From: Methylocystaceae bacterium
GTDB lineage: Bacteria > Pseudomonadota > Alphaproteobacteria > Rhizobiales > Beijerinckiaceae
Direction: 5' to 3'
Assembly (NCBI GenBank): GCA_009773555.1
Contig: WSXZ01000021.1
Location: 574 to 64,573 of the forward strand
DNA: 64,000 bases
In this document: positions 1-64,000 of the stretch, in pieces
How the letters are laid out: every line of letters starts with the position of its first letter
How positions within the stretch are numbered: position 1 is the first letter of the stretch
The notes under the pieces: generated by a model
What the model saw: only the letters and a program-made list of their open reading frames with translations
The model's database searches: none
What the model was told of the DNA's origin: nothing
Position numbers and translations under genes: made by a program

Positions 1-359
1 CCTCGGGGCAATCGAATGTGCGCTACGCCGCCGGCGAAACCGTGAGGCTGATACCGGCCACGACCTATGCGCAGACTCGCATCAAGAATTTTTACGGCTC
101 GGTGAAATTCCTCCCGGCCGCGTCAATCCCGAAGGTCGAGCCGGACACGCAATACGCCTCTTTGACCCGCACGACGACGACGGAGTCGAACGGACGATTC
201 ACCTTCGAGAATGTCGCCCCCGGACGCTATTATCTCACCACACAGCTCATCTGGAAGCCGAAGGATGCGCCCACGCCTGAAGGCGGCGCGATGTATGAAG
301 AAGTGACGCTCACCGGCAAGGAAAACGGCCCGGTGAAAGTCGTTCTCTCCGGCAATTGA
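1..359 (+). CDS. Carboxypeptidase-regulatory-like domain protein, C-terminal part (5' end outside window)
   Basis: The frame is open to the window edge. The motif NGRFTFENVAPGRYYL is typical of CarboxypepD_reg-like beta-sandwich domains. Confidence 0.45.
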   Translation, partial: SGQSNVRYAAGETVRLIPATTYAQTRIKNFYGSVKFLPAASIPKVEPDTQYASLTRTTTTESNGRFTFENVAPGRYYLTTQLIWKPKDAPTPEGGAMYEEVTLTGKENGPVKVVLSGN

Positions 360-769
360 GCGCGCCTGTGTCTCTATTGCTCGTCGTGGCGGCGGCGCTC
401 GTCGACGCCGACAATCGCGTGCTGATCGCGCAACGTCCCGAAGGCAAACAGCTCGCCGGTCTGTGGGAGTTTCCCGGCGGCAAGCTGCATCCCGGCGAGC
501 GGCCGGAAGACGCGCTCGCCCGCGAACTCGAAGAAGAACTCGGCGTGCGGGTCTGCGCGCCCTGCCTCGCGCCTTTGACCTTCGCGAGCCACGCCTACGA
601 CGACTTCCATCTTCTGATGCCGCTCTACGTCTGCCGTAAGTGGGAGGGCTTTGTTTCGCCGATGGAGGGACAGGCGGTGAAATGGGCGCGGGCGCGCGAT
701 CTGCGCAACTATCCGATGCCGCCCGCCGACGCGCCGCTGATCGGGCCGCTGATTGATCTGCTGGGATGA
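356..769 (+). CDS. mutT: NUDIX hydrolase, MutT-type 8-oxo-dGTP diphosphatase
   Basis: Nudix box GGKLHPGERPEDALARELEEELGV (GX5EX7REUXEEXGU). The ~135 aa size is typical of MutT. An alternative GTG start lies at 368. Confidence 0.8.
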   Translation: MSAPVSLLLVVAAALVDADNRVLIAQRPEGKQLAGLWEFPGGKLHPGERPEDALARELEEELGVRVCAPCLAPLTFASHAYDDFHLLMPLYVCRKWEGFVSPMEGQAVKWARARDLRNYPMPPADAPLIGPLIDLLG

Positions 770-793
770 TCAGACAGCGGGCTGACCGAACTT

Positions 794-2197
794 TTGAAGC
801 GTTGTTATGAGCTGAAGGACTTCCTGATCATGATCATTGACGGCGCTGCGCATACAGAAAGCGCCAACCGTCGCGCGCGCTACGCGGCGGGAAAGACCCT
901 GCGCCAGCTCGTCCGGCGCCAAAGCCTGGCGGATTTTACGCCTGCCGCAAACCGAAACGCTCTCGCGATCATCGCCGAGACCGAACGGGATCGAATCCAA
1001 TCCTTGATTCCGCTTCGCCGCAAATCCATGGCGGAGTCGCCGCACGCCTTTCTGCGCGGCGCCGCCGATGTGATGGCCGCCGATCTTTCGACGCAACCGG
1101 CGCCCGGCATTCTCGCACAGGTCTGCGGCGACTGCCATTTGATGAATTTCGGCGCCTTCGTCTCGCCGGAAGGACATCCGCTGTTCGACGTGAATGATTT
1201 CGATGAGACGCTGCCTAAGATCGATGTCACGATCGATTTGCGCCGCTTGGCGACAAGCGCCGTCGTCGCCGCCCTTGGCGCCGGCAAGAGCGAGCAGACG
1301 GCAAGATCCACGGCGCGCGCCGCCGTCAAAGCCTACCGCCGCGCGGTGACCAAACTCGCCACCTTGTCGCCGCTCGAGGCGTGGAATACCCGTGTGCCGC
1401 TGCGTGATGTCGCCGCCGGCCTCCGCGATCGGGTTCTCCACGACGCCGTGCACGCAGCGATCGTGTCGCACAAAAACGAAGATGATTATGCGGACAATTT
1501 TCCAAGGGTCGCGAAAGACTCTTCCGGCGACTGGCGAGTCGAGGACAAGCCGCCGCGGCTCTTCCATCTCGATGACGGCGAGGCCAATCAATTCGACGTC
1601 GACGGACTCATTGCCGCCGCCTTCGCGAAGTTGCCGCCGCACGTCGCCTCTTTGTTGCGCCGCTATGGTTTGTGCGACATCGCTTTCAAGGCCGTTGGCG
1701 TCGGCAGCGTCGGCACCTATTGCACGATCGCGTTGTTCATGAGTCCGGACGATGAGCGGCTCTTCCTTCAAATCAAGGAAGCGAAGCGCTCAGTGCTGGA
1801 ACGCTTCGGCCTTGGCGCATGGCCCGGCGCGCAGGCCGAGCGCGTCGTGGAAGGTCAGCGCATGATGCAGGCGGCGTCGGACATATTTTTAGGGCCCATG
1901 CTCGACCCTGCATCTAAGCGCGAATTCTACATGCGCCAGCTGAAGACGCGCCGTTTGGGCGGACTTACCGAATTGCTGCAGAATCACGACCTTCTGGATT
2001 ACGCGAAACTATGCGGGTGCACTTTGGCGCGCGCGCATGCGCGTTCCGCCGACGCCGTGACTCTCGCCGGATACATGGGCAAGAGCGAAGCGTTCGACGA
2101 CGCGCTCGCGTCCTTCGCGATGCTCTATGCGCAGCAAAACGCTAAGGACTACGAAACATTCTGTAAGCAGGGCGGCGCTAAGCCTGCTCGTCCCTGA
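794..2197 (+). CDS. DUF2252 family protein
   Basis: 467-aa ORF with HAFLRGAA...CGDCHLMNFG segments characteristic of DUF2252. The true start is probably an internal ATG near 829. Confidence 0.7.
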   Translation: MKRCYELKDFLIMIIDGAAHTESANRRARYAAGKTLRQLVRRQSLADFTPAANRNALAIIAETERDRIQSLIPLRRKSMAESPHAFLRGAADVMAADLSTQPAPGILAQVCGDCHLMNFGAFVSPEGHPLFDVNDFDETLPKIDVTIDLRRLATSAVVAALGAGKSEQTARSTARAAVKAYRRAVTKLATLSPLEAWNTRVPLRDVAAGLRDRVLHDAVHAAIVSHKNEDDYADNFPRVAKDSSGDWRVEDKPPRLFHLDDGEANQFDVDGLIAAAFAKLPPHVASLLRRYGLCDIAFKAVGVGSVGTYCTIALFMSPDDERLFLQIKEAKRSVLERFGLGAWPGAQAERVVEGQRMMQAASDIFLGPMLDPASKREFYMRQLKTRRLGGLTELLQNHDLLDYAKLCGCTLARAHARSADAVTLAGYMGKSEAFDDALASFAMLYAQQNAKDYETFCKQGGAKPARP

Positions 2198-3242
2198 CCG
2201 TCGCGTAGCTCGCCGGAATCGACAGAGTCCAAATCAATCCATCGGGCGGAAAGTTGAGCGTCGCCGTCCCATCCAGCGCCTGGGCGACAAGTCGCTTGAT
2301 GACCTTATGGCCGAAGCCTTCGCGCGGCGGCATCGCCACCGCCGGGCCGCCGCTCTCGCGCCATTCGATATTGAGCCGTCCGTCTTCGAAGCGCCATGTC
2401 AGCGAGACGGCGCCGTCCGGCCGCGACAAGCCGCCAAAGCTTAGCGCGTTCGTGGCGAGTTCATGCAAAGCGAGGCCGATGTTCTGCGCCGCCTCCGGCT
2501 TCAGCATGATTTTCGGGCCATCGATCGTCGCGCGCGACGACACGTCGCCCTGCGGCACGTCCATGCAATACGCGAGCTGAGCGCGTACCAATTCGCGCAT
2601 CGAGGCGCCGCGCCAATCCTGCGACACGAGCAGATCATGCGCCATCGACAGCGCCTGCAGGCGGGCGCCGAATTTGCGCTGGAAATCTTCGACCGAAGGC
2701 GACCCGGCGGCCGTCTGCCGCGACATCGCCTGCACCACGGCGAGCAGGTTCTTCGAGCGATGCACGAGTTCGCGCAAGAGCACGCGCACATGCTGCTCGC
2801 GCTGCTTGCGCGGCGTGATGTCGCGCGCGGTGCCGAGAATGCGAACCGCGCGGCCTTCGTCAAAAAAAGTGCGGCCGCGCACCGAGACCCAGCGCTCGAT
2901 GCGGTCGGTCTGACCGATGACGCGATATTCGATCTCGTAATCACCCTCGTGCGTGGGATCGAGCGCGACGCCGACAGCCTCTTTCGTACGCTTCTTGTCC
3001 TGCGGATGCAGGGCGCTGCGGAAAATCTCGAAACTCGCCGGAACGCCTTCTGGAAGGCCCCACAGGCGGCGCACGCGCTCGTCGATATGGACTTCGCCGG
3101 TCAAGAGATTCCAGTCCCAGATGCCGGTGCGGCCGGCGTCGAGCGCAAGCTGCATCCGCTCCAGGGCGAAGGCCTGCTCGTCGCAGTAGGACCGCGGGTC
3201 GCGCGCATCCTCGGTCGTTGGGCGAATTTCCGTGTCGGTCAC
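2178..3242 (-). CDS. PAS domain-containing HWE-family sensor histidine kinase
   Basis: H-box HRSKNLLAVVQAMSRQT and N-box LALHELATNALSFGG. The N-terminal PAS-like segment reads GIWDWNLLTGEVHIDERV. Confidence 0.8.
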   Translation of the reverse strand: MTDTEIRPTTEDARDPRSYCDEQAFALERMQLALDAGRTGIWDWNLLTGEVHIDERVRRLWGLPEGVPASFEIFRSALHPQDKKRTKEAVGVALDPTHEGDYEIEYRVIGQTDRIERWVSVRGRTFFDEGRAVRILGTARDITPRKQREQHVRVLLRELVHRSKNLLAVVQAMSRQTAAGSPSVEDFQRKFGARLQALSMAHDLLVSQDWRGASMRELVRAQLAYCMDVPQGDVSSRATIDGPKIMLKPEAAQNIGLALHELATNALSFGGLSRPDGAVSLTWRFEDGRLNIEWRESGGPAVAMPPREGFGHKVIKRLVAQALDGTATLNFPPDGLIWTLSIPASYATVRDEQA

Positions 3243-3302
3243 GCGGCGCCTGTCTGTTGGGAGGCCGGCAGCATACTCCCAGATGCGCCGCAGCGCGAGG
3301 GG

Positions 3303-5318
3303 CTAGATATCCACCAGTTCCGTCGCGAACGCGGCGCGCTCCTGAATGAAGGCGAAGCGCGCTTCCGGCCTGTTGCCCATCAGCCGCTCGACGCAGTCTG
3401 CGGTCTCCTCGCGATCCTCCGGCTCGACGACGACTTTGAGGAGCGTGCGCTTGCTCGGGTCCATCGTCGTTTCCTTGAGCTGAGCCGCGCTCATCTCGCC
3501 CAGCCCCTTGAAACGGCCGGTCTCGATCTTTCCCTTCCCGGTCAGCTCCTTGGCGATCAATTCGTCGCGATGTTCATTGTCGCGCGCGTAGACGGTCTTC
3601 GCGCCCTGCGTGAGCTTGTAGAGCGGCGGCTGCGCCAGATAGAGATGGCCGTTCTCGATGAGCCGCGGCATCTGCCGATAGAAGAAGGTGATGAGCAGCG
3701 AGGCGATGTGCGCGCCGTCGACGTCGGCGTCGGTCATCACGATCACCTTCTCGTAGCGCAGATCCTCATCGCGGTAATGCGCGCCCAGTCCGCAGCCGAG
3801 CGCTTGGGTCAGATCGGCGAGCTGCTGATTGGCGAGGAGCTTGTCCTTCGTCGCCGAGGCGACATTCAAAATCTTGCCGCGCAGCGGCAAAATGGCCTGC
3901 GTCGTGCGGTTGCGCGCCTCCTTCGCCGAGCCGCCGGCGGAGTCGCCTTCGACGATGAACAGCTCCGAGCCCTGCGCCGAATTATTGGTGCAGTCGACAA
4001 GCTTGCCGGGCAGCCGGAGTTTGCGGGTCGCGGTCTTGCGGGCGATGTCCTTCTCGGCGCGGCGGCGCAGGCGCTCCTCGGCGCGCTCCACGGCGAAGTC
4101 CAAGAGCTTATTGGCCTGCGAGGGGGCGCCGGCGAGCCAATGGTCGAAGGCGTCCCGCACCGCGCTTTCGACGATGCGCGCCGCCTCGGCGCTCATCAGC
4201 CGGCTTTTGTTCTGGCCCTGAAACTCCGGCTCGCGAATGAAGACCGAGATCATCGCGGCCGACTGGCCCATGAGATCGTCGGCGCCGATGTCCTTGGCGC
4301 GCTTCGACTGCCCGACCCGCTCGGCGTGATCCTTGAGCGCCTTGAGGAGCGCGGCGCGAAACCCTGCCTCATGCGTGCCGCCGTCCGGCGTCGGAATCGT
4401 GTTGCAATACGAATGGACAAAGCCGTCATCCTCGGCGAGCCAGGAGACCGCCCATTCCAGCGAGCCATGACCGCCTTCGCGCGTGATCTTGCCGACAAAG
4501 GGCTGATCGGCGACGAGTTCCTTCCCGTGAATCTCGCGCGCCAGATAATCCTTCAGGCCGCCGGGAAAGCGCAGCACCGCCTCAGGCGGCGTATCGGCGC
4601 CGGGGTCGATCAGCGAAGGATCGCAGCGCCAGCGAATTTCGACCCCGCCGAAGAGATAGGCTTTGGAGCGCGACATGCGGAAGAGCCGCGCCGGCTTCCA
4701 ATGCGCGCCGGCGCCGAAAATCTGCGCGTCGGGCTTGAAGCGCACCTTCGTGCCGCGCCGATTGTTGACGCGGCCAAGCGTCTTGAGCTTGCCGAGCGGC
4801 AGGCCCCGCGAAAACTCCTGTCCGTAAAGCTGGCCGGCGATCGCCACTTCGACTTCAAGCTTTTCGGACAACGCATTGACGACCGAGACGCCGACGCCGT
4901 GCAGACCGCCGGAGGTCTGATAGGCGCCGGAATCGAACTTACCGCCCGCGTGGAGCGTGGTCATCACCACTTCCAGCGCCGATTTCTTGGGAAATTTCGG
5001 ATGTGACTCGACCGGAATGCCGCGGCCGTTGTCGATCACCGTGAGCCAGCCCTCTGTTTCCAGCGTCACTTCGATGAAGGTCGCATGGCCGGCCACGGCC
5101 TCGTCCATGGCGTTGTCCAGCACCTCGGCGAAGAGGTGATGCATCGCCGCCTCGTCGGTGCCGCCGATATACATGCCGGGGCGCCGGCGGACGGGCTCGA
5201 GCCCCTCCAGCACTTCGATCGAGGCGGCGGAATATTCCGCCGGCCCGCGTTTTGGGGCGGGTTTCGACGCGGGCGCCTTGCGCGGCGCGCCGCTGAAAAG
5301 ATCGGGTTTTGAAGCCAT
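3303..5318 (-). CDS. parE: DNA topoisomerase IV subunit B
   Basis: GHKL ATPase motif EVLDNAMDE and Toprim motifs EGDSAGGSAK and PLRGKILNV. At 671 aa it lacks the long GyrB-specific insertion, which favours ParE over GyrB. Confidence 0.85.
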   Translation of the reverse strand: MASKPDLFSGAPRKAPASKPAPKRGPAEYSAASIEVLEGLEPVRRRPGMYIGGTDEAAMHHLFAEVLDNAMDEAVAGHATFIEVTLETEGWLTVIDNGRGIPVESHPKFPKKSALEVVMTTLHAGGKFDSGAYQTSGGLHGVGVSVVNALSEKLEVEVAIAGQLYGQEFSRGLPLGKLKTLGRVNNRRGTKVRFKPDAQIFGAGAHWKPARLFRMSRSKAYLFGGVEIRWRCDPSLIDPGADTPPEAVLRFPGGLKDYLAREIHGKELVADQPFVGKITREGGHGSLEWAVSWLAEDDGFVHSYCNTIPTPDGGTHEAGFRAALLKALKDHAERVGQSKRAKDIGADDLMGQSAAMISVFIREPEFQGQNKSRLMSAEAARIVESAVRDAFDHWLAGAPSQANKLLDFAVERAEERLRRRAEKDIARKTATRKLRLPGKLVDCTNNSAQGSELFIVEGDSAGGSAKEARNRTTQAILPLRGKILNVASATKDKLLANQQLADLTQALGCGLGAHYRDEDLRYEKVIVMTDADVDGAHIASLLITFFYRQMPRLIENGHLYLAQPPLYKLTQGAKTVYARDNEHRDELIAKELTGKGKIETGRFKGLGEMSAAQLKETTMDPSKRTLLKVVVEPEDREETADCVERLMGNRPEARFAFIQERAAFATELVDI

Positions 5319-5512
5319 GAGCGATCTTAGCGCGATTCGCGACAGCGTGGGTCGGTTCGGCGCAAGCGCATTCGCCTGGCCGACATAGGGAATTCACAAA
5401 AAAGGCAGACGAGGCTTGCGCTTGTCGCACAGGCGACGCTGAGGCATGCTCGCGCCCCGGCTAAATACTCACTTAAGGATTTTTGCTCAACCGAAAAAAT
5501 TGGAGCTCATCC

Positions 5513-7063
5513 ATGGCGCAAGATAAACAATTAGCGGTGTACGAGGTCGCCCCGCCACCTGCCGCCAAAGCCTTCACGCCCGCTTTCTTCGTCGAAAGCA
5601 CAGCGCCCGATAATATCGACGACAAGGAAAGCGCGCCGTCAACTCCTGAAAACTGCGAACCTTCGGAGATCGATAAGATCGTCAAGGTATTGGCCAAACA
5701 GGAGAACCCTAAACTCCTGATTACCGTCCACGGCTTCAACACGCCGCGAAAGAAAGTTCTCGAAACTTTCAAAGAATCTTTCATCGCGTTGAACGACGAC
5801 GACGCGCTCAAGAACTGTGGCCTCGTTTGCATCGGTTATCGTTGGCCGTCAGAAGCGATGGGAACCCCTTGGCGAAGCGGTTTGAACGCCGCGCCGTTGT
5901 TCCTTCTCGGCATTCTCTTCGTCGCACTCGCCGCCGTATATCTCGTGAACTTCTCTTTCGAGATTTGCGACTGGTGGAAGCTCTCGCGCGTCGTCGTGAC
6001 GGCCGTGACCGCGGCGATGGCCCTTATTCCCCTCACCCTTTTTGGCCTACGGCTCATCGTCTATTTTCGTGACGGCTTTCGAGCGACGAATTACGGGGTG
6101 CCGGACCTCGTCAATCTTATCCGAGACATCGACGACAGGCTTCCCAAACGGCCGAAGGATGAGCCCGACGATCTTGTCGGAAGGGTCGAGCTGTCTTTTA
6201 TCGGCCACAGCATGGGCGGCTTTGTCGTCACCAACGCCGTGCGCATTCTCTCCGACGTGTTTTCCCCACTCGCGATCGCCGCCATGCGCCATGGCCCGGA
6301 GACGCTGGGAAGCGAAGAGGAGCGCGGCCGGCGGGAGCTCAGATCGAAGATCGGAAAGAATTTCATCTTGCGCCGCCTCGTGCTGGTCTCGCCCGACATT
6401 CCCTCGGAAGTGCTGCTGCTCGGCCGAAGCAATGCGCTGCATTCGTCGTTGATCCGCTTTCAGGAGGCCCATCTTTTCTCCAACGAAGGCGACGAAGTCC
6501 TGCGCGACATTTCGACGACGGCGAATTTCTTCTCGCTGCCGACGAAGAGCCGCAGGTTCGGCTATCGCCTCGGCAATGTCGGCGTGCTGACCGGCTGGGG
6601 ACTTTCCGAACAACTGACGCTCGGCAATCTGCGCGTCGGCGCGCGCACCCTTTACGAGCTTTACGCTGAACTTGACGCCGTGCAGTCGGAAGAGTCATTC
6701 GCGCAGCGGCTGACCTATTTTGACTGCACCGACAGCATCGACGCCGAGGGCCGCGGGGTGGTGACGGACGCTGCGCCCGGCGTGTCGCCGAATCTGTCCT
6801 GGCTTGGACATCTGCGCCTGCTTTGGGTCTATGTCAGAGGCGATGTCGACGTCCACTCCGGCTATTTCCTGAAGCCCAGCCTCGTGCGCGAACTGATCTA
6901 TCGCTTCGCCGCCATCGGCTATGGCGACGCCGAGAGGCTTTACGGCGGCCTCGCCGCGTTGAGCGCGGAATGTGAAAACTATCAGATCAAGGCGCTGAAA
7001 GCGGGTGAGCGCAGCGTCGCCGCCGCCGCGGCGGAAGACGCGAAAGCAGCCGCGTCGCCATGA
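5513..7063 (+). CDS. Alpha/beta hydrolase (DUF900-like) with an inserted transmembrane hairpin
   Basis: Contains LLITVHGFNT and the nucleophile elbow GHSMGG. Two hydrophobic helices (LFLLGILFVALAAVYLV and VVVTAVTAAMALIPLTLFGL) lie between them. GGAG sits 7 nt upstream of the ATG at 5513. Confidence 0.6.
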   Translation: MAQDKQLAVYEVAPPPAAKAFTPAFFVESTAPDNIDDKESAPSTPENCEPSEIDKIVKVLAKQENPKLLITVHGFNTPRKKVLETFKESFIALNDDDALKNCGLVCIGYRWPSEAMGTPWRSGLNAAPLFLLGILFVALAAVYLVNFSFEICDWWKLSRVVVTAVTAAMALIPLTLFGLRLIVYFRDGFRATNYGVPDLVNLIRDIDDRLPKRPKDEPDDLVGRVELSFIGHSMGGFVVTNAVRILSDVFSPLAIAAMRHGPETLGSEEERGRRELRSKIGKNFILRRLVLVSPDIPSEVLLLGRSNALHSSLIRFQEAHLFSNEGDEVLRDISTTANFFSLPTKSRRFGYRLGNVGVLTGWGLSEQLTLGNLRVGARTLYELYAELDAVQSEESFAQRLTYFDCTDSIDAEGRGVVTDAAPGVSPNLSWLGHLRLLWVYVRGDVDVHSGYFLKPSLVRELIYRFAAIGYGDAERLYGGLAALSAECENYQIKALKAGERSVAAAAAEDAKAAASP

Positions 7064-7542
7064 TCGGCCTCATCGTCGCGCTCTTCAGCGTGCTGCTGCC
7101 GCTGGCGCATCTAGCGCTCAGCAAGACGCCAATGACTCGCGCGCGCGTCGTTCGGCTGCTGCTGCTGTACGCGCTGGTTCTCGACGTCGGCGTCATCGGC
7201 CTGCCGCTCGGCTTCGTGCCGCACGTCTTCTTCCCCGATCAGACCGCGCGCAGCATCGGCTGGGCGCCGGGCAGCCCGTTCCAATTCGAAGTCGGCGTTC
7301 ACGACGGCGCCTGGGGCGTTCTGGGTTTTCTCTGCATTTGGATCCGCGGCGCCTTTTGGCTCGCCACCGGACTTGGATGGTCGCTGTTCATGCTGGGCGC
7401 GACCTATGGCCACGTCATGCAAACGCTTCGCGCCGGCGATTATGCGCCCTACAACTTTTTGACGATCTTCTCCGATGGCTTTATCGCCGTCTGGCTGCTC
7501 CTGCTGCTTTATCTCTGGCGCCGCTGGGACGACAAAAAATGA
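7060..7542 (+). CDS. Small integral membrane protein (4-5 predicted TM helices), translationally coupled to the hydrolase
   Basis: ATGA start/stop overlap with the upstream gene. The 160-aa product is strongly hydrophobic. Confidence 0.6.
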   Translation: MIGLIVALFSVLLPLAHLALSKTPMTRARVVRLLLLYALVLDVGVIGLPLGFVPHVFFPDQTARSIGWAPGSPFQFEVGVHDGAWGVLGFLCIWIRGAFWLATGLGWSLFMLGATYGHVMQTLRAGDYAPYNFLTIFSDGFIAVWLLLLLYLWRRWDDKK

Positions 7543-7602
7543 ACAGCGATAGGAGTGCGGCGAAACGATCATGCGGCGACTGAATTGAGCCTGAGGTTGA
7601 AG

Positions 7603-8340
7603 ATGGAAACGAAGGTCGATGAAATCGCCGAGCGCATCTATCGCTTTTCCACCTTCGCGCCGGAGATCGCCGCGCCCTCCGGCTTCACTTTCAACCAGTT
7701 CCTCATCGACGCCGACGAGCCGCTGCTGTTTCACTGCGGGCCGCGTTCGCTGTTTCCATTCGTATCGAAGGCCTTGGCCGCAATCATGCCGATTGAGCGG
7801 CTGCGCTGGATTTCCTTCGGCCATGTCGAAGCCGATGAATGTGGCGCGATGAATCTTTGGCTCGCCGCTGCGCCGCAGGCGCAAGTGGTTCATGGCCAGA
7901 CGGCGTGCATGGTGTCGCTCAACGATCTCGCCGACCGGCCGCCGCGCGCTCTTGGCAATGGCGAGATCATGGACATCGGCGGAAGGCGCGTGCGCTACAT
8001 CGATACGCCGCATGTGCCGCATGCGTGGGAATCGGGTCTGATCTATGAGGAGACGACCCGCACGCTGTTTTGCGGCGACCTCCTCACGCAAATCGGTCAG
8101 GGGCCTGCCGTCACGAAAGAGAGTGTGCTTGAATCGGCGATGACGGCGGAGAACACCTTTCAGGCCACGTCGCTGACGCCGATGACAGGCCCGACGATCC
8201 GCATGCTCGCGGCGCTGGAGCCCCACCGCCTCGCGGTGATGCACGGCTCGAGCTATGAGGGCGACTGCGCCGCCCTGCTCTCGCAGCTCGCGGCTTTTTA
8301 TGACGCGGCGCTTGCAGCGAAGCGACAAACCTCTCCTTGA
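7603..8340 (+). CDS. MBL-fold metallo-hydrolase / di-iron (ODP/flavodiiron-like) domain protein
   Basis: Metal motif GHVEADECG (HxExD) in an MBL-sized ORF. GAGG lies 8 nt upstream of the ATG at 7603. Confidence 0.7.
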   Translation: METKVDEIAERIYRFSTFAPEIAAPSGFTFNQFLIDADEPLLFHCGPRSLFPFVSKALAAIMPIERLRWISFGHVEADECGAMNLWLAAAPQAQVVHGQTACMVSLNDLADRPPRALGNGEIMDIGGRRVRYIDTPHVPHAWESGLIYEETTRTLFCGDLLTQIGQGPAVTKESVLESAMTAENTFQATSLTPMTGPTIRMLAALEPHRLAVMHGSSYEGDCAALLSQLAAFYDAALAAKRQTSP

Positions 8341-8347
8341 AGGCAAA

Positions 8348-8494
8348 CGTCATGGCCGGGCGAAGACCTTCGTTGGCACACCGAACCGTCATGGCCGGGC
8401 TTGTCCCGGCCATCCACGTGTGGACATTGCCTGCGCCTTGCAACCGTTGCGTAACGTCCCGGCGTGGATGCCCGCGACAAGCGCGGGCATGACG
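8348..8494. repeat. Intergenic hairpin repeat family A: one partial copy plus two inverted units
   Basis: cgtcatggccgggcttgtcccggccatccacg at 8387..8418, and the inverted variant cgtggatgcccgcgacaagcgcgggcatgacg at 8463..8494. The same pair recurs at 22271..22406. Confidence 0.8.
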
Positions 8495-8602
8495 CGGAGA
8501 GTCTGCGTCAGCGGCTTCGGCGGATATAGCCCCGCCTAACGCGACGCATCGACGAGTCGTCGAACCTGCGGTAAGACATTCAGCCAAAACCTCAAGGAAA
8601 AC

Positions 8603-9586
8603 ATGCAACGCTTCTTTGTCGCTCTCGCCGCCTGCCTCGCCAGCGTCTTTCTCCTCGCCGCGCCGGCGCAGGCGGAAAAACTGCGTATCGCACTGCAAAA
8701 AACCGGCACGCTTGGCTGGGAACTTGCCGTCGCTAAGGCGTTCGGCCTCGATAAGGACGCGAAGCTCGATATCGACGCCACCGAGCTCGCCTCGACCGAC
8801 GCCGGCAAGATCGCCATCCAGGGCGGCGGCGCCGACCTCATCATCTCCGATTGGCTGTGGGTGGCGCGTCAGCGCGCGCAGGGCGCGAAGCTGACCTTCT
8901 ACCCACACTCATCGGCGATCGGCGCGGTGATGACCAAGAACCCCGCGATCAAGAGCGTCAAGGATCTCGCCGGCAAAAAACTTGGCGTCGCCGGCGGGCC
9001 GCTCGACAAGAGCTGGCTGATGCTCAAGGCCTATGCGCTCAAGAATGGCGTCGATCTCGACAAGACGGCGACCGTGCTCTACGGCGCGCCGCCGCTCATC
9101 GCCGAAAAGGCGCTGGAGGGCGAGATCGACGCAGCGCTCGAATTCTGGAATTTCGCCGCCGATCTTGAAGCGCAAGGCTTCACACGCGCCGTCGAACTCA
9201 CCGACGTCGAAAAGGCGCTCGGCGCCACAGGCGACGTCGTCGTCACCGGCTATGTTTTCGACGAAGATTTCGCGGCGAAGAACAGCGACGCGCTGGCGCG
9301 CTTCTTCTCAATGACGAAGAAGGCGAAAGAGCTGATCGCGACTTCGGACAAGGCTTGGGACGTGGTCAAGACGCAGCGCCTCGGCGGCAGGGACGCCAAG
9401 ACCGTCGATATTTACCGCAAGCGCTATGTCGCCGGCGCGCCGAAACGCTCGATCGCGCAGGAAGAGGCCGACGCGCGCGCGCTCTATGGCGCGCTCGCCG
9501 CGCTCGGCGGCGAGAAGCTCGTCGGCCCCAGCAAGACGCTTGATCCCGGAACCTTCTACAAGGACGCCAAGGGCAAGCCGCGTTGA
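8603..9586 (+). CDS. ABC transporter substrate-binding protein (NMT1/THI5-like; nitrate/sulfonate/taurine class)
   Basis: Signal peptide MQRFFVALAACLASVFLLAAPAQA. Size and context match an SBP, with permease and ATPase genes directly downstream. Confidence 0.8.
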   Translation: MQRFFVALAACLASVFLLAAPAQAEKLRIALQKTGTLGWELAVAKAFGLDKDAKLDIDATELASTDAGKIAIQGGGADLIISDWLWVARQRAQGAKLTFYPHSSAIGAVMTKNPAIKSVKDLAGKKLGVAGGPLDKSWLMLKAYALKNGVDLDKTATVLYGAPPLIAEKALEGEIDAALEFWNFAADLEAQGFTRAVELTDVEKALGATGDVVVTGYVFDEDFAAKNSDALARFFSMTKKAKELIATSDKAWDVVKTQRLGGRDAKTVDIYRKRYVAGAPKRSIAQEEADARALYGALAALGGEKLVGPSKTLDPGTFYKDAKGKPR

Positions 9587-10338
9587 TCCGTTTCATCTCG
9601 CTTGCGGCTCTGCTCCTGCTTTGGCAGATCGGCGCGTCTCTGTCCGATCCGCGCCGGCTTCCGGGACCGGCGGCCGTTTTCGAGAAGATTTATGAAGAAG
9701 CGGTCTCCGGGGGGCTGTTCTTCAATCTCACGATCACGCTTGCACGGGTTATCGCCGCTTTCGCGCTCGCCATGAGTTTCGGGACGGCGATCGGCTATGT
9801 CATGGGCCGCAACAGGCTCGCCGACCGGCTGCTCGATCCATGGCTCGTCGTGCTGCTCAATCTGCCGGCGCTGGTCGTCATCGTGCTCGCTTACGTCTGG
9901 GCCGGCCTCACCGAAGTCGCCGCGATCGGCGCCGTTGCGCTGAACAAGCTGCCCAACGCCATCGTCGTCGTGCGCGAAGGCGCCCGCGCGCTCGATCCGC
10001 ATCTTGAGGACATGGCGCATGTGTTTCGTTTTTCTCCCGCCGCGCGCTTCAGGAATCTCGTCCTGCCGCAGCTCGCGCCCTATCTTGCGGCGGCGACGCG
10101 CTCCGGCCTGTCGCTCGTCTGGAAGATCGTCCTCGTCGTCGAACTGCTGGGGCGCTCGAACGGCGTCGGATTCGAAATCAACATGGCCTTTCAGCTCTTT
10201 GACATGAGGCTTCTGCTTGCTTACGCGCTTCCCTTCGTCGCGCTGATGCTCGGCGTCGAAACTTTTTTGGTGCAGCCTCTTGAACGACACGTCTCACGCT
10301 GGCGGCGCGGCGTCTCTCGACGTCTCGATCGCGTCTAA
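9583..10338 (+). CDS. ABC transporter permease
   Basis: Six hydrophobic segments and an EAA-type loop VVREGARALDPHLEDMAHVF. The start overlaps the SBP stop by 4 bp. Confidence 0.85.
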   Translation: MIRFISLAALLLLWQIGASLSDPRRLPGPAAVFEKIYEEAVSGGLFFNLTITLARVIAAFALAMSFGTAIGYVMGRNRLADRLLDPWLVVLLNLPALVVIVLAYVWAGLTEVAAIGAVALNKLPNAIVVVREGARALDPHLEDMAHVFRFSPAARFRNLVLPQLAPYLAAATRSGLSLVWKIVLVVELLGRSNGVGFEINMAFQLFDMRLLLAYALPFVALMLGVETFLVQPLERHVSRWRRGVSRRLDRV

Positions 10339-11050
10339 GGACTATCATTCGGCCAACGGACGGCCGCTTCGGGCGCTCGAAGATCTGCGGCTGACGCTGC
10401 CCGCGGGACAGGCGGGCGCGGTCGTCGGCCCTTCCGGCTGCGGCAAGACGACTCTGCTGCGACTCATCGCGGGACTCGACAAGGACTATGTCGGAACCAT
10501 CGTCCTGCCCGAACACGGCCGGCTCGGCATGGTTTTTCAAGAGCCACGGCTGCTGCCCTGGCGCAGCGTCATCGACAATATCCGCGTCGCCGCCCCGCAT
10601 GCCCGCGAAGACGACATCGCCGCGCTCCTCGACGAACTCGGGCTCGCCGAGCACGCATCGCATTTCCCGCGCGAACTATCGCTCGGCCTCGCCCGACGGG
10701 TCGCTCTTGCGCGGGCGCTCGCGGTCAAGCCGGACCTCCTGCTGCTGGATGAACCGCTCGTTTCGCTCGACGCCGCGCTTGCCCGAGACCTGCGCGAGAT
10801 GATCGCAAGACTCATCGACGAAAGGCGCATCACCACGCTGATCGTGACGCACGATCTGCGCGAGGCGATTGCGCTTGGAGACAGGCTGTACCTGTTGTCG
10901 GCGCGTCCCGCCCATGTCGTCGCCACGATTGATGTGCCGGCGCCGCGACGCGCGTTGGAGAGAGAGACGGCGGAAAGGATTGAAGCGCAGGCGAGAGACG
11001 CGTTTGCTGCGGCGCGCGCCGGGCCGCAGCGAGACATCCCTAGCGCTTGA
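10280..11050 (+). CDS. ABC transporter ATP-binding protein
   Basis: Walker A GPSGCGKTT, signature-like LSLGLARRV, Walker B LLLLDEP. Confidence 0.85.
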   Translation: MNDTSHAGGAASLDVSIASKDYHSANGRPLRALEDLRLTLPAGQAGAVVGPSGCGKTTLLRLIAGLDKDYVGTIVLPEHGRLGMVFQEPRLLPWRSVIDNIRVAAPHAREDDIAALLDELGLAEHASHFPRELSLGLARRVALARALAVKPDLLLLDEPLVSLDAALARDLREMIARLIDERRITTLIVTHDLREAIALGDRLYLLSARPAHVVATIDVPAPRRALERETAERIEAQARDAFAAARAGPQRDIPSA

Positions 11051-11062
11051 GCGTGTCCTGCT

Positions 11063-11740
11063 TCACCACGGAATATCCTCGCCGCGGTAGTCGAGATAGC
11101 GGCGCGTGTCGGCGAGGGTCAGCGACTCGGCGACACGAATGATTCCGGCCACGCTGTCGCGCACGTCGAGCTTGGCGTCCGGTCCGCCCATGTCGGTGCG
11201 CACCCAGCCGGGATGCATCGCGACGACAATGACGCGCTCCGTCTTCAGATCGGCGGCGAGACATTGCGCGATCTTGTTCAGCCCCGCTTTAGACACGCGG
11301 TAGGCGACATTGAATGTCCCCTCGAGCGACATCGAGCCGAGTATGCTCGACATCATGACGATGCGAGGACGCGCGCCGCGTTTTATCAGCGGCAGAAAGG
11401 CCTGGACGACGCGCAGCGGGCCCAGCGTATTGACCGAGAGAAGATCGAGCGCGCCTTCGAAATCCATATCGATGGAGGATTGGCGCTGCGGCCCATAGGC
11501 GCCGGCGTTGACGATGAGCGCGTCGATAGGATCGGTAACCTGCGCGGCGGCGGCCTCGATCTCGGCCTCATTGCGAACGTCGAACTGCAGAATTGCCGCC
11601 TGAGGCGCGGCCGCTTTCAGCGCCGCCGCTCCCACCGCGCTGCGCACGCTCGCGGTCACGCGCTCCCCTCGCGCTGAAAGCTGACGCGCAGCCTCCAATC
11701 CAATGCCGCGGCTCGCGCCGGCGATGAGCCAATGGGACAT
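11063..11740 (-). CDS. SDR family oxidoreductase
   Basis: Cofactor motif GASRGIG and catalytic YRVSK (YxxxK). Confidence 0.85.
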   Translation of the reverse strand: MSHWLIAGASRGIGLEAARQLSARGERVTASVRSAVGAAALKAAAPQAAILQFDVRNEAEIEAAAAQVTDPIDALIVNAGAYGPQRQSSIDMDFEGALDLLSVNTLGPLRVVQAFLPLIKRGARPRIVMMSSILGSMSLEGTFNVAYRVSKAGLNKIAQCLAADLKTERVIVVAMHPGWVRTDMGGPDAKLDVRDSVAGIIRVAESLTLADTRRYLDYRGEDIPW

Positions 11741-11872
11741 GTCTTATCCACCCGCATTCTGAAATCGATCTCTTATTGCTGGTTCTTAATATAGCGTCGA
11801 TACGGCGCGGGACAGGCTTGCCCAAGGTCATGTGGCGGTGCAGTATTCTCCCCGTTCAAGGGGGCTTTTTTC

Positions 11873-13033
11873 ATGAACGACATGACAGTAGACGCGGCGC
11901 AGCGCGCGCCGGAGTCGAGCGACATTGTTTTCACGGGCCACGACGACGAATTTCGCGACCTTCTGCGTAAAGGCGCGCTTCTTGAGATCGTCACCTTCGG
12001 CTTCTACCGGTTTTGGCTCGCGACCAAAATCCGCCAGCACCTGTGGTCGCATACGGCGCTCGACGGCGACGCCTTCGCCTATCTCGGAACGGCGCGAGAG
12101 TTGCTCATCGGCTTCCTTTTCGCCATCGCGATCCTAGCGCCGATCTATCTCGCCTCCTTCCTGCTCGGCGTCGAAGTCGAACGCGCACAATCATTCGCAT
12201 CGTCCCTGTTCGGCGTTTTCTTTCTGACTTTTTGGCAGTTTGCGATCTATCGGGCGCGGCGCTATCGCCTGCATCGCACGGCTTGGCGAGGGCTGCGCTT
12301 TCACATGGACGGCTCCGGCGTTTCCTATGCGCTGCGCGCCATGGGCTGGGGCTTTGTCAGCGTCGTCACGCTCGGGTTAGCGCTGCCGTGGATGCAGGCT
12401 GCATTGGAACGCTACAAGATGCGCCACACCTACTACGGCGATCTTCGTGGCGACTTCATTGTAACCGGCGGCAGTTTCTTCAAACAGGGCTGGCTGCTTT
12501 GGATCGGCGCCGCCTTCACGGCGGCTGCTTACTTCGTCGGGCCTGTCCTCTATGAACTCACGAAGCAAGGGGCTTGGTTCTTGTTGATGCTGCCGACCCT
12601 TCCAGCCTTGGTTTTCATATATGCGCGGTTTAAGGCCCTGCAGTGGAAGTGGTGGCTGGAAGGCGTGCGCATCGGCGACGTGCGGGCGACCTCGACCCTG
12701 GAGCGCCACGCGCTGACTGGAAATTATTGGATTTTCGTCGGCCTTTTCCTGGCTTCGCTGTTGGCGGCGGGGATCGGCGTGACGCTCGCCGTCGCCTTCC
12801 TGCCCAAAATCCTCGGCGTCGTCTTGGCTGTTTTCTTCTATCTTGCGCTGATCGTGCAATATTCGATTCTGTGGCGAACCTACTTCGTCCAGCGGGTATG
12901 GCGGATCGTCGTCAATTCGCTGACGATTCATCATCTGCACACGGCGCAGGAAGTCGCGATGCGGCTCGATGCGTCGCCGCCGACGGCGCTCGGCGAAGGC
13001 TTCGCCGATAGTCTCGACGTCGCAGGATTCTGA
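11873..13033 (+). CDS. DUF898 (YjgN-like) multi-pass membrane protein
   Basis: The N-terminal segment FTGHDDEFRDLLRKGALLEIVTFGFYRFW and repeated TM pairs are typical of DUF898. Confidence 0.7.
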   Translation: MNDMTVDAAQRAPESSDIVFTGHDDEFRDLLRKGALLEIVTFGFYRFWLATKIRQHLWSHTALDGDAFAYLGTARELLIGFLFAIAILAPIYLASFLLGVEVERAQSFASSLFGVFFLTFWQFAIYRARRYRLHRTAWRGLRFHMDGSGVSYALRAMGWGFVSVVTLGLALPWMQAALERYKMRHTYYGDLRGDFIVTGGSFFKQGWLLWIGAAFTAAAYFVGPVLYELTKQGAWFLLMLPTLPALVFIYARFKALQWKWWLEGVRIGDVRATSTLERHALTGNYWIFVGLFLASLLAAGIGVTLAVAFLPKILGVVLAVFFYLALIVQYSILWRTYFVQRVWRIVVNSLTIHHLHTAQEVAMRLDASPPTALGEGFADSLDVAGF

Positions 13034-13037
13034 CTGC

Positions 13038-14102
13038 GTGAACGAGAAATTCGAGGCGATTTATTTCGACGGCTTGGTCAATAAAAAGCGCCGCGTCTCG
13101 CTCGCCTTCGGTCCGACGCTGGAAATATGCGAGGACGGCGCGGTTCTCTCTGCGTGGTCTTACGCCGACGTGCGCCGCATCCCCGCGCCAGCCGACCTGA
13201 TGCGGCTGCGGTCGATTAGCGCCGCGCAATTGGCGCATCTCGACATCCGCGACGGCGACACCCAGCGCGAGGTCGAACGCCATTGTCCGAGGCTCGCGGA
13301 TGACGCGGCGCACGGAGGTTCGACGCTCAAAATTGTCGGCTGGTCGCTTGCCGCGACCGCTTCGATCTTCGGCCTCGTTTGGTTCGGCGTTCCCTTCGCC
13401 GCGGACCGCTTGGCGCCGCTCGTGCCCATTTCATGGGAAAACCGTATTGGCGAAGTGGCCGAACGGCAGATACGCCAAATGTTCGACGGCAAGAACTGCA
13501 CAACGCCCAAGGGCTCGGCCGCGCTCGTGAAGCTCTCCAAACGCTTGCAGGACGCGTCCGGCCTTCGCGTGACGGCGACCATCGAGGCGCTCAGCGAAAA
13601 AACGCCAAACGCCTTCGCCCTTCCAGGGGGTAAGGTGTTCGTCCTTGCGGGACTATTGGAGAAGGCGCAGTCGCAGGATGAAATCCTGGGCGTGTTGGCG
13701 CATGAACTCGGTCATTTGCAGAACCGCGATCATCTGCGCCGCATCATCGCCGATGGCGGAACCGCCTATCTCTTCGGCCTGCTGTTTGGCGACGTGGCCG
13801 GCGGCGGCGCCGTGGTTTTCGCCGGCAAGACCCTGCTCAACGCCGCCAATTCGCGGGAAGCGGAGGCGCAAGCTGACGCGTTCGCTGCGCAAACGCTCGC
13901 CCGCCTCGGCCGTCCCGCGAAACCGATGGGCGAATTGCTGCTGCGCGTGACGGGCAAGGAAAAAAACGGCTTCCTCACCATCCTTCACGATCACCCTTTG
14001 AGCGAAGACCGACTCGCCAAGCTCTCGGCGGCGGACAAAGCCACGGCTGAACCCGTGCTCACCGCCGACGAATGGAAGGCGCTGCAGACGATCTGCGACT
14101 AG
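13038..14102 (+). CDS. M48 family metallopeptidase with N-terminal YjgN-associated domain
   Basis: HExxH motif HELGHLQNRD. A GTG start at 13038 lies just after the DUF898 stop. Confidence 0.75.
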   Translation: MNEKFEAIYFDGLVNKKRRVSLAFGPTLEICEDGAVLSAWSYADVRRIPAPADLMRLRSISAAQLAHLDIRDGDTQREVERHCPRLADDAAHGGSTLKIVGWSLAATASIFGLVWFGVPFAADRLAPLVPISWENRIGEVAERQIRQMFDGKNCTTPKGSAALVKLSKRLQDASGLRVTATIEALSEKTPNAFALPGGKVFVLAGLLEKAQSQDEILGVLAHELGHLQNRDHLRRIIADGGTAYLFGLLFGDVAGGGAVVFAGKTLLNAANSREAEAQADAFAAQTLARLGRPAKPMGELLLRVTGKEKNGFLTILHDHPLSEDRLAKLSAADKATAEPVLTADEWKALQTICD

Positions 14103-14108
14103 CCCTTT

Positions 14109-14996
14109 CTACATCGCAGCCGGCGCAGGCGCCGCCTCGATCCGCGCGACGCCGTCGCGCACCGCCGCCTGCACCTTCTCGAAGGCGCGCACCTCGATCT
14201 GGCGCACGCGCTCGCGCGACACGCCGAATTCCTCGGAGAGCGTTTCGAGCGTGACAGGATCGTCGGACAGTCGGCGCGCCTCGAAGATGCGTCGCTCGCG
14301 CGGATTGAGCACGTCAAGCGCGCCGCGCAGCGCCTTCAGGCGATTGTCGCTTTCTTCGTGGGCGACGAGCAGATGCTCCTGATCGACGCTATCGTCGACG
14401 AGCCAGTCCTGCCATTCGCCTTCGCCCTCCTCGCGCAAAGGCGTGTTGAGCGACGCGTCGCCGCCCATGCGGCGATTCATGTCAATGACGTCCTGCTTGG
14501 ACACGCCAAGCCGATGCGCGATCTTTTCGACGTTCTCGGGCTTCAAGTCGCCTTCTTCGAAGGCCGAGATGCGGCTCTTGGCCTTGCGAAGGTTAAAGAA
14601 GAGCTTCTTCTGGCTCGCGGTGGTGCCCATTTTGACGAGCGACCAGGAGCGCAAAATATACTCTTGGATGGAGGCGCGGATCCACCACATTGCATAGGTC
14701 GCAAGGCGGAAGCCGCGCTCGGGCTCGAAGCGCTTGACGGCCTGCATGAGGCCGACATTGCCTTCGGAAACGATTTCCCCGATCGGCAAGCCGTAGCCGC
14801 GATAGCCCATGGCGATCTTCGCCACGAGACGCAGATGCGACGTGATCAGCTCCTGCGCGGCTTTCGCGTCTTCATGTTCGCGCCAGCGCTTGGCAAGCAT
14901 ATATTCCTGCTGCGGCTCCAACATTGGAAACCGCCTAATTTCAGATAGATAGCGGGCTAGGCCGTCTTCTGAGACGATTGGCAAGGCATTCGCCAT
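14109..14996 (-). CDS. rpoH: RNA polymerase sigma-32 (heat-shock sigma factor)
   Basis: RpoH box QKKLFFNLRK and sigma-70 regions 2-4. The product is ~295 aa from MANALPIV. Confidence 0.9.
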   Translation of the reverse strand: MANALPIVSEDGLARYLSEIRRFPMLEPQQEYMLAKRWREHEDAKAAQELITSHLRLVAKIAMGYRGYGLPIGEIVSEGNVGLMQAVKRFEPERGFRLATYAMWWIRASIQEYILRSWSLVKMGTTASQKKLFFNLRKAKSRISAFEEGDLKPENVEKIAHRLGVSKQDVIDMNRRMGGDASLNTPLREEGEGEWQDWLVDDSVDQEHLLVAHEESDNRLKALRGALDVLNPRERRIFEARRLSDDPVTLETLSEEFGVSRERVRQIEVRAFEKVQAAVRDGVARIEAAPAPAAM

Positions 14997-15251
14997 AAGT
15001 CCCTCCTGACGAACCCCCTGAGTTAAGGCGGGTCCGCGAAGCGCGGCCACAAAACGCCGGCCGCGACAGGGGGACATTATAGGGCGCCCCTAGTGGGCTG
15101 GAAAATGACAATTGCGTGAAGGGACGCTAAAGCACGGATTAAGATTCAGCAATGTGAATGACGCGTTTTCAGAGGCTCGGCCGCGCAAGTTTGCCGCGCA
15201 AGATTGGCGAAGATTCTGCCCGTTATGATTTCGCGATCTTCTGGCGAGAAT

Positions 15252-16769
15252 TCACTTCGACATGCCGCCCAGCACGCCGCGCAGAATTTGGCGCGCGATC
15301 TGTGTTCCGGCGGACCGCGCCGCCGATTGAATCGCGGCGCGCGCCGCAAGTTCCGCAGTCGACATGCGCTTCTTGTCGCCCTTGCCAAAAATGCCGCCCA
15401 ATATGCCGCCGAGCGCGCCGAGCAGACCGCCGCCCGCGCCGCTTTCAGCCTCGCCCTTGACGGCGCGCGCCTGCAGCATTTCGAATGCGGATTCGCGATC
15501 GACCATCGTGTCGTATTTTCCACCAAAGGCGCTCGCGGCCATCACGGCCTTCCGCTCCTGCGGCGATATCGGTCCCACGCGGGCGGACGGCGGCGCGATC
15601 AACGTGCGTTCGACGACTTCGGGCGTTCCCTTGGCGTCGAGCATCGACACCAGCGCTTCGCCGACTCCAAGCTGCATGATCGCCTCGGCTTCCTCGAGGG
15701 CGCGATTGTCGCGAAACGTCTCCGCGGCGGCGCGCACCGCCTTCTGATCGCGAGGCGTGAAGGCGCGCAGCACATGTTGAATGCGATTGCCGAGCTGGCC
15801 CAGAACCGTGTCCGGCACGTCGAGCGGATTTTGCGTGATGAAATAGACGCCGACGCCTTTGGACCGGATCAGGCGCACGACCTGCTCGATCGCGGACAGC
15901 AGCGCCTTCGGGGCGTCGGTGAACAGAAGATGCGCCTCGTCGAAGAAGAACACGAGCTTCGGCTTATCGAGATCGCCCACTTCCGGCAGGGCTTCGAACA
16001 GCTCGGAAAGCATCCAAAGAAGGAAGGTGGCGTAGAGCCGCGGCGCGCGCATGAGCTTGTCCGCGGCGAGGATATTGATCACGCCGCGGCCGTCGCGATC
16101 GACTCGCAGGAAATCCATGATGTCGAGCGCCGGCTCGCCAAAGAAACTTGCGCCGCCCTGCGTCTCCAGCACCAACAGCTGCCGCTGAATGGCGCCGACG
16201 CTCGCTGGCGCAACATTTCCGTATTTCTGTTTGTAGGCTGCGGCGTTCTCCGCAACATGCGCGAGCATCGCCCGCAAATCCTTCAAATCGAGCAGCAACA
16301 TGCCCTGCTCGTCCGCAACCCTGAAAACGACATTCAGAACGCCCTCTTGGACGTCGTTCAAATCGAGCAGGCGCGAAAGAAGCAGCGGCCCCATTTCCGA
16401 GATCGAAGCCCGAACCGGGTGTCCCTGTTCGCCAAAAACGTCCCAGAAGGCGACGGGAAACCGGTCGGGCTCGTAGAGAACGCCAATCTCCTTGGCGCGT
16501 GCGACGAAGGCCGACTTGCCTTCGCCCGGCTGCGACAGGCCGGCAAGATCGCCTTTGACGTCGGCGAGAAAGACGCAAGTTCCGGCGTTCGAGAAGCCTT
16601 CGGCAAGCCGCTGCAGCGAAACGGTTTTGCCTCCGCCGGTTGCGCCCGCGATCAAGCCATGACGGTTGCCAAGCGCGAGCAGAAGGTAGTTGTAAGCGCG
16701 CGGCTTCCCGTCCTTCACGCTTGCGCCGACGAGGATTTTGTCGGGAACGGCGCTCGGAGTTTCGCTCAT
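15252..16769 (-). CDS. DUF853 / YjgR-like HerA-type P-loop NTPase
   Basis: Walker A GATGGGKT, Walker B-like VFFFDEAH, and a Gly/Ala-rich C-terminal tail. Confidence 0.8.
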
Positions 16770-16922
16770 GGTTAAAGCGCCTTCACGGTCAGGAATCGCA
16801 ATTGCGCGAAGCTACACCATCGGCGCAGGACACGCATGTCCGCCCCGTTCGGCGCAGTCTGGGCGCGACAGCGCTTGGCGAATGCAAAAGGGCGCGATAA
16901 GTTCCCGCCGGGAGAAAGTCCA

Positions 16923-17276
16923 ATGAAGCTACGCTTGGCGATGATCGGCGTCGTCGCCGCCGCCGGCGTCGCGCAGGCGGTCGGCGCGACGAAGCCGCGA
17001 ACGGCGCCGGCGAAGCTGGCGCAAACCGTCGATCTGGAGAACCAGCGTCCCGTGCCGCTGAAAAGCTTTGAGATCGTCATGGCGGCAAAAAACAAAACGG
17101 CGCCGGAAGCCATCGTCGGGAAGCTTGATCAGCCGCTGGCCGCCGGAGGCCGCACGCGGTTTCCGATCACCGGCGCCAGAGGTTGCCGCTTTGAGGCGCG
17201 TTGGGCGTTCGACGACGCGAAGGATTCAGGCGACGTGGACTTATGCAATGACGCCCATATAGTTTTCGCGGATTAA
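16923..17276 (+). CDS. Small secreted hypothetical protein
   Basis: Signal peptide MKLRLAMIGVVAAAGVAQA. No recognisable domain. Confidence 0.45.
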   Translation: MKLRLAMIGVVAAAGVAQAVGATKPRTAPAKLAQTVDLENQRPVPLKSFEIVMAAKNKTAPEAIVGKLDQPLAAGGRTRFPITGARGCRFEARWAFDDAKDSGDVDLCNDAHIVFAD

Positions 17277-17323
17277 TCCTATTCGCGGTCCGCTCAGCGG
17301 ACCGGCTGCGGCGCGCGCCGCCC

Positions 17324-17995
17324 ATGACAACAATCAGGAAACGCACGATGGCCAACGGATCGAAGGGTGGCGCAAAGGGAGTCAAGCGCGGCGCAAAGGG
17401 CGCACAATCCACAAGTGGACTAGGCATTTCGAGGCCGCTGCTGGTCGGCGTCGGCGCTGTCTTCGCGCTCATGTTCGGCGCCTTTGTCTACTTCACAAGC
17501 GGCAAGCCCACGACGTCGACGGAAACCATCGGCGGACCTTTTCAGCTCACCGCGCATACCGGGCAGCCGGTGACAGAGCAGGATTTCCTCGGACGCCCCT
17601 TCCTCGTCTTCTTCGGCTATACGCACTGTCCCGATATTTGTCACACCACGCTCTTCGAGATGTCGGAGATCTTGCGGGCGATGGGGCCGGATGCGAAAGT
17701 CGGCGCGCTGTTCGTCACCGTCGATCCGGAACGAGACACGCCCGAGGCTCTCAAAGATTATCTCTCCAATTTCGATCCGCGCATCATCGGCGTCACCGGT
17801 TCGCGCGCGTCGCTCGATCCCGTGTTGCGGGAATATCGCATCTTCTCTAAGCGTGCGCCCGGCAAGGACGAGGACTATTCCGTCGACCACACCACTGTCG
17901 TGTATCTGATGGACAAGAACGGCCGCTTTGTAAGCCCGTTCAACGTGGCGCGGCGCCCTGCCGAAGCCGCGCGTGAGCTTGAACGCCATCTGTAG
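17324..17995 (+). CDS. SCO1/SenC family copper chaperone (thioredoxin fold)
   Basis: CxxxC motif CPDICHTT plus a downstream DHT histidine. There is an N-terminal TM anchor. Confidence 0.85.
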   Translation: MTTIRKRTMANGSKGGAKGVKRGAKGAQSTSGLGISRPLLVGVGAVFALMFGAFVYFTSGKPTTSTETIGGPFQLTAHTGQPVTEQDFLGRPFLVFFGYTHCPDICHTTLFEMSEILRAMGPDAKVGALFVTVDPERDTPEALKDYLSNFDPRIIGVTGSRASLDPVLREYRIFSKRAPGKDEDYSVDHTTVVYLMDKNGRFVSPFNVARRPAEAARELERHL

Positions 17996-18103
17996 CGCGC
18001 GCAGTCGCCTGAATGGGAGAGCGCGCGAAAAGGCAACGCAAGGGAAATATTTTCATCAAGCTGCAATTTTGGAACTCGCGACTCATATGGCCTTTGCGCT
18101 AGC

Positions 18104-18880
18104 ATGAGCGTTATGCTTCGACTCCTGCGCCAAGGACCGACGCCGACTGGCGGCGCGTCAATTCTCACATTGGTCCACGCCGGCGAAACAATTCTCGTCG
18201 CTTTGCGTCGGTCACAGAATGCGCGGCGATTCACTTTGCGCGTGCGCTTCGCCGCACGCGATGCCGTATTGACGATGCCGCAGCGGGCGTCATTGCGCGA
18301 TGCGCGAGATTTCGCTCAGCGCCACGCCGCCTGGATCGCTTCGCGCCTCGACAGGCTTCCGGCAACCATTCCTTTCGCGCATGGTTCGGTCGCGCCTCTT
18401 CGCGGCGTCGATCATATGATCGCACATCATCCGGACCGCCGGGGGGTCACCTGGATCGAGCCAAGAGACGACGCCGAGGCTCCCTTCGCGCTTTGCGTCG
18501 CGGGTCAGACCGAACATGTGCACCGCCGCGTTCAGGATCACCTGAAGCGGGAGGCGCGACGCGACCTCGAAGAGGCGGTCGCCCGCCACACTGGCGCACT
18601 CAGTCTGCCGCCCCGCGGCGTCGGCCTGCGCGATCCGATCAGCCGATGGGGATCGTGTTCGGCCTCCGGCTCGCTGAACTTTTCCTGGCGGCTGATCATG
18701 GCGCCGCCGTTCGTCCTCGATTACCTCGCCGCCCATGAGGTCGCGCATCTCGTGCATCTCGATCATTCGTCGCGATTTTGGAAGCTGACGCGGCGGCTCT
18801 GCGCCGACACGGATCACGCCGAAGCCTGGCTCTCCGCCCATGGCGCGCACCTTCACAAATATGGAGCCAAGGCACGATGA
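18104..18880 (+). CDS. YgjP-like (DUF45/M48-like) metallopeptidase
   Basis: HEVAHLVHLDHSSRFW (HExxH...H) near the C-terminus. Confidence 0.75.
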   Translation: MSVMLRLLRQGPTPTGGASILTLVHAGETILVALRRSQNARRFTLRVRFAARDAVLTMPQRASLRDARDFAQRHAAWIASRLDRLPATIPFAHGSVAPLRGVDHMIAHHPDRRGVTWIEPRDDAEAPFALCVAGQTEHVHRRVQDHLKREARRDLEEAVARHTGALSLPPRGVGLRDPISRWGSCSASGSLNFSWRLIMAPPFVLDYLAAHEVAHLVHLDHSSRFWKLTRRLCADTDHAEAWLSAHGAHLHKYGAKAR

Positions 18881-19404
18881 TCGACCGCCGCCGCCTGCTC
18901 GGATTCGCCCTGCTCCTGCCCCTGCCGCTGTCGCAAGCCGCGTCGGCGCTGGCCGAAGAGCCGCGCAAACGCCTGCTCGTTCTCGATTTCGAGCTGGTCG
19001 ACACGTCAAACGAGCCTGTCGACCAAAGCGCCGAACATGCGAAACGACTGGCGCGGGCGCGTGACGACATCGGCGCGGGACTCGCCGCGCGGGGCGTTTA
19101 TGACGTCGTCGACCGGGCTCCCATTGCGGCGGATCTCGACGCGATCTTGAAACAAACCTACATTCGCACCTGCAACGGCTGCGAATTGTCGCTTGCCCGC
19201 AAGGCCGGCGCCGATCTCGTTCTGACGGGCGTCGTCAATAAGGTCAGCACGCTGATCCTCAGCATGGGCGTTTCAATCGCGCGCGTCTCGACGGGCGAAC
19301 TGATCTATCATCAAGGGTTCGATTTTCGCGGCGACAATGATCAATCCTGGGCGCGCGCGACGAAATTCTTCGTCGATCGCATCGCCCGCGATCCGCTGAA
19401 TTGA
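18877..19404 (+). CDS. Secreted DUF2380/DUF3280-like protein
   Basis: ATGA overlap with the upstream gene. Tat-like signal MIDRRRLLGFALLLPLPLSQAASA. Confidence 0.5.
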   Translation: MIDRRRLLGFALLLPLPLSQAASALAEEPRKRLLVLDFELVDTSNEPVDQSAEHAKRLARARDDIGAGLAARGVYDVVDRAPIAADLDAILKQTYIRTCNGCELSLARKAGADLVLTGVVNKVSTLILSMGVSIARVSTGELIYHQGFDFRGDNDQSWARATKFFVDRIARDPLN

Positions 19405-19419
19405 GCCAAGGAGGCCCGT

Positions 19420-20412
19420 ATGAGCCAGAGCGCCGGCTGTGAACCGACGGCGACGTCGCGCCCGCCCTGGTCGATGGTGGCGCAGGCCCGCGCGCGCGGC
19501 GCCTTGCTCGACGCGCTCGTGCGGCGGGCGCAGGCGCTGCCGCCCATCCGCATGGGCGTCATCCATCCTTGCGACGCGCGCTCGGTGGAAGGCGCGATCG
19601 CCGCGCGCGACAAAGGGCTGATCGTCCCGACCCTTATCGGACCGCGGGCGAAGATCGAGGCGGCCGCGTGCGCGAGCGGGGTCTCGCTCGAAGGCGTCGA
19701 GATCGTCGACGCGCCACACAGCCACGCCGCCGCCGATCAGGCGGTGGAGCTCGTTCGCCGCGGCCGGCTGCACGCGCTGATGAAAGGCGCGCTGCATACG
19801 GACGAACTGATGACCGCGGTCATACGCGACGGCGCCGGCCTGCGCACGGACCGGCGGATCAGCCATGTCTTTGTGATCGACGCGCCGTATTATCATAAGT
19901 TGCTGCTCGTCACCGACGCGGCAATCAATATTGCGCCGACGCTCGACACCAAGCGCGACATCGTGCGCAACGCCATCGATCTCGCGCATGCGATCGGCAT
20001 CGAACGTCCCAAAGTAGCGCTGCTTTCGGCCGTGGAGACGGTCGAAGGAAAAATCCCGTCGACCATCGAGGCGGCGGCGCTCTGCAAGATGGCCGACCGT
20101 GGCCAGATCGCCGGCGCCGCGCTTGACGGTCCGCTGGCCTTCGACAACGCCATCTCGCGCGAAGCGGCCGACGCCAAGCACATAGAGTCCGAGGTCGCCG
20201 GCGACGCGGACATTCTGGTCGCGCCCGATCTCGAGGCGGGCAATATCCTGGCGAAGCAGCTCGTCTTCCTCGGCGGCGCCGACACCGCGGGGCTGGTCCT
20301 CGGCGCGCGCGTGCCGATCGTGCTGACGAGCCGCGCCGACGACGTCGATTCGCGCGTCGTCTCTTCGGCGCTGGCGCAGATTTTCACCCATCGGCCGCGC
20401 GCCGCGCCCTAG
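19420..20412 (+). CDS. Phosphate acetyl/butyryl-transferase family protein
   Basis: PTA_PTB-like segments DAAINIAPT and [11 protein letters not shown] in a ~330-aa product. Confidence 0.75.
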
Positions 20413-20490
20413 CGTTCTCGACAGAACGCCCCCCGCGTGGCAGAACGCGGCGCAAGAAATCCGCAAATTCGCGGAGAGGGCTAGCTCCGC

Positions 20491-20572
20491 CGTCATTGCG
20501 AGGAGCGAAGCGACGAAGCAATCCAGAACCGCGACTCTGGCTGTGGATTGCGTCGCTTCGCTCGCAATGACG
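20491..20572. repeat. Intergenic palindromic repeat family B
   Basis: cgtcattgcgaggagcgaagcgacgaagcaatcca ... tggattgcgtcgcttcgctcgcaatgacg. Further copies at 24835..24916 and 31859..31921. Confidence 0.8.
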
Positions 20573-20614
20573 ACGGACTCGAGGAGCCCAATCCGCCATC
20601 GCATGATCGCGCCA

Positions 20615-21694
20615 ATGACCGACCTCGCCAAACTCGAAGAAGATACGCTGCGCCAAATCGACGAGGCCGCCGACGAGGCGGCGCTCGAAGCCGTGCGCCT
20701 CGCCTCGCTCGGCAAGAAGGGCGCGATTTCGGCGCTGCTCGCGACGCTGGGCAAAATGTCGCCCGAGGAGCGCAAGACCGAGGGCGCGAAGATCAACGCG
20801 CTAAAAGACAAGGCGGCCGAGGCGATCGCCGTCCGACGCGAACGGCTTGCTGAAGCGGCTTTGGAAGCGCGCCTTACGGCCGAGACGCTCGATATGACGC
20901 TGCCTGCGCCGGCGGGTCCGCTGGAGCGCGGGCGCATCCATCCGATTTCGCAGGTCACCGACGAGCTCTCCATCATCTTCGCCGACATGGGCTTCGCCGT
21001 CGCCGAGGGGCCGGATATCGAGAGCGACGACTATAATTTCACCAAGCTCAACTTTCCCGAAGGCCATCCCGCGCGGGAGATGCAGGACACGTTCTTTCTG
21101 ACCGCCGAGTCAGGAGAGAAACGGTTGCTGCGCACCCATACGAGCCCGGTGCAGGTGCGCACAATGCTGTCGCAGGCCCCGCCGATACGGGTCATCTGCC
21201 CTGGCCGGGTCTATCGCTGCGACTTCGACCAGACGCATACGCCGATGTTCCATCAGATCGAAGGACTCGTCATCGATGAGACGACGCATCTTGGGCATCT
21301 CAAATGGACGCTGGAAGAATTTTTAAGGAGCTTCTTTGAGGTGAAGGGCGTCAAGCTGCGCTTTCGTCCCTCCTTCTTCCCCTTCACCGAACCGTCGATG
21401 GAGGTGGACGTTCAGTGCCGGCGCCAGGGCGGCGAAATCCGCTTCGGCGAGGGCGAGGACTGGATGGAGATTCTGGGCTGCGGCATGGTGCATCCCAATG
21501 TGCTGAGAAACTGCGGCATCGATCCGGACCGTTATCAGGGCTTCGCCTTCGGCGTCGGCGTCGACCGCCTCGCCATGCTGAAATATGGCATGTCGGATCT
21601 GCGCGCCTTCTTCGACGCTGATACGCGCTGGCTGGAGCACTATGGGTTCAGGCCGCTCGATTTCCCGACGCTCGCGGGCGGATTGAGCAGCTAG
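20615..21694 (+). CDS. pheS: Phenylalanine--tRNA ligase alpha subunit
   Basis: Class II aaRS motifs [12 protein letters not shown] and [14 protein letters not shown]. The product is ~359 aa from MTDLAKLEE; the upstream ORF extension runs into repeat B. Confidence 0.92.
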
Positions 21695-21695
21695 A

Positions 21696-21932
21696 ATGCC
21701 AACGGTGCTGAGGTGGAAGGGTTACCGCTTCTTCTTCTATTCTGCGGATGGTTGGGAGCCGGCGCACGTCCATGTGACGAAAGACGCGAAGGAAGCGAAA
21801 ATCTGGCTTGAGAACGTTAGCGTCGCCGTAAATATGGGCTTTACGGCCCAGGATCTGAACGAGATCGTGAAAAAGACGCGCGAGGAGCGTGAGTCCTTTC
21901 TGAGGTCGTGGAATGACTACTTTGCAAATTGA
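21696..21932 (+). CDS. DUF4160 domain protein
   Basis: YRFFFYSADGWEPAHVHV is the hallmark DUF4160 segment. The gene starts 1 nt after the pheS stop. Confidence 0.7.
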   Translation: MPTVLRWKGYRFFFYSADGWEPAHVHVTKDAKEAKIWLENVSVAVNMGFTAQDLNEIVKKTREERESFLRSWNDYFAN

Positions 21933-22188
21933 AGTCGAAGACGCCCGTCCTACCGAGGCGTCATGCGACGACAGCTTCCTCACTGTCGCACTTGCCGACG
22001 GTCGCATATTGCGCGCGCCGCTGTGGTGGTATCCTCGTCTCGCTCAGGCTTCGCCCGAAGCGCGTCGCTTCGTCGAGCTGTCTCCTATGGGGATGCACTG
22101 GCCGCAGATCGACGAAGATATCAGCGTCGCGAGCATGCTGCGCGGGCAGAAGGCGCCAGGCGCGGTCTCGCCGGAGAGAGCCGCTTGA
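21913..22188 (+). CDS. DUF2442 domain protein
   Basis: LTVALADGRILRAPLWWYPRL...MHWPQIDEDISVASMLRG matches the DUF2442 pattern. It overlaps the DUF4160 gene by 20 nt. Confidence 0.7.
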   Translation: MTTLQIEVEDARPTEASCDDSFLTVALADGRILRAPLWWYPRLAQASPEARRFVELSPMGMHWPQIDEDISVASMLRGQKAPGAVSPERAA

Positions 22189-22270
22189 CCGCGCTCGCTA
22201 TTGCGCAGCAGAGACAGGCTCGCCGCACTCCGGGCACCGGCGGATTGAGCAGCTAACGACAATCTTTCCG

Positions 22271-22406
22271 CGTCATGGCCGGGCTTGTCCCGGCCATCCA
22301 CGTAACGCCGAACAGTAATAGAGACACGAAACCAGAATGGCGCCGCTCACTTTCATTATTCCGCAGCCTCACGACGTGGATGCCCGCGACAAGCGCGGGC
22401 ATGACG
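22271..22406. repeat. Intergenic hairpin repeat family A (two inverted units)
   Basis: cgtcatggccgggcttgtcccggccatccacgt at 22271..22303, and cgtggatgcccgcgacaagcgcgggcatgacg at 22375..22406. Confidence 0.8.
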
Positions 22407-22449
22407 AGCCCTTGGCGCCTGCGCTCGACAACTTCAAAGTTCTCAACAA

Positions 22450-24811
22450 ATGAAACTCACGCTCTCCTGGCTCAAGGAACATCTCGACACGTCGGCCTCG
22501 CTCAGCGAGATCGTCGAAACGCTGACGCGCATCGGCCTTGAGGTCGAATATGTGCACGACCCGGCCGCGCAACTTAAAGACTTCACCATCGCGCGGGTGA
22601 TCGAGGCAAAGCCGCATCCGAACGCCGACCGCTTGCGCGTCTGCATGGTCGATACCGGAAACGGCGCGCCGGTGCAGGTGGTCTGCGGCGCGCCCAACGC
22701 CCGCACCGGCATGAAGAGCGTCTTCTCGGCGCCGGGAACCTTCATTCCAGGAAAGAAGATAACGCTCGGCAAGGGCGTCATCCGCGGCGTCGAGTCGCTC
22801 GGCATGCTGTGCTCTGCGGCCGAACTCGAACTTTCCAACGATCATGAAGGCATCATCGATCGATCCGATCATCGAGATCAATCTGACGCCCAATCGCCCC
22901 GACGCCGCCGGCGTCTACGGCATTGCGCGCGACCTCGCGGCGGCGGGGCTCGGCGTCCTCAAGACCAAGGACATTCCGCCAATCGACGGCAAATTCCCCT
23001 GCCCGGTCGGCGTGACTCTCGACTTCACGCAAGAGGACAAGCATCTCGCGCCCTTCTTCGGCCTTCGCCTCGTGCGCGGCGTCAAGAATGGACCCAGCCC
23101 CGCCTGGCTGCAGGCGAGGTTGCGCGAAATCGGCCTTCGTCCGATCAACGCGCTGGTCGACGTCACCAACTTCCTCACCTTCGATCGCGCACGGCCGCTG
23201 CATGTCTTCGACGCGAAAAAGGTGAAGGGCGATCTCGTCGTGCGCCGCGCGAAGATGGGCGAGAGCCTGCATGCGCTCGACGGACGGACATACGAACTTG
23301 ACGAGAGCATGGTGGTCATCTGCGACGACAATGGTCCTGAATCGCTTGCGGGCGTGATGGGCGGCGAGGCTTCCGGCTGCGATGACTCGACGACCGACGT
23401 GCTGATCGAGACGGCGCTTTGGGACCCGATGAATATCGCGCACACCGGCCGCAAGCTCGGCATTGTCACCGACGCGCGCTACCGTTTCGAGCGCGGCGTT
23501 GATCCGGCCTTTGCGCTGCCGGGGATCGAGCTTGCGACGCAGCTCGTGCTGGAATTCTGCGGCGGCGAGCCGTCCGAACTCACGCTCGCGGGCGAACTGC
23601 CGCTGCTCTCGCGCGCGATCAACTTCCCCTGGAGCGAAACCAGGCGGCTCACTGGCCTCGACGCGCCGCGTGAAGACGCGGCGAAGATTCTCGAGCGCCT
23701 CGGCTTCAGCGTCGAGAGCGCCGGCGCCGACATCGCCCATGTCGCCGCGCCAAGCTGGCGTCCGGATATCGAGGGCAAGGCCGACATCGTCGAGGAAATC
23801 GTCCGGATGATCGGCGTCGACAATGTGCCTTCGACGCCGCTGCCGCGCGCGGAGGGAGTCGCGCCGCCCGTCCTGACCATGATGCAGAAGCGCGCCCGCA
23901 ACGCGCGCCGCGCGCTCGCCGGCCAAGGCCTCGTCGAGGCGGTGATCTGGTCCTTCGTCTCCAAGGAGCAGGCGGAGGCGTTTGGCGGCGGCAAGCCGTC
24001 GCTGGCGCTCGCCAATCCGATCGCCGCCGATCTTTCCGACATGCGGCCGAGCCTGTTGCCGGGCCTCGTCGCTGCCGCCGGACGCAACGCCGCGCGCGGG
24101 CTTGGCGATCAGAACCTGTTCGAAGTCGGCCAGATCTTCTTCGATGCGACGGAGACCGGCCAGCGCCTCGCGGCGGCGGGCGTGCGGCGCGGACTCGCCG
24201 GAGCCGGGCGTCACTGGTCAGCGCCGGCGCGGGAGGCCGGCGCTTTCGACGCCAAGACCGACGCCATGGCGCTGCTGAATGCGCTCGGCGTCGCGACCGG
24301 CGGTCTGCAGATCGTTCCGGGCGGCCCGCCATGGTTCCATCCCGGACGCTCGGCGACGCTGCAATTCGGACCGAAGAACATCGTCGGCCATTACGGCGAA
24401 CTGCACCCGCGCGCGTTGAAAATCATGGACGTCGAAGGGCCGGTGGCGGCTTTCGAGATCATTCTCGACGCGCTCCCCGCGCCCAAGGCGAAGCCGACGA
24501 AGATCAAGCCGAAGCTGGAGATTTCGGATCTTCAGCCGGTTTCCCGCGATTTCGCCTTTATCGTCGATCGCACAGCGGCTGCCGGCGATCTGGTGAAGGC
24601 GGCGCAGGGCGCCGATCGGACCCTGATCGCCGATGTCGCCGTCTTCGACGTCTATGAAGGCAAGGGCGTCCCCGAGGGCAAAAAATCGATCGGCGTCGCT
24701 GTCACGCTGCAGCCGCGCGAAAAGACTCTGACGGACGCGGAGATCGAGGCGGTGGCGCAGAAGATCGTGGCGGAGGCGCAAAAGAAATGCGGCGCGACGC
24801 TGAGGGGATGA
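22450..24811 (+). CDS. pheT: Phenylalanine--tRNA ligase beta subunit, reading frame interrupted near 22861
   Basis: The N-terminal tRNA-binding OB domain ([12 protein letters not shown]...DHEGIID) is in frame 1. The remainder ([14 protein letters not shown]... to the end) is in frame 2, covered by ORFs 22450..23301 and 22844..24811. Confidence 0.85.
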
Positions 24812-24834
24812 CTAACCACTATTTCAAAGCAAGC

Positions 24835-24916
24835 CGTCATTGCGAGCGAAGCGAAGCAATCCAGCGCTTTGAGGCCGCCCCTGGATTGCTTCGTCGCGAC
24901 GCTCCTCGCAATGACG
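24835..24916. repeat. Intergenic palindromic repeat family B
   Basis: cgtcattgcgagcgaagcgaagcaatccag ... ctggattgcttcgtcgcgacgctcctcgcaatgacg. Confidence 0.8.
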
Positions 24917-24933
24917 CCCGCATTTTTAGCGCC

Positions 24934-25227
24934 ATGTTCTTCGCCGCGTCGCTCCTCTTCGCCACTTCCGCGCTCGCCGCGCCGCGAAGCATCGACGATT
25001 GCGAAGCGATCAAGGAGGCGGACTCCTATAACCGCTGCCTCGCCTCCTTCGGGCCGATGCGCGGCCAGCATGGAGCGACCTATCCCGGCGTCGCCGCCGA
25101 AGGCGGCCACAGCGGGAAAGCAGCGGGCCACAGCGCCGCTCGCTCCCGCTGGCGCGGCGGCGGCGCCCATATTTCCTCCGGCCGCGGCGGACGTATGCGG
25201 ATGGAGTTCACGCCAAGGCGCCAATGA
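24934..25227 (+). CDS. Small secreted Gly/Arg-rich hypothetical protein
   Basis: Signal-like MFFAASLLFATSALAAP. The upstream part of the ORF lies in repeat B and is unlikely to be translated. Confidence 0.4.
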   Translation: MFFAASLLFATSALAAPRSIDDCEAIKEADSYNRCLASFGPMRGQHGATYPGVAAEGGHSGKAAGHSAARSRWRGGGAHISSGRGGRMRMEFTPRRQ

Positions 25228-25236
25228 ATACAGACG

Positions 25237-26082
25237 ATGGAGGGCAGCTTGACGACAATAACTGATTTAGAAGCAATCATTGTCTTCGACGAATCTTTAA
25301 CCACGGGCGACAATTATGATATTATCCAATCTAACATCGACTTTATAAACGACATGCTTGGCCTGTTATACAGGCAAGAGGAAATATCCTATCAGGCGAT
25401 GTTAAGCTACTGGGTTGATTACTATCTCACGCAAATGAACAACGGCGGGTTCCCCCAATTCGTTCACAACTCAGGCTGGCCTTCTTTCGGAATACAGTGT
25501 GTTCGAAACGGTCTGCAAGCAATTGGCGCGGCTAAACATTCCAAACTATTCGAAAAAGGCGCGGCATTAGTAGCTACGCTCACCCCAGAACGGCTACAAG
25601 CTTTTTCGCAGGCAGACATCGATACTTATGTCGCCAGCCCGGAACTGCCTATCCTAGATTTTATCAGCGACGATTTTTTTCGAATCAATGAGGAAGAAGA
25701 CCTCATTGAACTCAACTCAGCTTGGCTAAAAGGGCATCCCGCGCTGGTAATAGCGAGCGGCGAACAGATAGACGCTGAAATCGAGAGGCGCGCTGATTGC
25801 GTTCCGGATCAGGCCGCGAGGATTGCTATGCGAGCTAAAGCCCGACGCGATCACAAAATCATCCTGGCTTTATGCGCCGAGGCGAACCAAAAGCTTGAAA
25901 CAGTCACTGCGAGTGTTAGCCAGGAATTTAATGGCGCCCGAAGAACGGCTTGGCATTTCGTCACGGATCAAGGCCATTTCTATATGATCGACGAAGGAGA
26001 CAAGGCTTTTATGGTCCGGGACCGTTTCAACAACATTGTTTGTGAAATAGACGTATCCAAATTGCAGATCAGCCAGTCTTGA
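25237..26082 (+). CDS. DUF4375 / DMP19-like domain protein (AT-richer orphan gene)
   Basis: SYWVDYYLTQMNNGGFPQFVHNSGW...GLQAIGA resembles the DMP19 C-terminal domain signature. Codon usage is clearly AT-richer than in the neighbouring genes. Confidence 0.55.
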   Translation: MEGSLTTITDLEAIIVFDESLTTGDNYDIIQSNIDFINDMLGLLYRQEEISYQAMLSYWVDYYLTQMNNGGFPQFVHNSGWPSFGIQCVRNGLQAIGAAKHSKLFEKGAALVATLTPERLQAFSQADIDTYVASPELPILDFISDDFFRINEEEDLIELNSAWLKGHPALVIASGEQIDAEIERRADCVPDQAARIAMRAKARRDHKIILALCAEANQKLETVTASVSQEFNGARRTAWHFVTDQGHFYMIDEGDKAFMVRDRFNNIVCEIDVSKLQISQS

Positions 26083-26399
26083 GGTCACGAGGTGGCGGAA
26101 ATCCCGAATTTTCCCCTTGGCAAACTGCTCCACTCCCCTTAAATAGACGATCCGGGGCTGGCCAATCGACTTGCGGCCCCATTTCAGTTTTGAGCTTCCG
26201 CCTCGACTCAAGTCCCTACAGGGCTTAGGAAAAGGCGGTGGATAGGCCGGCGGACCCGGGGGTTCTCCCTCGTGTCCCGTCCGGCCATGTCCTGTCCGAG
26301 ACTGCCGGCGCACGCAAGGGGTTTTACCCTGTAGCGGCTCAATCGGCCCAAGGGAAGGCGGAGCGATCCGTCGTCTTAAAGGCGGCCTGCACAGACGGG

Positions 26400-26578
26400 G
26401 AAACCGGAATTTTAGAGGCCGCAAACGGGCTTCCCGCGTGCGTCCTTCGAATTTGGTTCGCGCCCCTTCAACCGCCGCGGCGTTGCGCCGTGACGGGGAC
26501 AGGATCTACGGCGTCGCTCGCCTCAAGCGAGCGGCATGTCGCAACCGGCGGGATTTCCCGCCAGTAGAGAGAGCAACC
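26400..26578 (+). promoter_or_regulatory. Candidate rplJ 5' leader (L10 autoregulatory leader); boundaries approximate
   Basis: A ~500-bp non-coding GC-rich structured region lies directly upstream of rplJ. L10(L12)4 leaders are known at this position. The structure was not verified. Confidence 0.3.
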
Positions 26579-27094
26579 GTGGACAGAGCGGAGAAAAAGG
26601 AAGCGGTCGCGGCGTTACGCGAAGTCTTTTCGAAGACCGGCGTCGTCGTCGTCGCTCACTACTCCGGCCTGACCGTGGCCCAGCTGCAAAACCTGCGCAA
26701 GCAGGCCCGCAACGCTGGCGCGACGGTTCAGGTCGCGAAGAACCGCCTCGCCAAGATCGCTCTCGATGGCGCCGACGTCGCCTCTATCGCGCCCCTGCTC
26801 AAGGGGCCGACCCTGATCGCCTATTCGGACGATCCGGTGGCGGCGCCGAAAGTCGCCGTGGCCTTCGCCAAGGACAACAACAAGTTTGTCATCCTGGGCG
26901 GCGCCATGGGCAAGACTGCTCTGAATCCGGACAGCGTCAAGTCGCTTGCGACGATGCCGTCCCTCGACGAACTGCGCGCCAAGCTCGTGGGCCTTATCCA
27001 GGCGCCCGCGACCAAGATCGCTCAGCTCTCGACCGCGCCAGCCGCCAAGCTCGCGCGCGTCTTCGGAGCCTACGCCAATCGAGACGCGGCCTAA
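26579..27094 (+). CDS. rplJ: 50S ribosomal protein L10
   Basis: GTG start gives [17 protein letters not shown]..., a typical L10 N-terminus. rplL lies immediately downstream. Confidence 0.92.
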
Positions 27095-27136
27095 GAGGCC
27101 GAGAACCAGACAAACCAAATTCAAAGGACGCAACAA

Positions 27137-27514
27137 ATGGCAAATCTCGAAAAAATCGTCGAAGACCTCTCGGCGCTGACCGTCCTCGAGGCGGCTGAGC
27201 TCGCGAAACTCCTTGAGGAGAAGTGGGGCGTTTCCGCCGCCGCCGCCGTCGCCGTCGCCGCCGCTCCGGGCGCCGCCGCCGCTGCGCCGGTCGCGGAAGA
27301 GAAGACCGAGTTCAACGTGATCCTGGCCGCGACCGGCGAGAAGAAGATCGAGGTCATCAAGGAGGTCCGCGCGATCACCGGCCTCGGCCTGAAGGAAGCC
27401 AAGGACCTGGTCGAAGGCGCGCCCAAGCCCATCAAGGAAGGCGTGAACAAGGACGAGGCCGAGAAGATCAAGGCCGCCCTCGAAAAGGTCGGCGCCAAGG
27501 TCGAACTCAAGTAA
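27137..27514 (+). CDS. rplL: 50S ribosomal protein L7/L12
   Basis: 125 aa with an Ala-rich hinge and the C-terminal domain [18 protein letters not shown]...KVELK. Confidence 0.95.
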
Positions 27515-27520
27515 TTCCTC

Positions 27521-27573
27521 CGCCGCCTTTTGGCGGCGTTGCGATCGTCGCAGCCCCGGCGCGCCGGGGCTGC
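27521..27573 (+). terminator. Two GC-rich hairpins between rplL and rpoB (attenuator-type partial terminator)
   Basis: cgccgcc-tttt-ggcggcg at 27521..27538, and the perfect palindrome gcagccccggcgcgccggggctgc at 27550..27573. The U-tract is weak. Confidence 0.5.
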
Positions 27574-27695
27574 GGCCAATAAACAAAAGGCGCTCACGGA
27601 CGCGGGAATTTTGCCGCTATGAGGAGCGCCTGACGGGCAAGGACCTCTCGCAGCGGGACGGTCGGCTCAACGAAGAAAGAGGCTCGAAAAGCGAC

Positions 27696-31835
<4,140 letters not shown>

Positions 31836-31858
31836 TCCCTGTCGATGAAGCTGCAGAA

Positions 31859-31921
31859 CGTCATTGCGAACGAAGCGAAGCAATCTCGGATTGCTTCGCC
31901 GTTTCGCGTCTCGCGGCGACG
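31859..31921. repeat. Repeat family B copy (diverged right arm) inside the rpoB-rpoC spacer
   Basis: cgtcattgcgaacgaagcgaagcaatctcggattgcttcgcc... shares its left arm with the copies at 20491 and 24835. Confidence 0.65.
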
Positions 31922-31990
31922 TTCTGAATAAGGATTTCACGGCGCGCGGAAAAGCTCAAAGCCGCATTCGCAGCGCCTTAGGAGAAGACC

Positions 31991-36169
<4,179 letters not shown>

Positions 36170-36190
36170 GATCGCCTACACGCTAAGATC

Positions 36191-36222
36191 AAAAGGCCGC
36201 CCTCGCCGGGCGGCCTTTTTTG
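36191..36222 (+). terminator. Rho-independent terminator after rpoC
   Basis: 8-bp GC stem ggccgccc/gggcggcc with a 5-nt loop, followed by TTTTTT. The flanking A-tract makes it potentially bidirectional. Confidence 0.85.
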
Positions 36223-36288
36223 TTGGACGGACTCTCGCGTTAAACATTGAGGGTCCCGCCCTGCGACCCAGGGCGATCGGGTGGAGGG

Positions 36289-36418
36289 CTTCCTCATCCT
36301 GAGGAGCGTGCGCAGCACGCGTCTCGAAGGACGAGGAAGCCCGTTTTTCGCGTTTTTTTCCTCACCCTCGTCCTTCGAGACGCCGCCTGCGGCGGCTCCT
36401 CAGGATGAGGGTGAGGAA
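36289..36418. repeat. Repeat family C: two head-to-head inverted copies forming a composite palindrome
   Basis: ctcatcctgaggagc-N11-gcgtctcgaaggacgagg at 36292..36335, with its reverse complement at 36367..36410. Confidence 0.7.
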
Positions 36419-36520
36419 AACAATCTTCACCCGATTCCCTTGGCCGCGAACGCTCCACCCTTCCGATCGTGTCGCCGACGACATAGATTGCTGTCTGTGT
36501 CCTCCTTCCTGTCCTCCTCT

Positions 36521-36853
36521 ATGTCCCTGCCCGCTCGCGGCGCGCGCGCGCTGATATTCGTCTACCGGGTCACCTTCTCCGCCTTCGCGGGACGCTTCTG
36601 CCGCTATGCGCCCACCTGCTCCGAATACGCCGACGAAGCCATCGCGAAACATGGCTTATGGGCCGGGGGCTGGATGGGGTTCGCGCGCATCTGCCGTTGC
36701 CGTCCGGGCGGCGGCGCGGGTTACGATCCCACGCCCGAGACTCTGCGCGCCGACGCCAGCCCGCTGACGCCCTGGCGCTACGGCGTCTGGCGACAGCGCC
36801 CGTTTTGCGAAGCGGTCGAGTCTGAGCGCGAGACAGACTCCAGCTCGCTTTAA
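36521..36853 (+). CDS. yidD: Membrane protein insertion efficiency factor YidD
   Basis: CRYAPTCSEYADEAIAKHG...CRCRPGGGAGYDP is the YidD signature. The ORF-track N-terminal extension lies in repeat C. Confidence 0.8.
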   Translation: MSLPARGARALIFVYRVTFSAFAGRFCRYAPTCSEYADEAIAKHGLWAGGWMGFARICRCRPGGGAGYDPTPETLRADASPLTPWRYGVWRQRPFCEAVESERETDSSSL

Positions 36854-37419
36854 TTGAGCACGACGACTTTCGTCCCGACCTTCACGCGGCTGTAGAGATC
36901 GACGACGTCCTTGTTGGTCATGCGGATGCAGCCCGATGACACGGCGGCGCCGATCGTGTCCGGCTCGTTGGAGCCATGAATGCGATATTGGCTCGAGCCG
37001 AGGTAGAGCGCGCGCGCGCCAAGCGGATTTTCCATGCCGCCGGCCATGTGGCGCGGCAAATCCGGTCTGCGCTTGAGCATCTGCGGCGGCGGACTCCAGT
37101 CCGGCCACTCGCGCTTGCGCGAAATCGTTTTTTCGCCGGACCAGGTGAAGCCCATGCGGCCGACGCCGACGCCATATTCAATCGCGCGTCCGTCGCCGAG
37201 CACGTAATAAAGCCGACGGTCCTTGGTCGAGATGACGACCGTGCCGCGCTTGAATTGCGGATGGCGCCAATAGACGGCCTGCCGCGGTATCGCCTGCTCG
37301 CGAAAGACATTGAGGAAGTCGGCGAGCGGACCGCGATTGATCGGGCTGTCGAACGCCTGCGCCGGGGCCGCCGTGAAGAGAAGCGCGGCAAAAATGATCG
37401 ATCCGTTGTTTTGGCGCAT
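36850..37419 (-). CDS. L,D-transpeptidase (YkuD domain)
   Basis: Catalytic segment IHGSNEPDTIGAAVSSGCIRM, plus a signal peptide. Confidence 0.85.
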   Translation of the reverse strand: MRQNNGSIIFAALLFTAAPAQAFDSPINRGPLADFLNVFREQAIPRQAVYWRHPQFKRGTVVISTKDRRLYYVLGDGRAIEYGVGVGRMGFTWSGEKTISRKREWPDWSPPPQMLKRRPDLPRHMAGGMENPLGARALYLGSSQYRIHGSNEPDTIGAAVSSGCIRMTNKDVVDLYSRVKVGTKVVVLN

Positions 37420-37522
37420 GGTTGATCTCCCAAAAGCCGCGGAGAGAGCTTTTTGGGCGATTACGGCTGATTTCGGGTCGCCGATATTGGCGACGAGAAA
37501 ATCCCGCGCGCCGCTCGGCTGC

Positions 37523-38194
37523 TCAGATCGTCGCGTTCGACGCGCCCCCGGCCCTCTTGGCGCATCGGTTGAGGATTTCGATCACTTCATCATCGCTGAT
37601 CTGGCGAAAATCACGGTAGAAAAAGCCTATCGCGCCGAATGCGCGATGCGTCTCAAGACAAACAATCTCGTCGACTTCAGCGCTAAGAGACTCCAGCGAA
37701 TCTGGAGGCGCGACCGGCACGGCCAAGACAAGCTTCTTCGGCGCACGCGCTCGGACGGCGCGCAGCGCCGCGCGCGTCGTCGCGCCGGTGGCGACGCCGT
37801 CATCGACAACGATGGCGATGCGCCCTTTCGCCTCCGGTCGTTCACGACCCCCGAGATAGAGCCACCGGCGCCGCTCGATCTCCTCAAGCTCGCGCGCGCA
37901 CACCTCCTCAAATTCTTGTTCGCTCACATTCGCCATGGCGATCACGTCCTCATTGCGCACGACGACCGGCGCGCCGCCATCCGCCACGGCGCCCATCGCC
38001 AGCTCCGGCTGGATGGGCACGCCAATTTTCCTGACGAGCACGAGATCGAGAGGCGCCTTCAGCAAAACCGCGATCGGCTCGGCGACGGGCGCTCCGCCGC
38101 GCGGCAGGGCGAAGACGACAACATCCTCGCCCTTGAATTTCTCAAGCTCGGCGGCAAGGCGACGTCCAGCGTCGGTTCGGTCGTAAAAGGACAT
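37523..38194 (-). CDS. Phosphoribosyltransferase family protein
   Basis: PRPP-binding loop IAIVVDDGVATGATT. The likely start is MSFYDRTDAGRRLA. Confidence 0.75.
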   Translation of the reverse strand: MSFYDRTDAGRRLAAELEKFKGEDVVVFALPRGGAPVAEPIAVLLKAPLDLVLVRKIGVPIQPELAMGAVADGGAPVVVRNEDVIAMANVSEQEFEEVCARELEEIERRRWLYLGGRERPEAKGRIAIVVDDGVATGATTRAALRAVRARAPKKLVLAVPVAPPDSLESLSAEVDEIVCLETHRAFGAIGFFYRDFRQISDDEVIEILNRCAKRAGGASNATI

Positions 38195-38201
38195 GGCGCC
38201 C

Positions 38202-39149
38202 TCACCTTTCTGTCGGATCGTCGGCGTCGAGCGCCGTTTGCGCAAGATTCAGATAGCGCGTCGCCAGCGGCTCCCACTTCGTTGGCTCCCGAGGCGCCTC
38301 ATCGAGAAGATGCGCCACGGACTGCCGCGCGCGCAGCACCGCGCGCCAAGCCGCGTAAAGCGACACCAGACGTCGCGGGGGTTCGCAGGAGAGTCGCTGC
38401 GCCAATTTGCCGACGAGTTCGACGCCGAGCGCATTCGCGCCAAGCAGCGCACATTCGATCCCGAGATAGGCAAGCTCGTCAAAGGGATCGACCTGGCGCA
38501 GTTCGGCGTTGAACTCCAGACAGTCGAATATGGCGATGGGGTCGCGAAAGCAGATATGCTCCGGGCGCAAGTCGCCATGCCCGTCGACGACCTGGCCCTG
38601 AAAGACGCGCTCCTGCAACTGTGATCGGCTGGCCGCCAGCCTTGCGTCGAGAAGGTCGAGCAGAACGGGTGTGCGCCCATGATCGAGCGCGAAATCCCGC
38701 CGCGTCAGAACGTCTCGATTCTTTTCCTGCTCGCGAAAAAAACGCAGCGCATAATCCTCGGCGCTGATCGAGGAGCGTTCGACGCCGCGATAGAAAATCC
38801 CCAATGTGTCGCAGAGCGCGTCAATCTGCGCCGCGCTCAAGCGATCTTCGGCGATCAGCCGATCGAGCATCGCTTCGCGCGGCAGGCGCCGCATTTCGAC
38901 AAGCCAGTCGACGACGGCGCCATCGCCGCCAAGCGCCATGCCGTCTTCCGCGCTATAGGTTAGCGGCGCGACGCCCAAATACACATCGGCCGCGAGCCGG
39001 CGGTTCAGGCGCACCTCCTCGCGACAATTGTGTTCGCGAGAATCGATCGTCGAGAAGTCGAGAAAGGGATAGCGAACGGGTTTCTTGAGCTTGTAGACCT
39101 TGTCGCCTGCCAGAAAGACATAGGACATATGCGTTTCCAGCACCGCCAC
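38202..39149 (-). CDS. Aminoglycoside-phosphotransferase-like kinase domain protein (N-terminus possibly damaged)
   Basis: ETHMSYVFLAGDKVYKLKKPVRYPFLDFST and HGDLRPEHI (APH-type catalytic loop). Family-typical N-terminal residues continue in frame upstream of the first start codon. Confidence 0.7.
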   Translation of the reverse strand: MAVLETHMSYVFLAGDKVYKLKKPVRYPFLDFSTIDSREHNCREEVRLNRRLAADVYLGVAPLTYSAEDGMALGGDGAVVDWLVEMRRLPREAMLDRLIAEDRLSAAQIDALCDTLGIFYRGVERSSISAEDYALRFFREQEKNRDVLTRRDFALDHGRTPVLLDLLDARLAASRSQLQERVFQGQVVDGHGDLRPEHICFRDPIAIFDCLEFNAELRQVDPFDELAYLGIECALLGANALGVELVGKLAQRLSCEPPRRLVSLYAAWRAVLRARQSVAHLLDEAPREPTKWEPLATRYLNLAQTALDADDPTER

Positions 39150-39233
39150 CGACGCCGGCGCGTGCGCATAGGCGCCGGGCGCGCTGAGAAATCGAACTTT
39201 CTCGGCAATTGCGACTGCATCGTCGCGGCTTTC

Positions 39234-39487
39234 TCAACACGTGATGCAGATGAAGGGCGCAGCTCGCGTGCGGGCCTTTCCGGACGACCGCCTGTCAGAC
39301 AGGACAAGATGCAGGTTGTTCTCGGCACGCCGGCCGATGATCTGCCCGTCCGGATCTTTGATCGAGACGTGACAGGCTGTCGCACTTGCACAGCCATCCT
39401 CGAGCCTTTCGATCATGCGCATGATCTTCTCTTGCGGTCGGAGGGCGGCTCAAAGCCCTGAAAATCGATCTTCTGCTGCGTTTGCAT
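39234..39487 (-). pseudogene. Short HPF/RaiA-family ribosome-associated protein, frameshifted
   Basis: GGAGG lies 8 nt upstream of the ATG at 39487. MQTQQKIDFQGFEP stops after 24 codons. The family-like continuation AALRPQEKIMRMIERLEDGCASATACHVSIKDP is in another frame. Confidence 0.4.
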
Positions 39488-39632
39488 CGAAATTCCTCCA
39501 AAGCTGAGGCGCGCATGAACGTCCTCAAGAGGATATGGCGAGGTCTGAGCGGTTTCTCCAGAAGAAGATTCATACTGCGACGCCATGAAGGACGCCATGT
39601 AGGCTGAAACGTCCAATCTGCACGAGGTCACT

Positions 39633-40277
39633 ATGACGAGCGACTTCACGACCGCCGACGTCGCGATCGGCCCCCATCGATTGGAGGGATCGCTGTACCT
39701 GCCTCAATCGCCACAGGGGCTCATCATTTTCGCGCATGGCAGCGGCTCTTCGCGCTTCAGTCCGCGCAACAGATATGTCGCGGAGCGACTCGTCGCGCAG
39801 GGATTCGCCTGTTTGCTGTTCGATCTCCTCACCGCCACGGAAGGCGAATTCCGCCGCAACGTCTTCGACATTGAACTGCTCGGCGCGCGCGTCGGCGAGG
39901 CGATCGATTGGACGAGCGACAGCGATATGGCTCGCTTGCCCATCGGGCTGTTCGGGGCGAGCACGGGCGCCGCCGCCGCGCTCGTCGCCGCGGCCGACGA
40001 ACCACGCGTCGCCGCCGTCGTCTCTCGCGGCGGTCGGCCAGATCTTGCAGGCGACGCGCTGCGGCGGGTTCTAGCGCCGACATTGCTGATCGTCGGCGGA
40101 CTGGACTATGGCGTGATTGAACTTAATCGCAGCGCGCAGCAGCTGCTCAGATGCCGGAACCGTCTCGACATCGTTCCCGGCGCCACCCATCTCTTCGAGG
40201 AGCCCGGCACATTGGAGAGCGCCGTCGAGCGCGCGACCAAATGGTTTGTAGAGTGTCTTTGCGCGCCTCAGGCGTGA
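39633..40277 (+). CDS. Dienelactone hydrolase family alpha/beta hydrolase
   Basis: LIIFAHGSGSS nucleophile region. The ~214-aa size is typical of the DLH family. Confidence 0.75.
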   Translation: MTSDFTTADVAIGPHRLEGSLYLPQSPQGLIIFAHGSGSSRFSPRNRYVAERLVAQGFACLLFDLLTATEGEFRRNVFDIELLGARVGEAIDWTSDSDMARLPIGLFGASTGAAAALVAAADEPRVAAVVSRGGRPDLAGDALRRVLAPTLLIVGGLDYGVIELNRSAQQLLRCRNRLDIVPGATHLFEEPGTLESAVERATKWFVECLCAPQA

Positions 40278-40339
40278 CCCAAGAATAACGCCCAAGAATA
40301 ACACATGCTACATTTTTCTTAGCGCAGGGGGTTTGAAAC

Positions 40340-41362
40340 ATGATGACGATGGCGCTGACCGAACCGCCGCGCGAAGCGGATCGCAGCCTTGCGCTCTTCG
40401 CGCTGGGCGCCAGCATATCTTTTGGCGAAGACGTCGCACAGGCGCTTGGCGCTGACCTCGCGGCGCTGGAAGACCGCGAGTTCGAAGACGGCGAATATAA
40501 GATCAGGCCGCTCGAAAATGTGCGCGGCCGCGACTGCTATGTCGTTTTCACCCTGAACGGCGACGAGGTCGCGAGCAGCGCCGACAAGCTCTGCAAACTG
40601 CTGTTCTTCGTCGGCGCGCTGAAGGACGCGGGCGCTCAGCGCGTCACGGCCGTCACGCCCTATCTGTGCTTCGCGCGCAAGGACAGGCGCACCAAGCCCC
40701 GCGATCCGGTCACCACCCGCTATGTCGCGCAGCTGTTTGAAGCGATTGGAACGGATCGTGTGGTCTGCGTCGACGTCCACAACATCGCCGCTTTTCAGAA
40801 CGCCTTTCGTTGCGAGACGGTTCACCTTGACGCTCAAGCGCTGTTTGCGCGTCATGTCGTGGCCAACATCGGGGACAGGCCTGTCGCCGTGGTCTCTCCT
40901 GATCTTGGCGGCGAGAAACGCGCGGAGCTTTTTCGGCTGCGGCTCGAACGCATGCTGAAGCGGCCCGTGGCCAAGGCTTTCATGGATAAATACCGAAGCG
41001 AGGGCCACGTCGCTGGCGATATTTTCGCGGGCGACGTCAAGGATCGCTCCGCGATCATCATCGACGACCTCATCGCCGGCGGCGGCACGGTGGCGCGCAC
41101 CGCTGCGGCCTGCCGCGCGAATGGCGCGGCGCACGTCTGGGTCGCGGCGACGCACGGCGTCTTTTCGCAAAAGGCGGCGTCCGCGCTTAAGAGCGCGCCG
41201 ATCGACCGGCTCATCATCACCGATACAACGCCGCTGCAACCGTCCATGGCCGCGCTTGGCGATCGTTTGATGGTGGTCAGCGTCGCCGGTCTTTTGGCGG
41301 AAGCGATCCGACGCCTGCACGTAAATGGTTCGATCACGCAGCTTCTGGAGGACGGGCCCTAG
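40340..41362 (+). CDS. Ribose-phosphate diphosphokinase-like protein
   Basis: Prs-like layout with FEDGEYKIRPLENVRGRDCYVV and the PRPP loop AIIIDDLIAGGGT. Confidence 0.8.
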   Translation: MMTMALTEPPREADRSLALFALGASISFGEDVAQALGADLAALEDREFEDGEYKIRPLENVRGRDCYVVFTLNGDEVASSADKLCKLLFFVGALKDAGAQRVTAVTPYLCFARKDRRTKPRDPVTTRYVAQLFEAIGTDRVVCVDVHNIAAFQNAFRCETVHLDAQALFARHVVANIGDRPVAVVSPDLGGEKRAELFRLRLERMLKRPVAKAFMDKYRSEGHVAGDIFAGDVKDRSAIIIDDLIAGGGTVARTAAACRANGAAHVWVAATHGVFSQKAASALKSAPIDRLIITDTTPLQPSMAALGDRLMVVSVAGLLAEAIRRLHVNGSITQLLEDGP

Positions 41363-41413
41363 CCGGTTAGCGCTCTGGTTGCTTCCGGCACAGAGTCGCG
41401 CCAAAAACCTCGC

Positions 41414-42256
41414 ATGAACGTGGAAGACATCGTCATTCGCGAAATGTCCAAGAGCGAACTTGATCGCGCGCTCGATTGGGCTGCGACCGAGGGCTGGAAT
41501 CCCGGACTCTACGACGCCGAGAGTTTCTACGCCGTCGATCCGAAAGGATTCTTTATCGCCGAGCGCGCCGGCGAGCCGCTGGGCTGCGTCTCCGCCGTCG
41601 CCTATGACGAGTCCTTCGGCTATGTCGGGCTTTTCATCGTTCGTCCGCCCTACCGTGGACAGGGCGTCGGCCTTCGGCTCTTGAACGTCGCGCTGCGGCA
41701 CGTGCAGGGGCGCAATGTCGGGCTCGACGCCGCGATCGACCTTCAGCAGACGTATGCGCGCTACGGATTCACATTCGCTTATCGCAACATACGTCATCGA
41801 TGCGTCGGCGGCGGCAAAGCGCCTCCCGACCTGACTGAATTGGCCGACGTCCCCTTCGACGAGATCGTGCGATATGACCAGACGGTCTTTCCGACCTCGC
41901 GACCGAATTTTCTTTCGCGCTGGATCGCTCAGCCGCAGAGCGCCGCGCTCGCCGTGGTGAGGCAAGGGCGGCTCGCCGGCTATGGCGTGCTGCGCGCGTG
42001 TCGCGACGGCTACAAAATCGGGCCGCTGTTCGCGGACGACTCGCAAATCGCCGACGCGCTGTTTCAAGGCTTATGCGCGCGCGCCGCGGGCGCGCCGGTG
42101 TTTCTCGATACGCCCGAAGCAAACGCCGCCGCCATCGCGCTGGCGCAGAGACGCCAGATGACCGCCGTGTTCGACACCGCGCGCATGTATACGGAAGGAA
42201 CGCCGCCGGGACGCACCGACCGCTGCTACGGCGTCACGACCTTCGAACTCGGGTGA
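41414..42256 (+). CDS. GNAT family N-acetyltransferase (two-domain, YitH-like)
   Basis: Acetyl-CoA motif RGQGVGLRLL. Confidence 0.75.
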   Translation: MNVEDIVIREMSKSELDRALDWAATEGWNPGLYDAESFYAVDPKGFFIAERAGEPLGCVSAVAYDESFGYVGLFIVRPPYRGQGVGLRLLNVALRHVQGRNVGLDAAIDLQQTYARYGFTFAYRNIRHRCVGGGKAPPDLTELADVPFDEIVRYDQTVFPTSRPNFLSRWIAQPQSAALAVVRQGRLAGYGVLRACRDGYKIGPLFADDSQIADALFQGLCARAAGAPVFLDTPEANAAAIALAQRRQMTAVFDTARMYTEGTPPGRTDRCYGVTTFELG

Positions 42257-42969
42257 TTCGCTTCGCCGGACAGGGCGCCGAGGCGATCGATAAGATCGGA
42301 GGCCGCGGCGCTCGGCGCGATCAACGTCGGATCGTCGTCGGCTTCGCCCGAACGGTTGACGCGCGGCGACACGGTCCATTCCTGTAGAGCTTCTTCGGGC
42401 GGCAATCGGAGCAATGCGCTGGGATCCGCGCCCGACATCCATGCGTTGGCGTCGCGCCAGTCGAGAATGACCGGCATCCGGTCATGGAAACGACGCATCC
42501 AGCCATTCGCTGGACCGACGATGATCGTCGCGGAGTCGATCGTCGCATCGCTTTCAATATCGCGACAGCTCTCGCACAAGCCGGCGAAGGCGAGCGGGCG
42601 GCCGTCGGGCGCCGTGAAATAATGTGGAGTCCTGGCGCCTTTCGCCCCGGTCCATTCATAGAAGCCCGACGCCGGGATGATGCAGCGGCGAGATGCGAAG
42701 GCCGAGCGGAACATCGGTTTTTCGGCGACCGTCTCGGCGCGCGCATTGAAGGTTGCGGGCAGTTCGCGCAGGGGCTTCTTCCACCAGGAGGGCGCGAAAC
42801 CCCAGCGCATCTGGACAAGCTCATGTCCTGCCGGCGTCGGCCTGATGACCTCGATCATCGTCGTCGGCGCCACATTGTAGCGCGGTTGCAGATTGCGCGG
42901 CTGGCCGATCAAATCGGCAAGCCGCTGGAGCTCCTCCCAGGAGAGATGCTGCGTAAAGCGTCCGCACAT
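42226..42969 (-). CDS. SOS response-associated peptidase (SRAP/YedK)
   Basis: The N-terminus MCGRFTQ carries the catalytic Cys2. The product is 247 aa. Confidence 0.85.
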   Translation of the reverse strand: MCGRFTQHLSWEELQRLADLIGQPRNLQPRYNVAPTTMIEVIRPTPAGHELVQMRWGFAPSWWKKPLRELPATFNARAETVAEKPMFRSAFASRRCIIPASGFYEWTGAKGARTPHYFTAPDGRPLAFAGLCESCRDIESDATIDSATIIVGPANGWMRRFHDRMPVILDWRDANAWMSGADPSALLRLPPEEALQEWTVSPRVNRSGEADDDPTLIAPSAAASDLIDRLGALSGEANHPSSKVVTP

Positions 42970-42988
42970 TAAGCGAGACCGTCCTGTC

Positions 42989-43294
42989 TCAGTAGTAGTG
43001 GCGCCGATAGCGGCGTCCGTAATATGGGCGCGGCGCCGTAGCGGCGCCAATGATCGCGCCGCCTGCTGCGCCGACCGCCGCCGTGGCGAGCGTTGGGCCG
43101 GCAAGTCCGCCCGAGGCAAGCGCGCCGATGCCGGCGCCGCCCAGACCGCCGATGACGCCGCCGCCGAGGGCGCGTTCCGCGGGCGTGTAGCAGCCATAAA
43201 GCGGCAGTGAGGCCGTCAGAAGCGTCGCAAGGACGAGGGCTTTCTTGACCCGGCCGGGCGTGGCGATGCTGTGCATTTTCATTCCCTTGTTCAT
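42989..43294 (-). CDS. Glycine-zipper lipoprotein
   Basis: Lipobox LPLYGC followed by GGGVIGGLGGAGIGALASGGLAG. Confidence 0.6.
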   Translation of the reverse strand: MNKGMKMHSIATPGRVKKALVLATLLTASLPLYGCYTPAERALGGGVIGGLGGAGIGALASGGLAGPTLATAAVGAAGGAIIGAATAPRPYYGRRYRRHYY

Positions 43295-43648
43295 GCTCTC
43301 GCCGCGTTGGCGCTGAAGCCGAGCCTTCGCGGCGCATCGCCGAATGACCCCAGATTTGCGCCAGAACGATGGCCCTGTCGTGAAGCCACAGGCCAGAACG
43401 ATGGCCTCGAGAAGGCCACAGCCGCGGCGCTCGATGACGACGCGCAACACTTGTTTCGTCTTCCTTCTAATTGGAACATTTCGCAAATAAGAACGGTGCG
43501 AACAGCGGCTTTCTGAAAGACTTCCGATGAGGGATCAATTGTATTGACGCAGGAAGTCGCCTGTTAAATCTTGATACCATGCACGCGGCGCCGCTGAGAC
43601 TTTCAGCATCGAACCCTCGAGCAAAAAATCAGGCGCGCAACCCCACGC

Positions 43649-43918
43649 GTGACGTTCCGTGCCCTCAAGGAGAGAATGATGTGCGATCTGGCGCGAGAGA
43701 GGAAACGCATTGATTCGATCCTCGCCGACGCGATGAACCAAAACTCGGTTCGACTGTCGATCGATGAAGTCGAACTCGCCGGCTATGGGCTTGCGGCGCT
43801 GCGCAGCCACTATGCGCTTTCCTGTCCGGATGAATGCATGCGCAAGAGATGTGACGAATTCGCCGCGTTCGTCGCGCTGTCGCGTCGTGCGCAGCAGCAT
43901 GCGCTGCATGCGCTATGA
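43649..43918 (+). CDS. Hypothetical protein
   Basis: GC3-rich codon pattern on the + strand, and it lies upstream of the ABM/peroxiredoxin genes. A competing minus-strand ORF (43535..43909) looks less protein-like. Confidence 0.3.
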   Translation: MTFRALKERMMCDLARERKRIDSILADAMNQNSVRLSIDEVELAGYGLAALRSHYALSCPDECMRKRCDEFAAFVALSRRAQQHALHAL

Positions 43919-43950
43919 AATATTCGGCAACAGGAAAGAAGGAACGCGCA

Positions 43951-44256
43951 ATGTTCATGGCCTCGAACCAGTTCAAGGTCGTCAAGGGCTGCGAAGAAAC
44001 CTTCGAAACGGCTTGGCGAGAGACAAGCGTCCGGCTGCGGGAAGCGGCCGGCCTCATCGGATTTCAATTCCATCGGGGCAAGGAGAGCGGTCCGCACGTG
44101 CTCTATTTCTCGGTGACCATGTGGGAGACGGAAGAGCGCTTCCTCGATTGGCGACGCGCCGAACTCTATGGGCTGCCGAGCGGCGGCGCTGGACCGCGCT
44201 GCGCCTCGAGGCTGGAGGAGTTCGACGCGACGGTCTCCAGAAGCAATCCGCAATAG
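43951..44256 (+). CDS. Antibiotic-biosynthesis-monooxygenase (ABM) domain protein
   Basis: MFMASNQFKVVKGCEETFETAW...LYFSVTMWETEERFLDW resembles ABM/HmoA-like proteins. AAGGAA lies 7 nt upstream of the ATG. Confidence 0.55.
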   Translation: MFMASNQFKVVKGCEETFETAWRETSVRLREAAGLIGFQFHRGKESGPHVLYFSVTMWETEERFLDWRRAELYGLPSGGAGPRCASRLEEFDATVSRSNPQ

Positions 44257-44285
44257 GCGCCGACGGCGTTTTCTAGGAGAAAGAC

Positions 44286-44843
44286 ATGTTGGGAATTGGG
44301 GACAGCATACCGCCTTTCGTTGTCACCGGCGTTAAGCCGGGATTCAACGAGGTCGAAGAAAACGGTGAAACAGCCTTCGAAACGCTCAGCGAGACGAGCT
44401 TCCCAGGCATGTGGAAAATCATCTTCTTTTATCCGAAAGACTTTACCTTCGTTTGTCCGACGGAAATCGCGGCCTTCGCGCGCTTGTCGAAGGATTTCGC
44501 CGAGCGCGACGCCGTCGTTCTCGGCGGCTCGAGCGACAATGAGTTCGTGAAGCTTGCTTGGCGACGCGACCACCGCGACTTGAAAAGCTTGCCGATATGG
44601 CAGTTCGCCGATTCGAAGGGCGATCTGATCGATGGCCTCGGCGTGCGCGCGCCTTCAGGCGTCGCCTATCGCGCGACCTTCGTCGTCGATCCTGGCAATG
44701 TCATTCAACATATCTATGCGACGAATCTCGACGTCGGCCGCGCGCCGGACGACACGCTGCGCGTCCTCGACGCCTTGCAGACCGGCGCGCTCTGCCCCTG
44801 TAGTCGGCCGGTCGGCGGAGAAACGCTTATCCCCGCGGCATGA
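44286..44843 (+). CDS. Peroxiredoxin (AhpC/TSA family, 2-Cys type)
   Basis: Peroxidatic motif FTFVCPTEI and a C-terminal resolving region LQTGALCPC. Confidence 0.85.
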   Translation: MLGIGDSIPPFVVTGVKPGFNEVEENGETAFETLSETSFPGMWKIIFFYPKDFTFVCPTEIAAFARLSKDFAERDAVVLGGSSDNEFVKLAWRRDHRDLKSLPIWQFADSKGDLIDGLGVRAPSGVAYRATFVVDPGNVIQHIYATNLDVGRAPDDTLRVLDALQTGALCPCSRPVGGETLIPAA

Positions 44844-45786
44844 TGACCGTGGACGCGGCGCCCGGCAACTGCAGCGTCAGACATTTCGCGGCGCCGCCCG
44901 CCTTCATGAATTCCGAAAGCGGCGTCACGACGGGCGTGAAGCCTGCGTCGATCAGGCGCGAACGAAGATCGTCGGAACAGGCGTTGAGGAAAACGCGCCC
45001 GGAGACTTCGACAGCGTTGCAGGCGAAAGAGAGCGCGTCTTTCTCGCCGACTTCGATTCGCTTCTCCACTGGCGCGATGGCTCGGATAGCTTCCTGAGAC
45101 GCACTATCGAAGGCCGCGGGGTAATACATCAGCCAGCCGCCGCTCAGTGGGCAGAAGCAGGTGTCAAGATGATAGAAGCGCGGGTCGACGAGCCTCAGCG
45201 CGACGGCGCGCCGGCCGAAGATTTTTTCAAGATATTTGGGCGCGTCTTCGCTTGAGCGCCAGCCATAGCCGCACCAGACAATGCCCCGCGCGTGATCGAG
45301 AAGCGCGTCGCCGGCGCCCTCGAATGGAATATTCTCCGGCCAAGGTGCGATCGAATAGCCTTGCGCTTCGAACCATTCGCAAAACAGACGCTCTTCGGGC
45401 CGGCGCTCCTTGGCGTTGAACCGACTCACGACAGCCGTGTCGCCGATCGCAAGCCCCGCATTGGCGGTGAAGACCATGTCCGGCAGGCCGGGCGTCGGCG
45501 CGACGAAAGCGATATCGCTATGCGCCGCGAGCTTGCCGCGCAAGTTCTCCCATTGCGCCTTCGCGCGCGGCAGCGCCGCTTGCCCAATCTGATTTTCCAT
45601 CCACGGATTGATGATGTAATCGACGCCGAAATGGTCCGGCGCGCACATCAGTAGCGCGCGACGCGCAGGCGCAGGCCGTGGCGGCGCAGCCTCGCGCGCA
45701 TCGCTCCGCGGCGCATCGCTCAACACAGCGGCTTCGACGTCGAAGCTCATCAGCGAATTCTCTGGCATTGAACGTCCGTCGATCAT
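44827..45786 (-). CDS. Amidinotransferase / dimethylarginine dimethylaminohydrolase-fold protein
   Basis: Pentein-fold-like segments MVFTANAG and FYHLDTCFCPL, with a C-terminal GGAAKCLTL catalytic-Cys context. Confidence 0.65.
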   Translation of the reverse strand: MIDGRSMPENSLMSFDVEAAVLSDAPRSDAREAAPPRPAPARRALLMCAPDHFGVDYIINPWMENQIGQAALPRAKAQWENLRGKLAAHSDIAFVAPTPGLPDMVFTANAGLAIGDTAVVSRFNAKERRPEERLFCEWFEAQGYSIAPWPENIPFEGAGDALLDHARGIVWCGYGWRSSEDAPKYLEKIFGRRAVALRLVDPRFYHLDTCFCPLSGGWLMYYPAAFDSASQEAIRAIAPVEKRIEVGEKDALSFACNAVEVSGRVFLNACSDDLRSRLIDAGFTPVVTPLSEFMKAGGAAKCLTLQLPGAASTVIMPRG

Positions 45787-46850
45787 GCGAGCTGTTCCGT
45801 CCTTACGAGAGTTGCGTCGGCTTCCTGCTCCGCGTCGAGCGGATGCAGCAGTGAGAACAGATCCTTCGGGTCCGAGGGCTCAGCGATCAGCTCGATTTTG
45901 CGGCCAACGCCCGTCTCCCGCGCGAGATCGCGCAACAGGCGCAACACCGAGAAATCCTCGATGGCGAAACCGACGCTGTCGAAGATCGTGATCGCGTCTT
46001 TGGAGGTGCGCCCTGGTCGATGACCGCCGAGAATCTCCCGCAGTTCCGTCACCGGATGCTCCGGGCCGAGTTGCTGAATTTCGCCCTCGCTGCGCGTCTG
46101 CGGCGCATATTCGACACATATCTCAGAGCGCAGCAGCAGTTCGCGCGCAAGCTCGGTCTTGCCCGGGCAATCGCCGCCGACCGCGTTGATATGGGTTCCA
46201 GGCCCAACCATGTCGTCGGCCAGTATCGTGGCGAATTTCTTATCCGCCGTGATCGTCGTAATGATGTCTGCGCCGGATGCGGCGCTGCGCGCGTCGAGGC
46301 ACCGAATGATCGTCAGGCCGAAATCGGCCATGTTGCGCTCGAACTTCTCGACGGCGTCAGGGTCGACATCGAAAACCCGAAGCCGGTCGACGCCAAGAAC
46401 GACGTGAAAGGCGCAGGCCTGAAACTCCGACTGGGCGCCAAGGCCGATCAACGCCATTGTCTTGCTGTCGGGCCGCGCGAGATGCGCCGCCGCCAGCGCC
46501 GAAGTGGCGCCGGTTCGGAAGGCGGTGGCGAGCGTCATGTCGGCGATGAGCGTCGGATAGCCGGTTTCGACATCGGCGAGCGCGCCGAAGGCGACGACGG
46601 TCTGCAGGTTGAAGCGCGTGTTGCCGGGATGACCGTTGACGAATTTAAAAGCGAAAGCCTCGCCGTCGCTTGTCGGCATCAATTCAATGACGCCGCGCGG
46701 CGAATGGCTCGCGTAACGTGGCGACTTCTCGAACGCGTCCCAGCGCATAAAATCGCGACGCAGATAGTCGACGAGCAGCAACCAAAAGCGTCGCGCGCCC
46801 ACTTCTCCAACAATGCGGGCGATATCTCGCGCGCTGAGAAACGTCACCAT
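45783..46850 (-). CDS. Ornithine cyclodeaminase family protein
   Basis: Rossmann segment MALIGLGAQSEFQ. Size and overall pattern fit OCD/mu-crystallin proteins. It overlaps the downstream gene by 4 bp. Confidence 0.8.
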   Translation of the reverse strand: MVTFLSARDIARIVGEVGARRFWLLLVDYLRRDFMRWDAFEKSPRYASHSPRGVIELMPTSDGEAFAFKFVNGHPGNTRFNLQTVVAFGALADVETGYPTLIADMTLATAFRTGATSALAAAHLARPDSKTMALIGLGAQSEFQACAFHVVLGVDRLRVFDVDPDAVEKFERNMADFGLTIIRCLDARSAASGADIITTITADKKFATILADDMVGPGTHINAVGGDCPGKTELARELLLRSEICVEYAPQTRSEGEIQQLGPEHPVTELREILGGHRPGRTSKDAITIFDSVGFAIEDFSVLRLLRDLARETGVGRKIELIAEPSDPKDLFSLLHPLDAEQEADATLVRTEQLA

Positions 46851-46984
46851 GCCTTCTCCAATCAGTGCATGTCGGGGAGACTAGAACGCGGCGCCGCTAA
46901 TCAAAATCGCCATAAATTCTCGAAACGGCTCGAATTTTGTCATTTCGGTCATAGATATTGATCGTTTCGATAGAGGCGTGGCCC

Positions 46985-47401
46985 ATGGACGACCTCGACC
47001 ACCGACTCATCGCGCTGCTGCGGTCGGACGCGCGGGCTTCTTTATCCCAGCTCGCCAAGGCGCTCGGCGTCTCGCGCGGGACGGTCCAGAACCGACTCGA
47101 CAAGCTCATCGCGTCCGACGTGATCCTGGGCTTTACGGTTCGGCTGAAAAATCCTTCCGCATCCGATCGTATCCGGGCGATCATGATGGTCGAAGTCTCC
47201 GGCAAGAATTCCCGTCGCGTCGCTCAGGCGCTGCGCGGGCTCCCGCAGATCCACACGCTTTACAGCACCAACGGGCCTTTCGACCTCATCGCCGAAATTG
47301 AATGCGCCAATCTCGAGGAATTCGATCGGGTGCTGTCGGGAGTCAGAATGATCGAGGGCATCGCGAGAAGCGAGACGAGTTTACTGCTCGCTCCCGCCTG
47401 A
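46985..47401 (+). CDS. Lrp/AsnC family transcriptional regulator
   Basis: HTH segment LSQLAKALGVSRGTVQNRLDKL plus a C-terminal RAM domain. It is divergent from the OCD operon. Confidence 0.85.
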   Translation: MDDLDHRLIALLRSDARASLSQLAKALGVSRGTVQNRLDKLIASDVILGFTVRLKNPSASDRIRAIMMVEVSGKNSRRVAQALRGLPQIHTLYSTNGPFDLIAEIECANLEEFDRVLSGVRMIEGIARSETSLLLAPA

Positions 47402-47407
47402 GCCTAC

Positions 47408-48847
47408 TCAGTGCAACGCCTGCGCTGCTCTTGAATCGCTGGGAGCCAGCCTCTCGTCCCCCTCCGATGCGCGCGGCAGGAACACGCGCGCGATCAGTCC
47501 GTGGGGTTCGCGGTCGAGCAGAGACACGGATCCGCCGTGGTTCTCAACGAGCGAGCGCACGATAGATAGCCCCAATCCAAATCCGCTGTGCTCGTCAAGG
47601 GTTCGTCCGGGCTGACCGCGAACGAAAGGCTCGAATGCGGTCTGCTTGCTTTCCGCTGACATTCCTGGCCCGTCGTCGATGACGTCGACCTGTATCAGTC
47701 CTTCCGGCCGATCGGTCAGAAGCACGTCCACTGTCTTCGCGTGATGCGTGGCGTTCTCGACGAGATTGGTAAAAATGCGCTGCATGTCGGGGAGCGATCC
47801 GAAAACCATTTGGCGTCCGCCGCCATGGTAGGTCACATGATGCCCAAGGTCGCAGAACTCGTCGGCGACAGTTTGCAGAACGCTGTCGAGATCGACCAGG
47901 GAACAGTCGGATTTGTCGTCTCCCTCGGCGCGCAAATACTGAAGGTTCTTGAACAGCATTGCGTCCATGAGATCGACGTCGCGCATCATCCGCTGCTGAA
48001 GGTTTTGATCTGGCACGAACTCCGTTTTCAGCTTCAAGCGCGTGATGATCGTACGCAAGTCGTGACTCACCGCCGCAAGCACATGGGCGCGCGCGGCGAT
48101 CATCTTGCTGATGCGCGCCTGCATGCGATTGAGCGAGCGGGTCAATTCGCGAACTTCCTGGGGACCTCGCTCCGGGAGCTGCGCTTTCGGATCGACATCG
48201 TTCGGAATCTGCTCAGCATATTTTGCCAGTCGTCGCAGCGGCGCCATGATCGCGTTCAGCGCCCAGAACACGAAGATCGCTGTGAATATGATAAAGGACA
48301 GGGCCGTTCGCGCGCCCTGAGTCAGGATAAACGGTTCGTCATCGGCATGCTGCCAAAGCCATCGCCATATCGAACCGGGAGATTTTTGATGCTCGGCGAT
48401 TGAGACCGTCGCATAGCCGCCCTTATGCAATTCGACAGCGAGGACGCCGTAATCTTCAGGCGTTGAATTGTCGACCTTGAACACGTCTGCGCCGTTCCAC
48501 AACAGCGAGTCGATGTGACGAATTTCATTGTCAAAGGCGAGATCGCCGCCGCCCGTCGAAGAATTCGCCGCCGGAGGGCGCGCCTCCTGAATCTCGATAC
48601 TGGCGTAGGGAACGGCGTGAGAGAGCGCTGAAATGACATTGGCTCTCTCCGAGAGCGGCGCGACGTCCAGAGCGAGGATTATGCTCGCGATGAAATCGCC
48701 TTGATCGACAATGTGCCGCCGGCCGAACACATGGAACATGCCGATCACGATCGTTTGGAATGCGACGATGGACACAAGCATGAGCAGCGTAATCTGCACG
48801 GCCAGTTTGTTGAGCCGGAACCGCCAGGGAACGCGAGTTGAGTTCAT
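47408..48847 (-). CDS. Sensor histidine kinase (two TM helices, HAMP, HisKA, HATPase_c)
   Basis: H-box SHDLRTIITRL, N-box NLVENATHH, G2 box GFGLGLSIV. Confidence 0.85.
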   Translation of the reverse strand: MNSTRVPWRFRLNKLAVQITLLMLVSIVAFQTIVIGMFHVFGRRHIVDQGDFIASIILALDVAPLSERANVISALSHAVPYASIEIQEARPPAANSSTGGGDLAFDNEIRHIDSLLWNGADVFKVDNSTPEDYGVLAVELHKGGYATVSIAEHQKSPGSIWRWLWQHADDEPFILTQGARTALSFIIFTAIFVFWALNAIMAPLRRLAKYAEQIPNDVDPKAQLPERGPQEVRELTRSLNRMQARISKMIAARAHVLAAVSHDLRTIITRLKLKTEFVPDQNLQQRMMRDVDLMDAMLFKNLQYLRAEGDDKSDCSLVDLDSVLQTVADEFCDLGHHVTYHGGGRQMVFGSLPDMQRIFTNLVENATHHAKTVDVLLTDRPEGLIQVDVIDDGPGMSAESKQTAFEPFVRGQPGRTLDEHSGFGLGLSIVRSLVENHGGSVSLLDREPHGLIARVFLPRASEGDERLAPSDSRAAQALH

Positions 48848-49578
48848 GCGCGCGTGACCTGCGTGGAAAAGATATAGCCTTCGGACCGCACGGTCTGGAT
48901 GAACGCGGGCTTTCTCGGATCCGTTTCGATCTTCTGTCGAAGCCGGCTGATCAGGACGTCAATGCTCCGCTCAAAGGGACCGGTCGTTGGGCCATGCGTC
49001 ATGTTGATCAGTTGCTCGCGCGTCAACACCCGATGGGGATTTTCGCACAAAGCATGCAACAGATCGAATTCGGCGCCGGTCATGGCCACCTTTATGCCGC
49101 ACGGCGCGACGACCTCCCGAGCCAGCACGTCGACGCGCCAGCCGGAGAAAAGATACGCTTGCCGCATCGCGCGCCCGTCGACGGCGCTGGGTGTTTCAGT
49201 TCGCCTCAGCACCGCGCGAATGCGCGCCAGCAGCTCGCGCGAATTGAAGGGCTTAACAATGTAGTCGTCGGCCCCGAGCTCCAGCCCCAATATTTTATCG
49301 ATATCCTCCGATTGCGCGGTCAGTATGATTATTGGAATGCGTCTCTCGGCGCGCATACGCCGGCAAATGGAGAATCCGTCTTCGCCGGGAAGATTAAGAT
49401 CCAGTATCAACAGGTCGTAGACGCCGGCGCTGAACGCCGCGTCCATTTCCTTGGCGTTTGCGGCGACCTTCGTCTGAAGGTCGTGACCCGCGAGATAAAG
49501 CGAAATGAACTCGCCGATTTCGGCGTCATCCTCGACGATCAGAATTGAAATGGGAGACGCCACGGGTCGCGCGATCAC
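48844..49578 (-). CDS. OmpR/PhoB-family response regulator
   Basis: Receiver ILIVEDD...LLILDLNLPGEDG and a winged-helix C-terminus IQTVRSEGYIF. It overlaps the kinase gene by 4 bp. Confidence 0.9.
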   Translation of the reverse strand: MIARPVASPISILIVEDDAEIGEFISLYLAGHDLQTKVAANAKEMDAAFSAGVYDLLILDLNLPGEDGFSICRRMRAERRIPIIILTAQSEDIDKILGLELGADDYIVKPFNSRELLARIRAVLRRTETPSAVDGRAMRQAYLFSGWRVDVLAREVVAPCGIKVAMTGAEFDLLHALCENPHRVLTREQLINMTHGPTTGPFERSIDVLISRLRQKIETDPRKPAFIQTVRSEGYIFSTQVTRA

Positions 49579-49610
49579 TTTCGTTGGGAGGAGCGGAAAC
49601 TAATAATGCA

Positions 49611-49628
49611 GTGTTTCTAGAGTGTTTC
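49611..49628. promoter_or_regulatory. Candidate response-regulator binding site: 7-4-7 direct repeat
   Basis: GTGTTTC-TAGA-GTGTTTC with 11-bp periodicity, in the divergent region between the RR/HK operon and the SulP operon. Confidence 0.4.
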
Positions 49629-49820
49629 CATCACAAAAACGATTGCGCCCCGCGACGATTCCGCAGCTCTGTCCGATCTCGTCCGATTTGAGAAAAGAAT
49701 CAGAAACAATCTCCGTGGTCTGAAAAACTGGAGAAACACCACGGCCACTGGTCTGTCCTATGTTGCGACCGCTAAGGGGTGCGCCAAGGTTTCGACTGAG
49801 CGCGATGGCAAGGACACCAT

Positions 49821-51614
49821 ATGAAAAGCAAGGCTCATGCTGTCACCCGCGACCTGGAAGCGGACGCGGTTGAGGCAAGCGCCTCTCAGCGCGCCGGGTC
49901 ATCGGCGCAAGACGAATGGCTGGGCAAGGACCTAGGCGGACCCGCCATGGATGAGAATCGCTCAAATTTCGCAGGGACGATTCCAACCCGGTTCACGCCG
50001 AAAACCGGCCTCGCCGGATTGGCCGAAAATTGGCGCGCCGATATTCTGTCCGGCTTTCTGGTCTTTCTTATCGCGCTGCCGCTCTGCCTCGGCATTTCGA
50101 TGGCCTCCGGCTTTCCGCCGCAGGCGGGCATCATCACCGCCGTCGTTGGCGGCCTGCTGGTGTCACGAATCAATGGCTCCTTCGTCACCATCACCGGACC
50201 GGCGGCGGGCCTCATCGTGGTCATTCTGGACTCGGTGCAGGCGCTCGGCGACGGCGACGCCAAAGCCGGCTACCACTACACCTTAGCCGCGATTGTATGC
50301 GCCAGCGTCATCCAGATGCTGATGGGCGTCATGAAGGCCGGCAAGATGAGCGCCTTTTTTCCGTCCTCGGCCGTGCATGGCATGTTGGCGGCGATCGGCA
50401 TCATCATTATGGCCAAGCAGATCCACGTCATGCTGGGCGTGAAGCCGGATGCGCAGACTCTGTTTGAGACGATCGGCGCAATCCCCGCAAGCATTCGCGA
50501 CATGAATCCAGAAGTGGCGATTATTGGCGGCCTTGGGCTTTTGATCCTGATCGCCTGGTCGCTGGTGAAGAGTCGCCGACTGAAAATGATCCCGGCGCCG
50601 CTCGTCGTCGTGATCATCGGCATGGCGCTCGCGCAATATTACGATCTCGACGATGAACATATCTATCTCTTCCTGCCGGACTATCCGTTTCTGCCGCATC
50701 ACGAATTCACGATCGGTCCGAAGTTTCTTGTCTCGATTCCGCAGAACTTCCTCTCCGGCTTCGCCTTCCCGGATTTCTCGCTGATCGGCTCCAGCATATT
50801 CTGGCAGCAGGTCTTCGCCATCTGTCTCGTCGGCAGCCTGGAGAGCCTGCTCAGCTCGGCGGCGGTCGATAAGCTCGACCCTTGTAAGCGCACCTCGGAT
50901 CTCAACCGCGACCTCGCGGCGGTCGGCTTCGGCAACATCATCTGCGGCCTGATTGGCGGTCTGCCGATGATCGCAGAAATCGTCCGCAGCTCCGCCAATG
51001 TGAATAATGGCGCGCGCACAGGATGGGCGAATTTCTTCCATGGATTGTTCCTGCTGATCTTCGTCGCCCTCTTCCCGAGGGTCATTCACGAGATCCCGCT
51101 CGCCGCGCTTGCCGCGCTGCTGGTGTTCACCGGCTACCGACTCGCGTCGCCGCTCGAGTTCAAGAAGACGCTGGCGATCGGCTGGGACCAGCTCACCGTT
51201 TTCGTGATCACCATCGTCGGCGTGCTGGCGACCGACCTGCTGATCGGCGTCGCCATCGGCATCGCCGCCGAGTTCCTGTTCCACTTCTGGCGCAGCGTCA
51301 ATTGGGGACAGATCTTCAAGCTGCATCGCGACATCGTGGAGATCGAGCCCGGCGTCTACGAGGTCAAGATCGGCGGCGCCGCGTTTTTCGCCAATTACCT
51401 CGCGCTCAAGGGCGATCTCGTGAAGCTCCCGAAGGGCAAGAAGATCATCTTTGATCTCTCAGAGTCCTGGTGCGTCGATCATACGGTGATGGAGAACCTC
51501 CATCACTTTTGCGAGGACTATGAAGCAAACGGCGGCCGCGCAGAGATTTGCGGACTGGATCAACACGTCGCGACGTCAAAGCATCCCCTCGCCCCGCGCA
51601 AGCGCAGCGTCTAG
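49821..51614 (+). CDS. SulP family inorganic anion transporter with C-terminal STAS domain
   Basis: ~12 hydrophobic segments and a SulP-like N-terminal region LAENWRADILSGFLVFLIALPLCLGISMASG. The C-terminal STAS-like domain reads KIIFDLSESWCVDHTVMENL. Confidence 0.85.
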   Translation: MKSKAHAVTRDLEADAVEASASQRAGSSAQDEWLGKDLGGPAMDENRSNFAGTIPTRFTPKTGLAGLAENWRADILSGFLVFLIALPLCLGISMASGFPPQAGIITAVVGGLLVSRINGSFVTITGPAAGLIVVILDSVQALGDGDAKAGYHYTLAAIVCASVIQMLMGVMKAGKMSAFFPSSAVHGMLAAIGIIIMAKQIHVMLGVKPDAQTLFETIGAIPASIRDMNPEVAIIGGLGLLILIAWSLVKSRRLKMIPAPLVVVIIGMALAQYYDLDDEHIYLFLPDYPFLPHHEFTIGPKFLVSIPQNFLSGFAFPDFSLIGSSIFWQQVFAICLVGSLESLLSSAAVDKLDPCKRTSDLNRDLAAVGFGNIICGLIGGLPMIAEIVRSSANVNNGARTGWANFFHGLFLLIFVALFPRVIHEIPLAALAALLVFTGYRLASPLEFKKTLAIGWDQLTVFVITIVGVLATDLLIGVAIGIAAEFLFHFWRSVNWGQIFKLHRDIVEIEPGVYEVKIGGAAFFANYLALKGDLVKLPKGKKIIFDLSESWCVDHTVMENLHHFCEDYEANGGRAEICGLDQHVATSKHPLAPRKRSV

Positions 51615-51674
51615 TCCGTAAAGTTCACGCAGGGCGCGACCGACGACCGTCGCGTCGAATCGAAGGTGACACGT

Positions 51675-53672
51675 ATGCCGCTCTACCTGGCGCTGACCTC
51701 TGTCAGCGCCCTGCTCGCCGTCGGCGTCTACGCCATCGTCGACAGGCGGAACCATGACGTCAGCCGCAACGTCTACCGCCTGTGCATCGGCCTCTGCGGC
51801 GTCATCTTTCTCGCAGCGGTCATGCCAAGGGGCGCTCATGTCGTTTCCACGACTTTGCCGCTCGGGCTGCCGTGGATCGGCATGCATTTTCGCATCGACG
51901 TCCTGACCGCCTTTTTCCTCGCCGTCGTCAATCTGGGCGGCGCGGCGGCGAGCGCCTATGCGATCGGCTATGGCGCGCATGAGAAGGAGCCGATGCGCGT
52001 GCTGCCGTTCTATCCAGCCTTTCTCGCTGGCATGAACCTCGTCGTGCTGGCCGACGACGCCTTCACCTTTCTCGTCGCTTGGGAGTTCATGTCGCTTGCG
52101 TCATGGGCGCTCGTGCTGACGCATCATCATGAGGAGGAGAACAGGCGCGCCGGCTTCGTCTATCTGTTGATGGCGAGCTTCGGCGGGTTTGCGCTGTTGA
52201 TGGCGTTCGGCGTTCTCGGCGGCGTCGGCGGCGCCTATGACTTCGCCTCGATTCGCGAGTCGACTAAGGCGGGCTGGACCTCGGGCCTCGTCCTGGCCCT
52301 CGCGTTAATCGGCATGGGGTCGAAAGCCGGACTCGCGCCCCTGCATATCTGGTTGCCGCTCGCCCATCCCGCGGCGCCGAGCCATGTCTCGGCCCTGATG
52401 AGCGGCGTTATGACGAAGGTCGCCGTCTACGGCTTCATTCGCGTCGTGTTCGACTTGCTCGGGCCGCCGGCCTTCTGGTGGTCGGTCGAGCCGATGACCT
52501 TTGGCGCGGCGAGCGCCCTCATCGGCGTTCTCTTCGCGACGATTCAGAGCGATTTGAAGAAGCTGCTCGCCTACAGCACTATCGAAAACATTGGCGTCAT
52601 TTTCATCGCGCTCGGACTCGCCTTGGCGTTCAAGGCCAATGGCATGGCGCTGCCGGCCGCGCTCGCCTTCACGGCGGCGCTCTTTCACGTTTTCAATCAT
52701 TCGCTGTTCAAGAGCCTGCTGTTCTTTGGCGCCGGCGCGGTATTGAATGCGAGCGGCGAAAGAAGCATCGAGCGGCTCGGCGGTCTTATCCACGCCATGC
52801 CGAAAACGGCGTTCCTTTTTCTCGGCGGCTGCGTCGCCATCGCCGCCCTACCGCCGCTGAACGGTTTCGTCTCGGAATGGCTGGTCTTTCAGGCGATCCT
52901 GCTGAGCCCGGCGCTGCCGCAATGGACAGTGAAGCTCCTCGTTCCGGCGGTCGGCGTGGCGCTGGCGCTGAGCGCGGCGCTCGGCGCCGGCTGTTACATA
53001 CGCGCCTATGGCGTCGCTTTTCTGGGGCGTCCCCGCAGCGAAGCGGCGCGCAGGGCGCACGACCCGGATCGCTGGTCGCTCGGCGCTATGGCGGTTTTGC
53101 TGACGCTGTGCCTCATCGCCGGTCTGCTGCCGAGCCTCCTCATCGACACGATCTCACCCGTGGCGAAGGATTTTGTCGGCGCCCGCATGCCGACGCAGGC
53201 CGAACTCTCCTGGCTCTCGATCGCGCCGATCGCCGAAAGCCGCAGCTCCTATAATGGGCTTCTGGTCTTCCTGTTCATTCTCTTCTCCGCCTATTCGGCG
53301 AGATGGGTCATCCACAAATTTGGCGCGACGCGGTCGCGGCGCGCGCCGGCGTGGGACTGCGGCTACATCGAAGCCAGCCCCATGACCCAATACACCGGCA
53401 GCAGCTTCGCGCAGCCGATCCGGCGCACCCTTGGCGTCATCGCCTTTTCGGTGCAAGAGCGCCTCGACATGCCGGCGCCCGGCGATACGCGGGCCGCGCG
53501 CCTCAGCGTCGACATCAAGGATCGAATCTTCGACTATCTCTATGCGCCGCTCACGCGGGCGGTGGAATCTTGCGCCGAGCGGCTGAACGTCCTCAGTCTT
53601 ATGACGATCCAGGAATATCTCGCGCTCGTTTTCGCCGCGCTCGTCTTCCTCCTGGTGCTGGTGGCGATATGA
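51675..53672 (+). CDS. HyfB/NuoL-like antiporter-type membrane subunit
   Basis: ~665 aa and polytopic, with a proton-pumping-subunit-like core (WEFMSLASWALV, LPLAHPAAPSHVSALMSG). GAAGG lies 8 nt upstream of the ATG. Confidence 0.85.
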   Translation: MPLYLALTSVSALLAVGVYAIVDRRNHDVSRNVYRLCIGLCGVIFLAAVMPRGAHVVSTTLPLGLPWIGMHFRIDVLTAFFLAVVNLGGAAASAYAIGYGAHEKEPMRVLPFYPAFLAGMNLVVLADDAFTFLVAWEFMSLASWALVLTHHHEEENRRAGFVYLLMASFGGFALLMAFGVLGGVGGAYDFASIRESTKAGWTSGLVLALALIGMGSKAGLAPLHIWLPLAHPAAPSHVSALMSGVMTKVAVYGFIRVVFDLLGPPAFWWSVEPMTFGAASALIGVLFATIQSDLKKLLAYSTIENIGVIFIALGLALAFKANGMALPAALAFTAALFHVFNHSLFKSLLFFGAGAVLNASGERSIERLGGLIHAMPKTAFLFLGGCVAIAALPPLNGFVSEWLVFQAILLSPALPQWTVKLLVPAVGVALALSAALGAGCYIRAYGVAFLGRPRSEAARRAHDPDRWSLGAMAVLLTLCLIAGLLPSLLIDTISPVAKDFVGARMPTQAELSWLSIAPIAESRSSYNGLLVFLFILFSAYSARWVIHKFGATRSRRAPAWDCGYIEASPMTQYTGSSFAQPIRRTLGVIAFSVQERLDMPAPGDTRAARLSVDIKDRIFDYLYAPLTRAVESCAERLNVLSLMTIQEYLALVFAALVFLLVLVAI

Positions 53673-54622
53673 CCCTTCTTTTCAACCTTATGGCGCAGAG
53701 CCTTCAAATGCTTTTGGTGCTTGCGCTGGCGCCGCTGCTGATCGGCTTCGTTCGAAAGCTGAAAGCGCGTCTCTTGCGCCGTACAGGGCCGCCGATCATT
53801 CAGCCCTGGCTCGATCTCATTCGGCTGCTGCGCAAGGAGGTCGTCCTCGCGGACAACGCATCGTGGCTGTATCGCGCCGCGCCCTATCTGATCTTTGCGA
53901 TGATCTGGGTCGCCGCATCGCTGGTGCCGACATTCGCCACCGGACTGACGTTCAGCTGGTCGGCCGATCTCATCGCCATCATCGCCCTGCTCGGCAGCGC
54001 CCGTTTCTTCCTTGCTCTCGCCGGCATGGACATTGGAACGAGTTTTGGCGGCATCGGCTCCAGCCGCGAGGCGATGTTCGGCTCGCTCGCCGAGCCGGCG
54101 ATGATGATGATCGTCTTCACCGTCTCCTTCGTCGCCGGAACGACGCAGCTCTCTGAAATTGCGGCCTATATGGCCGGAAATCTGGAATTGCGCGCCTCCG
54201 TCGGCATGGCGCTCGTCGCGCTCCTCATCGTCGCCATCGCAGAGAATGGTCGGATTCCCGTCGACAATCCGGCGACCCATCTCGAGCTGACGATGGTGCA
54301 TGAAGCGATGGTTCTCGAATATTCCGGGCGCTATCTCGCGCTCATTGAACTCGCCTCCGCGCTCAAACTGCTCCTTTATCTCTCGCTCATCGCCTGCGTC
54401 TTTTTCCCGGTTGGACTAGCGTCGCATGATGCGGGCGTGGAGGCGATGATGATCGGGCTTTGCGCTTACATCCTCAAGCTGGCGATCGGCGGCGGCGCGC
54501 TCGCGCTGTTTGAGACATCGACCGCCAAGATGCGCATCTTCCGCGTGCCGGACTTTCTCGGCGCCGGGCTGATGCTCGGCCTCCTCGCGACGCTGCTCGT
54601 TTTCGTGACACGGAGCCTCTGA
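53669..54622 (+). CDS. HyfC/HycD/NuoH-like membrane subunit
   Basis: ATGA overlap with the upstream gene. The 317-aa polytopic product has a NuoH-like pattern (GPPIIQPWLDLIRLLRKE). Confidence 0.85.
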   Translation: MTLLFNLMAQSLQMLLVLALAPLLIGFVRKLKARLLRRTGPPIIQPWLDLIRLLRKEVVLADNASWLYRAAPYLIFAMIWVAASLVPTFATGLTFSWSADLIAIIALLGSARFFLALAGMDIGTSFGGIGSSREAMFGSLAEPAMMMIVFTVSFVAGTTQLSEIAAYMAGNLELRASVGMALVALLIVAIAENGRIPVDNPATHLELTMVHEAMVLEYSGRYLALIELASALKLLLYLSLIACVFFPVGLASHDAGVEAMMIGLCAYILKLAIGGGALALFETSTAKMRIFRVPDFLGAGLMLGLLATLLVFVTRSL

Positions 54623-55284
54623 TGGAGCTTCTGACAATCGACATCGCCCATGTGCTCGCGGGTGCGCTCCTGCTGACGAGCTTCATGCTGCTGTATCAGG
54701 ACAGACTGTCGGGGCTGATCAATATCTACACGCTCCACGCCGTCATTCTGTCGCTGTCGGTCGCCTGGCAGGCCTATTACCAGGACGCGCCGCACCTCTA
54801 TTTCACAGCTTGCATCGCGGCGGTCTTCAAGGCGCTAATCATTCCCTTCAGCCTTCGCCGCATCATCAAGCGCTTGCGCATCCACCGCACCGTGGAGGTC
54901 GTTGGCGGCGTCGGCATAACCATGCTCATCGGCATATTTCTCGTGGCGCTGTCGCTCGTCGTCATGCTGCCGGCGACCGCCTCCGCCGATCCGCTGTCGC
55001 GCGAGGACATCGCATTCGCCTTGGCGATCGTGCTGCTCGGGCTGTTGATGATGGTGACGCGACGCAACGCCGTGAGCCAGATTATCGGTTTCATGTCGCT
55101 GGAAAACGGCTTGATTCTCGCAGCGGCTGGGGCGAACGGCATGCCGCTCGTGGTCGAGATCAGCGTCGCCTTCTCGGTCCTCATCGCCTTCATCGTGATC
55201 GGCATCTTCCTGTTTCGCATCCGCGAGCGATTCGACAATGTCGACCTTTCTGAACTCGATCGCGTGCGCGGAGGACGTTCATGA
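54622..55284 (+). CDS. HyfE-like (NuoK-related) membrane subunit
   Basis: TGATG overlap with the upstream gene. The product is 220 aa and hydrophobic (GFMSLENGLILAA). Confidence 0.8.
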   Translation: MELLTIDIAHVLAGALLLTSFMLLYQDRLSGLINIYTLHAVILSLSVAWQAYYQDAPHLYFTACIAAVFKALIIPFSLRRIIKRLRIHRTVEVVGGVGITMLIGIFLVALSLVVMLPATASADPLSREDIAFALAIVLLGLLMMVTRRNAVSQIIGFMSLENGLILAAAGANGMPLVVEISVAFSVLIAFIVIGIFLFRIRERFDNVDLSELDRVRGGRS

Positions 55285-56729
55285 GTTCCGATCTCTTGCT
55301 GGTCTCGAACGCGCTTATTGGCATTCCCGCCGCCGCGGCCATTGCGGTCGCGCTTGAACCGGCCTACCGACGCTCGGCGATCATCAATCTCTGCGCCTCC
55401 GGCGCGACGTTTCTCTTCGCGCTTGTGCTTCTCGTCGTCGAGCCCGAAAGCGGTGGCTATCTCTTCGTCGACGACCTCAACATCGTCTTTATTGTGCTCT
55501 CGACCTTCATCGGGTTCACCACGAGCGTCTATAGCGCGAGCTATATCGACCATGAGCTGGAAACTGGCCGGCTGACCACGAGGAACGTGCGCTTCTATCA
55601 CGCGATGTATCAGTCGCTGATGTGCGCGATGAATCTGGCGCTGCTCGCCAGCAACATCGGCCTCATGTGGGTCGCGGTCGAAGTCGCAACCCTGACGACC
55701 GTGTTGATGGTCGGCATGTACCGCACGCCGCACGCGCTTGAGGCCGCTTGGAAATATTTCATCCTTGGCAGCGTCGGGATCGCGCTGGCGCTCTTCGGCA
55801 CGATCCTCATTTACATGGCGGCCGAGCCGGTGCTGGGACAGGGCTACGACGCCATGGTCTGGACGACGCTGATGTCGCAGGCGCCGCAGTTCAATCCGCG
55901 GATGCTCAACGTCGCCTTCGTGTTTCTGATGCTCGGCTACGGCACGAAGGTCGGCCTGGCGCCGATGCACGCCTGGCTGCCGGACGCGCACGCGGAAGGT
56001 CCGACGCCGATCTCGGCGGTCTTGTCCGGCCTCCTGCTGAATGTCGCGCTCTATGCGGTGCTGCGGTTCAAGATGCTGCTGACCGCGAATGCGGCGGCGA
56101 TTACGCCGGGCCCGCTGATGATCACGCTCGGCCTTGCATCGCTCATCATGGCAGCCTTCATGCTCTACCGCCGCGGCGACATCAAGCGGCTGTTTGCTTA
56201 CTCCTCCATCGAGCACATGGGCATCATCGCTTTCGCCTTCGGCATGGGCGGACCGCTCGCCAACTTCGCCGGCCTGCTGCACATGACGATGCACAGCCTG
56301 ACGAAGTCCGCGATCTTCTTCTCGGTCGGCCACATCGCACAGGCCAAGGGCACGCAGAAGATCGCCGACATCAGAGGACTGACGCAGAGCCATCCGGCGC
56401 TGGGCTGGTCTCTCGTCCTCGGCGTCGTGGCGATCATCGGCCTGCCGCCGCTCGGTATCTTCATGAGCGAATTTCTCGTCGTGAGTTCGACCTTCGCGCG
56501 CCAGCCGCTCCTCGCCATTCCGCTGGTTTTCGGCCTGCTGCTGGCTTTTGGCGCCTTGCTGTTGCGGCTCACCGGGATGGCGTTCGGCGAGCCAAGCCGC
56601 GACCACGGCGAGGTGAAGGCTTCGATGTGGCCTGTCTACGCGCATCTCTCGCTTGTGCTGCTCGCCGGAATCTATCTCCCGTCTCACGTCGTGACCTGGT
56701 TCCAGAACGTCGCGCGGCTCTTGGGTTGA
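55281..56729 (+). CDS. HyfF/NuoM-N-like antiporter-type membrane subunit
   Basis: 482 aa with GYGTKVGLAPMHAWLPDAHAEGPTPISAVLSG, typical of the Mrp/Nuo antiporter-like family. GGAGGA Shine-Dalgarno sequence. Confidence 0.85.
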   Translation: MSSDLLLVSNALIGIPAAAAIAVALEPAYRRSAIINLCASGATFLFALVLLVVEPESGGYLFVDDLNIVFIVLSTFIGFTTSVYSASYIDHELETGRLTTRNVRFYHAMYQSLMCAMNLALLASNIGLMWVAVEVATLTTVLMVGMYRTPHALEAAWKYFILGSVGIALALFGTILIYMAAEPVLGQGYDAMVWTTLMSQAPQFNPRMLNVAFVFLMLGYGTKVGLAPMHAWLPDAHAEGPTPISAVLSGLLLNVALYAVLRFKMLLTANAAAITPGPLMITLGLASLIMAAFMLYRRGDIKRLFAYSSIEHMGIIAFAFGMGGPLANFAGLLHMTMHSLTKSAIFFSVGHIAQAKGTQKIADIRGLTQSHPALGWSLVLGVVAIIGLPPLGIFMSEFLVVSSTFARQPLLAIPLVFGLLLAFGALLLRLTGMAFGEPSRDHGEVKASMWPVYAHLSLVLLAGIYLPSHVVTWFQNVARLLG

Positions 56730-56746
56730 GTTCGAAGGATGAAAAG

Positions 56747-58264
56747 ATGAACTTCGCCAGCAAACAAATAGCGGCTCAGCCGTCGCCGCCGACATGTCTG
56801 CCCTGGCCGCGTGAAATCGTCGACCGAGACGGTTGGCTCGCTTTCGCTGAAAGTCTTGCGAAGGGCGCGCGCGAGCTCCTCAGCCTGTGGGGCGAACCTT
56901 CGAGCGTTCACATGGCGGTGCTCGAAGAGCGGGAGCCGCGCCTGCGCATCGTCAGTTTGGAGTGTCCCGAGGGCTCCTTTCCATCCGTCGGGCGATTGCA
57001 TCCGCCGGCGTTGAGACTCGAGCGCGCGATCCGCGATCTTTATGGCCTGCGAGCCGAAAATGCGCCCGACGAGCGGCCCTGGCTCGATCATGGCCGTTGG
57101 GGCGTGCGTCATCCCTGCAGCGACCCCGAAAAGATCGACTCCACCAAAGACAGCTACGCATTCCTTCCCGCCGAAGGCGAACCGCTCCACCAGATACCGG
57201 TCGGACCCGTGCATGCCGGCATTATCGAGCCGGGCCATTTTCGTTTCTCGGCCAATGGCGAAACCGTCGTGCGGCTTGAGGAGCGGTTTGGCTTCGTGCA
57301 CAAGGGCGTCGATCAACTGATGGCCGGCGCCTCGATCGAGCGCGCCGCGCGTTTGGTGGCGCGCGTGTCCGGCGACAGCACGGTCGCCTACAGCCTCGCC
57401 TTTGCGCAGGCGGTCGAGGCGGCGTTCGACGTCAATGTTCCGCCGCGCGCGACATATCTGCGCGCGCTGATGGCCGAACTGGAACGAATCGCCAATTATT
57501 TCGGCGATATCGGCGCCATCTGCAACGACGCGGCCTTCGCATTGATGCATGCGCAATGCGGCATCGTCCGCGAACGCATCTTGAGAGAAGCGGCAAGTTG
57601 CTTCGGACACCGCCTGATGATGGATCGCATCGCGCCGGGAGGCGTTGTCGTCGATCTGGAGCGAGAGAACGTCACGGCGCTGTTCACGCTGATCGAGTGG
57701 ATCGAGCTGATGACTCCGCGCCTGATCGCGCTCTTTGGCGACACGACGTCGCTGCAGGATCGGACCGTCGGGACAGGATACGTCAGTGAGGCGCTCGCAA
57801 AGCAATATGCGTGCGGAGGCTATGTCGGCCGCGCCTCCGGCCGGACGTTCGACGCGCGCAAGGCGATCGGTTACGCCCCCTATCCGCAACTGACCTTCGA
57901 GATCGGCTGCTCCAAGGAAGGCGACGTCGATGCGCGCGTATGGGTCCGCTTCGACGAAATCAAAGCCTCGCTGAGACTCCTCAGACAAATTCTCGACGAA
58001 ATGCCGGAGGGACCGATCATCGCCGCCTGGGCGCTGCCGGAAGACTGGACGCGCGAAGGCGCGGCGCTCGTCGAAGGATTCCGCGGCGACATCTTCGTTT
58101 GGCTGCGCATGCGCGCTGACGGCGTGGTGCAGCGCTGCCATTTGCGCGATCCGTCCTGGTTCCAATGGCCGCTGCTCGAAGCGGCGATCAAGGACAACAT
58201 CGTCGCCGACTTCCCGCTCTGCAACAAATCCTTCAACTGCTCCTACTCGGGGCACGATCTCTAG
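56747..58264 (+). CDS. HyfG/HycE/NuoCD-like 'large subunit' lacking Ni-Fe ligand cysteines
   Basis: VGPVHAGIIEPGHFRF is conserved. The N-terminal CGxC site reads ARVSGDSTVAYS, and the C-terminal DPCxxC site reads SFNCSYSGHDL. Confidence 0.85.
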   Translation: MNFASKQIAAQPSPPTCLPWPREIVDRDGWLAFAESLAKGARELLSLWGEPSSVHMAVLEEREPRLRIVSLECPEGSFPSVGRLHPPALRLERAIRDLYGLRAENAPDERPWLDHGRWGVRHPCSDPEKIDSTKDSYAFLPAEGEPLHQIPVGPVHAGIIEPGHFRFSANGETVVRLEERFGFVHKGVDQLMAGASIERAARLVARVSGDSTVAYSLAFAQAVEAAFDVNVPPRATYLRALMAELERIANYFGDIGAICNDAAFALMHAQCGIVRERILREAASCFGHRLMMDRIAPGGVVVDLERENVTALFTLIEWIELMTPRLIALFGDTTSLQDRTVGTGYVSEALAKQYACGGYVGRASGRTFDARKAIGYAPYPQLTFEIGCSKEGDVDARVWVRFDEIKASLRLLRQILDEMPEGPIIAAWALPEDWTREGAALVEGFRGDIFVWLRMRADGVVQRCHLRDPSWFQWPLLEAAIKDNIVADFPLCNKSFNCSYSGHDL

Positions 58265-58276
58265 GACGCGCGCACG

Positions 58277-58792
58277 ATGCAGAAATTCTTGCTTCAAGGC
58301 CTGCTTCGGCGCGCTCTGACCGAACAGGCTCCCATTCCGAACCCGACGTCGATCGCGGAACTTGGCTACACGCTCGGCCGGACGGCGCGCCAGAAACTGG
58401 GACGCAGCCTGTCGATCCGCGAAGTCGACGCGGGGTCCTGCAATGGCTGCGAACTGGAAATACATGCGCTCAACAACGCCTATTACGATCTCGAAAGGTT
58501 CGGCCTGCGTTTTGTCGCGTCGCCGCGCCATGCCGACGTCTTGCTCGTCACCGGTCCGGTGACGAAAAACATGCGCGAAGCGCTCGAGCGAACCTATGCG
58601 GCGACGCCCGATCCAAAATGGGTGATCGCCGTCGGCGACTGCGCCTTCGACGGCGGCGTTTATTGCGAGAGCTATGCATGCGTTGGCGGCGTCGCCAACG
58701 TCGTCCCTGTCGATCTCCATATTCGCGGCTGCCCGCCTGATCCCACAACGCTGCTCAAAGGATTGATCGCCTTCGTCGACACGATGAGCTGA
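58277..58792 (+). CDS. HyfI/HycG/NuoB-like small subunit (4Fe-4S)
   Basis: Cluster ligands are retained: GSCNGCELE, GDCA, GCPP. Confidence 0.85.
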   Translation: MQKFLLQGLLRRALTEQAPIPNPTSIAELGYTLGRTARQKLGRSLSIREVDAGSCNGCELEIHALNNAYYDLERFGLRFVASPRHADVLLVTGPVTKNMREALERTYAATPDPKWVIAVGDCAFDGGVYCESYACVGGVANVVPVDLHIRGCPPDPTTLLKGLIAFVDTMS

Positions 58793-58817
58793 ACGACGCC
58801 AGCGCGTCCGATGGGAG

Positions 58818-58854
58818 ATGGCCGCCGCCTGAAACATGGTGGCGGCCATTTTTG
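58818..58854 (+). terminator. Rho-independent terminator ending the SulP/Hyf-like operon
   Basis: 12-bp stem atggccgccgcc / ggtggcggccat with an 8-nt loop, followed by TTTT. Confidence 0.8.
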
Positions 58855-59049
58855 CGAAACGCACGAGCAATGTTTCCACGCCCGGAGATAAATTCGGGAA
58901 AAACCTGCATACGAAAACTTGGCTAGAACGAGAGGCGCTTCGCGCTTCGCACACGGAGTCGCGTCGGTCCACGTGATGAACTTGCTGTCTTGATTTGCGG
59001 CGCAAAGCGCGCGCCGCTCACGCGAATGAAGACGCAAGCGAGGCTGATC

Positions 59050-60798
59050 ATGAATCTCCCAGGCTGGAAGCATGTCGCGGCAAGCGGGCTTGTCGCGGTT
59101 CTCTCGACAACAGCGGCGCATGCGGCGTCAAGCGACGCCATCGAAGCAAGGCTGCGCACCCTGGAGGCGGAGATCGCAAAACTGCGGCGAGAGGCTCGTC
59201 AGGCGAAGGCGGAAGCCCAGCAGGCGACTCAGTCCGCTCAACGAAGCGCGGCGAAGGCCGAGGCGGCGCAATCCGCGACGCCGCTGATGCCGCCGGTTTT
59301 CGTCGCATTCAGGAACGGATTGTTCGTCGAGAGCGCGGACAAAGCCTACAGTTTCAAGATCGGCGGACGCATGCAGTTCGACGGCGGCGGCGCGGCGCAA
59401 CCGCTCAATGGCTGGTCAGGCCAGGCCGGCGTTCGGCAGGTGCGTCTCGAAGTCGAGGGCAAGGCTGCAAAATACTGGTTCTACAAACTGCAATATGATT
59501 TCGCCGGCTCGCAATATGGCACGCCCTTCAATGCGCCCGTGCAAGGCGGCATTCGCGACTTCTATCTTGGTCTGCAGCATCCCCTGCTCGCGCTGCCTTT
59601 TACGAAGGAGCCGGCGTTCATCCATATCGGCAGCTATTTCGAACCCTTCAGCCTGGAGTTCACGGCTTCTTCGCGTTTCCGTGATTTCATCGAACGCGCG
59701 ATGGCGGTCGAAGCCATTGCGCCCAGTCGTCACCTTGGCGCGGCGATCGGCGCCTATGGCGACAACTGGACGGCGAAAGGCGGCATCTTCACGACAAGCT
59801 TCGAGGATTTGAACACGAATCCCGTCGTCAGCACGCCGCCGTTGATCGGCATTCCGGCGCGCGCCGGTTGGGTCCCAACGGGCGGCGGGCAATATTTCGA
59901 ACTGACCGGCCGCGCGACCTACGCGCCGATCATGACCGAGCATGATCTCCTGCATGTCGGCGTCTCGGGCCGCTATCACCAGCCAAACAGCGCCACGGGA
60001 TTATCCGACGATCGCGTGCTGCGGATCGGCAACCGCATTCGCTCGGAAGCCTATATGCTCAATCAGGGGCTGCTTGGCACGCCGGATCTTTCCTGCGGAA
60101 CCGTCGCTCTACCGGGATGGACGTCGGCGGCCGCGGCGCATTGCGTCAACAACGTGCAGTCCTTTGGCGTGGAGCTGTCCGCGGCGCATGGGCCGTTCTC
60201 GCTGCAGGCCGAATATCTGGGGCAGCAGGTCAATCGCAACACCACCAATATCGCGCTCGCGCGCGTCGCAGGCGCTTTCGCGCCTGGCGGCGCTTCGCAT
60301 TATTTCAGCGGCTTTTATCTCTACGGGCAATGGTATCTGACCGGCGAAGAGCGCGCCGCCGCATATGACGTGACGAACAAACTCGGCGCGAACTTCAATC
60401 AGATCGCGATCAAGCATCCGATGAGCGCGGGCGGCTTTGGCGCACTTGGGCTCGCCGTGCGCTACAGCGCGCTCAATCTCAACAGCGGACCCTATAGCGG
60501 CTCAAGCCTGTACAACATGCTCGCCTATACGACGCTCATCGCGCCCAATCCCGCGGCCGCGTCTTACATCGGCAACGCGGGCGTTGTCGGCGGTCGCCAG
60601 CAAAACGTCACTCTGGGACTGAATTGGTATCCCGACAATGGAATCCACTTTCAGTTCAACTGGGTCCATGTGCTGCAGGCCTCCGCGCCGTTCAATGATT
60701 ACGCTTTGTACGCCACTGGCGTTCCGGCGCGGCAAGGGCCGTATTTCAACGGCGCCCATCCCGATCTCTTCGAGGCGCGCGCGCAGGTCTATTGGTAG
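59050..60798 (+). CDS. OprO/OprP-family (phosphate/anion-selective) porin with N-terminal coiled coil
   Basis: Signal peptide ...STTAAHAAS and the coiled coil IEARLRTLEAEIAKLRREARQAKAEAQQ. Beta-barrel-like alternating pattern, ending in an aromatic residue (QVYW). Confidence 0.75.
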   Translation: MNLPGWKHVAASGLVAVLSTTAAHAASSDAIEARLRTLEAEIAKLRREARQAKAEAQQATQSAQRSAAKAEAAQSATPLMPPVFVAFRNGLFVESADKAYSFKIGGRMQFDGGGAAQPLNGWSGQAGVRQVRLEVEGKAAKYWFYKLQYDFAGSQYGTPFNAPVQGGIRDFYLGLQHPLLALPFTKEPAFIHIGSYFEPFSLEFTASSRFRDFIERAMAVEAIAPSRHLGAAIGAYGDNWTAKGGIFTTSFEDLNTNPVVSTPPLIGIPARAGWVPTGGGQYFELTGRATYAPIMTEHDLLHVGVSGRYHQPNSATGLSDDRVLRIGNRIRSEAYMLNQGLLGTPDLSCGTVALPGWTSAAAAHCVNNVQSFGVELSAAHGPFSLQAEYLGQQVNRNTTNIALARVAGAFAPGGASHYFSGFYLYGQWYLTGEERAAAYDVTNKLGANFNQIAIKHPMSAGGFGALGLAVRYSALNLNSGPYSGSSLYNMLAYTTLIAPNPAAASYIGNAGVVGGRQQNVTLGLNWYPDNGIHFQFNWVHVLQASAPFNDYALYATGVPARQGPYFNGAHPDLFEARAQVYW

Positions 60799-60859
60799 GC
60801 GATCCGCGGACGAGGGACACGGTTCTCATGTCTGCAAAGGAAGGGCGTTTCCATGCGCT

Positions 60860-61843
60860 TCATTGTTCGAAAGCCCATATCCGATTCCAATCGCTTTTCA
60901 TGCTGGTGACAAACCATCCTTGCCGCTTCGCCTCGTCATACAAAGACTGAGGGGCGTATTCGCGCTTGGGGTCGTCGTGCAAAACCAACATGCCAAACCG
61001 CGCGCCATCCCCCGACGTCGTATATTCGAGCATCTGCCGGTCGCCCGTTGAGTTCCCGAATGCAGCGCGCGGCCGACGACCGATCATCAAATGGATGGCC
61101 TCGGGCTTGCCGGCGTCGACGTCGCTGAGCAGCGTTTCGGCGCTCTCGATCAGAACGGGACGCCCACGCTTGTCATAACGATAGCTTACGCTCTCCAGAG
61201 TCCCGACAACCTGCTCGGGCGGAACGCCATAGGTCTGCTCTGCATAGACTCGCACGAAATCCTGCCCGCCTCCGGTGACGATGTAGGTCTTATAGCCGTT
61301 GGCCCGCAGATGCTTCATCAGCTCGAGCATCGGCAGATATGTCAGTTCGGTGTAGCGGCGGCCCCAGCGCGGGTGTTTCGCAGTCTCAAGCCATTGCTCC
61401 GCGTCGGCTCTAAACCGCTCTACGCTCATGCCGCTGAGCGGCGCGGCCATGATCTTGATGAGGTCCTTCGTGGGAAGCTTCGATATCGCCTCCATGTTGC
61501 GAGAGAGCGCTGTCTTGAAGGGCTCGATCTTTGCAAGCGCCGGTCTTGCCTTTACGACGGCAGGCAGGCGATCCAGACAATACATCAACTGCGGGTATAT
61601 CGGATGGGACGCCCAGAGCGTGCCATCCTGATCGAAGACCGCGATACGCTCCTCGGGGGGGACGAATTTCGTACTGGATGGATCAGTCGTCGCTCGAATG
61701 AATTCGACGATTGCATGTTTAGCCGGACCTTCGTTCCATGACGGAAGCGGATCGCTTCCCGCTCTGACAGATGATCCCGACAGCAGGAATGTTGTGGCCA
61801 TCACAGCGATAAGGAAGCTCAATCGAACCAGCGCTTTCATCAT
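60860..61843 (-). CDS. Secreted HAD-superfamily hydrolase
   Basis: Signal peptide MMKALVRLSFLIAVMATTFLLSGSSVRA and HAD motif I FDQDGTLW. Confidence 0.7.
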   Translation of the reverse strand: MMKALVRLSFLIAVMATTFLLSGSSVRAGSDPLPSWNEGPAKHAIVEFIRATTDPSSTKFVPPEERIAVFDQDGTLWASHPIYPQLMYCLDRLPAVVKARPALAKIEPFKTALSRNMEAISKLPTKDLIKIMAAPLSGMSVERFRADAEQWLETAKHPRWGRRYTELTYLPMLELMKHLRANGYKTYIVTGGGQDFVRVYAEQTYGVPPEQVVGTLESVSYRYDKRGRPVLIESAETLLSDVDAGKPEAIHLMIGRRPRAAFGNSTGDRQMLEYTTSGDGARFGMLVLHDDPKREYAPQSLYDEAKRQGWFVTSMKSDWNRIWAFEQ

Positions 61844-62187
61844 TCCTCCCTGATAGGCTGACAGCTCGTCCAAGAAGCGCCTCCGACGAGGTAGCATGTC
61901 CGCACGAACGAATGGTCGACGGCAGACGATGGACGCGCCGATCTATAAGCGATTTACGCGATTGATTGTATTGCCCTTCGCGGGCGGACATAAGTCTCCG
62001 CTGAGGAGCAGCTGCTTCGCAGACGATCAACTGAAAGCGCGAAGCGCCGCGACAAATTTGCAACGCTCGGCGCAATTCGTCGACGAAAGACGCGAGAAGA
62101 TCGGAACAGAGATTGATTTCAGTCGTTGTTAGGATGACGTTCTAGATAGGTTGTTCAGTGGTCCTTCTCTAAAGAAGGAGATTTCCG

Positions 62188-62364
62188 ATGACCACCAGGA
62201 AGCTTCAGCGAAGGCGAAGCGCGATCAGGTCGCTTCTCCAGAATCTCGAAACGCGTCCGTTCTGCGAGGATCAACTGCCGCAGTCTGGCGGATGGCTGAG
62301 TCAGCCTCGGCCAAAGCTGTCGCGCGGCTCGACCAACGTCGGCGGGCATAGCGATCGTCGATAG
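62188..62364 (+). CDS. Possible 58-aa basic small protein (below the ORF-track cutoff)
   Basis: AAGGAG lies 8 nt upstream of the ATG. The ORF reads MTTRKLQRRRSAIRSLLQNLETRPF... with moderately GC3-rich codons and no recognised domain. Confidence 0.2.
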   Translation: MTTRKLQRRRSAIRSLLQNLETRPFCEDQLPQSGGWLSQPRPKLSRGSTNVGGHSDRR

Positions 62365-62596
62365 ATAGTGGCGGTGGCGGGCGTGGGCGCCTGACCCGCG
62401 CAAGCATTGGACGACGCGCGCCCGACAGCTTTAGCAAAGGAATGCCCCGACCGTGATGTAACGGCGGGGCGTTCTGCATAGAGCGAAAAGATCTCAGCAA
62501 AAAAATCTCAGCAAGCGCCGGCCTTGGTAGTGGGCGCGCTTCGACGCGCGCCTCGCGTAGAGGCTGAGGGCGTAACAGCCACATGCTGCGGCGTCG

Positions 62597-64000
62597 CTAT
62601 TCGGCTCGGGAAGCTTCCGTCGCCTCCAGCACATTCTCGATCGGGCAGTTGAACTCCCAGACGATGCCTGCGCTGTCGTATTGGAGCCGTGCATCCCCTC
62701 TAAGGTTCAGTCTGATCATGTCCCGTATGACTGTGGACCCAAAGCCGCCACGCGCAGGCGGCGCCACCGTGGGACCATCCGTTTCACGCCAGCTCATCGT
62801 GAAGCGCCGGCCCTCGCCATCGTGCTTGTGGACGCCCCATTCGATGTCGACGCGGCCATCCGAGGTGGACAGCGCGCCATATTTGACGGCGTTGGTCGCC
62901 AGCTCATGCAGCGCCATGCTGAAAGATTGCGACGCCGCGGCCGAGATCGTCAGCGGCGGGCCTTGCGCACGAGATCGCTTAGCGTGACGCCTTGCCAATC
63001 GCTGGCGACCAGCAGGTCCTGGTTCGCGGCGAGAGACAAAATGCGCTCTTGGAACGTTTCCTCGAAGTCGCGTCCTGGATTGCCCGCGGTCGCTCGTGCG
63101 ATGGCGAGCACGATGCTCAACATGTTCTTCGAGCGGTGATTGAGCTCACGCATGAGAAGAGCGCGCTGTTCCTCCGCGCGCACACGCTCCGTCACGTCTC
63201 TCGACAGCACCGCGACTCTTGGGCTTTCCGCTTCTTCGATGCGGAAGACAAAGGCGTCATAGATCTTGCCGAGCGCGCGCGCTCTGCGGACGACGCGTTC
63301 GGCGTTCCCGGACACCGCGACTCTGCCGATCGTGTCGATCCAGTCCTTTTCCAGGCTGGGCACAAGCTCGCGACCGCTCCGCCCTTCAACATTCTTCAGT
63401 CCAGTTATAGCCTCAAAGGCTGGATTGACTTCAAGGAAGCGGTAGTCGATCGCATGACCTTCCTCGTCGTAGAGCGGCTCCACCACCGTGAAGCTTTCGT
63501 CAATGGATTCGAACAGCAGGCGATACCGCGACTCGCTCTCGCGCAGCGCCTCTTCCGCGCGCGCCCGCTCGATCGCCGACCACGTTCGCTCGGCGACGTT
63601 CTCCGCCGCCGCCACCTCAGCAGCGCTCCACATACGCGGCAGGCGGGAATTAATGGCGAGCACCGCGACGAGCCGCTTGTCCTTCACCAGCGGCACGTTA
63701 AGAAACGCTGAAATCGAACGGCTGTTGAAGGTCCGTAGGCTCTCCGGCGCCGACGTTCGCGGGTCCTGGCTGACGTCGCCGACCGCGACCGTCCTGCCGC
63801 GCTTCAGGTCGGCGATAAAAGCCTCGCCAAAGTCCAAGAGACGATGGCGCCCGGCGTTGCTTGGCGCCGCGCCGTCGTTCCAGTCGTGCTGAACAGTTGC
63901 GTATTCGCCGGCCTCGTCGATCTCCGCATAAGCCGCCTGGTTGGCCTCGAGATGCCGGCCCAGGACTTCGCTCGCCGCAGCCTGAATGGCCACGGGATCC
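62597..64000 (-). CDS. GAF/PAS HWE-family sensor histidine kinase, split by a frameshift near 62950-62998; 5' end outside window
   Basis: H-box HRSKNMLSIVLAIARAT is in ORF 62950..63993. N-box ALHELATNAVKYGAL is in ORF 62597..62998, in a different frame. The frame is open to the window end. Confidence 0.75.

Follow-up and report, generated by a model that had tools for sequence, protein, structure and literature searches.

A SulP transporter gene in line with genes for an Ehr-type, hydrogenase-4-related membrane complex in a Methylocystis-like methanotroph

We identified a seven-gene run in which the gene for a SulP-family anion transporter is followed by a six-gene cassette encoding a membrane complex that descends from group-4 hydrogenases and has lost its Ni-Fe site. 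The pairing recurs in unrelated methanotrophs, often beside genes for CO2 uptake, which makes it the first testable clue to the role of a widespread orphan complex. We consider it about an even call that the region is a regulated anion-uptake module of a Methylocystis-like methanotroph, most likely for inorganic carbon. The relevant features of the window, by which we mean the whole 64,000-nucleotide stretch of DNA that was analysed, are listed below.

47408-48847, minus strand: EnvZ-like sensor histidine kinase (HAMP + HATPase_c; Pfam), divergent from the operon
48844-49563, minus strand: OmpR-family response regulator, 239 aa (Pfam Response_reg + Trans_reg_C)
49564-49820, no strand assigned: divergent control region with conserved GAAAC/GTTTC repeats
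49821-51614, plus strand: SulP/SLC26-family anion transporter, first gene of the operon (Pfam Sulfate_transp, E=1.3e-60)
51675-53672, plus strand: HyfB-like antiporter-like subunit (NuoL/MrpA class), 665 aa (NCBIfam NF005086; Pfam Proton_antipo_M)
53669-54622, plus strand: HyfC-like (NuoH/HycD-like) membrane subunit (Pfam NADHdh, E=4.3e-38)
54622-55284, plus strand: HyfE-like small membrane subunit with a NuoK-like C-terminus (NCBIfam NF008556; Pfam Oxidored_q2, weak)
55281-56729, plus strand: HyfF-like antiporter-like subunit (NuoM/N class; NCBIfam NF005043)
56747-58264, plus strand: HyfG-like large subunit, a NuoC+NuoD fusion (Pfam; alignments to HycE 7Z0S_E and Nqo4)
58277-58792, plus strand: HyfI/NuoB-like small subunit (Pfam Oxidored_q6, E=7.5e-34)
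58818-58854, plus strand: intrinsic terminator at the operon end (dG = -39.3 kcal/mol, z = -4.3, followed by a U-run)
59050-60798, plus strand: OprO/OprP-family outer-membrane anion porin (Porin_O_P; Pfam PF07396, E=4e-37)

All seven open reading frames called in the first-pass annotation are present where it had placed them, with sulP followed by tightly packed homologues of hyfB, hyfC, hyfE, hyfF, hyfG and hyfI (51675-58792). Read from the sequence, the hyfB/hyfC junction is an ATGA overlap (53669-53672), the hyfC/hyfE junction a TGATG overlap (54620-54624), and the hyfE/hyfF junction another ATGA overlap (55281-55284). Spacers of 17 and 12 nucleotides lie 5' of hyfG and hyfI, respectively, and 60 nucleotides separate sulP from hyfB. 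This last spacer (51614/51675) lacks a T-run, and its fold is no more stable than those of shuffled versions (z = +0.63), in agreement with the earlier proposal that it holds no terminator. At the 3' end of the operon, none of 200 shuffles folds as well as the hairpin at 58818-58849 with its U-run, and weaker terminator-like sites within the operon are no more numerous than chance would give (10 found, 9.9 expected). Given the short sulP-hyfB spacer without a terminator and the conserved gene order, sulP and the cassette likely form one transcription unit, as had been suggested from the overlaps and the 3' terminator.

The cassette encodes a six-subunit membrane assembly of group-4 hydrogenase descent, a relative of complex I. 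Among its subunits are a NuoB-like one, which carries its one [4Fe-4S] cluster, a NuoH-like one and two that resemble antiporters. The HyfB- and HyfF-like proteins exceed the cut-offs of their NCBIfam models (831 bits against 667 for 'hydrogenase 4 subunit B', and 841 against 533, respectively), whereas the HyfE-like protein scores 87 bits, under its cut-off of 136. Aligned to MbhH (6CFW_H) and MbsH (6U8Y_H), the HyfF-like subunit retains the conserved ion-pathway residues TM5 Glu, TM7 Lys and TM12 Glu. The HyfI-like subunit keeps all four [4Fe-4S] cysteines (C55, C58, C122 and C152), which all 95 sequences compared share. A tblastn search of the whole window with the E. coli Hyf proteins returned homologues of B, C, E, F, G and I only; HyfA, HyfH, HyfJ, HyfR and FocB were not found, and the HyfD query matched only the HyfB- and HyfF-like genes. 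This is consistent with the reported lack of HyfH/HycF and of a separate HyfD.

The Ni-Fe site of the large subunit has been replaced. In alignments with HycE (7Z0S_E) and E. coli HyfG, the ligand positions, each a cysteine in E. coli HyfG, are occupied by Ser208, Ser211, Ser499 and Gly502; RVCGICGFAH of HycE aligns with RVSGDSTVAY, and DPCYSC with NCSYSG. The signature motifs of the protein are R-V-S-G-D-S (206-211) and C-N-K-S-F-N-C-S-Y-S-G-H-D-L (492-505). Where these cysteines would stand, 105 to 107 of the 107 family members have an invariant polar pocket, Ser-Gly-Asp-Ser/Thr plus Asn-Lys...Asn-x-Ser-Tyr-Ser-Gly (S208 in 106/107; D210, N493 and K494 each in 107/107; G502 in 105/107). The earlier description of the complex as cysteine-less is accurate for the four Ni-Fe ligands. 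However, a conserved Cys492 remains nearby, Cys498 is conserved within its own clade, and the cluster ligands of the small subunit stay. The translation carries no C-terminal maturation extension, and in place of the His and Tyr with which NuoD canonically binds quinone it has I160 and G209. Because the large subunit is without all four Ni-Fe cysteines, the complex is, judging by its sequence, no hydrogenase. This loss and the subunit set bear out its classification as an Ehr-type relative of hydrogenase-4, a type for which we, like the first-pass annotation, found no assigned function in the literature searched.

Public records and a preprint on 'Methylocystis sumavensis' annotate such genes as encoding a true [NiFe]-hydrogenase of group 4f or a formate hydrogenlyase, an identity that the replaced Ni-Fe ligands already contradict and that we regard as highly improbable. 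HycE of formate hydrogenlyase is indeed the best solved relative of the HyfG-like protein (E=2e-47), and the HydDB-based assignment in the preprint is group 4f (bioRxiv 10.1101/2025.08.29.672306). However, the extension for protease maturation is lacking, as are HyfA, HyfH and HyfJ, and no formate dehydrogenase recurs beside the cassette in the locus surveys. In addition, according to that preprint, H2 was not detected in M. sumavensis despite strong induction of the homologous 'ehfA-F' genes at pH 5 (log2FC +4.2 to +4.5), which were induced alongside formate dehydrogenases and efflux pumps. The ehfA-F genes are homologues whose cluster may or may not be of the SulP-linked type.

The C-terminal STAS match of the transporter is weak (20.9 bits, under the Pfam cut-off of 22.6), and the protein scores far below the cut-off of the BicA model (119 bits, cut-off 880), slightly better against DauA, its best NCBIfam match (190 bits, cut-off 614), and also under the cut-off for TIGR sulP. 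A fumarate transporter and BicA are the nearest relatives with a solved structure, and neither is close. We infer that the protein may transport bicarbonate. The low BicA score, the distance of these relatives and the lack of a carbonic-anhydrase-like subunit in the cassette count against an inorganic-carbon role. Orthologues in Methylocystis and Methylococcales share 72-100% identity.

Upstream of sulP lie the divergently encoded two-component genes, whose products match EnvZ (169 bits, cut-off 415) and OmpR (233 bits, cut-off 331) best among NCBIfam models, both under the cut-off. The 239-aa length of the response regulator follows the gene call in identical public contigs (2098-2817 in L081). 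GAAAC/GTTTC repeats in the control region (49595-49600, 49613-49617, 49624-49629, 49702-49707, 49722-49728 and 49732-49737) are candidate response-regulator sites, and five aligned Methylocystis upstream regions share an invariant block, CAGAAACA...GAAAAA...GAAA. No sigma-70 consensus match and no Rfam match were found in this region. The kinase adjoins the module in four Methylocystis lineages, and in four the porin, a separate transcription unit, directly follows the cassette. In gammaproteobacterial loci a DUF2490 protein takes the place of Porin_O_P and the regulator is of the NtrC rather than the OmpR type; there, sulP is preceded by a sigma-54 promoter element in 62 of 85 loci (background 10.6%). 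The two lineages thus have non-homologous equivalents of both accessory parts, the outer-membrane channel and the two-component regulator. For a porin of the OprP type, phosphate-like or other anions would be no worse a fit than bicarbonate, which also counts against inorganic carbon.

The six-gene cassette is widespread, and its linkage to SulP is found in methanotrophs. Five Methylocystaceae lineages keep the sulP-cassette operon (HyfG identity 65% to 100%) with differing outer flanks, one of which adjoins repABC-type (plasmid replication) genes. In at least 12 further lineages HyfG and SulP matches fall on contigs of equal size and so are probably on the same contigs. Among 53 metagenomic SulP orthologues flanked by 3 kb or more, 29 adjoin a cassette, the majority belonging to a divergent sister clade (~40% identity) from gammaproteobacterial methanotrophs, with relatives in Methylobacter, Methylovulum, Methyloprofundus, Methylomonas and a mussel methanotrophic symbiont; these clade-2 loci were retrieved via SulP, which overstates linkage within that clade. 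SulP is present at one of two cassettes chosen via HyfG, and Methylomonas albis has a cassette without it. In two cassette clades that lie far apart, the linkage has either arisen or been kept. In contrast, at 56 loci of other bacteria (mostly Proteobacteria, a few Acidobacteria) that have enough upstream DNA, SulP never adjoins the cassette. SulP orthologues at 74% identity likewise stand alone in some methanotrophs, as the cassette does in most hosts. Since each occurs without the other, the two can work independently. Conservation of the SulP adjacency in relatives, which the first-pass annotation had set as a test of its reading, thus has a split outcome, holding in methanotrophs but not in the other bacteria surveyed. 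Of the original interpretation, the operon, the Ehr type and the CO2 analogy are retained, while physical or obligate coupling of SulP to the complex is unlikely.

DabA and DabB form a known inorganic-carbon pump. The same SulP orthologue group adjoins DabA (PF10070, E=7e-223) and DabB in eight further loci. In L109 the genes run sulP-dabA-dabB-hyfB-hyfC-hyfE-hyfF, overlapping or with spacers of about 50 nucleotides or less, and L153 contains SulP, DabAB and the cassette. The proposed analogy to CO2/bicarbonate uptake thus gains contextual support.

Two other readings deserve consideration. The region could be an acid- or anion-stress module, in which the complex would be a redox-driven proton or sodium pump for cytoplasmic pH, the EnvZ/OmpR-like sensor would answer envelope or acid stress, and SulP would move formate, C4-dicarboxylate, sulfate or chloride, as an electrical shunt or for disposal or uptake of organic acid anions. 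We find this possible, if unlikely. DauA moves C4-dicarboxylate at acid pH and is the best NCBIfam match of SulP, the porin is of an anion-selective type, the regulators resemble EnvZ/OmpR, and the E. coli hyf operon likewise closes with an anion channel gene, focB. The induction of the M. sumavensis homologues at pH 5, with formate dehydrogenases and efflux pumps, also fits pH homeostasis. However, a bicarbonate-limited cell would equally be expected to show acid induction. Bicarbonate is scarce at pH 5. Moreover, the repeated adjacency of SulP to DabA-DabB points specifically to inorganic carbon, and no formate dehydrogenase or organic-acid gene recurs beside the module in any locus set surveyed. 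It is also unlikely, in our judgement, that the adjacency reflects shared regulation or inherited gene order only, the cassette being a self-sufficient respiratory enzyme unrelated to SulP, such as a ferredoxin/flavodoxin:quinone oxidoreductase or its reverse. The invariant Fe-S ligands suggest electron transfer, SulP too can stand alone, and in all 56 informative loci elsewhere the cassette stands alone among variable neighbours, often a small XRE-type regulator. Nevertheless, linkage in two separated clades and at about half of the SulP orthologues, the short spacers, a single upstream sigma-54 or OmpR-type control region, and the cassette in line with dabAB argue against mere adjacency, and the lost NuoD His and Tyr against a quinone-linked enzyme.

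Under the favoured reading of inorganic-carbon uptake, the EnvZ/OmpR-like system would probably control sulP-hyfBCEFGI, the porin would admit the anion across the outer membrane, and SulP would import bicarbonate together with H+ or Na+; in this scheme, what is transported and in which direction, what powers it, and whether SulP touches the complex are inferred. For Methylococcus capsulatus, an operon of SulP and a beta-carbonic anhydrase is an existing working model for bicarbonate import (PMC11423575). The complex might draw on a redox input at its only Fe-S cluster to move the coupling ion back out. Alternatively, its antiporter-like subunits may couple ion movement to the trapping of CO2 as bicarbonate, in parallel with DabAB and NDH-1/Cup.

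Seven co-directional genes, sulP followed by six hyf-like genes, were confirmed by open reading frame listing and family searches. This is the arrangement that the first-pass annotation had described, and its gene set and gene junctions were borne out by the reading frames and by reading of the sequence. We refer to the six-gene set hyfBCEFGI as the cassette, and to the two-component system, sulP, cassette and outer-membrane channel together as the module. The features in the window are as follows.

47408-49563, minus strand, divergent from the sulP operon: EnvZ/OmpR-like two-component system
49821-51614: sulP (Sulfate_transp PF00916, E=1.3e-60, and a weak STAS match)
51675-53672: HyfB-like antiporter-like subunit (NCBIfam 'hydrogenase 4 subunit B', 831 bits, above cut-off)
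53669-54622: NuoH/HyfC-like subunit
54622-55284: HyfE-like subunit
55281-56729: HyfF-like antiporter-like subunit (841 bits, above cut-off)
56747-58264: NuoC+NuoD-type large subunit
58277-58792: NuoB/HyfI-type small subunit
59050-60798, 3' of the operon terminator: OprO/OprP-family porin

The hyf genes overlap at ATGA (53669-53672), TGATG (54620-54624) and ATGA (55281-55284), and spacers measure 60 nt between sulP and hyfB, and 17 and 12 nt before the large- and small-subunit genes, respectively. The 60-nt spacer contains no U-run and is no more stably folded than shuffled sequences (z = +0.63). A hairpin at 58818-58849 followed by a U-run forms a strong terminator (-39 kcal/mol, z = -4.3), and terminator-like sites within the operon genes occur at chance level. 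Every gene inside the sulP-cassette operon has a family assignment. A scan upstream of sulP gave no match to a sigma-70 promoter, and a search of window positions 47000-61000 against Rfam gave no match at E values up to 1, and hence no riboswitch or RNA leader naming a ligand; seven related loci gave no Rfam match at gathering score. Compared with a plasmid collection, the whole operon produced only short matches of 71-77% identity to Rhizobium, Azospirillum and Sinorhizobium replicons, mostly unannotated.

When the twelve E. coli hyf-operon proteins were used as tblastn queries against the 64-kb window, only homologues of B, C, E, F, G and I were matched, and none was found for HyfA, HyfH, HyfJ, HyfR or FocB. 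E. coli HyfD matches the HyfB- and HyfF-like genes only, so the window carries no separate hyfD. No NuoI/HyfH-type 2x[4Fe-4S] subunit or HyfA-like sequence was found in the window, nor was either called in the homologous loci.

The fold membership of the large subunit is clear by homology, and its closest solved relative is HycE of formate hydrogenlyase (7Z0S_E, E=2e-47). The HycE motif RVCGICGFAH aligns with RVSGDSTVAY of the window protein and DPCYSC with NCSYSG, which places Ser208, Ser211, Ser499 and Gly502 at the Ni-Fe ligand positions. A MAFFT alignment of 107 family members and E. coli HyfG indicates that the replacements are near-invariant (S208 and G209 in 106/107 each, D210 in 107/107, S or T at 211 in 105/107), as are the C-terminal residues N493 and K494 (107/107), N497 (106/107), S499 (103/107) and G502 (105/107). 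For E. coli HyfG the same alignment shows a Cys in each of the four ligand columns. The CxxC pair of group-4 [NiFe]-hydrogenases (RxCGxCxxxH and DPCxxCxxR/H) is absent from 105-107 of the 107 members, depending on the position. The window protein terminates in ...SYSGHDL, which aligns with the mature end of HycE/HyfG, and E. coli HyfG runs 33 residues longer. The C-terminal extension cleaved by a HycI/HyfK-type protease in group-4 hydrogenases is missing, and the search with the E. coli hyf-operon proteins gave no nearby maturation or accessory genes and no HyfJ homologue in the window. The proximal [4Fe-4S] small subunit of group-4 hydrogenases is present. However, with the Ni-Fe cysteines replaced and the maturation extension missing, a true hydrogenase is exceedingly improbable and, judged from its sequence, the window complex is not a hydrogenase.

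Features of complex I are also lacking. The quinone-binding residues H38 and Y87 of Thermus Nqo4 (2FUG_4) fall in columns occupied by I160 and G209 in the window protein, and the canonical complex-I quinone site is therefore absent. The NuoI-type subunit and the electron-input module of complex I (NuoEFG or an NdhS/ferredoxin site) were not found.

Other functional residues are retained. The NuoB-type [4Fe-4S] cysteines C55, C58, C122 and C152 are invariant in 95/95 small subunits, and the Glu of TM5, the Lys of TM7 and the Glu of TM12 that typify NuoM and MbhH are all found in the HyfF-like subunit. The conserved new polar pocket, the Fe-S cluster and the intact ion-pathway residues indicate a functional machine with altered chemistry, and the cassette complex thus appears not to be decayed. 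Homology to group-4 hydrogenases, loss of the Ni/Fe-binding residues and Mrp antiporter-like membrane subunits, all found here, are the features by which Ehr complexes are defined (PMC6349859). The complex belongs to this known, uncharacterised kind, also called 'incomplete hyf'.

An identical copy of the large subunit is present in the Methylocystaceae MAG GCA_009773015.1, and the nearest named relatives are Methylocystis species. The arrangement sulP-hyfBCEFGI occurs in the window lineage and in Methylocystaceae relatives with 86%, 76%, 71% and 65% identical large subunits, and the first four of these five lineages also retain the two-component system and porin. The outer flanks of these loci vary, and one copy adjoins repABC-type (plasmid replication) genes. 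In at least 12 further lineages the large-subunit and SulP matches fall on equally long longest contigs, some of 11.6-16.4 kb, which implies that both lie on the same contig. The cassette of M. heyeri and a degenerate second copy in M. bryophila represent a sister paralogue, which is accompanied by an XRE gene and has no SulP.

Several of these loci, designated by L numbers with local coordinates, have individual peculiarities. In GCA_009773015.1 the hyfB call is split into two ORFs, 225 and 424 aa long (L082, 4042-5993), compared with one gene of 665 aa in the window; the split is a frameshift or assembly error in the MAG. The degenerate copy of Methylocystis bryophila (AP027149.1; L090, 10001-12037) consists of large- and small-subunit genes only, follows an HTH_31 gene and a 124-aa ORF, and lies ~20 kb from the complete SulP-linked copy (L089) of the same genome. 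In Methylocystis sp. ATCC 49242 the string kinase-regulator-sulP-cassette-porin adjoins parA/repB/repC-type genes and a resolvase (L087, 14471-18170), so the module is probably plasmid-borne and mobile in this strain.

A wider cassette scan, limited to one genome per species, returned 80 loci with large subunits 55-64% identical to the window protein. The hosts include Bradyrhizobium, Mesorhizobium, Rhodopseudomonas, Azospirillum, Xanthobacteraceae, Competibacter, Chromatiaceae and Acidobacteria, among others. The hyfBCEFGI order is kept throughout, and a SulP gene is found at the cassette in none of the 56 loci with sufficient upstream DNA (0/56). The first-pass annotation had tied its reading to conservation of the SulP adjacency in relatives; this expectation fails across the 56 wider loci and holds in the five Methylocystaceae lineages, and the pairing recurs in gammaproteobacterial methanotrophs.

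Clustering of flanking ORFs at the 56 loci yielded a single recurrent cassette neighbour outside Methylocystaceae, an XRE-type regulator of ~106 aa, and no recurrent formate dehydrogenase, carbonic anhydrase, ferredoxin or hyp partner. The small XRE/HTH_31-type gene lies beside hyfB, upstream in 17/56 loci and downstream in 9/56 (for example L022, 4530-4850), with further cases at L088 (4492-4770) and L090 (9269-9586), and its product is probably the regulator of the cassette outside methanotrophs. Three alphaproteobacterial MAGs carry two tandem HyfB-like genes before hyfCEFGI (L018, 2891-6848; L032, 2967-6816; L037, 2994-6816).

SulP is more strongly conserved than the complex, being 72-100% identical across Methylocystis and gammaproteobacterial methanotrophs alike. 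Methylumidiphilus and another Methylococcaceae MAG have a stand-alone SulP, 74% identical, after which come genes for a histidine kinase and a response regulator of the sigma-54-dependent type. A metagenome scan by SulP alignment gave 80 loci of 53-97% identity, of which 53 extend 3 kb or more past the gene. The hyfBCEFGI cassette is linked to SulP in 29 of these 53, directly downstream in 24, downstream with intervening genes in 2 and upstream on the same strand in 3. Most of the cassettes so found share ~40-45% identity with that of the window, as measured on HyfB and HyfG. Neighbour-joining with E. coli HyfG as the root makes these divergent SulP-linked cassettes the sister clade to all others and nests the Methylocystis SulP-linked group within an otherwise SulP-less clade. 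Exact-sequence look-ups and a homologue search assign the divergent clade to Methylobacter, Methylovulum, Methylomonas, Methyloprofundus, a mussel methanotrophic endosymbiont and Methylococcaceae MAGs. Its large subunits bear the same signature, RVSGDT...CNKS(L/V)NGSYSG(N/H)DL. Because the divergent-clade loci were found via SulP, linkage within that clade is overstated. Two cassettes were picked via HyfG, and SulP is present at one (L176) and missing from the other (L175, Methylomonas albis). Linked and stand-alone SulP genes are interspersed in the SulP tree.

The SulP of the window has the Sulfate_transp and STAS domain order of the SulP/SLC26 family, the STAS match scoring 20.9 bits against a cut-off of 22.6; STAS was found in many SulP orthologues. 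The protein scores 119 bits against the BicA model NF050096 (cut-off 880) and 190 bits against the DauA model NF008660 (cut-off 614); the BicA structure 6KI1 matches it at 81 bits. We sought a substrate in curated models and solved structures, and every match was distant or below cut-off. Two tandem SulP paralogues, ~65% and ~56% identical to the window protein, occur at the gammaproteobacterial loci L111, L121, L122, L155, L118 and L126, either preceding the cassette or standing alone (for example 10001-11614 and 12234-13829 in L122). At the SulP-less Methylomonas albis cassette, a 120-aa ORF of no known family overlaps the hyfB start (L175, 4438-4800) and a Na+/H+ exchanger gene lies on the opposite strand 1.7 kb upstream (1552-2751).

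Clustering the neighbours of 'stand-alone' SulP genes recovered a kinase at 12 loci, a sigma-54 regulator at 11 and a ~623-aa antiporter-like protein at 5. This last neighbour is DabB; DabA (PF10070, E=7e-223 and 8e-226) is encoded between it and sulP. In total, dabAB adjoins the orthologous sulP at eight loci, whose named relatives are Methylicorpusculum, Methylovulum, Methylosoma and Methylomonas. DAB is an established energy-coupled inorganic-carbon pump, described as hydrating CO2 vectorially in a reaction coupled to the membrane potential (PMC13144422). In L109 the genes sulP-dabA-dabB-hyfB-hyfC-hyfE-hyfF all read in the same direction, overlapping or set apart by short spacers, up to the end of the sequence examined.

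L109 9998-11689: sulP
L109 11714-14347: dabA
L109 14344-16227: dabB
L109 start between 16277 and ~16600, end 18460: hyfB

In L153 the order is hyfEFGI, then dabB-dabA on the opposite strand, then sulP. Given the role of DabAB, and the working model of SulP as a bicarbonate importer in Methylococcus capsulatus (PMC11423575), the cassette is repeatedly found within gene strings devoted to inorganic-carbon acquisition.

Other transport genes lie near some modules. An N-type (atpD-atpC-gene1-...) ATPase operon is located 2.4 kb downstream of the sulP-cassette operon of Methyloprofundus sedimenti (L174, 12958-19168). N-ATPases are considered to be exporters of Na+ or H+, and this neighbour may bear on the ion used. 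Genes for a bestrophin-like anion channel and an LCM methyltransferase directly follow the porin in the 86%-identical relative (L084, 14699-16290), and lie a few kb beyond the porin in the window's own lineage, ~1 kb past the 3' end of the window (L081, 18338-20060). Bestrophins are bicarbonate channels in algal CO2-concentrating mechanisms.

The accessory parts of the module differ between the two methanotroph lineages.

Accessory parts of the module in Methylocystis and Methylococcales
Outer-membrane protein: OprP-type porin in Methylocystis; DUF2490 protein in Methylococcales
Regulator: EnvZ/OmpR-like pair in Methylocystis; kinase and NtrC-type regulator in Methylococcales
Upstream element: conserved GAAAC/GTTTC repeats before sulP in Methylocystis; sigma-54 -24/-12 element in Methylococcales

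The DUF2490 gene was found beside the Methylococcales module in 8 clustered loci and in L174 and L176. A sigma-54 -24/-12 element precedes sulP in 62/85 loci, compared with a background of 10.6% in random windows, and in most matches is located 60-100 nt before the conserved part of the gene. It is present in nearly all gammaproteobacterial loci, whether sulP stands alone, before dabAB or before the cassette, and agrees with the adjacent NtrC-type regulator. Among L091-L176, examples are TGGCACAATAATTGCA in L111 and, at 39 nt, TGGCACACAAATTGCT in L154. The divergent promoter region of the window carries GGAAAC...GTTTC...GTTTCC repeats (49595-49629), and a block AGAAAC-N14-GAAAAAC-N3-AGAAAC (49702-49737) is conserved in 5/5 aligned Methylocystis loci. 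These repeats are candidate sites for the OmpR-like regulator. One functional layout is built from non-homologous parts in the two lineages, which argues for selection on the ensemble.

We consider the chances about even that these genes form a regulated module for inorganic-carbon acquisition, which is the best-supported reading; of the anions that such an envelope-spanning module would acquire, bicarbonate or inorganic carbon is the most probable. Inside it, the Ehr-type complex would work alongside SulP. The complex might re-export H+ or Na+ used by SulP (and DabAB), with electrons entering the single Fe-S cluster, or it might couple ion flow to CO2 trapping, as NDH-1/Cup and DabAB do. According to a 2025-26 preprint on 'Methylocystis sumavensis', expression of a family there named ehfA-F increases by log2FC +4.2 to +4.5 at pH 5 (bioRxiv 10.1101/2025.08.29.672306). 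Acid induction fits an inorganic-carbon module because bicarbonate is scarce at pH 5, and fits a role in pH homeostasis equally well. An OprP-type porin would suit anions other than bicarbonate, and SulP scores higher against DauA than against BicA, both far under their cut-offs. That the module serves acid tolerance or another anion is somewhat unlikely, and the dabAB linkage strengthens the CO2/bicarbonate analogy made in the first-pass annotation. The absence of a carbonic-anhydrase-like subunit from the cassette counts against over-reading an inorganic-carbon role.

Overall, the interpretation in the first-pass annotation is supported in part. SulP and the cassette are each found alone in close relatives, and an obligate supercomplex is therefore unlikely. 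The same observation would suit mere co-location of SulP with an independent respiratory enzyme, which we regard as unlikely. Returning to inorganic carbon, a bolder and decidedly doubtful proposal adds the six-subunit complex itself to NDH-1/Cup and DabAB, as a third type of energy-coupled pump for inorganic carbon. CO2 would then be hydrated by what was once the hydrogenase gas channel together with the re-modelled polar pocket (Ser-Gly-Asp-Ser, Asn-Lys and Asn-x-Ser-Tyr-Ser-Gly). In another version of the proposal it is the membrane arm that would deal with bicarbonate and protons, powered by membrane potential or by electrons that enter at the single [4Fe-4S] cluster. If true, this would give a function to a complex-I relative of many aerobes, including Cupriavidus, Bradyrhizobium and Rhodopseudomonas.

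Group-4 relatives without the metal site occur in many aerobes, where 'hydrogenase-4' or 'Ni,Fe-hydrogenase III' is their routine annotation. Counting the family as [NiFe]-hydrogenase overstates the hydrogen metabolism of its hosts. The complex kind itself was already known. The methanotroph-wide sulP-cassette linkage, the dabAB linkage, the parallel replacement of accessory parts in two lineages and the correction of the hydrogenase annotation are new. In methanotrophs of both the Alpha- and the Gammaproteobacteria, gene order places the complex in an operon with one particular SulP. That SulP also pairs, in place of the complex or in addition to it, with the CO2 pump DabAB, and outer-membrane channels and dedicated two-component regulators accompany the set. 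These linkages make a long-open question of function directly testable. Inorganic-carbon supply is important to methanotrophs, among which serine-cycle species derive a large part of their biomass from CO2. The handling of CO2 also limits carbon conversion when methane is used in bioprocesses.

Among known systems, cyanobacterial NDH-1MS/NDH-1MS' (NdhD3/F3-CupA) is a complex-I-type machine converting CO2 to bicarbonate, encoded in a carbon-concentrating regulon alongside SulP-type (BicA) and other bicarbonate transporters. It has a full NuoA-K/NdhI-S core, which was not found in the window, reduces quinone and uses dedicated CupA/CupS proteins. The window SulP shares the SLC26/SulP fold and STAS domain of BicA-type bicarbonate transporters. 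In the working model for bicarbonate import in Methylococcus capsulatus, a SulP is encoded in an operon with a beta-carbonic anhydrase (PMC11423575); unlike there, no carbonic anhydrase gene is adjacent to sulP in the window. The complex resembles DabA-DabB in combining complex-I antiporter-like membrane subunits with a cytoplasmic part, which is catalytic in DAB, and DabAB takes the position of the cassette after the orthologous sulP and once shares a gene string with it. However, the window has no match to DabA (PF10070), DabB matches HyfB weakly (23% identity), and the cassette encodes six subunits including an Fe-S protein, without a recognisable carbonic-anhydrase fold.

With E. coli hydrogenase-4 and formate hydrogenlyase (HyfABCDEFGHIJ; HycBCDEFG, 7Z0S) the window shares the order of its HyfB-, C-, E-, F-, G- and I-like genes, whose products are only 29-40% identical to the E. 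coli subunits. Like HycE, the window large subunit is a NuoC-NuoD-type fusion, and as in formate hydrogenlyase the small subunit is of the proximal [4Fe-4S] type; the E. coli hyf operon likewise includes an anion channel gene, focB. Unlike hydrogenase-4, the window lacks the Ni-Fe ligands, the maturation extension, HyfA, HyfH (2x[4Fe-4S]), HyfD, HyfJ and HyfR, no formate dehydrogenase partner was found nearby, and the cassette hosts are aerobic.

The ehfA-F products of 'M. sumavensis' belong to the same protein family, and the motifs quoted for them, PLHQIPVGP...ANGExVVRL...AARVS, are also present in the window protein. The preprint labels them 'group 4f [NiFe]-hydrogenase' and reports the family in 38/40 Methylocystis genomes and H2 as not detectable; in its accessible text a link to SulP, the porin or DabAB is not mentioned (bioRxiv 10.1101/2025.08.29.672306). 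In contrast to its hydrogenase reading, the metal ligands are missing. By description, the same six-gene set was noted in 2010 as an 'incomplete hyfBCEFGI operon' in Cupriavidus metallidurans CH34 and C. necator H16, and was judged unlikely to act in lithotrophy (PMC2864759). Our literature search found no paper assigning a function to the cassette complex or mentioning the SulP linkage, and only remarks in genome papers on H16_A2196-2201, Rmet_4666-4671 and methanotroph hyf genes. Ehr is a catch-all label with no function assigned, and for other Ehr types formate dehydrogenase has been proposed as the partner (PMC6349859). In contrast, the recurrent partners here, confined to methanotrophs, are SulP, DabAB, an outer-membrane channel and a two-component system.

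Follow-up and report, generated by a model that had tools for sequence, protein, structure and literature searches.

Several described systems resemble the locus analysed here. Complexes of the Ehr class (energy-converting-hydrogenase-related) occur in Geobacter, Nitrospira, ammonia-oxidising archaea and Mycobacterium tuberculosis, and no function has been assigned to them. Published work places them close to group 4f but without the CxxC motifs, and does not count them among the hydrogenases; an earlier paper relabelled Cys-less “group 4f” proteins as Ehr between its preprint and its published version. Ehr clusters have repeatedly been mis-annotated as formate hydrogenlyase or hydrogenase 4, and in Geobacter the Ehr subunits were most abundant on formate. 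[quoted passage not shown] Its large subunit MbsL keeps 2 of the 4 Ni-Fe cysteines and is without the beta1-beta2 Glu. A motif three residues shorter leaves MbsJ with a proximal cluster of 3 Cys, and the complex further holds the NuoI-like MbsN and the Mrp-type MbsA-G.

An orthologue of the cluster studied here was recently called a “group 4f [NiFe]-hydrogenase (Ehf)”, on the basis of HydDB, in a preprint on Methylocystis sumavensis according to which 38 of 40 Methylocystis genomes have the cluster and whose supplement states “Active site contains [NiFe] cofactor” (bioRxiv 10.1101/2025.08.29.672306). At pH 5 the M. sumavensis orthologue rose by a log2 fold change of 4.2-4.5, together with two formate dehydrogenases, and H2 was not detected while the genes were induced. 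The same source counts “seven” induced hydrogenase-related genes, shows SulP and OprP in a figure legend, and reports maturation genes for another hydrogenase in Methylocystis genomes (bioRxiv 10.1101/2025.08.29.672306). Since the motifs PLHQIPVGP, ANGExVVRL and A-R-V-S are in common, the preprint's cluster is almost certainly the same orthologous cluster as the one described below; the acid-induction data come from a different Methylocystis species and from a preprint. Taken as a whole, our locus, which comes from a Methylocystis-type alphaproteobacterium, is, we are confident, best explained as encoding the EhrL/EhrS pair of an Ehr complex with six subunits.

A six-gene cassette

The window, by which we mean the whole 64-kb stretch of DNA that was analysed, contains a cassette of HyfB-, HycD-, HyfE- and HyfF-like genes followed by those for a large and a small subunit, all tightly coupled and with intact frames. 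We use the subunit names of the Geobacter Ehr complex:

51666..53672, + strand: EhrA, antiporter-like subunit of the HyfB type, extended at its C-terminus by an ND3-like part (NCBIfam “hydrogenase 4 subunit B”)
53669..54622, + strand: EhrB, NuoH/HycD-type membrane anchor (Pfam PF00146; HycD 3.8e-41)
54622..55284, + strand: EhrC, HyfE-like small membrane subunit (NCBIfam “hydrogenase 4 membrane subunit” 1.4e-24, below cutoff; weak PF00420)
55281..56729, + strand: EhrD, HyfF-type antiporter-like subunit (NCBIfam “hydrogenase 4 subunit F”)
56747..58264, + strand: EhrL, large subunit of HycE/HyfG type, a NuoC (30 kDa)-NuoD (49 kDa) fusion of 505 aa (Pfam PF00346, 9e-39; PF00329)
58277..58792, + strand: EhrS, small subunit of NuoB/HycG type, 171 aa (Pfam PF01058, 7.5e-34)

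The two antiporter-like subunits score above their NCBIfam cutoffs (EhrA 832 bits against 667, EhrD 841 bits against 533). When EhrA is aligned to HycC, charged residues are found in TM5 (E140), TM7 (K220), TM8 (K251), TM11 (H341, H345 and K349) and TM12 (E404), and C565 lies in the ND3 loop; in the alignment of EhrD to MbhH, the TM5 Glu, TM7 Lys, TM11 His/Lys and TM12 Glu are present and the TM8 Lys is replaced by Asn. EhrB, whose ATG overlaps the stop codon of the hyfB-like gene, holds R112, E134, E142, E192, E206 and E212 at E-channel positions, and its ND1 loop is missing two Glu residues that are important in HycD (A202 and H204 here). An AAGGA ribosome-binding site lies 8 nt upstream of the EhrL start codon and supports it.

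Neither a ferredoxin subunit of the NuoI/HycF type nor a dehydrogenase module is encoded with the cassette. Indeed, the ferredoxin-type motif CxxCxxCxxxCP occurs in no frame of the 64-kb window, and a subunit of the NuoI type, with 2x[4Fe-4S], was found neither in the window nor in the cassettes of 80 related loci. The window likewise contains no second large-subunit gene, second hydrogenase, hyp gene or ferredoxin-type subunit, which speaks against an intact large subunit with hyp genes elsewhere in it being the true partner of the membrane subunits. Across the 80 related loci, no second large subunit lies beside the membrane genes either, apart from one locus (L014) with a second cassette that is also Cys-less.

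The large subunit has lost the Ni-Fe ligands

The following features of EhrL, placed by alignment to HycE, carry the argument:

57200..57247, + strand: beta1-beta2 loop VGPVHAGIIEPGHFRF, with H156 (HycE H188) and E161 (HycE E193, the proton donor) kept
57362..57391, + strand: former L1 motif R206-V-S208-G-D210-S211-T-V-A-Y215 (R-x-C-G-x-C-x3-H in hydrogenases)
57497..57499, + strand: Tyr251 (TAT) at a proton-pathway His (HycE H284), a His that is otherwise invariant; the change is unique to the window
58208..58261, + strand: former L2 motif D488-F-P-L-C492-N-K-S-F-N497-C498-S499-Y-S-G502-H-D-L505, at the true C-terminus of EhrL

The best PDB match of EhrL is E. coli HycE (7z0s_E, E=2e-47, phmmer), and a match to PF00374 stays below the Pfam threshold. 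In the phmmer alignment, HycE RVCGICGFAH pairs with RVSGDSTVAY and HycE DPCYSC with NCSYSG, so that all 4 ligand cysteines are replaced (C241, C244, C531 and C534 by S208, S211, S499 and G502). A sequence-only reading of this DNA had already claimed the loss of all four ligands, and the alignment agrees, with no Cys at any of the ligand positions. The segment on which that reading relied for L1, ARVSGDSTVAYSLAFAQAVE, is found in the translation at residues 205-224 with both Cys changed to Ser; its C-terminal string SFNCSYSGHDL-stop corresponds to residues 495-505 with Ser and Gly at the ligand positions; and the string that it gave as a flanking signature is the beta1-beta2 loop listed above, residues 152-167. 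It had further counted a single displaced Cys, which needs correction, as two cysteines that are not ligands, C492 and C498, are kept by the clade close to the C-terminus (each in 81/82).

EhrL thus carries neither the L1 ligand motif R-x-C-G-x-C-x3-H nor the L2 motif [DE]-[PL]-C-x-x-C of [NiFe]-hydrogenases, C498 being off the ligand position, and patterns for the two (R-x-C-[GS]-x-C-x3-H and [DE]-[PL]-C-x2-C) are absent from every real reading frame of the 64-kb window. N497 stands where HycE has the canopy Asp D529, and the C-terminus has no extension for endopeptidase cleavage. Judged from its sequence, EhrL, without all four thiolate ligands, cannot hold a [NiFe] centre and is therefore not a hydrogenase; on the same grounds, the “group 4f” label of the Methylocystis cluster is unsupported, and the lack of detected H2 in the M. 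sumavensis preprint is explained by the loss of the Ni-Fe ligands in the orthologue.

Other parts of the catalytic surroundings are retained, namely the relay residues E161, H156, R362 and E404 and the canopy Arg R446. The head-group ligands of the complex I quinone site are absent: Gly209 stands at Nqo4 Tyr87 and Ile160 at Nqo4 His38, the quinone-binding His on the beta1-beta2 loop (both in 82/82). With a model of EhrL, Foldseek returned HycE first (TM 0.79) and then E. coli NuoCD (TM 0.74), and the complex I NuoD match has E~1e-27 against 2e-47 for HycE; by sequence and predicted fold, EhrL is nearer to group 4 hydrogenases than to complex I NuoD. The model is an AlphaFold2 monomer built from a 38-sequence alignment, with a mean pLDDT of 70.6, and pLDDT falls below 50 at residues 112-185 and 474-505, which are exactly the two former active-site elements.

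The small subunit retains one [4Fe-4S] site, made up of C55, C58, C122 and C152 (C55-x2-C58, GDC122 and GC152PP). These four cysteines are the motifs that the sequence-only reading had seen preserved in the NuoB-like partner, and they are invariant in 79/79 relatives. EhrS aligns gap-free to HycG (1e-36) and MbhJ (5e-36) and has the four-Cys proximal [4Fe-4S] cluster (CxxC...C...CPP) of group 4 small subunits; it has C55-N-G-C58, of the hydrogenase type, rather than the tandem Cys-Cys of NuoB cluster N2.

The replaced site is conserved across a large clade

We scored conservation within the clade on 82 EhrL sequences that are about 60% identical overall. The replaced site is near-invariant among them (R-x-S-G-D-S-T-V-A-Y, and the C-terminal D-F-P-L-C-N-K-S-F-N-C-S-Y-S-G-H-D-L): S208, G209, D210 and S211 in L1 and S499 and G502 in L2 are each found in 82/82, R206 in 81/82 and Y215 in 80/82. 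A scan of a collection of species-representative genomes confirmed relatives at 581 places, and the HyfB-HycD-HyfE-HyfF-L-S cassette was present at all examined loci with enough flanking DNA (the set of 80 loci). More widely, a representative library held more than 1,000 cluster representatives (1,057) at E<1e-30, and the motif pair R-x-S-G-D-[ST] and K-S-F-N-x-S-Y-[SA]-G-x-D-L-end was found in most of the full-length ones, down to 34% identity; here the C-terminal motifs of 151 representatives were taken from the raw last 12 residues, and a filtered 51 were then re-aligned. The positions of C492 and C498 are usually Ile/Leu in remoter Cys-less relatives. In a midpoint-rooted NJ tree, the relatives that do bear the cysteines, with C-G-x-C and C-Y-[SA]-C and at 31-34% identity, stand apart as a monophyletic group. 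A literature search on the cassette in rhizobia returned nothing useful.

Across the 80 loci, identity is 70-80% for the membrane subunits and 60-65% for the large subunit, and dN/dS was 0.02-0.16 for all six genes in comparisons with three relatives. The substituted pocket itself is under very strong purifying selection. Because the site is near-invariant, dN/dS is low, and the proton-relay and antiporter charge residues are kept, the ligand loss does not equate to decay. The window's own Ehr copy could be impaired by H251Y, since this change hits the otherwise invariant proton-pathway His.

Assignment to the Ehr class

The large subunit is a group 4 homologue without the Ni-Fe cysteines, as in Ehr, and the gene set is that of an Ehr operon (EhrA-D, L and S). 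Marreiros et al. are said to have made, in 2013, the lack of complex-I-type quinone residues part of the Ehr definition, and this too is seen here (G209 at Nqo4 Y87, I160 at H38). Published descriptions of Ehr (Geobacter sulfurreducens GSU0739-45, Nitrospira, the archaeal complexes and M. tuberculosis Rv0082-Rv0087) match the cassette, which has the NuoL-like, NuoH-like, HyfE-like, second antiporter-like, L and S subunits in common with them, as well as the absence of the ligand cysteines. We therefore have little doubt that the six-subunit complex is an Ehr complex and not a hydrogenase. The class itself is already known, and the cassette is an alphaproteobacterial member of it from the methanotroph lineage, whose clade differs from most Ehr in having Y215 instead of His, the extra conserved C492 and C498, and His503.

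Nearest in sequence and fold are E. coli hydrogenases 4 and 3 (HyfBCEFGI; HycE/HycG, 7z0s), with the same gene order hyfB-C-E-F-G-I. Both have a fused NuoC-NuoD, the Glu of the beta1-beta2 loop, an Arg in the canopy, an Arg and a Glu of the proton relay, a proximal cluster of the CxxC type and an ND3-like extension in which a Cys is conserved. In contrast to these hydrogenases, the cassette is without the Ni-Fe ligands, the canopy Asp (Asn instead), the C-terminal cleavage extension, HyfA/HycB, HyfH/HycF, HyfD, a protease and FdhF, whereas the HyfB-like EhrA keeps the TM7 Lys that HycC has lost.

The sequence-only reading had described the module as a redox or conformational coupling unit, not a hydrogenase, and close to complex I or Mbx/Ehr. 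Its Ehr part stands, given the gene set, the loss of the four ligands and the absent quinone-site residues. The likeness to Mbx does not hold, as Mbx/MBS keeps 2 of 4 Cys with a 3-Cys proximal cluster, whereas EhrL keeps 0 of 4 and has the Glu, EhrS has a gap-free four-Cys site, and four membrane genes stand alone, with neither the ferredoxin-accepting MbsN nor the Mrp-type Na+ module. The placement near complex I needs qualifying: the HycE match is the stronger one in both E-value and TM score, and the Glu and CxxC are of the hydrogenase type. The complex I/NDH-1 Q-module (NuoCD/Nqo4 with NuoB/Nqo6) does resemble the pair in having lost 4 of 4 ligands, in the E. coli-like NuoC-NuoD fusion, in having one N2-equivalent cluster beside the pocket, and in its NuoH-like and antiporter-like partners; unlike it, the cassette has no Tyr87/His38, has CxxC and not Cys-Cys, and has no separate NuoI, NuoEFG, NuoA or NuoJ genes.

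Flanking genes and transcription

In Methylocystis, and in contrast to other Ehr, three lineage-specific neighbours adjoin the cassette:

47408..49578, - strand: divergent two-component system (histidine kinase 47408-48847, OmpR-type response regulator 48844-49578)
49821..51614, + strand: SulP/STAS anion transporter (Pfam PF00916 and STAS), 51 nt upstream of the cassette
58990..60798, + strand: OprO/P-type anion-selective porin (Pfam PF07396, 4e-37), downstream of the cassette

The SulP/STAS gene, whose protein reaches no NCBIfam cutoff, is a neighbour in the Methylocystis lineage only (loci L001, L003 and L005, with a partial copy in L002) and stands outside the conserved cassette. The two-component system, a candidate regulator of the cassette, is syntenic in L001, L003 and L005, and the porin is found only in L001-L003 and L007. 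In the flanks of the 80 related loci we found no conserved electron-donor gene (no FDH, NuoEF, ferredoxin or CODH gene); the sole recurring flank gene was a small HTH regulator, in 25 of the 80.

A scan of 49300-61100 detected nothing promoter-like, and the frequency of terminator-like sites did not exceed that in shuffled sequence; as the scan gave no signal, the boundaries of the cassette operon were inferred from gene spacing. Near-identical sequence is present among the assembled contigs of sediment metatranscriptomes, and the transcriptome assembly of a related strain covers 47000-58930. Because contig depth was flat and DNA carry-over is possible, we make no claim on expression level or operon structure from these data.

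Alternative explanations

That the complex is a working group 4f [NiFe]-hydrogenase (Ehf), coupling formate oxidation to H2 evolution, is how the preprint's HydDB-based classification and the [NiFe] cofactor named in its supplement would have it. HycE is also the best PDB and fold match, NCBIfam names hydrogenase 4 subunits B and F, and maturation genes for another hydrogenase are reported in Methylocystis genomes. This explanation is contradicted by the sequence and highly improbable: the four thiolate ligands are missing in 82/82 clade members, the canopy Asp has become Asn, and the cassette holds no HycF/HyfH, HycB/HyfA or FDH gene. Moreover, the preprint detected no H2, published work excludes Ehr from the hydrogenases, and the Cys-less “group 4f” of the earlier paper became Ehr on publication. 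The opposite view, that an inactive hydrogenase operon is drifting to pseudogenes, could appeal to the missing catalytic ligands and the unique H251Y of the window copy, but it is refuted at the level of the family and deserves next to no credence, as dN/dS is 0.02-0.16, the genes have intact, translationally coupled frames, all 82 sequences agree at the substituted positions, the motifs recur to about 34% identity and at 581 places, and the M. sumavensis orthologue is strongly induced. A minimal complex-I-like donor:quinone oxidoreductase, with the pocket turned into a quinone site, would fit the loss of 4 of 4 ligands as in complex I/NDH-1, the NuoH-like subunit with three coupling loops, hosts that are quinone-using aerobes, and published speculation on other Ehr that mentions quinone. 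We nevertheless regard it as improbable, because the head-group ligands are absent (Gly209 at Tyr87 and Ile160 at His38, each 82/82), EhrS has CxxC in place of the N2-type tandem Cys-Cys, and the protein is nearer to HycE and MbhL, whose chamber has a narrower opening than that of complex I or MBS.

Two further explanations place the function in ion transport. A redox-independent, Mrp-like cation/proton antiporter, in which the L/S cap would be structural or a redox/pH sensor gating transport, is unlikely. In its favour, neither a donor or acceptor module nor a cluster chain of the NuoI type is present, conservation is higher in the membrane subunits (70-80%) than in the large one (60-65%), Mrp A/D are close relatives of the antiporter-like subunits, and a pH-stress response fits ion homeostasis. 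However, invariant FeS cysteines (79/79), a proton-donor Glu, a canopy Arg and an invariant polar pocket exceed the needs of a passive cap, and the co-induction of formate dehydrogenase points to electron input. Mrp is also typical of alkaline or sodium stress, whereas the induction here is by acid, with Mrp itself uninduced (bioRxiv 10.1101/2025.08.29.672306). Alternatively, Ehr, SulP and the OprP-like porin might together handle anions (bicarbonate, CO2 or formate) in an energised manner, like NDH-1/Cup or DAB. The SulP gene 51 nt upstream on the same strand, the porin downstream, the synteny of both in the closest relatives, the preprint's “seven” induced genes with SulP and OprP in the legend, and the clade-conserved set of C492, C498, H503 and D504 near the EhrL C-terminus would all suit this proposal. 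It is a long shot all the same: SulP, porin and two-component system are missing around the cassette in all other lineages, C498 and H503 vary in the wider family, the SulP protein is below NCBIfam cutoffs, and a carbonic-anhydrase-like gene is absent. A Cys2-His-Asp site like that of a beta-carbonic anhydrase, built from C492, C498, H503 and D504, was also considered and then dropped, as conservation of C498 and H503 does not reach beyond the alphaproteobacterial clade.

A possible mechanism for the Ehr complex

Returning to the Ehr assignment, we argue that the former Ni-Fe site in EhrL is functional, based on the near-invariance of the pocket, the retained relay and antiporter residues, and the reported induction at pH 5. 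We tentatively put forward a specific redox-driven ion-pump mechanism, which we hold to be possible rather than probable. The single [4Fe-4S] cluster of EhrS would be reduced and re-oxidised by a soluble partner; a formate-derived reductant is a candidate electron input, because in both Geobacter and Methylocystis Ehr goes up alongside formate metabolism. Lined by Ser, Asp and Asn, the former Ni-Fe pocket still has E161 of the beta1-beta2 loop, R446 of the canopy and the relay pair R362/E404, and may act as a redox-linked proton-loading site. Changes in its protonation would then travel via the conserved beta1-beta2, ND1 and ND3 loops to both antiporter-like subunits, and these would carry H+ (or Na+) through the membrane. 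The most likely role in Methylocystis would be proton extrusion and pH homeostasis under acid stress. A bolder version, which we find rather doubtful, is that the SGDS and N-x-S-Y-S-G-x-D-L pair forms a new proton-loading site that is metal-free (or holds a metal other than Ni), and that Ehr is the smallest known redox-driven ion pump of the complex I type.

Several observations were counted against these proposals. No NuoI-like subunit is there to serve the single cluster of a redox pump; N497 takes the place of a canopy Asp that is strictly conserved in hydrogenases and complex I; and A202/H204 in the ND1 loop of EhrB, the Asn at the TM8 Lys of EhrD, and H251Y count likewise.

Implications

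The Ehr complexes are widespread, with 581 places for the clade of the window alone and published members that include one in M. tuberculosis. The cassette in the window should not be named a hydrogenase, and inferences on hydrogen metabolism that rest on the EhrL gene in methanotrophs, rhizobia and related MAGs should be revised, because the EhrL sequence cannot bind Ni-Fe. If the proposed mechanism were true, Ehr would be a pump of six subunits with one cluster and no NuoI, used by aerobes for proton extrusion under acid stress, and would offer a stripped-down model of the coupling between redox chemistry and ion pumping in complex I. Methylocystis, as a cultivable aerobe, provides an organism in which the long-standing question of the role of Ehr can be put to a genetic and biochemical test.

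The large and small subunits close a six-gene cassette

The large subunit (EhrL) and its small-subunit partner (EhrS) are the last two genes of a cassette of six translationally coupled genes:

51666-53672, + strand, HyfB-type antiporter-like subunit (NCBIfam "hydrogenase 4 subunit B", 832 bits, over the cutoff)
53669-54622, + strand, NuoH/HycD-type anchor (ATGA overlap)
54622-55284, + strand, HyfE-like subunit
55281-56729, + strand, HyfF-type antiporter-like subunit ("hydrogenase 4 subunit F", 841 bits)
56747-58264, + strand, EhrL, large subunit (505 residues; ATG 8 nt past an AAGGA ribosome-binding site)
58277-58792, + strand, EhrS, NuoB/HycG-type small subunit (171 aa; next gene after EhrL)

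The order matches hyfB-C-E-F-G-I of E. coli hydrogenase 4, without hyfA, hyfD, hyfH and hyfJ. A SulP/STAS transporter gene, whose protein reached no NCBIfam cutoff, lies 51 nt 5' of the cassette on the same strand, with a divergent histidine kinase and an OmpR-type regulator further upstream; downstream of the cassette is an OprO/P-type porin. Pfam searches of 30 further ORFs in the window returned unrelated genes only (e.g., gyrB/parE-like, pheS, pheT, sigma factor, prs), and a six-frame regex search found neither ferredoxin-type CxxCxxCxxxCP nor either Ni-Fe ligand motif of [NiFe] hydrogenases (L1, R-x-C-G-x-C-x3-H; L2, [DE]-[PL]-C-x-x-C) in a real reading frame of the window. Both scans being negative, the window therefore lacks a HycF/NuoI-type subunit, as well as hyp genes and the second intact large subunit that the sequence-only reading had considered as an alternative partner. 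Three very long ORFs run across the cassette, either antisense to it or beginning at TTG codons further upstream (54798-56795, - strand, 665 aa; 56684-59005, - strand, 773 aa; 55748-58264, + strand, 838 aa); because their codon-position GC pattern is not coding-like, we regard them as high-GC artefacts.

All four Ni-Fe ligands are replaced, and the replacement is conserved

EhrL contains a NuoC-like 30-kDa domain (PF00329) and a NuoD-like 49-kDa domain (PF00346, 9e-39), while its match to the Pfam nickel-dependent hydrogenase large subunit family falls below threshold. Its top solved relative is HycE of E. coli formate hydrogenlyase (FHL; 7z0s_E, E=2e-47), followed by P. furiosus MbhL (1e-30) and then by complex I Nqo4/NDUFS2 proteins (about 1e-27). 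In the HMMER alignment, R206-V-S-G-D-S-T-V-A-Y215 lies opposite HycE R-V-C-G-I-C-G-F-A-H, and N497-C-S-Y-S-G502 opposite D-P-C-Y-S-C, so that, after correcting for an offset of 12 between the PDB chain and UniProt, the ligands C241, C244, C531 and C534 correspond to S208, S211, S499 and G502. The protein ends with H-D-L three residues past G502, which leaves nothing at the C-terminus for a maturation protease to cleave off. The segments quoted in the sequence-only reading are all present in the translation, and its claim that all four ligand positions are lost is borne out. With none of the four ligands retained, EhrL is ruled out as a [NiFe] hydrogenase. As that reading had also stated, EhrS keeps its Fe-S ligands: its alignments to HycG (1e-36) and MbhJ (5e-36) are gap-free, and its four proximal-cluster cysteines (C55-x2-C58, C122, C152) are invariant in 79/79 small subunits.

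To judge the replaced site, we aligned 82 large subunits with an overall identity of only about 60%. S208, G209, D210 and S211 are each present in all 82 sequences, R206 in 81 and Y215 in 80. Within the C-terminal D488-F-P-L-C-N-K-S-F-N-C-S-Y-S-G-H-D-L505, 11 of 18 positions are invariant and the others at least 94% conserved. The non-ligand cysteines C492 (58220-58222) and C498 (58238-58240) occur in 81/82 and His503 in 77/82 sequences of this alphaproteobacterial clade; more distant relatives without the ligand cysteines mostly have Ile at the first position and Leu at the second, and vary at the third. An exhaustive search of 1.84 billion cluster representatives returned 1,057 proteins at E<1e-30. 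Among the best 150, R-x-S-G-D-[ST] and the ending K-S-F-N-[LC]-S-Y-[SA]-G-x-D-L are found in most full-length sequences, at identities as low as 34%; seven have C-G-x-C together with K-S-F-E-L-C-Y-[SA]-C-x-D-R. These seven, monophyletic in a midpoint-rooted NJ tree and 31-34% identical to EhrL, are real hydrogenases. Against three relatives, the large subunit gave dN/dS values of 0.12-0.15, and the remaining five genes 0.02-0.14. Judged by these comparisons, the replaced site is conserved, not decayed.

Coupling residues are largely retained

Residue roles were assigned from the published FHL structure. EhrL keeps the beta1-beta2 loop His and proton-donor Glu (HycE H188, E193; here H156, E161), the canopy Arg (R478; R446) and the relay Arg and Glu (R395, E437; R362, E404). 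At the canopy Ser position it has Asn250, as in complex I, and the canopy Asp (D529) is Asn497 throughout the clade. The relay His (H284) is Tyr251 (TAT, 57497-57499), whereas His occupies this position in 81/81 clade relatives, 43/44 distant Cys-less relatives and 7/7 Cys-bearing hydrogenases. The Tyr codon arises from one C-to-T substitution, at 57497, and all related transcriptome and metatranscriptome contigs (runs X1, X5, X12) have C there; Tyr251 is either a strain-specific H251Y or an assembly error.

In the membrane arm, the HyfB-like subunit has E140 (TM5), K220 (TM7, a Lys that HycC lacks), K251 (TM8), H341/H345/K349 (TM11), E404 (TM12) and the ND3-loop Cys C565. In the HyfF-like subunit, Asn stands in for the TM8 Lys, while TM5 and TM12 each carry their Glu, TM7 its Lys and TM11 its His/Lys. 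The HycD-like subunit retains R112, E134, E142, E192, E206 and E212; two glutamates of the ND1 loop (A202, H204) and the HycC-interface Tyr are missing. As the charged and relay residues are mostly kept, the coupling and ion-translocation apparatus looks largely intact.

The cassette is widespread; its neighbours are not

Among 8,000 listed protein matches, the nearest (85-95% identity) come from Methylocystis and related MAGs. Scanning a single genome for each species gave relatives at no fewer than 581 places, led by Methylocystis silviterrae (94%) and including Mesorhizobium, Ensifer, Rhizobium, Bradyrhizobium, sphingomonads, Competibacter, Lysobacterales and Acidobacteria. Rhizobium megaplasmids also bear the cassette, annotated as hyfB, NuoH, hydrogenase-4 E, hydrogenase 4 F, NuoC and NuoB family. 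In 80 related loci searched by tblastn with the window proteins (L001-L080), all sufficiently long contigs hold the six genes in unchanged order.

Only the nearest Methylocystis relatives also have SulP, the two-component system and the porin beside the cassette: the flank at 47408-51614 is syntenic in L001, L003 and L005, and the porin (58990-60798) in these and in L002 and L007. These genes may form a lineage-specific, acid-responsive anion-handling island. Outside these relatives, the sole recurrent neighbour is a same-strand HTH regulator gene (about 105 aa) immediately 5' of the hyfB-like gene, in 25/80 loci (L004 4544-4864 and 24 others; also L081 3584-3898). On R. johnstonii pRlX2 it bears the label "HTH transcriptional regulator"; no equivalent is present in the window. 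In the flanks of the 80 loci, neither a dehydrogenase nor a ferredoxin gene accompanies the cassette.

Across these loci and lineages, the large subunit is the least conserved overall (60-65% identity, against 70-80% for the membrane subunits, with the small subunit also above it), yet its former active-site motifs are invariant. A betaproteobacterial MAG (L014) carries two tandem cassettes (309-4508 and 5094-11884), the second large subunit being 42% identical and likewise without the cysteines, and another MAG has a duplicated hyfB-like gene (L033 2891-6848). Several database records of relatives (P0011, P0022, P0041, P0055, P0067) call the large subunit "hydrogenase expression protein HypE", an annotation error.

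Assignment to Ehr and a proposed mechanism

Such complexes are known as Ehr (Ech- or energy-converting-hydrogenase-related). The complex of Geobacter sulfurreducens includes EhrA (NuoL-like), EhrC (HyfE-like), EhrL and EhrS, with every Ehr subunit most abundant on formate; Ehr also occurs in ammonia-oxidising archaea and M. tuberculosis (Rv0081-87). HydDB was trained to exclude Ehr, and in one study Cys-less proteins termed "group 4f" in the preprint became Ehr in the published paper. No Ehr structure was among the PDB matches of EhrL, the nearest solved protein being HycE at about 26% identity in the fold alignment.

The sequence-only reading had judged the module to look closer to complex I or Mbx/Ehr than to a hydrogenase; this is supported for Ehr, but not for Mbx or a complex I quinone site. 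A complex-I-type quinone site is ruled out by Gly209 at Nqo4 Tyr87 and Ile160 at His38, both invariant; moreover, EhrS has CxxC instead of the Cys-Cys of cluster N2, and the cassette lacks the NuoI of complex I. MBS/Mbx is ruled out by cysteine count, loop Glu, small-subunit cluster and gene set: MbsL retains two of four cysteines and lacks the loop Glu, whereas EhrL has none and keeps the Glu; MbsJ has a three-Cys cluster, since its motif is three residues shorter, against four cysteines in EhrS; and MBS additionally has MbsN and an Mrp module. The window thus encodes an Ehr complex that is real, under selection and widespread, the Methylocystis lineage being the source of this member of the class.

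Redox-linked proton uptake driving ion translocation is, we infer, the most likely mechanism. Some soluble partner would alternately reduce and oxidise the one [4Fe-4S] cluster in EhrS; in step with it, protons would be bound and released by the polar EhrL pocket (S208, D210, S211, N497, S499, E161), which R446, R362 and E404 would feed; and the beta1-beta2, ND1 and ND3 loops would relay the change to the two antiporter-like subunits, which would translocate H+ or Na+. As the chief alternative, the complex may be an Mrp-like antiporter that works independently of redox chemistry and has a regulatory cap, a less probable but plausible reading given that no donor, acceptor or NuoI-type cluster chain is encoded with the cassette. 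An AlphaFold2 model of EhrL is too uncertain in both pocket-forming segments to discriminate between redox-linked coupling and this antiporter. For redox-linked coupling, the role would be proton extrusion and pH homeostasis, as suggested by acid-pH induction: a Methylocystis sumavensis cluster, called a group 4f [NiFe]-hydrogenase in a preprint (bioRxiv 10.1101/2025.08.29.672306), rose by log2FC +4.2-4.5 at pH 5, alongside two formate dehydrogenases.

Implications for the group 4f label in methanotrophs

The preprint describes a genus-specific motif, PLHQIPVGP...ANGExVVRL...AARVS, of which EhrL has the first two parts exactly and differs at the first residue of AARVS, which is found in its close relatives. 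Despite induction of the cluster, H2 was not detectable, a negative result that the ligand loss explains; the main text nowhere mentions cysteine. The ligand loss also argues for relabelling the "group 4f" Methylocystis cluster as Ehr. While the Ehr class and its ligand loss were already known, the present analysis adds a replacement motif that is close to invariant, the retention of proton-relay and antiporter residues, and the clash with the "group 4f hydrogenase" label in methanotrophs.
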